A DNA stretch of 64,000 nt from Hemiscyllium ocellatum (lineage: Eukaryota), in the NCBI RefSeq assembly GCF_020745735.1, contig NW_026867603.1, positions 2,046,001 to 2,110,000 of the forward strand. The letters run 5' to 3'. Positions 1 through 64,000 of the stretch are shown here, one piece after another (within the stretch, counting starts at the first letter, position 1; every line of letters starts with the position of its first letter). The translations under genes and the position numbers were made by a program. Under the pieces are notes generated by a model. It made no database searches, had not been told where the DNA came from, and worked only from the letters and a program-made list of their open reading frames with translations.

Positions 1-2540
1 GAACATTTTATTTTTAAGTTATGTATCTTGGAGAACTCGTCCCTCCTCTCATTGAATCAAGAATTCGCAGAGTCTCAGACACAATATAAACGTCAACAGT
101 TCATTCTAGGATCACGGCAACACTGTTCAATATTAAGAGAAAAAGATAAATAGTCGCAGAGTCATGGAGTGATTAAGCATGGAAACAGAAACTTTGGTCC
201 AGCCAGTCCATGCCAGTACTTTCCCAAACTAAACTGATCCCACCTGTGTGTACTTGGCCCATATCCTTCCAAATGTTTGATGTTCATTTACTTATCCAAT
301 TGTCTTCTGAGAGTTTTAACAGTACCCACCACAAACCATTCTCTGTGAAAAAGCTGTCTCCGTTATATTTTTTACATTGTTTCTCCTCTCATGATAAAAA
401 CATGTCACCTACTGTTGAAATCCACCAACAGAGTGCAAATAAAGTGGGCGGCATGGTGGCTCGGTGGTTAGCACTGCTAACTCACAGTGCCAGAGACCTG
501 GGTTCAGTTCCTGACTCAGGCAACTGACTGTGTGGAGTTTGCACATTCTCCCCGTGTCTGCGTGGGTTTCCTTTGTGTGCTCCGGTTTCCTCCCACAGCC
601 CAAAAATGTGCAGGTTAGGTGAATTGGCCACGCTAACTTGCCCTTCGTGTTGGGTGTAGGGGAATGGGCGTGGACTTGTTGGGCTGAAGGACCTGTTTTC
701 ACACTGTAAGTAATGTAATATGCCAATATCTTAGTCAAAACTTGAAGACAATCCCAGCTCCAAGCATTTACAAAATACCATTATGGATCATCCTTGTGCA
801 CAAAAAAGATTTCTCCTTTAATCAATGGTTTCTAAAAGTTGCTTGTGTATCTGTCGTAAAGGACGTTTTCCTAAACTTCTGAACTGCAAATTGTTCACAT
901 CCATCGGATTAAAGTAATTATGTGAATTACCCCACACACGAAAAAATAATCAAGCAAATTTGTTAAAAAGAGTTGCTCTGAGGAAGTCTACGATGGATTC
1001 ATTTATCAAATTAAATCATTTCCAATATTGTGAGGCCTCGTCTATCTTCTGTACAATAGTCTAAATTTTAAGTTCTGTCTGACTGCAGATGAAACTGATT
1101 TGTGTAGAAGTATGGTTTGAGTCTTTCACATCGTTAATATTTATTGCTGACTTTATTTGATTGGAGGGACGTTGTGCCAGGCATCGTTTGGCACCATCAT
1201 ATACATCATATACACATCGCTGGTGTCATGTGGAGTTTATTGATATGTGATGCTTTGAAACGAAAGCTTCGAAAATTTCCGGTATGAATCATGTCAATTA
1301 GAGCTATTCGCCATTCCACTCATGGCTTTATAAACTTACATGTAGTCACTCCCAAACCCGAACTCTCAACCTCCAGTGAAAAATGTTCAAGTCTATCTGG
1401 ATTTCCAACATTGATTCTGTTCCCACACATTCCATTGTTAAAGATCCTCCTGCCGCCCCAGGTCCACAGACAGCGTCCCTTGTTACGAGTTCAAAGAAGT
1501 GAAAGGAAGTTGTCCTACTATATTGTTCAATTTTAGTTGGCTTCAAAAATAAATGTTCATGTTATTGCTGATTTACTGGAGAATGCAATGTGCCAGTATC
1601 TGCTGAAATACATGCAGCACCATCCTGAACCTGATTTGCAGGTTCACCTGCTGCGCACATACGGAAGTGGGCATCAGGGAACAGTGAACATCGCCCACCC
1701 CCACAACACCTCACCGACACACTCAACCTCCCCTGTACTTTGGACTTTGTGAATTGCGTATTTTTAATAATCAGTTAATCCGAAGTGGTTTTTAAAACTT
1801 ATTTATTACATGTTGCTGATCTTGGCAAAATAAACGTATGTTGCTGTCAGCTTTTCTGGAGAGCATGTCTGCATTTTTCACGTGTCATTTCCATTGATTC
1901 ATGTTGCTGATCTTGGCTAAATAAACGTACGTTGCTATCACCATTTCTGGGGAAAATGTCTGTATTTTTCTCCTTTAAGTCAAGAATACTCAAAACGTCT
2001 TGAGAAACATCTAGCCCTTCTTCTTCCCCATAAGCCAGGATTTACAACATTGGAAATCATATCTATGATGAAAGTGGATTAGACCCTACGCAATGTTCCC
2101 AAATATTTACTTCAAGTGCTATCACCAGCAGGGTTATGGACAACATACTTTAAAGTGGGTGTCAGCTGGAAAGGTCTGTTTTCAGGTGGCACAGGTGCGA
2201 TGGGCGAAGCGGTCTCTCTTTGTCGTGAAAGATTTCTACAACTCTAAATTCATCTTTCTTACTTTGTCTAATTCAGAGGCTCTAATTCAAATGATTCATT
2301 CTGGATACATTCCAAGCCTTCGTTTTAATGATGTCACATGTCAATAAATTCCACCTGACACTCCTGCTCGCGATGTGGAAAATAATGGTTTAATTAATAG
2401 TGCCAGATGATGCCTAAGACAACATTCCTTTATTCAACTAATGTCAGCAATATTAATTAACAATTTGAAAAGCACAAACTGTACTTTTACCCAGTTTCAC
2501 CTGCAGTCAGACCCAAAATTCAAACCATTAAAGCTCTCTC
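1..2540 (+). repeat. Inverted segmental duplicate (copy A) of about 11140-13415
   Basis: 22-55 matches the reverse complement of 13362-13395 at 32/34 nt. 2181-2204 is the exact reverse complement of 11471-11494. The two regions are collinear throughout except for a SINE at 444-719. Confidence 0.92.
444..719 (+). mobile_element. tRNA-derived V-SINE (HE1-like)
   Basis: GGGCGGCATGGTGGCTCGGTGGTTAGCACTG head, conserved V-domain (GTTTGCACATTCTCCCCGTGTCTGCGTGGG) and CACACTGTAAG tail. Confidence 0.88.
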
Positions 2541-4769
2541 AACACTCATCCATTAAACACTGAAACGGTTGTTCAAAGATATTTTGCATATGTGTGTGTG
2601 CATGTCTGTGCCTGTTCGTTGTAAGCTACTCAACATTACAAAATCAGAAAGACAAGAGTAGTGGTTCAAGCCCCTTTACACTGCTACATCAAATGATTTC
2701 CATGATTGTACAGTCGATGTATGTGCTGGGTAAATCTCCCCCTATATTGCACTGTCCAATGCAATCATATCAAATACATTTTGGTTTATAGTAAAACAGC
2801 ATCCAGGATTCCCTGGAAAAAAAATCCTCCCAGAGCAGGCACAACACAGAATCGATACAGAATAAATCGTCTTGTAGAATATTAAACATTCCATGAGATG
2901 TGAAGAAAAGGTTAAATATAGGCTAAATCTGCATTAGGCTGAGCCATTAAACATTCCTCAGTCAAGAATAATACTGGTGAGATAAAATGATAACACTAAC
3001 ACAGTAAAGTTTTGCAGCCTCAATCATTTACAGGTCACTCAATACTCAGACAGATTTTCGAGAACATCTTGCCCTACTGACTCAAATCACTCTGAAGAAA
3101 TGGATGAATTTGGCTGAGAGGAGATGTTGGTGAGGTTTTGACTTCATGTTATTGAGAAAAACCTTGACTGACTGTGGAGAGGCAAAACAAGACATCAGAT
3201 ATAAAGACAAAAGTGGGCAAGGCAGGAGGGGAAGAGAGAAAGAGAGAGACTGAAACATTGGTTGTGCCAATATATCTCTTAATTATTTTTTTGACTAAAC
3301 ATGACAATTGATACCTCTGTCATTTAAGACTCATACAACCTATGAATCAAAAAGGTCCAACATAAATTACTAGTGGAATGCATTCAGTTACTTGCATTTG
3401 TTTTTGCCAATAATCGTGCTTTATGCTTGTGGGGAAGTACAAATTTGGGTTTTGTTGTTCTGTAATCTATTCTGTGAGTTCTATTTCTGTGTCAATTTAC
3501 AGAAATGCTTAATTAATTTCATGGAAATGTTGATGAGAGCAAAGCCAGATGAACGAAATAATTTACTGGTAAGTTTTAATTCGAAACAAGTTTATTTAAG
3601 AATGTTGACAGTTTGCAGAAAGGAATACAAATTAATGAACATTATTTGTAAGGGATGCTATTTATTTCAGGAAATTAAACACAATTTAACACTTTTATTT
3701 AGATTAAGAATTCCGTTCTGAAAGTTCTGCAATTAAACGTCTCTGTCCAACTACTATGAATGTCCCATTGATTTATATTGTAGTCCGTTTAGACAGGAAA
3801 ATATCAAAAGATTCAACACAGCTCAAAGTGCATTTTAGAATATTCATGTAAAATATTTGAAGTGACATCAGGAACTGCCGCAACAACTACATTTAATTGA
3901 TATAGTTGTTGCGAGGTATCATCAAGCTTTATTGATATAGTTGTTGCCAGGTTTTACCACTCATATATTTCCTTATATTCTTTCCTAAAATGTTGACATT
4001 GCTGGCAAGGTCAGCAATGAGTCCTTATCCCCTAACGCCCAATGTATAGCTTGTGAAGGCCACTTCAGAACGCAATGAATTACTTCCCGATTGCTCTGGA
4101 ATCTCACGTCGGCCAGATCAGGTAAAGGCGATAGATGCCTTTCCTAATTCATTAGTGAACCAGCTGATTTTGTATTTTTTCCATTGACTTTGATAACATT
4201 GCCACCATTCGGCTTTTTTTCTGATTCCATGATTTCTTTGAATTCTAATGTCACCCTGGGCAAACGATGGTATTCCAAACCCTGTCCATTCAGCATCAAA
4301 ATTGAGTTCGGGAAAACTGGTCTCGTGATATCACCACTGTGTTCCTAATTTTGGAAATGCAGGAGACATGCACGGAAAACGGTCACAAACAGAAATGCAA
4401 TAAATCTGACACTTTGTACCATGAACCAATATTGGACTGGAATACTGGCAAGAGTTATCTTTCTGTTCACAGCAACATCACAGGAGACCATGCATCCAAT
4501 CATCTATCTTAAAATCTGTATCGGACTGTTTGAACAGCCTGACTCCCTTGCTACATAATTCCCACATTTGTATTCTGCTTCTCTTTCAGATTTCCATACT
4601 CCACCACAAATTCCACTTTTTGACTTCTTGTTTGAAATATGAAAATGTCAGTCACATATCTCAAGAAGGTGGTCATCAGCTACTTTTTTTGAAAGGCTAC
4701 CATCTTGCTTGGGTAATTATGGTTGACCTTTCTGAAGAAGATTTATTACAACTGATTGACTTCTTATTT

Positions 4770-4942
4770 GAGAGTGTCGTGCTGGAAAAGTACAGCAGAT
4801 CAGGCACAATCCGACGAGCAAAAGAATTGATGTTTCGGGCATAATCCCTTCATTAGAATACCTAATGCTGCCTAATCTGCTGTGCTTTTCCAGCACTGCA
4901 CTCTCGACTTTGAGCTCAAACATATGCAGTCCTCACTTTCTG
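4770..4942. repeat. Palindrome of Penelope terminal fragments
   Basis: GTGCTGGAAAAGTACAGCAGATCAGGCA ... TGCCTAATCTGCTGTGCTTTTCCAGCAC arms flank a degenerate hammerhead. Confidence 0.75.
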
Positions 4943-4961
4943 CTAATGGATTTCTTAGTCA

Positions 4962-5277
4962 GTGGGCGGCACGGTGGCACAGTGGTTAGCACTGCTGCCT
5001 CACAGCGCCAGAGACCCGGGTTCAATTCCCGCCTCAGGTGACTGACTGTGTGGAGTTTGCACGTTCTCCCCATGTCTGCGTGGGTTTCCTCCGGGTGCTC
5101 GGTTTCCTCCCACAGTCCAAAGATGTGCGGGTCAGGTGAATTGGCCATGCTAAATTGCCCGTAGTGTTAGGTAAGGGGTAAATGTAGGGGTATGGGTGAG
5201 TTGAGCTTCGGCGGGTCGGTGTGGACTTGTTGGGCAGAAGGACCTGTTTCCACACTGTAAGTCTAATCTAATCTAAT
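4962..5277 (+). mobile_element. V-SINE (HE1-like), young full-length copy
   Basis: Full head with A/B-box-like motifs, V-domain and (TCTAA)n tail. Confidence 0.9.
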
Positions 5278-5289
5278 TTGGCACAGGAA

Positions 5290-7370
5290 AGGAACCGTCA
5301 TCTTATTGTTGGACTGGTAGGTCAGGCCAAGTCGAAGGGGCAGACGTTCCCCTCTGAAGGACAATACTGGACCATGTAATGTGCATCAAAACTTTGGTAA
5401 GTCCGTGATGATCGTTCATTACATCAGCATTTTCATTTCAAATCCTTTCATTAAGTAAAGTTGTCATGCTAGAGGTTGAAATCTTGATTCTGGAACTTTA
5501 CTCCAAACTTTTTGATTGCGTATTAAGTACTCGTAATGCCCCCTCAAACACTTAATCGAACTATCATGTTTGCGACGAATAATTGTTTTATTGACTCATG
5601 GGACGTGGTGGTTGTTATTAGCCGTTTGTCGGTATCCTTCAGAAGATAGCATTAAGCTGCGTTTCTGAAATCCCATGTTCAACGTGCCCTGAGGAAGGGA
5701 AAGCCAGATTTTGACCCAGTTACAGTAAAGGATAGATGATATATTTCCATGTCAAGATGCAGAATGGTTTAGAGAGGAGCTTACAGTTCTGTTATTCCCA
5801 TGTATCTCCTGCTCTTGTTTTTCGAGTTGCAATTGGGAGTAGGAAGTTACTCTCTAAGGAAGTGGCCAAATGACTGCAGTGTAGTTTTTTAGATAATGCA
5901 TATGGCAGGAACTGAGCATCAGATCTAGGGCAATGGACGGTTGTGAACATGCTGCTGATCAAGTGGGATGCTTTGTCCTGGACAATGCCAAGCTTCTTGA
6001 TAGCAGTTAAACCTGCTCCTATCCAATAAAAGGGAGAGCTGTGCTATTACAGTCCTGACTTCTGTCTTTTCTACAGTCAATTCTTTATGCGAGTCAAGAG
6101 GGTGAGTTACTCGCTGCAGTAATCCTAGCCTCTGGCCTGCTCTCACAACCATTGTATTTATATGAAGTTTCCAATTCAATTTCTAATCAACAAAAAACCC
6201 AGGATGTTGATGGTGAGAGATTCAGTGATGGTAACAATATCATGGGGTTTTAGTTAGACTGTCTCTGGTGGTCGCTGATTATTGTCTGGCAGTTTTGTGG
6301 TGTGAATGCTACTTGCCAATTGGCAGCACAAGTATGGATGTTGTACAGATCTTCCTGCATTTGACTGTGGACTTATTGCGTGTGTGAGGAGTCAAAAAAA
6401 AGTGCACTTTTCATTTCTAACCTTCTGATGGAGGAAAGGTCATTGATGAATTAGCTGAAGATGGATGGCCCGAGGACACTTTCTTGAAGAACTCCGACAA
6501 GATTTGCTTCGGCTGAATTGACTGACCTTCAGCAACCAGACCATCTTCCAATGTCTGTCCAGGCAGCGAGGAGTTTGTCACGTAATATCCATTGACTTCT
6601 GTTTTGCCAGGGCTACATAATACCGTACTCTGTCAAATTTGAATTTAATATCAAAGGCTGTCACTCTCCCTTCATTTCTGGAATTCGGTTCTTTGTCCAT
6701 GTTTACATCAAGTCTGTAATTCAGACAAGAGCTGAGTTGGCCTTTCTAATCCACATTGACCATCACCGAGCAGGTTATTGCTGGGCCAGTGTTGCTTGAT
6801 AGCACCGTTGATAGCACCTTCCTACACCTAACTCATGATTGGGCATGGACTGAAGGGGCAGTAATTCGTCAGGATGGTTTGTCCTATTTTCAGTGCACAG
6901 GACATGCCTGGCCTATTTTCCATGTTGCCAAGTCGATTCCAGTGTAGTAGATGTACTGGGACTGCTTGGCTAGCAGAAGTCAACAGTATTATTGTAATAA
7001 TTTTGTGAGGCTCCATAGCATTTTCAGTAACGAGAGTCCCAACCATGTCTTGATATCATATGGAGAGAACCAATTTCCTTGAAGACAGGTATCTGTAATA
7101 TTGGTGGTCATTGGAAGATGCCAAGATGGATAATACAATTGGCACTTCATGCTAAAGATTGCTGTGAATGCTGCAGCCTTACCTTTTGCACTGATATGTT
7201 ATGCTATCTATCACAGAGCATGGGAATATCTGTGGAACCTATTCCTCAAATGAGTTGTTTAATTAACAACCATAATTCACGACTTGATGTGGCAGCACTG
7301 CGGGCTGAGACCCGAGTTTCCTGAATTAATACTCAAACCACAATACCTGGAGACTATCGCCCACACCTAA
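5290..7370 (-). mobile_element. Degenerate CR1/L2-clade LINE (RT region and 3' end)
   Basis: ORF 5925-6179 (NWKLHINTMVVRAGQRLGLLQRVTH) resembles the C-terminal RT region of CR1/L2-group LINEs; many stops and frameshifts. Confidence 0.7.
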
Positions 7371-7479
7371 CTCACCACATGATGTGGCTATGCACAACAC
7401 GAGATCGCTTACCCTTTGTGTTTTGTAGATTCCAACCGTGCATCGTATATTTGCTTAAATTGTTAGTCTCGAAAATGCT

Positions 7480-7990
7480 TTATTTCACAGACTTTAGGAT
7501 ACAATGTTTTGTTTTTAATTCATTCTTCTGTCGGAAAGGCAAGTCATCGATGTCATACTGTATTCCAAGGTTTTCCTCCTCGTCAATTGCAAAACTAAAC
7601 GTTTTTTACCTCATCTTTGACCTTACTCATCAAAATTGCTACATTCTTGACGAGATCATTAATATACACTGCAGACAGCAAAGAATCCAACACCAAGTCT
7701 TTTAATAAGCCACTGGACAAGATATGTCTTCATAATGATTACCGTCGACCATTACCCTCGACCTTCTGCCACCAAATAAACGTTCGATGCATTTGCCAAA
7801 CTGCAAAAGATCCCATGAACTCTTTACTGAAGATGCAAGCTCTTGTCAAAAGCCTCATTGAAGTCAAGAAGCATTTCATCCATTTTTTACACTCGTTGAC
7901 AAATCTCATTACCTCTTCAGAAAGCAGAATCAACCATGTCCGATATGATATCACTTCCACCAAAGCCATGCTGAATTTTATTGTTTACAA
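7480..7990 (-). mobile_element. CR1 LINE RT fragment
   Basis: Minus strand reads like SCLTNLIxFSEEVMRFVNECK..DVxYLDFxKAFDK and, further on, KMR*KTFSFAID. Confidence 0.75.
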
Positions 7991-9159
7991 CTTACAATTC
8001 CAACTGTTAATGAATGCTGTCTCTTAGATTTATTTATTAACTTCCCTCATGCTTTCTACTTTTAAATATAGATTTATGAGCGAAACTACATATTGTCATT
8101 TACCTCCTTTGGCCCGATGGTAACTCTTCGTATCTCTCAGATAGGTAATTTATTATGCCTTAAATAATCTTTTGACGCTTCGTTTTTATTCTGGAAAATG
8201 GGAATCGAATTAAATGTAATTTTGAGGCCAACAGCCGTTTGTTCTTGATACTGTCAGTGTGTGTTCACCCACAGAGGCAGGATGACTGTTTGTGCTGATA
8301 ATACAGAATGTAGCGCCTGGTGTATCATTCTCAGCTGACACACAACTTCCTGTTTGTATGTGCCAGCAGCTGGCAAACATCTCACTTCTCATCAGAAAAT
8401 AAACTCAGGGGACACAATCTGGCGGAAACATCTGCCAATGTGGCCTATATCAGGGCACAAAGTGTAAAATGAGCATTGAAATGACCTTTCAATCGCTGTT
8501 TTGTGGTCCGATACTATGACGTCATTGGACGAGTCTCTCGACTATGTAACAAGCTCATTCGAATCACCACCGTCTGGAACATATCGACTGCACCGATTCC
8601 TGTCTTTGAGTAACTTCTTGTTACTCTCACTTCAGATTTAATGTTCCCAGTTTTAGATTCTGTCTTCTGTATATGTCACCTCCCCAGCTGAATACATTCT
8701 GTTTGATCTATTAATAGATTTTCATCAATTAAGCAAACAGTTTTGTAGAGACAGGTATGTCGGTGGGTCTGCTTAACAGAATCCATATATGGAGAGATCA
8801 CCTTGTCTGTGTCTAACGCTGACCACATTGAATAGAAATAAAGCACAGCACTGTATAGCTTCAAACTTTGCAAATCCTCTTTGAAAGAGCTAATTCTAAC
8901 GGCTAATTATTTTCTCGATTATTTCAGAAACTATGACTGAAAATGCCTATTTTTAACAGCGTTTCAAATATTCTTAAAATTTGAGTCACTGGCATTTCCC
9001 ACAGTCAGCTTTGTAGTATTTAACGTTCTGGTCAAAATTTGCTTCAAGCGGAAGTCTAAAACATTGTTTTTTCTAAGTTACCAGCCATTGTCCTTGCAGT
9101 TCCATAAAAACTGCGAGCTATTGATAAGCCCCAGAATGAACAGAATGTCAAGGCCCTGT

Positions 9160-10228
9160 ACACATGCAAACACCATGACACAGGCCTTGAAGCTCTCCAT
9201 TTTTTCCTGTTACACTAACCCAAGCAGTACCCTGCCTCTCACACTCTCATTCACTTGGCTGAACAGCTGAACCGTCAACTACTTTTACTTCCAATCGTCT
9301 CATTACCTCCAACCTAAAGGGGTAGCCATGGGCACCAGGATGGGCCCAAGCTATTTCTGCCTCTTCGTCGGATATGTGGAACAGTCAATCTTCCACAGCT
9401 ACACGGGTACCATTGCCCACCTTTACCTCCGCTACATTGATGACTGTATCAGCGCCATTTCATCTCGGAGTTTGAACAGTGCATCAACTTCACTAAAACA
9501 TTTCACCCTGACCTCAACTTCACAGGGACCATCTGGGATACCCCCTCCCATTCCTAGACCTCTCCATCTCCATCACCAGTTAACGACTAAACATTTACTA
9601 CAAGCTACTTGGACTACATCTCCTCCCACCCTACATTCTGTAAAAAAAGCCATCCCTTCTTCTCAATTCCTCTGCCTCCACCGCATCTGCTCCCAGGAGG
9701 ACCAATACCACCATAGAACGTACTAGATAACCTCATTTTTCGAAGACTACAATTTCCCCTCCCACCTGGTCGATAATGCCCTTGAAACCCCCATCCCCTC
9801 CAATCGCAGCAGGGATCCCTCTTGGTCCTCACCTTCCATCGCACTGACCTTGCATATATCATATCATCCTCCGCCACTTCCACCACCTGCAAGCAGACCC
9901 CATTACTTGGGGTATATTTCCCTCCCTACCACTATCTGCACTCTGCAGATAACATTCCCTCCACGACTCCCTCGTCAGGTCCACGCCCGCCACCAGCCCA
10001 CTCCCCACCCCGTCATCTTCCCCTGCCACCGAAGGAAGTGCAACACCTGCGCGCACGCCTCCCCCTCACCTCCGTCTGAGTCTGCACCACCAGATTTGGA
10101 GGCATCTACATCAGGGAGACAGGATGTCAACTTGTGGATCATTCCAAAGAACATCTCTGAGACACCTCCGCCAACCAACCCCACGGCCCCTTGTCTGAAC
10201 ACTTTAACTCCCTCTCCCACCCATCAAT
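9160..10228 (+). mobile_element. Penelope-like element fragment (RT to GIY-YIG)
   Basis: MGTRMGPSYFCLFVGYVEQS...LYLRYIDDCI is a PLE RT motif set. Cys-rich CHRRKCNTCAH and a GETGxxL..HFKEH-like endonuclease remnant follow. Confidence 0.85.
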
Positions 10229-10445
10229 AACAGGCTGGTCATATTCTGTTCATTTCCAGTGAATAAATACAAGATAACTGATCCTGAATTTAAATGGTAT
10301 GGTCAGGATTTATTTTGATAAAAGCAGGAACAGTGTATTTTGACATAACAGGTGGAGAGATTCACTTCCTGAAAAAGCAGCTCGAGTGATATAAGCTGAC
10401 ACCAAAACAAGTTTGGTCCAAACAGAGGCAAAATGCAGCATATAA

Positions 10446-10449
<4 letters not shown>

Positions 10450-10486
<37 letters not shown>
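10450..10486. repeat. (AT)n microsatellite
   Basis: About 18 perfect AT units. Confidence 0.95.
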
Positions 10487-10488
<2 letters not shown>

Positions 10489-10814
10489 CTGAGTGAAATA
10501 AATAAACAAAAACTATCTTAGCCCCGGAACAAGATAGGGTGTATTAAGTATAAACAAAGACACAACTATTTTAAATTGTAGTCGAAAATTAATTGATCGT
10601 ATATTGAAATGCAGCCAGAGCCGTATATTTGTGTTTTTGCATTCTTCCGATCTAAATTAATCATTTCATAAATGCTTTTGGTAAATGTCATGTATCACTC
10701 GTCTGTCCATTACACGAACCTTGCTAGGGCCTTGTTAAATTCTGAACCATCGTCTTCCTGGTTCACAGTGTTTGCTAGTTTCATGTTACAATAAATGGTG
10801 AGGTTGTGTACTGT

Positions 10815-12962
10815 ACGCCAATATCTTAGTCAAACATTTAAAGCAATCACAGCTCAAAATATTGCAAAATATCACTATGGATCTTGCTTGAGTCCAAAGA
10901 AAAATAGTCCCCTTTGAATCAATGATTACTAAAATTTGCTCACGTATATGCTGTGAATATTTTCAAACAACCTGAAGTGCACATGGTTCACATCAGTCAG
11001 AATAAAGTAACATTTCGTATGTTACCACACATAAAAATAATCAAGCAACTTTCTTGAAACAAGTTGCTCTAAGGAAGTCTACGATTGATTCTTTTATCAA
11101 ACAACATCATTTCCAATGTTATGAGGGCTCATCTACCTTCTGTGCAATGGTCTGAATTGTGTGTCTGACTGCAGGGGAAACTGGGTAAAATTACAGTTTG
11201 TGCTTTTCACATTATTAATTTATAATGCTGCCTTTGGTTGAATAAATGAATGTTGTCCCAGGCATCATCTGTCAGCATTAATTAGACCATTAATATCCAC
11301 ATCGCAAGCCAGAGTATCAGGTGGTGTTTATTGATTTGTGATATAATTGAAACGAAGGCTTGGATTGTTTCCGGTATAAACCATGTGAATTACATCCTCT
11401 TAATTAGGCAAAGTAGGAAAGATGGATTTAGAGTTGTAGAAAGCCTTCATGACAGAGAGAGATCACTTCACCCATCGCACCTGTGCCACCTGAAAACAGA
11501 CCCTTCCAGCCGACACTCACTTTGTAGCATGTTGTCTGTAACCCTGCAGGTGATAGCACTTGAAATAAATATTCGTGAACATTGCTTAGGGTCTAATCCA
11601 TTATCAACATAGATATGATCTCAAATGCTGTAAATCATGTTATTTGGGGAAAAAGTCGGGGCAAAATTGTATCAACATTCAAACAGTTGGTGCATACCTG
11701 AGGAGCATATGGGCCCATTTCTAAACGTTGTTTCTCAAGACATTTTGACGATTCGTTACTTAACATCAATGTAAACTGACATGAAAAAAATGCAGATAAT
11801 TTCCCCAGAAATGCTGACAGCAACATACGTTTATTCAGCCAGGATCAGCAACATGAATTAAGCAAGTTTTATTTTAAAAAACACTTCTTCTAACTGATTA
11901 TTTACAATATGGATTTCACAAAGTGCAAAGTACAGGTCGGGGAGGATTGGGGCCGTTTGTGGATGGTGGACGATGTTCGCTGTTCCCTGATATGTACTTG
12001 TGTTCGTAAGCAACAGGTGAATCTGCGAACCAGATTCAGGATGGTGCTGCAGGTATATCAGCAGATACAGTGTACATGGCATTCTCCCATAAAGCAGCAA
12101 TAACATGAACATTTATTTTTTATAGTATTTGAAGTCAAATAAAGTTGAACAATATGTCGGGACAACCTCCTTTCTTTTCTTTGAACTAGTATCAAGGAAT
12201 ACTCTCTATGGACCTGGGGTGGCGAGAGGATCTTTAGCAGCAGAATGTGAGGGAACAGAGTCAACGTTGGAAATCCAGATACACTGGAACATTATTCACT
12301 GGAGGTGAGAGTTCGGGGGGTGACCTCATATAAGTTTATAAAGCCATGAGTGGAAAGTTGAATGGATCTAATTGACATGATTCATACCAGAAATTTTTAA
12401 AGGTTTCGTTTCAAAAATATCACATATCAATAAACTCCACCTGTCATTCCAGCTAGCGATGTCGAAATTACTGGTGTAATTCAAGGTGGCAGACGATGCT
12501 AGGGACAGCATCCCTTTATTCAACTAAAGTCAGCAATAAATATTAACAATGTAAAGGCACACACTGTACTTTTAACCAGATCAGTCAGTTTCATCTGCAG
12601 TCAGACAAAAGTTAAAATTCAGACCATTGCACAGATGATAGACGAGCCCTCACAACATTGGAAATGTTTTTGTTATATAAAAGTATCCATCATAAACTTC
12701 CTCAGAGCAACTCGTGTCAACAAACTTGCTTGTTTTTTTTGTGTGGGGTAACTCAAGAAATGTTACTTTAATCTGATTGATGTGAAAAATTTGCACTTCA
12801 GAAGTTATTTGAAAACGTCCTTCACAACAGATACACAAGCAAATTTTAGAAATCATTGATCGAAGGGGGCAATCCTTTGTGGACTCATGCAAGACCCATA
12901 GTGATATGTTGTAAATGTTTGGAGCTGGGATTGTTTTCAATTTTTGACAGATACATTGGCGT
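10815..12962. repeat. Long imperfect inverted repeat (arms about 10815-11390 and 12360-12962)
   Basis: GTCTGACTGCAG 11163-11174 pairs with CTGCAGTCAGAC 12595-12606. GTTGCTCTAAGGAAGT 11063-11078 pairs with ACTTCCTCAGAGCAAC 12696-12711. Outer ends are CGCCAAT and ATTGGCG. Confidence 0.85.
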
Positions 12963-13415
12963 TATTTTCGTATGGTGGGGGATTTCAACAGGAGGGGGCA
13001 TGTTTTTACAATAAAAGGAGAAAAAGTTTTAAAAAGTTAACGGACACAACTTTTTTCACAGAGAATGGTTTGTATGTGGGATGATTTGGTGATGGGTATT
13101 GTTAAAACTGTCAGAAGACGTTTGGATAAGTAAACCTGTATCAAATGTTTGGAAGAATATGTGCCAAGTACACACAGGTGGGATCAGTTAGTTTGGGATT
13201 ATCACTGATATGGACTGATTGGACCGAAGTGATACCGAATGCTGTATCACTCCATGACTCTGAGACTATTTAACAATTTTCTCAATATCAAATAGTGCTG
13301 TAGTGATCCTCGAATGACCTGATGACGTTTAGATTGTGTCCGATATCTGCGAATATTTCAGTCAATGAGAGGTGGGACGAGTTCTCCAAGGTACAAAATT
13401 GAAAAAGACAATTTT
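11140..13415 (-). repeat. Inverted segmental duplicate (copy B) of 1-2540, upstream flank of the IgM cluster
   Basis: Same anchors as copy A; ends about 1.8 kb before the VH leader. Confidence 0.92.
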
Positions 13416-15111
13416 CTCCAGCATTGTTGCTGTGTAGATTTGTTTCTGCGAAGGCAGTGGTTATGGTTCGCAGTTGGCTTTCCACCAACTGGTCAATAGT
13501 GAGACAAAAATATCTTTGATCCACTGCAAAAACTCAGGTGCTTCCAGGAAATGAAACTGGGAACTCTAGGATCTTTTCTGCAGTCAGCTTAATTGCTGCC
13601 AACTATTGCATCTGGCAGATTAAAGGGAAAATGAATGAATCAAGATAAAATTCTACCGAACAAATTATATTTGCCCGTTTACTCACACTGGACAAATTTC
13701 ACGTAGCATTTCTTCTTTAAAAAAGAAAGTCACTGAATACAGCATTCAATGTAAGACTATCAGAAAACAGGAAATTGAATGCAATGACGTTCTGGTTAGT
13801 TCAGCCTGTTTATTGAGTATCTTAAAAGCTCCTGAATATGAAGTTAATGAATCCCATATCGCACATTGCAGTATCATTTATTATCATCTCAAAGTAAATT
13901 AACACACTTGAATTGGTTAAAACTCACATCACTCGTTGCACCATCCTCTGATTCATGCATCTCTTTAAAACTGGGAGGGCCCGTTATACATGGTTAATAC
14001 TAATGTAGTGTAACGGCGAGTTATTGCTGATTTTTACGAGTTAACTGCCCATGTCAGAGCCACCAGGGAATAGATTAATGTAGTGTTTATAACCTACATT
14101 CATGGTAATTATTATTGTAATACTATCTACATTAACCAAACACTCCTGATGTACAAGACAGTTACCTACAATGGTTTACATGTTGATGATTTACTTTTAA
14201 CTAATGGACTGGCCTGTTCCAGTTCATTAGATGATCTTTCAAAAGGTTACCTGGGTGTTTGGTATCACTGCCAAATCACGTTTTGGTTCTCAGGCACACA
14301 GCTTTGCTTTACGATGCATTTTAGGGTCGGAGCAATTAGAAAAAAAAGATTCAAGGAGAGACATTCTGCAATGTAAGGAGGTGCTTCTAATCTCAGGTGC
14401 TTCTAATTTCGTGACATGCACTTACATTCTGAACATAATCACTTCAGACATGCTCCATATTATGTTGCCTACATTGAATTTAGAAACGCCGATTTGAAAT
14501 GAAATATTAATTTGTAATGTCAGAGAGACTTTGAGGGACAGCAAAAATAAAGTCACTACTTTGTTGGCTAATAGTATTATTGAAGTTCTTTTTAGCTTTA
14601 TCTGCTTGTGGTTGAATGCAGAATTAAAGGGAGTTAATTTCTAATTGAATATTCTAAATATAATCACTTTGGACACGCTCTGTATTCAATTGCCTAAACT
14701 GAAGTTTGAAATGTTTCACATGAATTACATGCTATTTTGTAGTGCGACATAGAATTGCAGTGTCCAGGGAAAATAAAACTCAACTATTTAATTAGCTGGT
14801 AACGTCTTTGAACTTTAGTTTTAGTTTTATCTGCTTGTGGATGAACGCTGAAATAAAGGGAGCTAAATTCCAATTTAATTCGTTTTGTTTTTTGAAACAA
14901 AATACTTGTGACTATATCTGAATTAGACCGGAAGCTACTCAAATTTACTTCCACCATTTAAAAAAAACTTCCAAAGAAGCTATTTCCAAAACAAATATCC
15001 CAAGATGTGTATATCTCCATGTTAATGCATAACCTCATGTAAATACATGAGTCTATCTCTTCGGGCTGTGCAAGCTAATACCAGGATCCGGTCTCAGCAT
15101 CCAGCAGGAAA

Positions 15112-15158
15112 CCAATAGGTGGAAACTGTAAGCCTGAGCCTTCTGATGGTCATATTAA
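15112..15158 (+). promoter_or_regulatory. Putative VH promoter
   Basis: CCAAT 15112-15116, CRE/decamer-like TGATGGTCA 15144-15152 and TATTAA 15153-15158, about 90-130 nt upstream of the leader start. Confidence 0.35.
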
Positions 15159-15245
15159 TCCTGGGCACTGGACCATAATTCAACACTCCTGGATCGGCTT
15201 TGTTTAGAAAGATCTTGACAGAACCGTTTTCCACAAGTTATCACA

Positions 15246-15294
15246 ACGATTAGGTCGACAATTTTTCTAAGCTTGTTACTGACTGTCTTAACAT
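15246..15294 (+). pseudogene. IGHV: IgM VH leader exon 1 with start codon mutated to ACG
   Basis: ACG ATT AGG TCG ACA ATT TTT CTA AGC TTG TTA CTG ACT GTC TTA ACA T reads (T)IRSTIFLSLLLTVLT, a hydrophobic shark IgH-type signal peptide. It is followed by a phase-1 donor gtcagt at 15295 and an intron to the AG at 15422-15423. Confidence 0.8.
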
Positions 15295-15423
15295 GTCAGT
15301 ATTTTTTGTTCAAGTCTCTCTTTGTGACTGTCTCAATATCAGTCTACTGCAGCAATGTCAACGATTCAGCCATCATTTCATCAGCGTTCATGCTCAAGAG
15401 TATATTTATTTTCTTTTTTAAAG

Positions 15424-15729
15424 ATGTCCAGTAAAATGTTATTTTGACTCATCCAGAGGCAGGGATTGACCTTTCCGGAGGCACCCTGAGACTGACCTGT
15501 AAAACCAGCAAGTTCAATCTTTGCAGCTGCTACCTGCCCTGGGTCCGACAAGTTCCCGAGCAGGGCCTGGAGTGGCTGCTTGGGTACCAAACTTCATCCA
15601 ACAATAACTGTGCATCAGCGATTGAAGGTCGATTTACTGCTTCCATAGGCAGTTCAAACAACATTTTTGCATTGGACATGATTAACCTTAAGACTGAAGA
15701 CACCGCCAGTTATTACTGTGCAGTTGGTA
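15424..15729 (+). pseudogene. IGHV: IgM-type VH exon fused to a D remnant; in-frame TAA at 15432-15434
   Basis: [100 protein letters not shown]. Conserved [24 protein letters not shown] and EDTAxYYC match shark IgM VH frameworks. Confidence 0.95.
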
Positions 15730-15757
15730 CACGGCATTTATGATCAATACAGAACCG
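15730..15757 (+). other. Degenerate 12-bp-spacer RSS (3' D-type)
   Basis: Heptamer CACGGCA (15730-15736), 12-nt spacer TTTATGATCAAT, nonamer-like ACAGAACCG (15749-15757). No nonamer is seen at 23-nt spacing. Confidence 0.6.
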
Positions 15758-15869
15758 TATTCAGCCTCCATTATTTCTGCATTTATTAAATGATTACTTC
15801 TACAAATCGTCTTAACTTACAGTGCAGTATTAGTTCTGAGGGGTTTTATGCAAGAATCACTGTTTAATT

Positions 15870-15990
15870 TGTCATGATTTGGAGATGCCTGTGTTGGACT
15901 GGTGTGTACAAAGGTTAAAAAAAAGGTACAAAGGTGTGCTTCCAATTAAACCTGTTGGACTCTGACCTGGTGGTGTGTGATTTTTAGCTT
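15870..15990. mobile_element. Short Penelope-terminus-derived repeat fragment in the D-J interval
   Basis: GTGCTTCCAATTAAACCTGTTGGAC...CCTGGTG.TGTGTGATTTTT is the reverse complement of the family seen at 24226-24280. Confidence 0.65.
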
Positions 15991-16245
15991 TGTTTAATTT
16001 GTATAAGTGCTGATAAGTATTGATACGCCATTTGGTGATTTTCAGAATCAGCTCATATGTTACTCCGTGAAGTATAAAACAACATTAAAATTTGTCAAAA
16101 ATGATCAGAATCCACTAGCACAGTTATATGATTAAGATATATCGTGACTTTATTTTGCCTTTGGTTCCGAAAATTTAAAATAATGGTTGATTTTTGTTTT
16201 TTTTTATGCAGATCTAGTTATGGTGTGAGCAGTCCAGAGACTGTG

Positions 16246-16293
16246 GCTATCTTGATTACTGGGGCGAAGGGATCATGGTAACAGTGACTTCAG
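16246..16293 (+). pseudogene. IGHJ: JH segment
   Basis: Reads YLDYWGEGIMVTVTS (WGxG motif). Preceded by heptamer GACTGTG (16239-16245) and followed by the phase-1 donor gtaag at 16294. Confidence 0.95.
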
Positions 16294-16833
16294 GTAAGAA
16301 CTTTGAACTTTCTTAGAGACTTTTGTTAAACTTTGTATTCGTGTGACTAATTTCTGAATTAAGTGAAACTCACATTCTGTGCTGAGTTGGTTTGGTTCGG
16401 ATTGATTTTTTTTTCAGGCTGATTATAGACTTCAGTTAAGGTTCAGCAAATAGTTAAAATGGTGATGACGGAGTCATTTGCTCGGTGTATCTTTTTTTTA
16501 ATCAAGTGGTCATTCTGTGTGAAACATCTAATTTTGCTTAATCGGTCAGGTATAAATAATGTTTAATGTCAGTGACACCCTAACTGTGAGTTTTATTATC
16601 GACAGTAAATGCTCAGAATTAAAAGATTTTTGAAATATTAACAAACATGATTAAAATATACGAAAATATCATTGTTTATTTCTTGAATATATTTCCTGTA
16701 TACATAATGTTCTTACCATGATTATATTTTCTCCTTTATTTTGTTAATTTTGTTGATGACAAGCTGGTTATAAAATGTCTTTTTTGCGGTGCTATGTTTC
16801 ATTCTGTTGATTAGATTCTGAATTTTCTTGTTT

Positions 16834-17045
16834 GATTCTGTTGAATTGAGTTGACTTGGATTCTGACTTTGTTTTTACTTGGTTTTGTTGAATCACACTG
16901 ATTACCTTTTGAAATTGTTTTATAAGATTCAGTTGAATTGAGTTGGTTGGATTCTGATGATCTTTCATTTAAATCTGCTGTTTTCAGGTGATTTTATTAT
17001 GAGTTTATTTTATGAATCAGTTGCAGTGAGTTGATTGGATTCTGA
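16834..17045 (+). repeat. Three copies of a 32-33 bp motif at about 90-bp period in the J-C intron
   Basis: GA(T/A)TC(T/A)GTTG(AAT/CAG)TGAGTTG..TGGATTCTGA at 16834, 16926 and 17014. Confidence 0.8.
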
Positions 17046-18810
17046 TTCATTTTGTGAAATTGATCTGCGTTTTCATACTTTCAGTAATTCGTGTTTTCTT
17101 TCTGGTGAGGAGATGGTCTCTCTGGATTACTTTAATTACGAATTTTTGTGAGGTTCTTTGTTTTTGCTGAAGCGTTCCTACGTTTATTAAACTCATCTGG
17201 CATTTTTTTTTGCTGCTTGATTGAAAACATTACGTCTGTTTGTAACTGTCTGAAAACGAATTTAAGGCAGAAACACGGAAGTGAAAGAAATGAGAAAATA
17301 AGTATTTTGGAGCATTATTTTTTTTAAAAAAATACCTCAGTTCTAATTGTAAACTAAGTCAAGTTTGTTTCGAGTTACATCTTTCAAAGTAAAATTTGGG
17401 ATTAAAATCTGAAACTGCAGAATTGATCAGGTTACGTAATTGAAACGAACTTGCTATAATTTAAAATAATAATGTGGTAATGTTTGCCTATTGAACTACC
17501 TTTATTTTGACCTCAATCTGATTAATCATAATATGACTTCAACTGCTGTACTGTGCACAACACAAGAATGGCATGACCGGAAAAGGTGTACAGATTGGAA
17601 TTAAATTGAACTGTTTCCCAAAACTTTACATCTTAAACTATGAAGTAAATCACCTCACAAACAAGGCTGCTGTTATTATTTAGTATTTCTATTCAATTTA
17701 ATCATTCTCTGCCTGGAATCTGTACAACTTTGTTTTGATTTCTTTTTTTTGTGAGGTAACATCATGTTCTTGGTTGGAAATGTTTGCAGAGCCAGTTCTG
17801 CTGCAAACCCATCGGTTTCCTCAGTGTTGTCATTTGTTGATCTTTGCTCTATTAAGGAGGAGGGACTGTAACATTCATTTTGTTATATTTGGGAAACTGT
17901 TTCTGGTTTCTACATTGTTATTGCACTGTTAACATGGTTGGTGTCAGTGAACCGCTCCAGTTATCTCATTCAATGCAATCATCATGCCAGTTGAATCTTC
18001 ATAAAGCCTAGTATTACGTGAAAGGCAAATCGCAATGTTTTTGGAAATGAAGGAAAAACAGATACCTTAGGGTGCGAGTTTTAGTGAGAACATAGAAAAT
18101 TACGGCAATGTTCAGGCCCTTCGGCCCTCGATGTTGCACCGGTTTGTCACACCAATCTGAAGCCCATCTAACCTGCACTATTCCATGTACGAATATATGC
18201 TTGAACAACGATGACTTAAATGTAATGAGAAGTAATAATTAAGAATTAATCTAATCCACTATTTACAATCCAAAGTCAAAACTCAACTATCCAGTTGAAT
18301 CACAAGGTCTGTCTTCCAAACATTTACAAGTCATAGAGAAATATAAATACAATTTCAAAATTATGTTGTTCTAATAGTTCTTGCTCTTGAGCAAAGATGC
18401 CATGACTAAGTTGTAATTAGTCAAGAATCACTTTTCAATTCCGCTGTACACTACACACAAGTTTTCTGGTTGGAAAAGATCATTGGCAAAGATCGTTTGG
18501 AAATTCTGCCCAATTCGATGAAGAACAGACCAGTTTCACTGCTTTGATCAGTTTCACAAGTAACTCGAGTTAATTAATTGTTATGTCCCTGATTAAACTG
18601 GAATTGCAGGAAAAACATAAAACAGTGACTGAATGATTTAATCTGCACAGTGCTTTCGGTGTTCCCAATCCATGAGTTTTAAATGAATAGTTACATTTTA
18701 CAACAAAATTTCAACTGAAGAGTCATTCTTTCGGAAACAACTGCTATGTGGAATTATGTGATCAAGGCCAAATTTTTTATTAGTTTAAATAATTCACGCA
18801 TTAACTCACA

Positions 18811-19180
18811 GGGCGGCATGCAGGCTCAGTGGTAAGCATTGCACAGCACCACTGACCGCATTTCGATTCCATTCTCGGGTGACTACCTGTGTAAAATTTG
18901 CACATTCTCCCCATGTCCGGGATTCTTCTGTGTGCTCCAGTTACCTCCCCCCCCCCCACCCCCGCCACAACCCGCCCTCCCCCCGCCACCCAAAGTCACT
19001 AAGGTGTTCAGGCGAGGTGAGTTGGCTGTGCTAAATTAAACATTGAATTCAGGGATGTGTAGGTTATAGTGCATTAGTCAGGAGTAAATATAGCGTAGGT
19101 GGAATGTGTTACTTACTGTTCGGAGGGTCGGTGTGGAATTGTTGGGTACAGTGGCCTTTTTCCATACTGTTGGAAATCTA
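18811..19180 (+). mobile_element. V-SINE (HE1-like), diverged
   Basis: GGGCGGCATG head and V-domain remnants, with an internal C-rich insertion. Confidence 0.7.
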
Positions 19181-19394
19181 GTGTAAAAGAGTAGGAATGC
19201 TTGTTGCGAATGCAGAGAACGTAGTCTGCATCGATGTGTTCAGACATATGCAGAGTTCATAAATTTGCAGAAGACATGAACGAGAGGATAGCAGAGCACG
19301 TTGTGTATTTCAACTGAAAATAGAGTTTTTTTTAATTGATGTACTTGGCCAATTTTTGCAATGTACTTAACATTAGCTATGTGTGGCGATCATT

Positions 19395-19706
19395 TTGATT
19401 CGATTTCCTACACTATGGAAACGGGTCATTGTCCCAGCAATTACACACAGATTCTCTGAAGACTAACCCACACAGACCTATTACCCTACCCTATATACAC
19501 CCCAGATCAATGCACCTAACACTATGGATGATTCAGCATTACCAATTCACTTGGCCTGCACATCTTTCGATTGTGGGAGGAAACCCATGCAGACACAGGT
19601 GAGAATGTGTAAACTCCACACAGACAGTCACCTGAGGCTGGAACCAAGCACGGTTACCTGAACCTGAAAGTCAACAGTGCTCACCACGAAACCATCACAC
19701 CGCCCA
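19395..19706 (-). mobile_element. V-SINE (HE1-like), diverged
   Basis: Reverse complement of the same SINE, ending ...CACCGCCC. Confidence 0.75.
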
Positions 19707-22639
19707 TATTTACTTAGACATCAGTTAAAATGGGCAACTCCAGACAGAAGCAAATTTTCAATTTATACGTTTTTAAAACATTTTCGTACGTTACAAAACA
19801 GCTAACAAGAAACTGAACCACCCAGTGTAAAGAAAACCTGATAGTAAATACTTGCCCTATTTGTTTCATCAGAAACGCATTGCCACACTGGAATGGAGTA
19901 TTGGCTTTGTCCAGAACATGTAAAATCTTCGAGTACAAGAAATGTTTTAAGAATACGTAAAAATAATATAGAGAAGAATCCATTTCCTCTGAACCTGTGC
20001 ATAAATTTGCAATATGCGCTACATCAATAATGTTGTTAATTACAATGACCTTTTTAGTTGATTAAATGGGTGATGATCTATGTTCACTGTGAACCCATTC
20101 TCGTTCACATTAATGGGTATTATCTTTTTCATTCCTACGATGAATGTTCAATTACAGTGAATATATTGGACCTGAGGAATTGAGCAGATATATCTGCAAA
20201 GGCCAAGACTGTTGTACAGTATGTTTCAGTGCTATCTCCGACTAACTTGTCAACTGATCCTGACCATTTGTAAGTTGTCCGGTTCCAATACCTGAATCTC
20301 CGACAGTTCAATTTCATATCCCATTTCAAAACCATACTTATCTGCCAGAAATAGAATATTTGATTAAGTGCCTCTGAATTGAGAGCCCTGGTCATGTTGT
20401 AGTATCAGAACGAACACTTCAGTAACAAAAGGCAGATTGCAAGAGTGTTTCAATTGGTTGTTGGCAGCAAGGGATATATAATTGAGCGAGGCAGAGGAAA
20501 ATATGCTGCTTATTTTCTTTGTGCCTCGATTGTCCGGGACGCGTTTAGTGGCACAATGTAGGATCAGAAATTATTTTGCATTGTATTATTTGAAAACCTT
20601 TTGCCTGCTTTTAATGTCACTGGCAAATGTCATAATACAGTTCAAAATGTTTTAATCTATTTCTAACTAAGTAGACCATCTAGTGCATCAACATTAATGA
20701 GTAAGAGGAAGGGGGTTCAACGTTGAAGTCCAGTGACAGTGAATTTATGGCAGTGCAATTCATAGTATTATTCCTCTGCAGTTCCCATAGACTTTGGACA
20801 ATTCAGACCGAGAGTCAAAGTATTCCTGGAGAATTGTTGCAATGTTAATTTCATTGCATAAACATTCGGGAACAATCCTTATTTGTTGGAATGTGTTAAT
20901 AATTAACATGGTTTATGCACTGTAAAACAGGTGGGCTGTCCTCTCCGATATAGTGTCGAGCTCCTTGTGTTCAGGTCTGCTGTGATATTGTAGTAGTGAT
21001 CCTGACTCCATGCCACGTGGCCTGTGTTCACTTACAACCTGTTAGGGACGTATGTAACATCATCTCTATTTAGTTTCATTCGGGGCAAAAAACCAGATCG
21101 AGTCGTTTGGGTGTTTTTTTGGAATTCCATTCACAGAGGCCGTTGAAATCTATTCAATCGCAATCCTGATTTGTGTCTCTTAGATATTAAACAACTTTGG
21201 CGGTTAGGAGCTTTTTCCAAATCCATTTTTGTTCGCAAGCTTTTGGACATCGCTAGCTGGGGTTAATGGAGTAACTCCTCAAATAAATCCCAGCTTTTAA
21301 ATTACCATCCTAACAATAACATGTATAACTAATCCAGAATGAATTGTTTTGAAGCATTTTTGATGAGATTATGCCTAGGTTGTTTTATTTTATATTTAAC
21401 CAGTGCTGTGGTTGAATTTGATTGTTCAGTGCAGTGGGGGTTCCGCTGAATCCAACACTTCCAGCAGATGGTGATAGCCTTTCAACTAGTCTTCAGTTGC
21501 TATCTTACACCAGTACCTCTGCTAAGAATCCTTTTCCAACAGCAGTCAAGCAAACGTAATCGCTGTCTAATTAAGCAGGTGCCAAAAACATGAAAACAAT
21601 TTTCTGAAGGGGAATCTCGGAACGCGCAATGTTAACCTTACTTTCTCTCCAGAGCAGCCACGAGACCTACTGAGACTCTTCAGAAACTTCTGTCTTTATT
21701 TTGGTTTGCTAGCAATCAAAGTTTTTTCTTTCATTAAAAAGAAGTTCTGTTCGATTAAACAAGCTGTACAGAGAGACGATGCGTTTGAAGAAATTGAGAA
21801 TGTTCAGAGATATTTAATATCAGAAAATCATTGAATGTGAGTGCCCTGATTTCAAGCTGTATTTTCACAAGAAACTGTTTCGTGAAGTAACAACACACTC
21901 CAGATTGCAGTGACTGCTGTAATTGGGTGGGAGTTGTTTTGATCACTCAAATATAGAACGTCAATACTCGCGTTCCAAATTATCAACAGATTTTTTAAGA
22001 ATTTGTGAAACAATTCATTTGTTAAAATATTTTAATAAAAATTGTTCAGTGTCAGTGCTAGCCTAATGAAGGACACAATTGTAGGAAGGTGCAGGAGGAG
22101 GGCACTCAGCCCCTCGAGCTGTTCCCCTATTACTTAGATCATGGTGCATCTGCGCACTATTTTCTCAGGCCTCCCTTTGGCTAAAACTCTTTTCCATCTT
22201 TGACTAGCAAGTAAAAACTATCCATAGTTCAATGATTTTACTTTCCTTAACAAAGGGAGAAACCGTTGTTTAAAGACATTTCTGTGAGAAGTTAAAGTGA
22301 CCCATTGAGGCTGGAATTAATTGATCATGAAAATAATCTTTAAATCTCTGATACCTTACAATTTAAACATCCCAATCACCACATTCCATTAATTTAAGAT
22401 TATATTTCTTTATTCCAGGGAAGTATAATGTGTGATTTCTGCTTTAAAAAATGAGGCAATGTTCATTCCCACAACATGATTAAGAATTTGTTCAGAGAAA
22501 AAGAAGCCAAACTACACAGAAGGAAACCATTCACAATTCGTGTAAATACTTTTCCATGCTTCCAGTGATTATCTGCATCTCTAGACAGCTGTGGAAGTGT
22601 CAGGCTTTTCCTTGAGAAACAAAACATCATCAACTGACT

Positions 22640-24225
22640 TGAATTGCTAAAGTTTGTGTGGGGCAGTGTTTTCTCGAGGAATAAGACTGTGTTAAATTCT
22701 GGCTCTGTAACTTATGAAGGAGCAAAAATTGGCTTTAATAGAGTGGTATGTGCTTCTTGTCAGATGTGGGAATTTAAAGAGAGATTAAGCATTATTGCGG
22801 ATTATATCTGTCATAGGTCCTGTTGGATGCGAATCTTATCAGATCGAATGGATCGATTGGAGAGACAGTTAGAAGCAACAGTATATCATGGATGGCAGTT
22901 ATAGGAAGGGGCGATGTCTCAGATACTGTCACATAGATGGGTTAACTCCAGGAAATGTAAGATAGGTAAGCACCTAGTGCAGGAGTCTTGTGTGGATGTA
23001 CCGATTTCAATCAGGTATGCTGTTTTGAAAAATGTAGGGGGTGATGGAATCTCAGGGGAACATAGGACGAACAGCCAAGTTTCTGGTATTGAGACTAGCT
23101 CTAATGCAATGAGGGTTATATCGGCTTCAAAGAGATCAATTGCGTTCGGGGATTCTGCAATCCAGGTGTAGAGATACTTTTCTGTGACCAGCAGCGAAAA
23201 AGCAGAATGGTGTGTTGTTTCCCCGGTGCTAGGATCAATGATGTCTCAAAGAGAGTGCAGAAAGTTCTCATGGGGGAGAGGGGACAGCAAGAGGACATTG
23301 TCCACTTTGGAACCAAGGACAAAGGAAGGGAAAAGATTGAGATTATGAAGGGAGATTACAGAGAGATAGGCAGAAAATATTAAAGGAGGTCCTGGAAAGT
23401 AGTAATATCTGGATTATTCCTAGTGCTACGAGCTAGAGACGGCAGGAATATGAGGATAGAGCAGATGAATGCGTGGCTGAGCAACTGGTGTATAGGAGAA
23501 GGATTCACAATGTTGGATCATTGGAATTTATTTTGGGTAGAAGTGACCTGTACAAGAAAGACGGATTGCACCTAAATTGGAAGGGGACCAATATTCTGGC
23601 CGGGAAATTTGCTAGAGCTGAACGGAAGGATTTAAACTAGTAAGGTAGGGAGAGGGGTAGGGTGTGACCCAGGGAGATTGTAAGGAAAGAGGTCAATCTG
23701 GCACTAGTGCAGTTGAAAACAGAAGCGAGTCAAACAGTCAGAGCAGGCAGGGACAAAGTAGGACTAATAAATTAAACTGTGTTTATTTCATTGCAAGGGG
23801 CCTAACATGGAAGGCAGGTGAAATCAGGGCATGGTTAGGATCATGGGAGAGGGATATCATAGCAATCACAGGTACATGGCTCAGGGATGGGCAGGACTGG
23901 AAGATTAATGTTCCAGGATACGAATGCTACAGGAAGGATAGAAAGGGAGGCAAGGGAGGAGGGTGATTGATATTTTTGATAAGGGATAACATTACAGCTG
24001 TGCTGAGGGTGGATATTCCCGGAAATACATCCAGGGAAGTTGTTTGGGTGGAATTGAGAAATAAGAAAGGGATGATTATGCGCTTTGGGTTTGTATTCTA
24101 GACCCCCTAATAGTTAGAGGGATATTGAGAAACAAATGTGTAAGGATACCTCAGCTATATGTAAGAATAATAGGATGGATATGATAACGATTTTAACTCT
24201 ATAAACATATACTAGGAAAGCAAAG
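22640..24225 (+). mobile_element. CR1 LINE 5' part: ORF1 (Zn/coiled-coil, SGNH esterase) and ORF2 endonuclease start
   Basis: VVCASCQMWEF...CHRSCW..DRMDRLERQL; IAFGDSA followed by MVCCFPGARINDVS; DIIAITGTWLRDGQDWKINVPGYECYRKDR. Confidence 0.9.
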
Positions 24226-37035: not shown

Positions 37036-37334
37036 TTCCTGGTCCTTGGATGCTGCCTGACCTGCTGCGCTTTTCCAGCAACACATTTTCAGCTCTGATC
37101 TCCAGCATCTGCAGACCTCAGTTTCTCCACCATTCAATAAGACTCTGGCTGACCCGATTATTAACAAGCTGATAAAGCATTCGACTGACAATATCCCACT
37201 TCAGCTTCTCTCATTTTAATATATTCCACTACACATCGATTATATTCTGCAGAATAATATTTTTGCTGTTAATTACTGGTCCACACTGTATTCCTCTCCT
37301 CATTCTCGAATTGAAGGAGTCCGTAATGTACTGT

Positions 37335-37620
37335 TTAGATAACTTATAGTGTGGAAACAGGCCCAACACGTCCACACCGAACAGCAGCCCACCCATTCCC
37401 TACATTTACTCCTTCACCCAACAAATTAGCATTGCCAATTCACCTAACTTGCACGATTTTAGACTGTGGGAGGAAACCAGATCACCCGGAGGAAACCCAC
37501 GCACACAGGGGTAGAATGTGCAAACTCCCCGTGTGTACACAGACAGTTGCCTGACGCAGGAAACCCGGGTCTCTTGCGCGGTGAGGCAGTAGTGCTAGCT
37601 ACTGTGCCAATGTACCGCCC
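37335..37620 (-). mobile_element. V-SINE (HE1-like)
   Basis: Reverse-complement copy (AGTGTGGAAACAGGCCC ... ACCGCCC). Confidence 0.8.
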
Positions 37621-37639
37621 ACTGTTCTTTTCCTTTGCC

Positions 37640-38610
37640 TATTCTTTAGGCAAGATAAAAGAGATTGGAACAGACACACTGTTTGCTGGTACTTGACACT
37701 CCAGATACATCGGATCATCCTTCATCATTTCCGCCACCTCCAAATGGACCCCACCCCTATCAGCATTCTGGAAAGACCACTCCCTCCGGGACTTCCTTGT
37801 CAGATCCACACACACCCCCACCCCCCCCCCCCCCCACCAACCAAATCACCACTCCCGGCACCTTCCCCTGCAACTGCAAAAAATGAATAATTGCGCCTAC
37901 ATCTCCCCCCTCACTTCCCTCCAAGGCCCCAAGGGATCCTTCAATATCCATCAGAAATTTACCTGCACCTCCATACACATCATTTACTGCATCCTCTGCA
38001 CTCGATGTGGCCTCCTAGATATTGGGGAGACAGGCGCCTACTTGCGAAATGTTTCAGAGAACACCTCTGGGACACCCAAACCAACCAACACAACCGCCCC
38101 ATGGTTGAACACTTTCACTCCCCTTCCCACTCCGCCATGGACAGGCAAGTCCTTGGCCTCCTCCATCGCCAGACCATGGCAACACGACACCTGGAGGAAG
38201 AGCAACTCATCTTCCGCCTATGAAACCTCCAACCACAAGGGAAGAATGCAGATTGTTCCAGCTTCCTCATTTTCCCTCTCCCCACCTTTTCTCAGTCCCA
38301 AACCTCAGACTCAGCACCGCCTCCTTGACCTGCAATGTTCTTCCCGACCTCTCCGCTCCCACCCCCTCTCCAGCCTATCACGCTCACCTTAACCTCCTTC
38401 CACCTATCGCATTACCATCGCCCCTCCCCAAGTCCCTCCTCCCTACCTTTTACCTTAACCTGCTTGCCACACCCTCCTCATTCCTGAAGAAGGGTTGATG
38501 CCCGAAACGTCGAATCTCCTTCTCCTTTGATGCTGCCTGACCTGCTGCGTATTTCCAGCAACACATTTTTAAGCTCTGATCCCCAGCATCTGCCGTCCTC
38601 ACTGTCTCCT
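37640..38610 (+). mobile_element. Penelope-like element 3' half (GIY-YIG and terminus)
   Basis: FTCTSIHIIYCILCTRCGLLDIGETG..L..CFREHL..., RHLEEEQLIFRL and the terminal hammerhead. Confidence 0.88.
38480..38515 (+). ncRNA. Minimal type I hammerhead ribozyme
   Basis: attc CTGAAGA a GGGT tgat GCCC GAAA CGTC gaat. Confidence 0.65.
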
Positions 38611-38984
38611 ACAATTGTGGAAAAATATAATTTGTTTTAATCCTTTAAAACTGGTTCAATTTGTCTTATATTTGCATTGGATGGTATTTTAGCTTGATCC
38701 AGATGTTAGTATAAAATGACATATTACAGCACTGAGCTTTGTCTCGTTCTCTTTTGGTGGAAGTTGGAAAGGAGTGTTTTCTTACAGCAGAGAGTGAAGA
38801 GAGTGAAGAATGAACAACAAAGTTGATCAATAACACATGCATATTCTGACAAAGGCAATTTTCAATCATAAATATTCTTTTAACCAAAGTATTTTTGATC
38901 ATGTAGTCACATATCAAAAACGTGATATCTAATTTGTGTACCATGAGAAAGCCAGGAAGGAGATAATGACCAGAGCATCTGCTC

Positions 38985-39240
38985 ATTAGGACTAAGCGAT
39001 AAATATTGGCCAGGCCACCAGGTATGATCTCCTCACTTTAATTCAGAATAATAAAAAGGTCCCTTTAGAGGGCAGAATTGGCTTTAGTTTAATGCCTCAT
39101 AGATGTCTGATGTCCAGGATTATCTCAGGACAGCACTGCTGTGGCAGTATCAATTCGTCTGTTCTAACCCCAAGGGTAGATCTTGAATCCTCAAACTTCC
39201 AACTCAAAGATCAGCATACTACTCAGTGGCGCTTGAGCTA
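38985..39240 (-). mobile_element. Probable DeuSINE-type SINE, diverged
   Basis: ATAAATATTGGCCAGG...GTTTAATGCCTCAT...CTTGAATCC.CAAACTTC..ACTCA resembles the reversed Deu-domain SINE layout. Confidence 0.45.
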
Positions 39241-39849
39241 CACACAGCTTTCTGACAAGCGGCTTATAATTTACATCTCCAAGGATTAATGAAGCAATTA
39301 AGGGCAATTGCATCGATTCTGTATGAAATGCAAAATAGGACTCTTATGGTAGAATGAGAGTCTCCCTACCCTATGATCAATAGGCTCAAGTTCCTCGATT
39401 AGAATTAGTCATCTTAAATTCCTGTCCCAACTACAGCAGAGGTGTGTTATACATCTCTGATCGTTTTAATTAAAAAAAAGTAAATTTCTTTAACCAATGT
39501 GCTGTTCTCATTGAGAAAGTGCTACATCTCTAATTAGGAATCAGCACTTTGGGTCACCTTTGCTGATTCCCCGTGTGTCTACGGGAGCCAGTAATGCTTA
39601 TCAGAGTCCACCATTAAAGCTACAAAAAGTCCTCTAATATCTCTCCTCAATGGATCATTCTTCCGTTTTGAATACGGTTAGTGAGCATTCAGTCCTATCT
39701 CTTCCTTATCAACAAATGGCTACCTTGTTTCCAGCTAGCTATCAGAAATAGGTTGACTTGCACTGTCAAAGTGTGGCAATACTGAGACTAACCTTCCCCA
39801 TACATGACCCAGGCTAAGATCACAAGGTGCAGCACAAGCCACTTGCTTA

Positions 39850-40160
39850 TATCCAGAATCAGATAACCAGGAAGGGTGTTCTCCAAGACTGGGGAGTCCA
39901 GAAACAGGGCTCGTGCTCTAAGCATACTAGCTCGGGTATTTTGGACTGAGATGAGGAAACTTTTCTTCACCCTGACAGTGGTGACTCTTTAAATTCACTG
40001 TCATGGAAATTGATTGAGTACAAAACATATTTTGTTTTACGGCTAAAGAGATCAAAGCCTACAGAAAGAATGATGGAACAGGGCACTGAGTTGAATAATC
40101 AGCCATGATCATTTTGAACAGCAGCGCATGCTGAAGGGTCTGAAGAGCTTACGGATCCAC
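39850..40160 (+). mobile_element. CR1 3' fragment
   Basis: GACTGAGATGAGGAAAC...GTGGTGACTCTTT.AATTC and AATCAGCCATGATCAT..TGAA, a CR1 tail. Confidence 0.6.
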
Positions 40161-40369
40161 ATATATCTGTGACCACTTTGTGGCTTGAAGAGATGTGTTT
40201 GGTTCAAAATCTATTTTGATAGGAAAACAAAAGAGAATGTGTTACTAGTTACAATACAGAGTGACGACACAATTTCAGATGATTGTGAATTGGACATTCG
40301 TAAAATTAAATTGAACAATGAGGACGGACTGGAAAACTAAAATAAATTGCTGAGTTAACTTCCAGATGA

Positions 40370-41790
40370 AAATCGAAATATCCTGAAAGAGTTAGCATAA
40401 TCACATAGGGAGATATGTGGGTATAACCTGGGAATTACTAAACTCCTTACACATCATGTTGATTCGAGAAATGCGATTCCAATCAAGCAACATCCTATAC
40501 ACTTAACCTTTGAAAGTTGGCAAAGGTTCAGAAAGAGACTGAACATATACTGAAAGACAATATAATCAAAATCAGTCGTAGCGAATTGAGCTCAAAAACA
40601 TCAGTGGTACCAAAGTCAGATATTATCAAACGATTATGTGTAGACATATGCAAAATCCATGCAGTTACTAAATCTGATGTATAACTTAAATCAAGTTTGG
40701 AAGACCATATTGAGAAGATGGGACAAATAACTTATATTTCTCAGTCCGACTTACTCAAAGGATACTGGCAGTTACATTTATTGAAAAAGATGAAGACAAT
40801 TTCGGCATTCGTGACACCAAAATGCACTGTACCAGTTTACCGTCATGTCATGTGGTATGAAGAATGTGACTACTAGATTTTAAAGACTAACGAATGCAGT
40901 AATTTCTTCCTTACCCAATTGCGTGATACACATTGATGACCTGATTTTTACTCATACGTGGAAGGAAAATTTGCAGAATTTCTCAAAATTATTCATTCTA
41001 CTTTGGGAGGCAAGCTGGATGATAAACCTGGCTGACAGCGAATTCGAGACAACACAAATCGCCCTCCTGGACTATATTATTGGACATGGACAGATGGTCC
41101 TATCGACCAAAAGAGCAGTACGACTATAAAACAACCTTGATTATCCAAAAAAGATAGGTGGGGATAACTGATTGTTCAGATAACTGATTGCTCGGATAAC
41201 TGATCTGATTGCAAACAAAGGAAGCCGTACAGGACTTTGAGCTCTTGTTCGGATAATGGGATTTTGGATACTTGAGGTTTGGATATCAGAGGTTGTCCTG
41301 TATTTGGTAGCAGCACTCGTGAGTTTTATCAGAAAGTCTTTGGAATCTTCGCAGTGTGGTTGCTCCACTCATTGAATTACTGAAGAAATGCAGGACTTTT
41401 CAATGAATGGAAAACTGCCAGAAGGCATTTGACAGCCTGAAAGTTGTGTTTACTATTGCCCCAATATTTGCAACACCTAATAACCCAACACTATTCAAGG
41501 TAGTTATCGATGCAGGTGATTAAAGTGTCGGTGCTGTACTTTTGTAAGAAAAAAACGAGAAGATAAAAAGAACTATCAAATCTTTCTCATGAAGATAAAC
41601 ATTTATCAAAAGAAACATTCGACTGTTGATAAAGAGAGGTTGAGATTGGTATTGGCGTTAGAAAATTTGCCAGTAATATATCTGAGACAACCATACAGAT
41701 TGATCATCATCCATTAACTCTTTGTTGGAGAAATTGAAGAACAAACATTGCATACTGGTTGCGATGGTTTGGAGTGCTGTTTGCCATCTG
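40370..41790 (+). mobile_element. Ty3/Gypsy pol relic (RT and RNase H)
   Basis: PIKQHP...RLCVD...DLLKGYWQ...SAFVTP...CVIHIDDL (YxDD-like), then FKVVIDAG..VGAVL and DHHPL motifs; many stops and frameshifts. Confidence 0.88.
41125..41302. mobile_element. Tc1/mariner (Tigger-type) MITE nested in Gypsy pol
   Basis: TA|TAAAACAACCTTGATTATCC ... GGATATCAGAGGTTGTCCTG|TA imperfect TIRs with TA flanks, and internal GATAACTGA repeats. Confidence 0.6.
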
Positions 41791-44683
41791 GTTTGGGGGG
41801 CATGTCTTCATAAGCAAGCCTCTTTTTCTTATAAAACATTTTGGCTCTCCAAAAATTTCTCTCACGTCGCAAGATTCCGAATTAAAAATACAATTTAGCC
41901 ACATGACAATTCAAACTTTCTTTTTCATCATTGCTTTAGTTTCTGCAGAACAGAGGCTTTTTTATTCTTGAATGCTCGGTGTGTAAAAGAACAATTGATC
42001 AATAACCACAAAATTAAAAGCAAATTAAACCGGTCTCTGGGTCGATAATTTATTGCCAGACATTAAAAGTAACAGAAGTCTCACAATGCTGCATTTCAAG
42101 CCATAATCATTTAATTTAATTAAACTAGGTCATACTCCAAATGTAAAACTGCACAAGATGGTGAATACTTCTTTAAACAATTTGCAACACTAGATTTTTT
42201 AGTCAGCATATAAGTTTAGTCCATATGATCTCCTGGTATTGTTGCTTGAGGATGAGATTACAGTTCATTAAAAGCTTTCCCACCACTAAGATAAATCGGG
42301 TTGCTGGATTTATAGACAATTTTGAACAAAAATATTTTAAATGTTGTGATTCTCCAGTCTTTGATTCCATGCCTGTATTTGAACAGGATTAGGTTGTTGT
42401 GCATATTACCACTGCAGCTTCAATGTTACTTTTCTCTGTATCATCAGGTGACTCCAATTCAGTTGTTATCAGTTACCAACACGCAATGATAATCAATCTT
42501 TCTAATTAAAGCAAAAATTGCTGCAGACGCTCAATGGGTCACAGGATTCAAAACCATTAATTCTGCTTTCCTGCCACAGATGCTGCCAGACTAGCTGATA
42601 TTCTCCAGCAGTTTCATTTTTGTTTCAAATTTCCAGCATCTGCAATTCTGTTTTATTTTAGCCTTTCTAAAATTCTGTCAAACTTCACCTCCTCCAAGTC
42701 TCAAATACATTTATTTTTCACAATGAACTGGACATCAACCTCCTCTTCTTAATACCTCAGACAGGCCACTGTTCCTATGAAGTACAAAACAGGGAATTTA
42801 TGACAATTGGTCCCACTCATTCTTTTGCTAGCCTTGCACTGTTTGTGATGAAGGATGACTTTTGTATTTCCTTTTAATATTAGTTGCCAGTCTCCCTTAC
42901 TCTTCACTTCCCCTCTGAACTGTCTATATTTAGCACGCTTCTCACTGTGGTAATCAATAATCCGTAGCCTTTGCAACATCATTCAGGAATTAGGCTTTTG
43001 TTTTTGCCACCATTTCCTGTTTGAGGAAACGATAAGCTGTACTGAACAGCTGACCCTGAACATTGCCCGAATTTATGCTCAAACGTCATTTCTCAAATGC
43101 CCTCTGTCCCATTGAAATCAGCCCTCCTCCAACTCAGAATTATTCTGGATTGTACCTTGTTCATTTTCTACACAAGCTAAAATCTTGTATTGCAATGATC
43201 AACGCTTCCTTAAATTATCCCAGTCTAATAATTAATGCAGTTTATACATATTGGGTGTATGCACACAAATTATGAAGTTGGCAGTGCAGATTGAAGATAT
43301 CATTAGGATTCTGAACTTTATAACTAGGACCGTCGCATGCAAAATAAGGAAATTATGACAAACTGTTATAAAACGTCTTGTTTTTCCCTCATATCTACTA
43401 TTTATGTAACATGTTTCAGGAAGGAATTCGAGAAGGTGCACTAAAGGTGCACAAAAATGGTACCAGAGATGAGCAACTGGACAACTATGTGGATAGTTTG
43501 AAGAAGCTTAGGCCGCTCTTTATGGTGAACAGAAGATGAAGAAGACATTTTACAAGTGTTCAAAATCATGAGGGATTTGGATAAAGTAAAGTAAAAGGGT
43601 AGGGAAATGCATGTGGATTGGTTACTCTTTGGAGAGTTGCTGTGGACTTTTTGGGCGAAGTGTACTGTATGGATTCTATTTAAGAAAGGCTTGAGAATAA
43701 AAGGACACCGATTAAAGATGATCAGCAAAAAAAACGGTTACAAAGAACACTTTTTATAAACAAATTATTTCAGAAAATGGCATGTTCTGCCTAATATCGT
43801 AGTGGTGGGTGCAGCTTCAATTAAGGTCCTCAAAAGGAATCTGCAATTTACATAAGGAGAGGTTTTGTAGTATCACATCGTAAAAGGACTTGGGAGCCAA
43901 CGTTGGCAAGTTCCTCTTTGAGAGATGATACAAACATGATCAAATCTTTGCTTCCGAGCTGTTACCATTTGTTCGCTTATAATTGCACAAACTGCCTGCT
44001 CGGCAGCTGTTTCCTAACGGTTTGTCATATTCTGAAATAATGACTAACATTGTCATGCATGCAACTAAACTGACATTGCAGTACTTCACTTGATCCAGCA
44101 GCACCTGCATTCCCATTTTCCTCACCGTTTGCACTAACAATGTTTCCAGAACTGCAATTGAGCAAAGAACACAAATTAAGTCATTTAACATAAGTAAACT
44201 TACCCAGAATTAACTCCAAAGCAATTTAAGGCTTGAGATTCAATATGGAAAGCTTGGTCAACTAGTTTTCTTAAGTTAGTCAATGACTCTGCAAGATGCA
44301 TGCGTTGGTATGCGGTTCTTTTGACGTCTCCAGGATGTCTACAGTACACCACAATGAGGTAATATTGGGGTATGGAAGAGACTTTAGAGAGTGCAAGGAA
44401 GAGAAAATCACTTCTTCAGCGTGTCACCCTCGTTTTATAGCCGTTTCTGGGCGAATTCAACCGACCAATGGAAAACTTTGAATGTTTTATGCTGCTTCAA
44501 GTTTGGTCTCTCAAAATAAGCCAAACATTTTTGAACCAGTCAAGCAGTTGTTTTCTGTGATTGTTTTCATCTGTGTTGGTGTTCACGACGCTGCCATGGG
44601 ATACCTTTGTGAGTCAATCCTGATATAATCTTACTCCAACTGCCAGCACTTCCCTTTCACATTATTGGATCCCTAATTTTTTT

Positions 44684-44975
44684 TTAGATTAGACTTACAG
44701 TGTGGAAACAGGCCCTTCGGCCCAACAAGTCCACACCGACCCGCCGAAGCGCAACCCACCCATACCCCTACATTTACCCCTTACCTAACACTACGGGCAA
44801 ATTAGCTTGGCCAATTCACCTGACCCGCACATCTTTGTGACTGTGGGAGGAAACCCACGCAGACACGGGGAGAACGTGCAAACTCCACACAGTCAGTCGC
44901 CTGAGTCGGGAATTGAACCCGGGTCTACAGGCGCTGTGAGGCAGCAGTGCTAACCACTGTGCCACCGTGCCGCCC
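44684..44975 (-). mobile_element. V-SINE (HE1-like), young copy
   Basis: Near-identical reverse complement of 4962-5277. Confidence 0.9.
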
Positions 44976-47900
44976 GTGTCGGTTTAAATATCGCAAATTT
45001 AAACCGACATCAGACGAAACTTACTTGCCAATTCGTTTCCTTAATTTTCTGACAAACTTAGGTTTCCACCTAATTCACAGCGTGAGGTTTCAACATTTTC
45101 ACAGCTGGAACTGGTCATAAAGTACCAGTTAAATAATTTTAAATATGTTCATGATCACAATGTTTATCTTTGCCACTTCTTATCAACATGTAGAGTTTTG
45201 GCTGTGAGGGCAGAAGCTGGTGAGTGGGGAGTAAAGAGGTCAAATAAAGACTTGTCGCCAGTGGGACAGAGGGAGGACACCTCAAATGAATGGATTTAAG
45301 TTTAACTTCCTTGTCTCGGAAAAAAACTCAAGCTCTTTATACACTATTGCTAATTTAACCCTTACAAGCACAACTCGTAACTCATGCTTGATTCACAATG
45401 TGATTATAGTAAATTCTCATTATTCAAGTTCACAGAGCGTTCATGTCATATTAGTCAATATTGGCTGTTTTTTTTTAAAAAAAAGATAATTTTCTTCATT
45501 TTCCTTTGCTTCTCCTTCGTCTGTTCTGAGTTTACAGGAAAATCTGGCTATAATAAACCCAGGAGTAATTGCAGGTCACTGACCCAGAGCAGTGTAATGA
45601 CCTCAGTATTTAGGCTTCTATTAATTGATGACATCAGTGAGATGGTGTGGCTGTGCTGCTGTCTCTATTGAATTCGCCATGAAAGCACTTCATAAGCTTG
45701 ATTCAAACAAATAACCATTATTTGGGAAAGTGGCTGACTCCGCAGATACACATGGCAGTTGGTCGACTTAGAGGATAAAAAAATGCAAAGCATTCAATGG
45801 CGACACTGAATGGGAGATAGACCAATGCGAGGAGACCAGGAGCCGGTCGCAATCCATAGCCATATTTCTTCGAATATGTAGCCATATTTCTTCAAATGTC
45901 ACCGGACCTTGGAGACCATGGCAATGATTTTGGAGGTAGTGTTGAGGAGGGGTGGGAGAGTGAGGATGAGAAGGAAAGACAAACAAAGAGAAGCGATGAG
46001 GTGGGGTGAAGGAGAGGAACCCATTGCTTTAGTATTTTCACTGTGCCTCCAATGTCCAGAAATAAAACCTCAATATTGATCAGCAAGCAATTTCCCATCT
46101 CCGTGTATTGGATGCTTCAATGTTGGTACTACCGTTTAAGAAAACTCTGTATCAAATATTAAATTCCTCAGGAGGCAGTCCAGCAGCTTCTTTAATGTGG
46201 CTGCTGCTGTCTGTACTGGTGTTCTTCGCATTGCACAAAACATTTTGAAGGAATCAATGGTTCTCCAACATTTCCATTTCACACTGCTGTATTCCAAATG
46301 AAGCATAATCAAACCACATCAAAATCAAATCAAATCAAACTTGCTTTTTCGTGGTTGCCCACATATCTGGCATACTTTGATTCCCATCCTTCGGACAATC
46401 TGGTCTGTCAAGATTCCCCAGCCCCAAGTTGTCATAAAGCACAAATGAAACAAAGGACTTACACCTATAAATGACTTGCAAACATTTGAACTTAAACCCT
46501 GAAGATCAAAAGGCTCTACTAAGCTGACACAGAATTGTTTTTTAATAAAAAGAAGAAACACTCAAATCAGCATGAATAATGCAAATATTGGGAGGGGCTG
46601 TGGTCTGGAATAGTGGTGTTTGCTATAGCATTCAGAGATGTTGTCAAGAGGAAGTTCCTCCAGGAATCTTACAGGAAGTCCTGCTCTCCTGAAGTTCGGT
46701 TTCTCATTACACTGTTAAGAAAAGGCCAATTTCAAAGCTAAGACTGCAATATATGCTGACTTTTTTCAAGAGGTTTGCAGGACACCATGGTCTGTCTTTT
46801 TTTTGAGAGATGGGGTGAGTGGAGGTGGGCGATGTAATAGTATTGGGAAGCAAAGAGTTAGGTCGTAAATGTGTCTTCAATATGTTTACCCTCATTGCAC
46901 AGTCCAGTGTTTTGAAGTGAGCAACTGAAGACCTGAACATTGAAGGGAGAGAAATGATTATTGAAAGACTTTGCGTTAGTGCATGCTCAATTATTCACTG
47001 GCTTTTAAATGGGAGTTGATCGGATTGGGAAAATGACAAGGAAGGAGTCTGGCACCTTCCCATTGTTAAGCCATGCTGACATAGACCTGTTCTCTTTGAC
47101 GTCTTGACTCTCCATGATCTCTCATTCGTGTCTCCCTCATTTCTCAGATAGTGCCCATCTTCACTGCCTCAGCAATAATCAGCATGGACAGTAGGGCTCA
47201 GAAATGTGTGGATCTGTCATCCATCGCACTGGACTACTAGCTCTTCAAACTAGGCCACACTGATGAGAAGCCCTGGCAACAATCTCTTCATTGGTCACTG
47301 CTGGCAACATGCCAGCCTTGACGCAGGCCAAGGCCTGCAGGATTCAGTTACAGCATCAGGTCTGGAGCAGTAACTACAAAATTCCACCTAAGATTTCTTT
47401 TTACAACACTAACGATAGAGCAAATATTAGAATGCCAGTCTATAAGTTCTTTAATATTGCAATGGAAAATTGACATTTACTGTGAAATCTGTTAAAGAAT
47501 ACTTTGCAATGTCTTGCAGGCAGGCAGAAATGCAAAGTCAGGGAAAAATGAAAAGTTAAACCAGACTCACAGTAGTGTCAAAAGGTCAGTAAACTATCAT
47601 ATCAACAGTCAAGGAATGAGAAAAACAATTCCATGTGTGGAGAGGTGTTTGAATGTTCCAAGCTCTTGCGTTGCGATAAGAATAAGCGAAGTTTAGTATT
47701 TGGAGAATATGTGAAAGCTATTAAGGCACTCCTTAAATGAGGCATTTTGCCAAATGTATTCGGTCGACCCTGCAGAGTCCGAATAAACGTTTTCTTGGCT
47801 CTTGCTAGCATTTGAGTCCAGTCGATTTAATTTACATGACAAATATAAAAGAACAAATCTGAAAGAAAAATGACAATTGCTGGGAAAACTCAATATAATT

Positions 47901-49269
47901 TGCAGCATCCATGGAGAGAAAGCAAAGCTCATGTTGGGTCAGGTGACCCTTCTTCATGGAGATTTGGAGTTCTGAACAAGAGTAATGCAACTAAAAACAC
48001 GAACTCTGTTTTCACTCCACAGATGGAGCCAGATCTGCTAGCTTTTAGTAGAAAGTCACACATTGTGTTTAGCTTATTTTTCAATATCATCCTTAGTTTC
48101 TGGAGAACCAGAAACACCAGTTACTGTGCACTTACGGCAATTGATGTTTTCAGAGCTGCAAATGGTCTTCAAGTACTATTAAGTTAATTTAAGCAAATAA
48201 TTATGCTCTGAATAAAAACTTTTGTATAAACTTGAATAGGAGTGTAATGATTGCAGTCGGGCTGGAACATGGAAAAAAAAGGATGTGACAAATTCATTTT
48301 TTCAATACTTTACAGTGTTGCATAGTTTAGAAAAGTCTCAAGTAAAGAGCATATGGCAATTATAGAAGGGCAACTAACTATTCAATTTCTCCAGTGAAGA
48401 ACTTTGGATACTGTATCTCCATACAGAACTGAATTTTCCTCATCAACTGTTATCACCACACAATTGCAAACATTATTGGTGGTACGGAAAAATTGATGTC
48501 TGCCATCATTCTGATTTCTCCATCATCTCTTGAAAGTAGGCCATTTCATTCCTGGGAAAGTGACCCAGCAACAATTTCATCATCAGTCCACATCAGCAGC
48601 GTGCTTCCCTTGGTGGTGCCATTCATCACAGCAGTACTGGCTCCAGTTCTCAGTCCAAGCAGCAGGGATCCACCACAATTCACAACATTATTATTGGAAA
48701 TGCATTGTTTTAAAAAAAGAAACACCACATTCTAACTTGTAAAAAAAAACATACTTGGGAGGCAGAGCTCAACAGTTTGTGTAATGTGATAATTATGTCC
48801 TGGAATAACGTATTTGACATTGTGCCCGGATGAATGGAGAAGGAAATACCGAAATAACCTCACAAGAATTGCTGGTTATTCAGCATAACCTTTATTCCAA
48901 ATAAAATTTTAGTCTCGAATTAAATTGAACTTAGGATCAAACTGACACTTCAATTGTTTCAGTTGCTCCTGATGGACTATAGGTTTCATTATCATCGTAA
49001 TTTTGATTGTCAAACTTAGTACGCCTGTAGTTGGTTTTTAAAGATAAATGAAGCCATTTAAATGAGCATTTTCCTGCATCCCACAATTGTGTGCCAGCTG
49101 CTTGAAGGACTGAAAATTCTGGATTGATGACTGCAGCCTGCATTCAGCTCTTTGTCAATGTCTTCAGTTTTGACTGGTTCGTTTGATGCTACATTATGTC
49201 AGTTTTGGTCATGGGTCATTGGAGGAGGGGTTGATGATTTTTTTGTTAGACTGTTAATTCGTAGACAAG

Positions 49270-50710
49270 ATTAGCGTGGTGCTCGAAAAGCACGTAGGTC
49301 AGGCAGCATCCAAAGAGCACGAAAACCGAGTTTTCTGGCCGAAGGCCTTCATAATAAATGAGGCTGTGAGCCTACGGGCTGGAGAAATAAATGGGCAGGG
49401 ATGGGGCTGCGGAGAAGGTTGTTAAGGCGGGAATAGATGAATGGAGGTGGGCATAAAGATGATAGCTCGGTGAGGCGGGTGGAGCGACTAGGTGAGAAGG
49501 AAGATTTGAAGGAAGAACAAGTCATGAGGAAGGTGATGAACTGGCAAGTTGGAACTGGAGTAAGGTGGAGAAGGGGTAATGAGGAAACTGGCGAAATGCA
49601 CATTGATGCCCAGAGGTTGAAGTGTTCCACTGAGCAAAATGAGGCTTACTTCCTCCAGGACTTGGGCGGTGAAGGAGTGGCGGTGGAGGAGGCACAGAAC
49701 CTGCATGGTTTCAGCAGAGTTGGGAGGGAGTTGAAAAGTTTGGCCACGGAGCAGTGGGGCTGATTGGTGTGCGTGTTTTGGAGATGTTCCGTAAAGCACA
49801 CAACAAGAAGGCGTTCAGTCACCCCAATGTAAAAGAGACCACATCGGGAGCAACGGATCCAATAAATGACATTTGTGGAAGTGCAAGTGAAACTTTGGTG
49901 AATGTGGAAGTCTCCTTACGGGCCTTGCATGGAGATGAGCGGGAGGTGTGGGCGCAAGTTTTGTAATTCCTACGGTGGCAAGGGAAGGTGCCAGGCGGCA
50001 TCGAGGGTGGGTTGTTGGGAGGCATGGACCTGACCAGGTAGTCACGGAGGGAACGACATTTGCGGCAAGTGTATCGGGGTTGGGAGGGAAAATATATCCC
50101 TGGTGGTGGGGTCCGTTTGTAGGTGATGGAAATGTCAGTGGATGATGCAGTTTAAGTGGAGGTATGTAGTGTAAAAGGTGAAGACGAGGGGCGTTCTTTC
50201 CTTGTTGTCGTTGGAGGGGTGGGGTTGGTGGTGGCGTTGCGGGACGTGGATGAGCTGCGTTGGAGGGCATCTTCAACCACATCGATGGGAAATTTAGGTC
50301 TTTAAAGATAGAGGCCATCTGGTGTGATCTGTGGTGGAACTGATCCTCCTGGGAGCATATATGGCAGAGGCGGAGGAATTGGAAATAGTAGAGCGTTTTT
50401 GCACGAGTTACGGTGGGAAGAAGTGTAACTCAGGTAGCTGTGGAAGTCTGTGTGTTTGTAAAACTGTCAGTGTTGGTCATCGTTGATGTAGATGGAGATG
50501 TTCAGGAAGGGGAACGAGGTGTCATAGATGGTCCAGGTGAACTTAAAGTCGTGATGAAAGGTGTTGGCGAAGTTGATGAACAGCCCAACCGCCTCGTGGG
50601 AGCACGAGCTGGCGCTGACGCAGCCATCAATGTAGCAGAGGAAGAGGTGATGAGTTGTGACAGTGTAACTACGTCATATGGACTGTTCTACGTGGCCAAC
50701 AAGGCGACAG
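49270..50710 (-). mobile_element. Penelope-like element fragment
   Basis: Minus-strand ORFs MASIFKDLNFP..., GTFPCHRRNYKTCAHTS; homologous to 9160-10228 and 37640-38610. Confidence 0.88.
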
Positions 50711-50729
50711 CATACCTGGAGGTCAAGTA

Positions 50730-51005
50730 ACGCTCTGGGGCCCCGGGTTCAAACGCTGCCCCAGCAGATAATGTAACCCGAATTCAATAAAATAAGACTC
50801 TAATGATAACCATAAACTGATTGGCTACTGTCAAGAAAATCCAACCTGGCTCATGAATGAGCTTCAGGAAATGAAAGTAACTTGTTCTGGCTTCCATGTT
50901 ACTCCATACCCACAGCAATATCGCTGACTCTTAACTGGCCTCTGCTTAATTAGGTACAGACAAAAAATGCAATCCTGGCCATCGATGCTCTTATTCCATA
51001 AACGA
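50730..51005 (+). mobile_element. Short interspersed repeat (same family as reversed 3980-4300 and 5290-5450)
   Basis: GCTCTGGGG.CCCGGGTTCAAA head and CCCACAGCAAT..G.TGACTCTTAACTG body. Confidence 0.5.
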
Positions 51006-51319
51006 ATTTTAAAAATGCTTTACCTCGTAATCAACAGTTATTCTCTCTTATTAGTTCTCGTATTCTGTTAATCTTGCATGCCTAAATTCGAGCTAGGATG
51101 AAGTCAGGATCTGAGTGGGCTATGAATTGTCTATTATTGAGGCAAAATTATAATTTCGTAATATTGCATCTCTGTCCCTATCCATCATTTTACAGATGAT
51201 CGAAAGTAGACCGACTGGTCATTAATTAACAGACAAAAGGATTGAATAACACCCAGTTTTCCATAGTTATGTCAGAAAGAAGATAATGACAAGAGTAAGA
51301 TTCGGCTCCATCAAGGACA

Positions 51320-51900
51320 GGTGTGTGAAGTTGTGCGTGGTGTTCATGGAGGTAGCAAAGGTTGGAAATGAATATTTTTCGTCAGTATTAACTCTGGAAA
51401 GGACAATGTTGTTGAGGAAGATATTGAGGTGCTGTATGTCAGACTAGACGGAATTGGGGTTAACAAGGAAGAGTTTAGGACTTCTGGCAAGTGTGAAAAT
51501 AGATATGCCCTCCGGGGCGGATGGAATTTATCCCACGATTCTCTTGGAAGCCGGGGCGCGGGCAGACGGAGGTTGTATAGATTTTGGATTTGATCTTTAT
51601 GTCGTCCCTGTCTACAGGAAGAGTGCCAGGAAACTGGGGGATAGCAAATGTATTCCCGCTTTTCAAACAGGGGAGGGGATACAACCTAATGATTATAGAC
51701 CGGTGAGACTTATTCCAGTTGCGGGTAAAGGGTTAGAAAGGGAAATAAACTATAGAATTTATAATCATTTGGAAATGCATTGCTTGATTATGGATAGTCA
51801 ACATAATTTTGCGAAAGGTAATCCTGCCTCAGAAATCAAATAGGGATTTTTTTTTGAGAAGATGATCAGCAGATAGGTGAGGGTTTCCATAGAATCGTCA
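51320..51900 (+). mobile_element. CR1 RT N-terminal fragment
   Basis: SVKIDMPSGADGIYPTIL...NDYRPVRLIP...RIYNHLEMHCLIMDSQHNFAKG. Confidence 0.85.
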
Positions 51901-52095
51901 AATTACAAATGGAAGCTGCCCACGGATCGTTTGAAATTGACAAATATTGATTTGTTTTTCACGATATCGTGGGGAGGAGAAATGAACCGGACTGATGCAA
52001 AATGGACACTTTGCACAGCTAATTCAAGTATTCTTCCTGCGCAGTAGGTACAGTCAGTTTTATATGGTTACAGAAGTGAACTGTGGTTACAGGAA

Positions 52096-52387
52096 GTGGG
52101 CGGCACAGTGGCACAGTGGTTAGCACTGCTGCCTCACAGCGTCAGGGACCTGGGTTCAATTCCCGACTCAGTCGACTGTGTGGAGTATGTACGTTCTCCC
52201 TGTGTCTGCGGGGGTTTCCTCCCATAGTCCAAAGATGTGCAGGTCAGGTGAATTGGCCATGCTAAATTGCCCGTAGTGTTAGGTAAGGGGTATATGTAGG
52301 GGTGTGGGTGGGTTGTGCTTCGGCGGGTCGGTGTGGACTTGTTGGGCCGAAGGGCCTGTTTCCACACTGTAAGTAATCTAATCTAAT
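52096..52387 (+). mobile_element. V-SINE (HE1-like), young copy
   Basis: Near-identical to 4962-5277, with (TCTAA)n tail. Confidence 0.9.
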
Positions 52388-52949
52388 CAAAAAAAGTTAA
52401 TTACAAGGCAATGCAGTTTCGATTGCATTTAATAGGAAATGATAACATGTTCGCCAATATACATTGGTAACAGTTGTAACAGGAGGTTTAGCCAATCTGC
52501 AGAAATGGCTTGCATCCTGACTTCAATAGGCCCCGAGACTCGTTTTCATTTTTGTCAAGTTTCTTGATGCCACCTAGTCTGCTTGAGCTTTGTGTGGGTT
52601 GAGTCGCTGAGGAGAAAGGGAATGAGCTTTTGGCTTCAAGACTGGCCATGCTAATCTGAGGTAACAAAAAAAGTTAGCAAATCATCTGGGAAGTGCACTC
52701 CTTCAGTTGGGACACTGCTTAGGTAAGATCTCGCTTCCCTGTTAGTCCCTGAGCTGAGTCTGGTCACTTTGAAGTACCAGCAACCTTATGGGTTGCCGAT
52801 CGCTGTCTAAAAAGAGACATTATTTCTGTGAACGAATGGTGTGCAAGCAGAGTGTTCTTTTTCTTTTCTTCCACAATTCCTTTTTTTTTGTTTTTGTTAA
52901 GGAAGTGATAGGACAAGGGTTGTAGTGAAAGGAGGACACAACCAGAGTC

Positions 52950-54170
52950 AGAGTGGTTATGTGGTGGGGAAGGCTCAGATTCACTGGGGTCATATTTAGA
53001 AATTGTGCCGGGGTCCGAATACTCTGCTTCAGAGGGAAAATTTACTATCGCAGTCAACATTCACGAATTGGATAGTGAGGCAGGTGGGTGTAGCAGCAGT
53101 AAGCACAACCGTATACAGCAATGTTTGATGTTCATGTCAGTGATTGCGATAAGGACAATGATGGTCATGAAGACAATGAGTCCCTGCAGCAAAGCTGTGC
53201 CCAAGAAACCTATCAAAAAGCACATCTCACTGTGCTCTGGATGTGCAGCACAGTGGCAACTCATTGGATATTTTGATCTCAGTCAGTGATATTTTCACTG
53301 GATTTGGGTGCAGCAAATGGAGCCAAAGAGGGTGCATGTACCCCGCTTCTCGACCAGCAGATAGTGCAAAAGTCATCCGGTTCTGTATGGCTATAGTACG
53401 AATGTCTTCGCATTTAGCTGCTTGATCGCTTTGGCTGTCGCATTGCCCACCTCTTCCAAGGTGGGAGCCAATGTGGGGTTTCTAATTCCAAGTGGACAGC
53501 TACATGGCGATGTGAAAACATAGAGAGAACCCGTTCAAGAGTGATGAGGGTTCGCCTTCTGCAAGTTCGTGGCTTCGTGAAGGGAGAGGACTGGGAATAA
53601 TCGCGAAATGGGATGACATAAAAAATTTTGCAGCTCGCAGTCAAAGATTCATGTCGGCTTTGTGGCCACAAATGAAGTATGTGCCATTGTTGATCCGCAG
53701 AGTGTCAGTCTGGGTTCCTATCCAGACGGTTGTGGAAGCGTCATTCAAGGTGGTCCTGTTGAGGTCCTGCAAGTATAGTACACCGCCTGACGATGTGGAC
53801 AGACTCGCCAATGGGTTAAGGAGCAGGGGGTTTGCACACCGGCTGTTACCAGTATTCCATCCCGCGGATTTCCGTTTGTCAGACAAATGGATCCCTCGGG
53901 TGCAGCTTGTCCATGAGGAGTAGGGCTGGAGGTTTGTGGGAGACATTTACAAGGTGTAGGACCAACATTGTCATTTGCTCAGTCGGTATTCTGTTGATTG
54001 CTAACAGGTTTGACAGTTTCCCTCGTACGTTCCCATTTCAGTTGGACGGCTGGAAGTTAAAAGCTTCCCAGTACTCCGATTTCCCATACATCTTTGTCAT
54101 GTTATACTTTTTTCCCCACTTTGTCTTTATATTATCCTTAACTACACTCGCCAGCGCTACCTCCCCTTAG
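52950..54170 (-). mobile_element. env: Endogenous retrovirus env relic (gamma-type Env)
   Basis: Across frameshifts the minus strand gives SU ...RINNGTYFICGHKA, a basic RTCRRR cleavage-like site, a heptad LEEVGNATAKAIKQLNA, ISD IAIQNRM/LHYLLVEKRGT, CX6CC (CTLFGSICC, 53310-53336) and the anchor FLGTALLQGLIVFMTIIVLIAI. Confidence 0.85.
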
Positions 54171-54179
54171 GATCTTCCT

Positions 54180-55810
54180 TCCTTTTTGGAATGAACTGAT
54201 CCTGCATCTTCTGCATTATACCCAGAAATACCTGCCATTGTTGTTCCACTGCCATCCCAGCTTGGGTATTGAACTACTGAACTTTGGCCAGCTCCTCCCT
54301 CATAGCTCCATAGTTCCCCTTATCTAACTGTAATATTGTCACTTCCGATTCCACCCTCTCCCTTTCAAACTGCAGATTAAACTTATTGCATTGTAGTCAC
54401 TACCTACTAATGGCTCCTTCACTTCAAGGTCCCTGATCAAATCCGGTTCGTTGCACAACACTAGATCCAGAATTGCTTTCTCCCTGGTAGGCTCCAGCAC
54501 AAGCTGATCTAACAGTCCATCTTGGAGGCACTCCACAAACGCCCTTTCTTCATATCCATTACCATACTGATTCTCCCAGTCTACCTGCATGTCGAAATCC
54601 CCCATAACAGCTGTAGTAATATCTTCGTGGATGGCTAATTTCAGCTCCTTATTCAACTTACAGACAACATCCATGCTACTGTTTGAGCGCTTGCAGATAG
54701 CTCCCATGAGGGTCTATCCATACTGACTCTACATCCCCTGATTCTAGGTTTCCCCGCACACGGGACTGAATATCATTCCTTACCAACATGGCCACCCTAC
54801 CCCCTCTGCCAGTCAGCCTGTCTTACAATAGCACATATAGCCTTGAATATTTATTTCTCAGGCCCTGTCCACTTGAAGACACGTCTCAGTTATCCCTATA
54901 ATATGGTACCTGTAAATTTATAAATGAGCCTCAAGCTCACTTAATTTCTAATGTTTTGTGCATTCCTATACAAAATATTTAATTTGTTACTCCCCTCACC
55001 CTTCCTATCAATCCCTATTTCACTTCACCTTATGGCATTACCCTTAATGAGTTGTCTTTCTTGAATTCTCTTGATCTAACTTTCCATCTAACTTACCTTT
55101 TAATCTTCCAATTTGTCCCCTCCACCCCCACTCCCCCATCCTTATTTAGTTTAAACACAGCTGTGTTGTTGTGACAAAGCTACCTGCCAGAATGCTGGTC
55201 CCCCTCCTACTAAGGTGCAAACCGTCCGTCTTGTATAAATTATCCTTACCGCTAAACATACCCCAGTGATCCAAGAATTTAAATCCTTGCTTCGTGCACC
55301 AGTTCCCTAACCACACATTCAAGTCCATTATCTCCCTGTTCCTGTCGTCTCCAGACCGAGGAGCTGGAAGCAAACCGGAGAAACCACCCTGGATGTCCTG
55401 CTTTTCAGCCTTCTTCCGAGTTCTCCGAATTCTCTTTGCAGAATGTCCTTCCTCTTCTTCCCGACGTCATTTGTGCAGACATGCACCACTATGTCTGGCT
55501 CTTCCCCTTCGCCCTTGAGGATTTCCTGCACTCTGTTTGCTCTGCCCTTAATCCTGGCACCAGGAAGGCAACACACCATCCTCAAATACCGCCTTTTGCC
55601 GCAGAAACAACTTTCAATCCCTCTCGCTCTGGACTGCCCTATTATCACGCTTCCGTGTGATGTCTGACTCCTCGGCTCTGCCTCCACGCCAATTTCTGAT
55701 TGGCTGATCTGACCGCCTCTTGGACTGACAGTGACGTCAGTCTCGAAAGCATACTGACTTAAATAACGCTCACCCACCTTTCTAACAACCTCTGCGCTCC
55801 CGCCGCTCCC
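54180..55810 (-). mobile_element. CR1 LINE (ORF1 esterase and ORF2 endonuclease)
   Basis: MVCCLPGARIKG...PDIVVHVCTNDVG; FLDHWGMF...DGLHLS; AVMGDFDMQVDW...ILDLVLCNEPDLI. Confidence 0.92.
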
Positions 55811-55814
55811 TGCT

Positions 55815-56350
55815 GAAGTTTTTATCTGTCTCACCAGACAACAACTCACCAGGACAAAGGACCCGATACACAGAATGAGCAAAACCAATGTTCTGTACAA
55901 AATCCCATGCAAGGACCACACAAAACACTACATAGGAAGAACAGGAAGACAGCTAACAATCTGTATCCATGTTCACCAAATAGCCACGAAATAACACGAC
56001 CAACTATCCTTAGTAGCCACACACAGAGATGAAAAACAACATGAATTCGACTAGGTTAACACTACTATTATAGGGCAGGCCAAACAGAGAACAGCCAGGG
56101 AATTCCAACAGGCATGGCACTCATCCACAGATTCTATCACCAAACACATCGACCTGGACCCAATATACTGGCCACTGCAGCGGACAGCAACTGACAACCG
56201 GAAGCGGCAGAGACAAACGACTGTTAATTCCCGGAGGAAACATCACAGAAGCGCTTCACAGGAGGTTCCCAAGCACTGAGGATGTCACCTAGAAAGGGGA
56301 GAAACGTTTGCAACACAAACTCCCAGCTCGGCGAACAGAACCACAAACAG
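55815..56350 (+). mobile_element. Penelope-like element (second lineage): GIY-YIG 3' end
   Basis: NVLYKIPCKDHTKHYIGRTGRQL...QAKQRTAREF..AWHS and a terminal CTGAGGA...GAAACGTT core. Confidence 0.88.
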
Positions 56351-56439
56351 ATACTAGTGAGTTGGTCAGGTGTTTAGGTGGCTATTTGGTCTGTGTGCAT
56401 ACTGGCCCCGAGTTTCCTGCCTGTGTGACCGATGCAGTA

Positions 56440-57460
56440 TTAGTCAGAGGGATGAATGACACGTATACGACCTGGGACAAAAAGAACTTCAAGTAGCACT
56501 GGAATCCAATCCAAAGAAAATAGAGTTATGAAGCAAACGCAGCAGGCCATCAGACAGACAATAACACCAACACTTAACAGGATGAAAAAAGGAGCACACT
56601 CAACACACAGGAGTGGAAAGCCCTGGAAGGTCTCAGAAAATATAAGAAGTATTGTAATCCGACCAACTAAAATATGGCACATAACTGTCATCCAGGACAG
56701 AACACAGTGCATTCAAAACTCACTACTCACCGACGGAAGGCAATGGACCTGGTTCCACAGAAAGAAAACAGGATCACAACTGACTGAGGAAATTCTACAA
56801 AACAGACGAAATAAATACGACAGACGGGCAAAGAATGAAACCTGGTGAATCCAACACATCACTTTTATCGGAATTGCCGAGGCACAAATATTTGGGGGTC
56901 ATTTCAGACACTTAGTGTCACTCATTGGCATACCGACGTACAGAATAACTAAAGAACTTCAACATAAACTGAACACCTATTGGAAGCCTCACGCAACTCC
57001 GTCCACTCCACCCAACAATTCTTGAACATTATCCAAACAACAAGCTATGGGAAGACGAAGTCATGGTTACTTTCAACGTAACGGCCCTATTCATTTCAAT
57101 TAACATCCGCCTGGCCAAAGAAAAACTGACTGCACTACGAGACGAACAAAGGATGCAAACTCCAGACAGCACCAACTCCATCAGCAAAGACAGCATCTTC
57201 AAAGCAGTAGACCCATGCCTCACAACTCATTTCACCTTCAACGACAGGACATACAAACAAAGCAACTGTACACGCATGTGATCACCAATACCAGTATTCT
57301 TAGCAGAAGTCGTTATCCAGAGATTCCATGATCAGCCCATCTCACGATGTAATACAATCTTTGCATCCACTATTCGGACGACGCATTTGTTATCCCGAAA
57401 TGGAACAAATTCGAAGAAACCTGCAATCTCAGAAACAACATTCACCAAAGAGGAAGAGAA
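56440..57460 (+). mobile_element. Penelope-like element (second lineage): RT region
   Basis: IVIRPTK..., KPGESNT.., MVTFNVTALFISI...THFTFNDRTYKQSNCTRM*SPI. Confidence 0.85.
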
Positions 57461-57639
57461 CATAAACAGACTCTCCTTCCCAAATGAAGGGCTTTTGTCC
57501 GAAACGTCGATTTTCCTGATCCTCGGATGCTGCCTGACATGCTGTGCTTTCGCAGCTCCGCTCCAATCTCTAGCATCTGCAGTACCCACTTTCCCCTACC
57601 TTGATATCACAATATAAACATTGTGAGTCGGAGTTCAGA

Positions 57640-59950
57640 TGCCATAGTGTAGCTGTACGGCACATTGTTGAAGTCATCTTGTTGATCAGTATGGTTGATC
57701 AACATTGTTAATCAAATCTCCTCTCAGAATCCTCTGTTCCAAACCTTCCTCATTACTGCATTTTCACCTTCACAGAATAACGACTTTCCTGTGTACTCTC
57801 TCCAGTCCAATTCCACCCTTTCATATGATAGGGAGACCAGAACTGCACACAGTCCGCAAGCTGCGATAGAACTCATTATTTACACAGTTCCAGCATGAGC
57901 ATTCTGCTCTTCTATTTTGAAGTTTGGCTGGTAGTGGAAATGAATCCATTCTCTCACTTACAGAAATGATTGAGGTGCCCGTTTACTTTGTGTGTTCTGC
58001 ACACTCTGTCTATCCTCTCACTTATTGTGCATTCTCTCTGTTTTTGATGTCCCCAAATGCTTTTCCTTGCACTTCTCTTGGTTGTTTGCTTCATTCACCT
58101 GCGCCCAATAGTTTCCGTTTTTAAAGAGTATACCATGTATTCTCTTGCCAAATCCAAGTACATCACATCAATTTTCAAGTTAATGTCTTAAGCCAAAGGA
58201 ACCAGATTAATTCTGCGTGAGCGTCCTTGAACAAATTCAGGCCGACAGTCTGGGAGTCTTTGGGCAAAAATACAGCAAAAGAAAAGTTGCAGTAATACTC
58301 GAAATTTGAAGTCTTTTGATATTAAAAAGGAATATAATGAGGAAACCAATGGTTTTAGAGCAATAATTGGGATGAAAGCCAAGGTAGATTTATTGAATGA
58401 GTATCATATCTGAGAAACTGACTGGTAGATAAATTATGGAGAAACAATCGATTCAACGCATTTAGGTCAGCAGAAAAAAATATCAATAAAGACCCAAGCT
58501 GACTGGGCAAAATCAAATCTTATAGAATTGAGGCTAACATATTGGCATGTCTTAAAAATTGGAGAACTGGCAGAAAACAATATGTTTTTGGTTCGGAAGG
58601 CTCGTGTGGTATCACATGGATCAGTGTTTGCACCCCAACATCGCAATACATATCAAACATACTTTTACCCAAACCTGCAGATGTCACTAAAAGATGTCAG
58701 ATTATGAGTAGGTGAGGAGCAGGTTTCAAAAAAACGCTCCAAGGTGACTGAGACAATGGGAGTGAATGTGGAAATACATGGCAGCCGAAAAACAATTTGG
58801 AGTTATGCACTTTGGTGATTTTTAGAGAATATCAGCCTGCAGTTGAAGAAGGATTGTTTAGAAAATATTGATCGATAAATCTTTTCATGGTTCTCTTATT
58901 GTTTTGATCAGCGCAGACCTCTGAGGTCAATGCAGGACAGTGTTCCCTGAAACCAGCTATTAGTATTGGAATAACATTGGCACGCTGAGCAGTGTACATA
59001 GAACGACTACGAGGGTAGCTTTTACATTGAAAAGGATCTGGATATGCGTGTCCACCAGTCACTGAAAGCAATATTGCAGGAGCAGAAAGCATGATAAATG
59101 GTGTGTTGAACTTTATTTCTGGGGAATTCAAGTAGGTGAGTAAGGGCGTCTCACTGCAGCAATATAGGACGATGTTGAGACCTCATTTCGAGCATTGTGC
59201 AGTACCGTGTCCAGTTTGGTCTTCTTACCAAATAAAAGACAAATCAGATATTGAGGGAGAGCAGGGAAGGATGACCAGACTGATCACTGTGACGATCGCC
59301 TTTTTGTGTTAGCACATTTTGGGTCGAAATGGCGTGTATTCCATGCGTTTCAGACCTCAACGAAATATAAAAAGCACTGACAATACGGAATAGATTTGAA
59401 GGAGAGATGATAATTCCTCTGGCTGGGAGGTCTAAAACAATGGGCCACAGTGTTAGGTATGGACAGACCGCTGTGCATTGAGATGAGGATAAATGTGTCC
59501 ACTCAGAGACTGGTGAACCTGGATCACATTCTACCACATAAAAATGCACCTCTTTGCCCACTCTCCTACCCTGTCCAAATCCTTCTGTAGATCTGCACGT
59601 CTGCTTCATGCTCCCTCTCCATCTCCCTAGATTTGCATCGTCTACAAACAAGCTAGAAGTCTTTCAGTTCCTTCTTCTGGACAGTTAATGTATAAAGTGC
59701 ATAGTTGTGGTCCCCACACTAAGCCTTGCAGACCACCATTTGTCAATGGCTGCCATCCTGAAAACAACTGTTTTATCCCAGCTCTCTGCTTTCTGCCAGA
59801 CAGACAAACTTCTGTACAGTTCGAAACATTCAAAAATCTCTTTCTTCGCTGTGGATTCCAGGATATTTACCACAACCGAGGTTAGGCGACTCGATCTGCA
59901 ATTTACCATCTTGTACATTATTCCCTTTTTAAACAGGGGTATCAAATTAG
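57640..59950. mobile_element. Cluster of CR1 RT fragments in both orientations
   Basis: For example MIPLFKKG...CRSSRLTSVVVNILES (59685-59945, -) and CTLYINCPEEG...FVDDANLG. Confidence 0.65.
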
Positions 59951-60589
59951 CGATTTTCGTCAGGGGGCCTAACTAATTCTCACGATTCGTTTTTTGAAAT
60001 TGATCAAAAATCAACAATCTACGTTATTTCTTGTAATTAGATTTATAAAAGTTCCAGAAATACAATTAATTCGCAGTTAACACGGTGCATCTTGCAAACG
60101 TTACGATACTCAAATAGAGAGTTAAGAGTCTGAAAAATATCATAATGGCCGGGTGTGGGGTTGGGCAGGGTAGATGACATGCATGTCCACCTCATAATCA
60201 GCAAGTTTGAACTTTTGAAGATACAATACCTCAGAGCCAATTACAGAGGGATTTCTTAGCACCCCTTAGAGAGTAATCAAAATGGGGACTGGCGGTGTGT
60301 GTGTGTGGAGGGTGGGGGGTGTGGGGGGGCGGGGTTTGGTGTATGTGCTCAAAGTTGGAAATGTATCAGTTACAATATTCCGAAATGATTTATGCGTCTT
60401 TTTGCCTTTTTGTTGTGTGTTCTAACTGAGCTGTAACTCGCTGATAACGGTCTCATAGATGTAACCCACAATGTGGTCTCTCAGTGAAAATCTGAGATAT
60501 AATGATCTCGCGGAATCCGGCAGGATGGCGAAAAGAACCCAGTCGTTACTGTCGACCAGAGTCCCACCATGGCGTCCATAGAGGTAAGT

Positions 60590-61040
60590 ACTGCACCTCC
60601 ACAAAGATTTGGTCTCATGCAGAAAGGCTGCGTGTCTTAATTCTGTTTTCGTCAGTGGGAAGACGTTTGGGAGATGACTTATTTGAGACACATAACAAAA
60701 TCAGAAGGGTAGATAGCCAGAGGCTTTTTTCTCGGATGGCGATTGCTTTCGCGAGGGACATAGCAATGAATTGAAGGGTGATACATATAGGACAGATGGC
60801 AGAGGTAGCTTTATTACTCAAAGAGTAGTAGCATGGGCGTGAAATGCACGACCTGCAACAGTTGTAGACTCGCCAAGTTTAAGAGCGCTTAAATATCATT
60901 GGGTAAACATATAAATGAAAATGGAATTGTGTAGGATAGATAGGGTTCAGGTTGTTTCCACAGGTCGGTGCAATGTCGAGCACAGAAGAGCCTGTCCTGT
61001 GGTGCAATGTCCTATATTCTATGTTCTACTGTGAAAGTCA
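60590..61040 (+). mobile_element. CR1 3' end
   Basis: RRLGDDLFETHNKIRRVDSQRLFSRM and the GTAGACTCGCCAAGTTTAAG tail. Confidence 0.75.
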
Positions 61041-61639
61041 AGGCACTGAATTTAATAAGGATACCGAGACATTAAAAAGGTGGATGGTTTGGCGATAGAG
61101 ATCATCGATGACTATATTTAATGGTATCTATCCCAACGATGACCCAAAAAACCTCTTGCAGTTCCCTTCCTGATTTCTTTTCCCAACATTTGGGACAAGT
61201 GCATTGAAATGATTTTCGTCCATGATCTACAGTTAGGGAGACCATATAGGTTCAATGGCCTGCTCGTGTCCTGACGCCATCTGTGGGAAAGCTCTGTAAA
61301 TAATTTTACAAGTCCTCAGATGTCAGGAAGGCAGCCTCTGCTCTGTCAAGAGGAATGTGCATCCCGTTACATGTTCCACTACCGATGCTGGTCCACCGTG
61401 TTCAGTACAGTTTTATACTCGAAGACATTATAATTGAGGATCCGGTTTGGTTGTTTCGGAGACCAGTGTCGGTTTTATTACGTTCTGTGCATCTGGAGTT
61501 ACTCTTTGGGCAGACCGGGAAAGCACGGGAGATGTGCTTCCTGAAAGGACATTGGGGAAGCAACTTGTGGCATTCAATCGACATTGGCTTCAAGGTCACT
61601 AATACAGAAACCAGATTTCAGATCTCTATATTTTATTAA

Positions 61640-62400
61640 TTGTTTTTAATTTCAACCAGCTGCCAAATGATTAAACTGGTGTGGATCAGTCATCCAGCGA
61701 CTTTTCCACAAAGACGACACCATCTCCACGTTGGGGCACCTCGGAGTCCAAACTGAACATGATATTCCTGTGCTGCTTCACGGCTCTGTCAAAACGAACT
61801 TCGACTAATTTGATTATCGTGATGAGACTAGTGGTGTGGTAATTGGTCAGATTGTAATGATTCTCCTGGTAACGAGGTGGACACAGTTGAGAATTTTTCC
61901 ACATTGGCAGGCAGATGTCAGCGTTACAGCTGGAATGTAACAGCTTCCCCAGAGACAAGGCTTGTTGTGTAGCATAAGTCTTCTGTCCCATTGCAGGCAT
62001 GCTGTTAGGACCGATTGCCTTTGCCGTATCTCCTGTCATATCCATTTTACTTTTCATTTCACGTACAGTGAATCAATTTGATTGAAGACGGGCATCTATG
62101 ATACTGTAAGCATCATGACGAGTGGATAACAGACACAACACGTATGTCTGAAGGTGGTACAGATACTACGTTCGAGTTTTTACTTTGAGGTCCAGACCTG
62201 CTCCGTAATTTTGAGTGGATATATTGTGAAGCCATCTCCTTCAGTGAGTTGTTTTATCGTCCATCATCATTTCTGACTCGATGGAGCAATACAGTAGAGT
62301 AATGATCTGTTCTGTTGGTCTTGCGATCATTTCACCCTCTCCATTGGATTTGACTTCTACTGCTTGGAATGTAAGCAGTCAGGTGCGGTCCGGTTAGGGA
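61640..62400 (-). mobile_element. CR1/L2-clade LINE RT fragment (same family as 5290-7370)
   Basis: LPMWKNSQLCP...NLTNYHTTSLITIIKLVE matches the pre-RT WK.A.V.P..K...NYRPISL motif. Confidence 0.65.
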
Positions 62401-62451
62401 TTGCTTTCAGTTTTAGGTACATGTGGGTCTGACCCTGGCAGGTTCATCCAT

Positions 62452-62637
62452 ACGGGAGAAAGTGAGTACTGCAGACGCTGGAGACCAGAGTTGAAAAGTG
62501 TTGTGCTGCAAAAACACAGCAGGCCAGGCAGCATCCGGGGAGCAGAAGAATCGACGTTTCGGGAATAAGATTATGCCCGAAATGTCGATTCTCCTGCTCC
62601 TCGGATGCTGCCTGGCCTGCTGTGTTTTTCCAGAACC
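62452..62637. repeat. Palindrome of two head-to-head Penelope terminal fragments
   Basis: CAGCAGGCCAGGCAGCATCCGGGGAGCAGAAGAATCGACGTTTCGGG is followed by its near-perfect reverse complement. Confidence 0.85.
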
Positions 62638-64000
62638 AGGTTCATCCATACTCATCAGTTGACCATAGATTGGCTTGATGGTCATGGCAGAATCAGAGAA
62701 TATGTCGGACAAAGATTTACACATTGGGGTTTAATATAAGCCTGCTCCTGCTGCTGCTGTATTCGACAGCACCACATAAATACCCAGTTTAAGCTGCACG
62801 TTATGCATTCGAAATTTTCTGCCTGCCCCCCAATTCACACGAAGACCCATTGACTCGTCATCCCGTATTCAGTGACCTACTCTAGTTTCTGTTGTTGTAA
62901 GATTTCCATTTTATTATTCTCATTTTGCAGAGGGTCTTTTGTGGTGTCGCCTCCAATTTGCCACATTTTTCAAAACATCATTAACGATTCGTTATTGCCA
63001 TTCCAGTAGTGTCAACTTCTGTGATTAAACTGAATGTGTTTCCCTCTGATTCTCTCTCTGTGTTGTTTATTAAGCGTTCCATAGTTCCACTAATGCCAAT
63101 CCTATACAATTTTAGAAGCAATTAATTTATGTTATCATTCACTTCCCCTTGTATGCTAAACCATGTGGGAGAGGGCATTTCAAAAGCTTTGACACAGGTC
63201 TTTGGAACTTTTTCAAGAACAGAAATTGTCGGAGAAACGATGCAGATATGTGGAGTGAAAGCAGAGTTCATATTTTCGGTCCAGTGATGCTTCTCCATAC
63301 CTCCCAGTTTCTCCAACAATTTTTATTTATGTTAAAGAGTTCTAGCATCCACATTTCTTTGTTTTTTTAAAACGAAATGTTTTGCCTCTGGTGATTTCTG
63401 GAGACACACAGCAAATCTAACAGCGTATGCAGAGGCAAAGAAACAGAGTAACGTTTTATTTTCCGTTTGACAATTCTTCAGAACGGAAAAGGATGCTTAA
63501 ATGGACTCTTTAACCTCTTGACGGCGGTGGAGAATGGGTGACGGGTAACAGAGCGTATGGTTGTACCGTGCAAAAAGCAATCAAAATTTTCATTTTGGTG
63601 AAAGAGAGACAGTTGTAAAATGAGTGTAAATTGATGTGTCAAATGGGGAATGGGGTTTACACTACTGAGTGCAAGATTAAAGAGGCATAACCACGTACGT
63701 TCATAGGGAGACCAGTAGAGATAGAGTATGAGAAAAGGAAAACAGTCATAATGGGTTCTGGGTGTGAAGTTCTGGAATTGAATATAAACTCCTAAAAGAC
63801 AGTAACGTTCTAAAGATTAAAGTAAGATTTTTCTCGAGTTTGGTCTGTTCTTCATTGGAATCTTACACAAGCCCAGCACCTAAATGTTAAGCACGGCAGT
63901 AAAGTAGATTATTGTAACGGAAAGCAATGGGAATGTCATTGATATTCCTACAGACTGAGTGGAAGAGCTTCTCAATGCAGTTTCTGTTTTCAAAAATGTG

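Follow-up and report, generated by a model that had tools for sequence, protein, structure and literature searches.

The window, by which we mean the whole 64 000-nucleotide stretch of Hemiscyllium ocellatum DNA analysed here, contains an IgM heavy-chain cluster on its plus strand, and its left end resembles the upstream flank of that cluster in inverted orientation. The question is whether a second cluster lies just beyond the left edge, head-to-head with the first. The original prediction had started from a collinearity between positions 1–2540 and the reverse complement of about 11140–13415. On local alignment, the homology was found to cover positions 1–2529 (copy A) and the reverse complement of 11146–13416 (copy B), with 84% identity over 2181 aligned columns and a score of 1904, compared with 27–35 for 20 shuffles. 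A repeat search gave a chain of collinear inverted segments leading from 1–71/13346–13416 to 2000–2529/11146–11675, and the same picture was obtained by BLAST. Both anchors that had been named were real: 22–55 and the reverse complement of 13362–13395 agreed at 32 of 34 positions, and 2181–2204 and the reverse complement of 11471–11494 at 24 of 24. The match had also been said to reach the window edge, and the homology does begin at base 1 and is thus cut by the edge; its other end lies at 2529 in A and at 11146 in B. The distance from the end of copy B to the VH leader, put at about 1.8 kb beforehand, was measured as 1830 bp (from 13416 to the start of the degenerate leader at 15246), with 2019 bp to residue N of the V open reading frame (15435). 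The two arms differ by 16–19%, by one SINE-like insertion and by several indels. Long collinear reverse-complement homology so far above chance is that of an inverted segmental duplication. Very probably, to judge from the sequence comparisons set out below, an old duplication of this kind produced two arms, with 1–2529 and 11146–13416 as their outer ends, that form an imperfect palindrome around 8.6 kb of unique sequence; a whole pre-joined IgM minilocus would have been copied in it, along with about 4 kb of the flank on its 5′ side, to give head-to-head clusters. On this reading copy B (plus strand) is the distal 5′ flank of the window's cluster and the second duplication arm, and copy A (minus strand) would be the distal 5′ flank of the predicted minus-strand IgM cluster.

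Protein searches with VH led to gene models of Chiloscyllium punctatum, and the loci of these models (L001, L002 and L004, all from C. punctatum) were compared with the window. Locus L002 (BEZZ01001741.1:120444–142208) carries two head-to-head IgM clusters, termed M (minus strand; VH 2561–2256, JH 1870–1826) and P (plus strand; VH 11397–11696, JH 12082–12126, CH1 21345–21699). They lie on the arms of a palindrome (1472–4008 against 12493–9958, 82.5%) that include V and J as well as the counterpart of the window's proximal flank, so that in L002 the homology runs through the gene bodies on both arms. One unbroken alignment between window 12260–15872 and L002 8256–11836 (82%, 3652 columns) ties copy B to the V exon.

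The cluster of the window was annotated as follows, all features being on the plus strand. The proximal 5′ flank (13417–15245), the mirror image of which is expected just left of the window, is followed by a leader exon (15246–15294) with ACG in place of the start codon; three relatives have ATG at this place, and the window VH has thus lost its start codon. The V exon begins at 15424 and has an in-frame TAA at 15432–15434, after which a V-set open reading frame extends over 15435–15740 (Pfam V-set, 6.8e-11). A 12-spacer RSS (15730–15757) comes after a short VD junction, the V being fused to a D remnant. JH (16246–16293, YLDYWGEGIMVTVTS) is followed by a splice donor. An open frame with the Cmu1 exon (28668–29024; Pfam C1-set, 2.8e-5), which sets the orientation of the cluster, is 76% identical in amino-acid sequence to L002 21345–21635, and a TM-like exon (at about 29.6 kb) containing …EEDNSNICTTASTFITLFFLSIF… is found about 0.5 kb past Cmu1, within the stretch 28668–29785. 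CH2–CH4 open frames were looked for between CH1 and the TM-like exon, and none were seen. The leader and V-set, the J with its WGxG motif and splice donor, and the Cmu C1-set, all on one strand, identify a cartilaginous-fish IgM minilocus. Its reading frame is broken (ACG start, TAA at 15432–15434) and its Cmu1–Cmu4 set is incomplete, which excludes a functional member of the family; the window's cluster is a plus-strand, pre-joined IgM pseudogene. When codon 15432–15434 was aligned with L002 M, L002 P and L004, it was found to be TAA in the window, TAG in L002 M, and TCC or TCG in the intact clusters. The stop thus occupies one and the same codon in the window V and in L002 M, which places the nonsense mutation before the two lineages separated. 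L002 M was also seen to have a further, private TAA (2215–2775 region).

Several other observations were made in and around this cluster. Upstream of JH (16186–16245) the RSS looks degenerate, with a heptamer-like GACTGTG at 16239–16245 and a distance of 33–40 bp, not 23 bp, to the nearest T-rich nonamer-like run. The proximal V flank contains a tandem duplication of about 225 bp (14426–14650/14651–14879, 71%), which is older than the inverted duplication because both L002 arms have it (3117–3346/3345–3572 and 10393–10596/10609–10814). LINE-type retroelement debris (endonuclease/reverse transcriptase and reverse transcriptase C-terminal frames, on both strands) was found at 22600–27600 and 49400–57600, where it occupies much of the J–Cmu1 intron and of the right third of the window. 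Two further pairs of similar segments were recorded, 26812–27196 with the reverse complement of 60611–60988 (71%) and 30595–30990 with 38206–38601 (82%).

The inner structure of the two copies was resolved by means of a nested inverted repeat of about 580 bp. On the B side, the full-length left arm (B_L, 10814–11397) and the right arm (B_R, 12364–12962) are 78% identical over 603 columns (10815–11397 against the reverse complement of 12364–12962). On the A side, the arm A_R (722–1300) has as its partner A_L (2279–2529), which is truncated and has the duplication breakpoint inside it; 1077–1304 matches the reverse complement of 2279–2512 at 72%, and 719–1300 matches 10814–11392 on the plus strand at 73%. 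In the four-arm alignment, the arms pair by position (A_R with B_R 82.3%, A_L with B_L 82.4%; K2P 0.20), as compared with 74–80% between left and right arms (K2P 0.23–0.33), and indels are common within each positional pair. Because the arms pair by position and share indels pairwise, the nested repeat is older than the A/B duplication. The A-side breakpoint falls within the left nested arm, and the left arm of L002 is truncated at the same place.

Copy A also carries a SINE-like element (444–720, plus strand, about 280 bp), which makes the only large gap in the A–B alignment and has no counterpart in copy B or in L002. Its empty site in copy B (reverse complement) lies between ...AAAATAAC and GCCAAT..., and at the insertion point L002 joins 8950 to 8940. 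A later insertion specific to one arm, with the matching site empty in the other, marks A and B as paralogous genomic arms. Relatives of the element were found at 4961–5272, 37342–37624, 44684–44975 and 52095–52387, and both SINE-like insertions of window 1–6052 are missing from L002. A tRNA-derived origin was considered and dropped, ARAGORN and Rfam having given no tRNA match for the element, and only the term SINE-like was kept. An Rfam match to MIR5638 at 4770–4910 was discarded as chance, its score being 27.8 bits and the gathering score 500.

Between the copies lies a unique spacer of 8616 bp (2530–11145) with no A/B homology. Its first part (2530–6052) is conserved in L002, window 1898–6052 matching L002 7792–4008 at 87–90%; the second (6053–10813) contains many transposable-element fragments, including a reverse transcriptase fragment at 9271–9723 (RVT_1); and the third (10814–11145) is the portion of B_L that is absent from copy A. 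The spacer of about 8.6 kb that had been proposed between the divergent clusters is therefore correct for the unique sequence between the arms but not for the distance from leader to leader, which would be about 17 kb.

The correspondence between the window and L002 extends over both arms. Window 2–6052 matches reversed L002 9396–4008 (84–90%), and window 13975–19342 matches reversed L002 4010–3 (89–91%). Copy B together with its flank (11147–15872) matches L002 7145–11836 on the opposite strand, copy B alone corresponding to L002 7145–9396 (plus strand), with 79–86% identity in either case. The flank and V of the window gave K2P values of 0.110 to L002 M and 0.177 to L002 P, and M and P are separated by 0.152; copy A gave 0.119 (89% identity) to segment U, the flank of the P cluster in L002, with 0.224 between A and B and 0.186 between B and U. 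The derived states common to the window V and L002 M are the stop at the same V codon and the short VD junction with the 12-RSS; in L002 P the V-D-D junction is longer and the RSS is the same. Copy A and U have the truncated left arm in common as a derived state. The L002 segment closest to copy A leads without interruption to a cluster (leader, pre-joined V-D-D, J and Cmu1) that is oriented away from the cluster corresponding to that of the window. The inverted duplication apparently took place before the window and the C. punctatum L002 locus separated. L002 has no equivalent of window 6053–13974, copy B and the spacer part rich in transposable elements included, the equivalents of about 6045 and about 13975 being joined there by a few filler bases (L002 4008–4010). 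This 7.9-kb difference is read as a probable deletion in L002, since copy B passes without a break into the flank common to both L002 arms; an insertion in the window's lineage would be the alternative. L002 differs from the window by about 11%, and the inter-cluster centres are not identical in the two species; L002 could be a co-paralogous pair and not the strict orthologue.

The features of L002 P were transferred to the left of the window by the rule that the window position equals 9398 minus the L002 position. On the minus strand, the leader ATG is thereby predicted at about −1.81 kb, the V exon at −2.00 to −2.30 kb, J at −2.68 to −2.73 kb (−2684 to −2728) and Cmu1 at about −12 kb. A minus-strand VH leader roughly 1.8 kb left of base 1, as originally proposed, is thus favoured by the synteny with L002 and by the other flank copies linked to VH. 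In all likelihood the left neighbour of the window is the counterpart of the L002 P cluster, in view of the homology that reaches the window edge and of the synteny in another species.

The duplication might instead have been confined to the flank, in which case copy A would be a solitary inverted fragment of IgM upstream sequence, with the homology ending shortly left of base 1 and no V gene beyond it. Nothing within the window shows the homology going on, and at its opposite end (2529/11146) the duplication simply breaks off, as this explanation would allow. However, the L002 segment closest to copy A continues into the V-D-D-J-Cmu1 cluster, and the other flank copies likewise lead into clusters: copy B does so in the window, and in L004, an unjoined cluster of C. 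punctatum, the flank lies upstream of V (window 11712–15020 against L004 6613–9856, 83%; copy B against L004 6613–8286, 83%). We therefore regard a flank-only duplication as improbable and retain the predicted cluster left of the window as the preferred reading.

Contigs from four runs of a close relative, probably a sister species and not the source animal, were compared with positions 11000–16999. Among the public runs examined over 1–6000 and 11000–16999, none agreed with the window at about 100%; the best share 0.30–0.43 of the 31-letter words, and their longest contigs are about 97% identical to it. At a likeness of at least 80%, 1–12 distinct contigs were found per listed position with no drop at 13416, figures that show multi-copy cover and not true copy number; this cover fits a flank common to a few tens of IgM clusters. 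A fragment between V and J (15874–15993) was seen to be an extremely high-copy repeat in the same contigs, with a summed depth of 2×10^5 to 1.2×10^6 compared with about 10^2 to 4×10^3 in its surroundings, and hundreds of loose contig ends were counted at 15874/15875 and at 15985/15986/15993. The repeat forms part of the V–J distance of 505 bp in the window and is missing from L002 M (V–J about 386 bp).

A and B could also have arisen as independent insertions of a dispersed transposable element unrelated to Ig clusters, for example one of the foldback type with inverted arms of about 580 bp. The long inverted repeat inside the unit would suit such an element, as would the multi-copy cover of all of 11000–16999 in the relative's contigs. 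The A/B homology, however, reaches at least 720 bp past the nested inverted-repeat arm and is without a bound inside the window, and no defined termini (TIR or TSD) were found. The contig multiplicity is that of the neighbouring flank and lies about 1000-fold below that of the true repeat at 15874–15993 (2.6–3.2 orders of magnitude in the four runs). Further A/B-like copies were searched for in the 64-kb window, in L005 and in the whale-shark locus L003, and none were found. The three readable copies (window B, L002 and L004) are all joined to VH by continuous homology, 1.9–2.0 kb upstream of the VH exon and in the same orientation; because each of them sits there, the repeat is taken as cluster flank and not as a transposon, and an origin by transposition is considered highly improbable. 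Ig cluster arrays are hard to assemble, and a haplotig falsely inverted or duplicated would yield a similar picture, but artefactual palindromes have near-identical arms, whereas A and B differ as described, the independent assembly of another species has the same head-to-head layout, and the relative's contigs cross the B-side boundary at 11106–11500 with 97.7% identity, which makes an assembly artefact the least credible of these explanations and one with hardly any probability left.

For the preferred reading, an inverted duplication of a whole pre-joined cluster, the following order of events is proposed. A nested inverted repeat would first have formed in the flank. Germline V-to-D joining would have followed, with the D2-type 12-RSS now common to both arms; because the pre-joined cluster itself was copied, the joining is placed before the inverted duplication. 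The cluster and about 4 kb of flank would then have been duplicated in inverted orientation (arm K2P 0.15–0.22), and a nonsense mutation, common to L002, would have arisen in the M-type V before the lineages parted (K2P about 0.11). The last steps would have been SINE-like insertions and the loss of the start codon, both in the lineage of the window. The window's plus-strand cluster, with V at 15.4 kb, would be one product of the duplication, and a minus-strand cluster, with its leader about 1.8 kb left of base 1, the other. Both appear to be non-functional; at least the window's cluster died after the duplication, having lost its start codon, acquired a stop at the start of V and retained no CH2–CH4. 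The head-to-head structure is accordingly regarded as a relic of gene-family expansion, with no sign of a working element. Hairpin priming at the nested repeat was considered as the origin of the duplication and rejected: it would leave one central copy of the repeat, and each arm has its own. The palindrome is not of the fold-back type, the spacer being 8.6 kb long and asymmetric and the nested inverted repeat being present in each arm.

A third, more distant cluster was observed in L001 (C. punctatum BEZZ01001580.1; 15–2415 and 8848–20555; about 80% identity). Both the spacer (window 4149–6974) and the V-proximal flank occur in this locus, arranged, oriented and spaced as in the window, with a gap of 6382 N between them; an N gap of L001 also falls at the place expected for the A/B-like flank. 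L004 likewise contains an N gap, and in both loci the gaps lie where a partner cluster would show. The arrangement in L001 points to a copying of clusters along with over 11 kb of the DNA upstream of them; the copied units may even have been whole pairs. On this basis, since in L001 the inter-cluster spacer precedes the locus's own cluster and is oriented as in the window, one might propose that this IgM minilocus subfamily multiplied in hemiscylliid sharks by whole head-to-head pairs instead of by single clusters, and that pairs persist because arm-to-arm gene conversion is favoured by the palindrome, or because it lets the V-D-D of one cluster join the J of the other by inversion; we hold this to be a speculative and rather unlikely extension.

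That shark Ig genes are organised in multiple clusters and undergo germline joining is textbook knowledge (PMC5192425). The arrangement described here follows the cartilaginous-fish multi-cluster IgH pattern, with a self-contained V-(D)-J-Cmu cassette as its unit. Nurse-shark IgM miniloci are reported to lie at least 120 kb from each other (PMC2435157); unlike these, the pair at the window would be head-to-head, with about 17 kb between leaders, and would form the arms of one inverted duplication. As in the germline-joined (VD-J, VDD-J) shark Ig genes (PMC5192425), the window V is fused to a D remnant with a 12-spacer RSS, and L002 P is V-D-D joined with the same RSS; unlike in those genes, the pre-joined cluster appears here to have been copied in inverted orientation, and one copy at least has become a pseudogene. 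The zebrafish IgL V-J-C clusters (PMC3014032) are comparable in that neighbours are oppositely oriented, a geometry that allows inversional joining between clusters; in contrast to the teleost IgL case, a heavy chain of a shark is concerned here, and the window copy is unable to make protein. The relative orientation of the published nurse-shark miniloci is largely undescribed (PMC2435157, PMC5192425, PMC12227049), a 2025 paper states that the distribution of shark IgH clusters “is not well known” (PMC12227049), and a literature search for head-to-head or inverted IgM clusters in sharks gave no specific description.

The window pair is a new example of known processes, and its immunological consequence is probably nil because the window copy is a pseudogene. 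For shark IgM genes, it would mean that some miniloci form close divergent pairs that arose by inverted duplication of an already pre-joined cluster, and that a head-to-head pair of this kind already existed before the C. punctatum lineage branched off and has persisted ever since. It would also provide a dated order, from nested inverted repeat through germline joining and inverted duplication to decay, and a concrete locus at which to examine whether Ig clusters expand or are homogenised through palindromic pairs.

Follow-up and report, generated by a model that had tools for sequence, protein, structure and literature searches.

A dead IgM heavy-chain cluster in Hemiscyllium ocellatum in which V abuts a retained D2 recombination signal: a probable RAG-type V-to-D joint of the germ line

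The stretch of DNA analysed in this study (64,000 nucleotides of Hemiscyllium ocellatum, referred to below as the window) contains a decayed IgM heavy-chain mini-locus in which the V segment is separated by only a few nucleotides from the 3′ recombination signal of D2, while J remains unjoined. We consider it very probable that this arrangement is a germline V-to-D coding joint of the RAG type, formed by deletion, in a cluster that is now dead.

The features on which this reading is based are listed in Table 1. Direct reading of the sequence matched, letter for letter, the order described in the original prediction, in which the V tail YYCA is followed by GTTGGTA, the heptamer CACGGCA, 12 nt and ACAGAACCG. 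The junction between V and D reads TGTGCAGTTGGTA, and the DNA 3′ of V continues as CACGGCA-TTTATGATCAAT-ACAGAACCG-tattcagcctccatta. A motif scan of the whole 64 kb returned one VH and one JH, and in combination with the list of open reading frames also one Cμ1 alongside the single V and the single J. Neither a 23-spacer signal of V, nor D1, nor a separate D2 was found in the window. When the 743-bp interval between the V signal and D2 of two unrearranged bamboo shark clusters was compared with the whole window, only chance matches of up to 24 nt were obtained; the interval has thus left no remnant in the window, in agreement with the earlier claim that the V 23-spacer signal and a separate D are both missing.

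Recombination signals were scored by consensus match only, and by this measure the signal behind V is weak as a bare motif (4/7 positions in the heptamer, 6/9 in the nonamer); 33 sites with a 12-nt spacer and a naive quality equal to or better than that of this signal were counted on both strands of the window. What makes it significant is therefore not the motif score but where it lies, 7 nt behind the V tail, together with the homology that it shows to a genuine D2 signal.

Table 1. Positions of the cluster features within the window, with strand and the basis of each assignment
Feature	Position	Strand	Basis
Octamer-like ATGTAAAT, VH promoter region	15037..15044	+	Conserved block in alignment; putative function, from position only
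VH leader exon 1, start codon mutated	15246..15294	+	Alignment
VH exon, leader end and FR1 to Cys-Ala	15424..15722	+	Pfam V-set, E=6e-11
V tail Tyr-Tyr-Cys-Ala (YYCA), TATTACTGTGCA	15711-15722	+	Direct reading
Coding-joint remnant GTTGGTA, D stub and/or added nucleotides	15723-15729	+	Direct reading and alignment
Retained D2 3′ 12-spacer signal	15730..15757	+	Homology to L005 D2 signal
Heptamer CACGGCA	15730-15736	+	Direct reading
12-nt spacer TTTATGATCAAT	15737-15748	+	Direct reading
Nonamer ACAGAACCG	15749-15757	+	Direct reading
5′ part of D2-J intergenic spacer	15758..15872	+	Aligns to L005 7247-7359 and the matching L003 stretch
Very high-copy interspersed repeat insertion, 118 bp	15873..15990	.	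Alignment gap and contig depth
3′ part of D2-J intergenic spacer	16003..16215	+	Aligns to L002, L003 and L005
Crippled JH recombination signal	16216..16245	+	Alignment
JH coding segment, open, YLDYWGEGIMVTVTS	16246..16293	+	Direct reading, motif scan and alignment
Cμ1-like exon, same cluster, 12.4 kb downstream	28705..29006	+	Pfam C1-set, E=3e-5
Membrane (TM1)-like exon, ~570 bp after Cμ1	29578..29706	+	List of open reading frames and sequence

Comparator clusters were reached by protein searches with the window V and with a horned-shark VH, and were obtained by taking the genomic surroundings of V genes annotated in Chiloscyllium punctatum, the brownbanded bamboo shark (GCA_003427335.1), and in the whale shark. 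One of the C. punctatum clusters, designated L005, is an unrearranged V-D1-D2-J cluster: its V ends in TGTGCAAGAGAC followed by a 23-spacer signal, its D1 (ATGCGACAGCGGGT) has a 3′ signal with a 22-nt spacer, its D2 (ATATAACTGGGGTGA, 15 nt) is followed by CACTGCA-ATTATGATCAAT-ACAAAAACC-tattcagcctccattg, and upstream of its JH stand AGTTATTGT, a 23-nt spacer and CACTGTG. A second C. punctatum cluster, L002 (BEZZ01001580.1), has the V-D1-D2-J order and is otherwise unrearranged, having lost the D2 3′ signal and ~195 bp relative to L005. At 7289-7310 of L002, the D2 coding sequence directly abuts the distal part of the D2-J spacer. With its 3′ signal deleted, the D2 of L002 would be able to join upstream but not to J. 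As this signal and the ~195 bp after it are missing from L002, L005 was chosen over it as the canonical reference.

Two further C. punctatum clusters, L003 (BEZZ01001741.1) and L001, have V, D1 and D2 fused, with a CACTGCA-12-ACAAAAAC signal kept and J separate. Each of their signals is 1-2 positions off that of L005, and their junctions retain 19-25 nt of recognisable D1 and D2 sequence. L003 has an intact ATG and an open V. In L001 (BEZZ01000461.1), the JH at 10860-10915 has an in-frame TAA just 5′ of WGQG (Y-L-Y-stop-W-G-Q-G), with the heptamer of the JH signal intact despite this stop. The whale shark cluster, L004, is a fully joined VDJ.

Between the upstream flank and the end of the aligned J-C intron, nucleotide identity to the C. 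punctatum IgM clusters was 82-86%. Alignment to L005 located the deletion: window 15103-15722 aligned with the V of L005 (5857-6474), and window 15729-15872 aligned at 83% with L005 7218-7359, a stretch that runs from the final base of D2 across the D2 3′ signal into the D2-J spacer. Further downstream, window 15993-18083 aligned with L005 7350-9476. The 743 bp of L005 (6475-7217) missing between window 15722 and 15729 hold the tail and the signal of V, D1 with the V-D1 and D1-D2 spacers around it, and the greater part of D2. On the window side, the V tail is trimmed to TGTGCA, compared with the canonical TGTGCAAGAGAC, and the retained signal differs from the L005 signal at 5 of 28 positions.

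By this homology, the signal adjacent to V is the 12-spacer signal from the 3′ side of D2, and what lies beyond it is D2-J intergenic DNA. The original prediction had placed D2-J intergenic DNA downstream of the joint, and the signal together with the next 115 bp is indeed homologous to the unrearranged C. punctatum cluster L005. It had also proposed that V was joined to D with loss of the intervening DNA, leaving the 3′ signal of D2 behind, which is borne out by the 743 bp gone relative to L005 and by the 83% homology of the flank. The anatomy as aligned supports a coding joint between V and D of the RAG type (VD-J or VDD-J). One further origin of the signal, namely shortening of V's own 23-spacer signal by an 11-bp deletion, was ruled out, since signal and flank align to the D2 signal rather than to the V signals of L002 and L005.

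The argument for RAG as the agent comes from the positions of the breakpoints, and not from a signal joint or an excised circle. The deletion stops 6 nt within the V coding end on one side and within the 15-nt D2 on the other. RAG coding ends get trimmed at exactly such places. A random 743-bp deletion from the V signal to D2, made by other means in an unrearranged cluster that was already dead, appears very unlikely by comparison: uniformly distributed ends would land in this way with a probability of ~(6/430) × (15/700), or ~3e-4 (an estimate). Such a deletion would fit a pseudogene cluster with several other indels, which has neither a signal joint nor any other direct RAG footprint, but both breakpoints lie within a few bases of heptamer/coding borders, the D2 3′ signal is left exactly in register and a like architecture recurs in other clusters.

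The contribution of D to the joint is less clear-cut. The sequence CAGTTGGT (CA plus GTTGGTA) matches the 3′ end of D1, CAGTGGGT, as seen in L002, at 7 of 8 positions and overlaps the V tail, while the final GGTA of the remnant also loosely resembles the D2 3′ end GGTGA. With the possible offsets allowed, the chance of such a match is ~0.1 (an estimate) for a remnant of only 7 nt. The remnant fits the 3′ end of D1 at least as well as D2 and cannot be assigned to either, and its shortness and divergence leave derivation from a D segment unproven. The route to the joint may have been either a single V-to-D2 step or V-D1 and D1-D2 steps with heavy trimming. A single step is allowed, as V carries a 23-spacer signal and the 5′ side of D2 a 12-spacer signal.

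Decay of the cluster is visible from the promoter region onwards. A TATA-like box near the octamer reads CATATTAAT in the window versus CATATAAAT in the bamboo shark clusters, and ACG occupies 15246-15248, where L002, L003 and L005 have ATG. An in-frame TAA is present at 15432-15434, the last leader codon at the leader/FR1 border; the comparators carry TCG or TCC at this codon. At the nucleotide level, the VH exon is 82-84% identical to C. punctatum IgM VH clusters. Window-specific changes, counted at sites where three bamboo shark clusters agree, amounted to 13% for the V exon, 10% for the leader intron and 7% for the upstream region; among the V-exon changes, second codon positions were hit most often (16/32). 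The exon value, set against the 10% of the intron, together with the excess at second positions, indicates that the V exon is drifting neutrally.

Within the D2-J spacer, the alignment gap at 15873-15990 is flanked by a 12-bp direct duplication, TGTTTAATTTGT, at 15861-15872 and 15991-16002, and the intervening sequence is absent from all four bamboo shark clusters. Summed contig depth at this position reached ~10^5 in all four DNA runs, compared with tens elsewhere. Judging from alignment and depth, a very abundant interspersed repeat has inserted here and duplicated its target site. The coding start of JH lies 488 bp 3′ of the nonamer by direct reading, which agrees with the ~490 bp given in the original prediction; as a measure of the spacer, however, this distance is inflated by ~130 bp, owing to the 118-bp repeat and the 12-bp duplication.

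The J segment itself is open, with a GT splice donor behind it at 16294-16295; its recombination signal is damaged. The signal consists of a nonamer AGTTATGGT, a 14-nt spacer and a heptamer GACTGTG, versus the canonical AGTTATTGT, 23-nt spacer and CACTGTG, as a result of deletions of eight bases and of one base (nine in total). The remaining pair of signals, with spacers of 12 and 14 nt, would break the 12/23 rule, and the last join can presumably no longer happen. A J-region paralogue with 97% similarity over window 15970-16304 was found in same-species read contigs from two runs; it differs by nine substitutions and by six additional bases (TAACAC) within its J signal.

The constant region is similarly reduced. 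The Cμ1-like exon matches antibody CH1 domains in PDB and reads KIYWFN, with Trp at the place where the conserved second Cys (Y-x-C) is expected, so that this cysteine has, judging from its position in the motif, probably been lost. The reading frame of the TM-like exon is apparently shifted in a run of T. According to the list of open reading frames and Pfam, CH2-CH4 exons are missing between Cμ1 and TM and there is no further C1-set reading frame downstream. No constant exons were found in the L001 DNA compared by tblastx with the constant region, and a search with the Cμ1 exon for an orthologue returned nothing. The 12.4-kb length of the J-Cμ1 interval is attributable to LINE-like sequence filling much of it. 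LINE-type and other retroelement debris was observed at 22000-28300 and at 49000-56000 of the window, and an endonuclease/reverse-transcriptase-like open reading frame at 54339-54707 on the minus strand.

Taken as a whole, the cluster is by its sequence a long-dead pseudogene, which can encode no heavy chain and presumably can no longer complete its rearrangement. Its description in the original prediction as an IgM gene is accurate as to type, given the IgM-type VH with a split leader, its own JH and Cμ, and needs correction as to state: this is a decayed pseudogene cluster with an ACG start and a TAA stop.

The same decay bears on whether the joint is inherited. Contigs from the four best DNA runs, each of a different sample, were compared with 15000-16600 and left 15702-15755 uncovered; of 10 words sampled from a 141-bp stretch over the junction, an index look-up returned 2-3 per run, in two samples belonging to two studies. 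None of these contigs spans the joint, as would be compatible with a somatic rearrangement in lymphocyte DNA or with a V-D2 mis-join of the assembly, but we regard both as extremely improbable. One lymphocyte clone cannot dominate a consensus assembly, and a mis-join would not hit coding ends with seven novel bases between them. The V in question lacks a start codon and has a stop; the signals are eroded on both sides, and the repeat insertion and the J-signal deletion make the flanks unique to this copy, which points to an old allele. A fresh somatic event does not fit the combination of ACG, TAA, neutral drift, 5/28 signal changes, J truncation and a repeat with its duplication. An inherited joint is favoured by this copy-specific decay on both sides, by the inability of any single clone to dominate the consensus and by the presence of the same architecture in another genus.

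A second IgM cluster appears to lie close by. Bases 8-5396 of L003 aligned in reverse and collinearly to window 6052-2 (minus strand) at 84-90%, from which it follows that an orthologue of L003 must sit head-to-head with the window cluster just before the window start. This reversed collinearity with the upstream flank of L003 identifies L003 as the orthologue of the inverted neighbour and not of the window cluster. The inverted flanks within the window (2-2529 versus 11146-13416) are ~78% alike, less than the 87-90% seen between genera, which dates the inverted duplication to before the Hemiscyllium/Chiloscyllium split. Protein searches with the window V found no closer V model, and no orthologue with an identical joint was recovered.

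The presence of this neighbour raises the question of whether the joined state was simply inherited, with an ancestral VDD-J cluster like L003 duplicated in inverted orientation and its D1-D2 junction then shrunk to 7 nt by small deletions. We judge such a shared origin with L003 to be unlikely, though much less so than a random deletion or an artefact. A tree of the upstream region and V weakly paired the window with L003, itself of the VDD-J type (94/93, branch 0.013), and the inverted neighbouring cluster is the L003 orthologue; window GCAGTTGG can be threaded onto GCAGT...TGG of L003 if three gaps are allowed, and other small deletions do occur in the pseudogene, for instance in the J signal. 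These points are countered by the need for three separate deletions within 26 nt, including that of the V tail AGAG, which L003 has kept. The J and intron tree was unresolved and gave no support to a pairing of the window with L003, the window is overall slightly nearer to the unjoined L002 (84-86%) than to L003 (77-80%), and the signal-proximal flank TATTCAGCCTCCATT matches the unjoined L005 better than L003. As the junctions differ in V trimming, independent events are favoured over a shared origin.

More specifically, the joint may have been made in one germline V-to-D2 step that skipped D1, as the 12/23 rule permits, which we put forward only tentatively. If true, RAG would have struck a duplicated pair of clusters twice, independently, once in the dead copy and once in its inverted neighbour, and would cut inherited DNA here recurrently, rather than joined clusters spreading by duplication only.

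The germline coding joint favoured here would have arisen as follows. The starting point would be a cartilaginous-fish IgM heavy-chain mini-locus (V, J, Cμ1, TM) in which V became joined to D in inherited DNA. RAG-type cuts at the 23-spacer signal of V and at the 5′ 12-spacer signal of D would have released 743 bp, with the V signal, D1 and the spacers on both of its sides, and almost the whole of D2. Ligation of the trimmed ends would have placed TGTGCA and GTTGGTA directly 5′ of the untouched D2 3′ 12-spacer signal and the D2-J spacer. The cluster would have died after the joining, or possibly before it. Subsequent neutral drift could then account for the loss of ATG, the gain of a stop, the erosion of the D2 signal, the shortening of the J spacer to 14 nt and the insertion of the repeat, with the constant region reduced to a damaged CH1 and TM. 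What is left would be an inert relic of RAG activity. In this account, anatomy, homology and decay are observed, and from them we infer the agency of RAG, the germline setting of the event and the order of the steps.

Pre-joined shark antibody genes have been known since the 1980s. Shark IgM clusters may be partly joined (VD-J, VD-DJ) or fully joined (VDJ) in the germ line, and the joined genes derive from split genes acted on by RAG in germ cells (PMC5192425). Germline joining was shown for nurse-shark light chains, joined pseudogenes included, by Lee et al. 2000 (PMC2193156), and expression of the joined heavy-chain genes of the horned shark was not detected (PMC2193156). The window cluster belongs to this already known class of partly germline-joined shark IgM clusters. 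Germline-joined antibody genes are the main natural evidence of RAG cutting and rejoining inherited DNA, each partly joined cluster being one frozen reaction intermediate, and the copy described here is a clear case, with D1 wholly gone and the D2 3′ signal kept in register. The dead cluster also displays the erosion of unconstrained signals, with 5/28 positions changed on one side and a 23-nt spacer reduced to 14 on the other. The general picture of shark immunoglobulin genetics is unchanged by a copy that encodes nothing.

Among known systems, the VD-J and VD-DJ clusters of the horned shark Heterodontus francisci and other elasmobranchs (PMC5192425, PMC2193156) resemble the window cluster in having V and D fused, the 3′ D signal kept, J separate and their own C downstream. 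Compared with the Heterodontus francisci type, the window cluster is decayed, any D contribution amounts to no more than 7 nt, its J signal is truncated and its constant region consists of CH1 and TM only. The C. punctatum clusters L003 and L001 share with it the IgM family, the retained D2 signal, a homologous D2-J spacer and an unjoined J, whereas they keep 19-25 nt of D1 and D2, and L003 in addition an ATG and an open V. The nurse-shark NS4 light-chain genes (Lee et al. 2000, PMC2193156) likewise include joined genes among split ones, with processed-looking coding joints and two of six being pseudogenes; these, however, are complete light-chain VJ joins with no signal kept, as opposed to a partial heavy-chain join with one signal kept. 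Chicken VH pseudogenes (PMC2193156) also have V and D fused in the germ line, lack a leader or start codon and are not expressed on their own, but they serve as gene-conversion donors for one functional gene, whereas the V of the window drifts neutrally and bears no sign of use or conservation.
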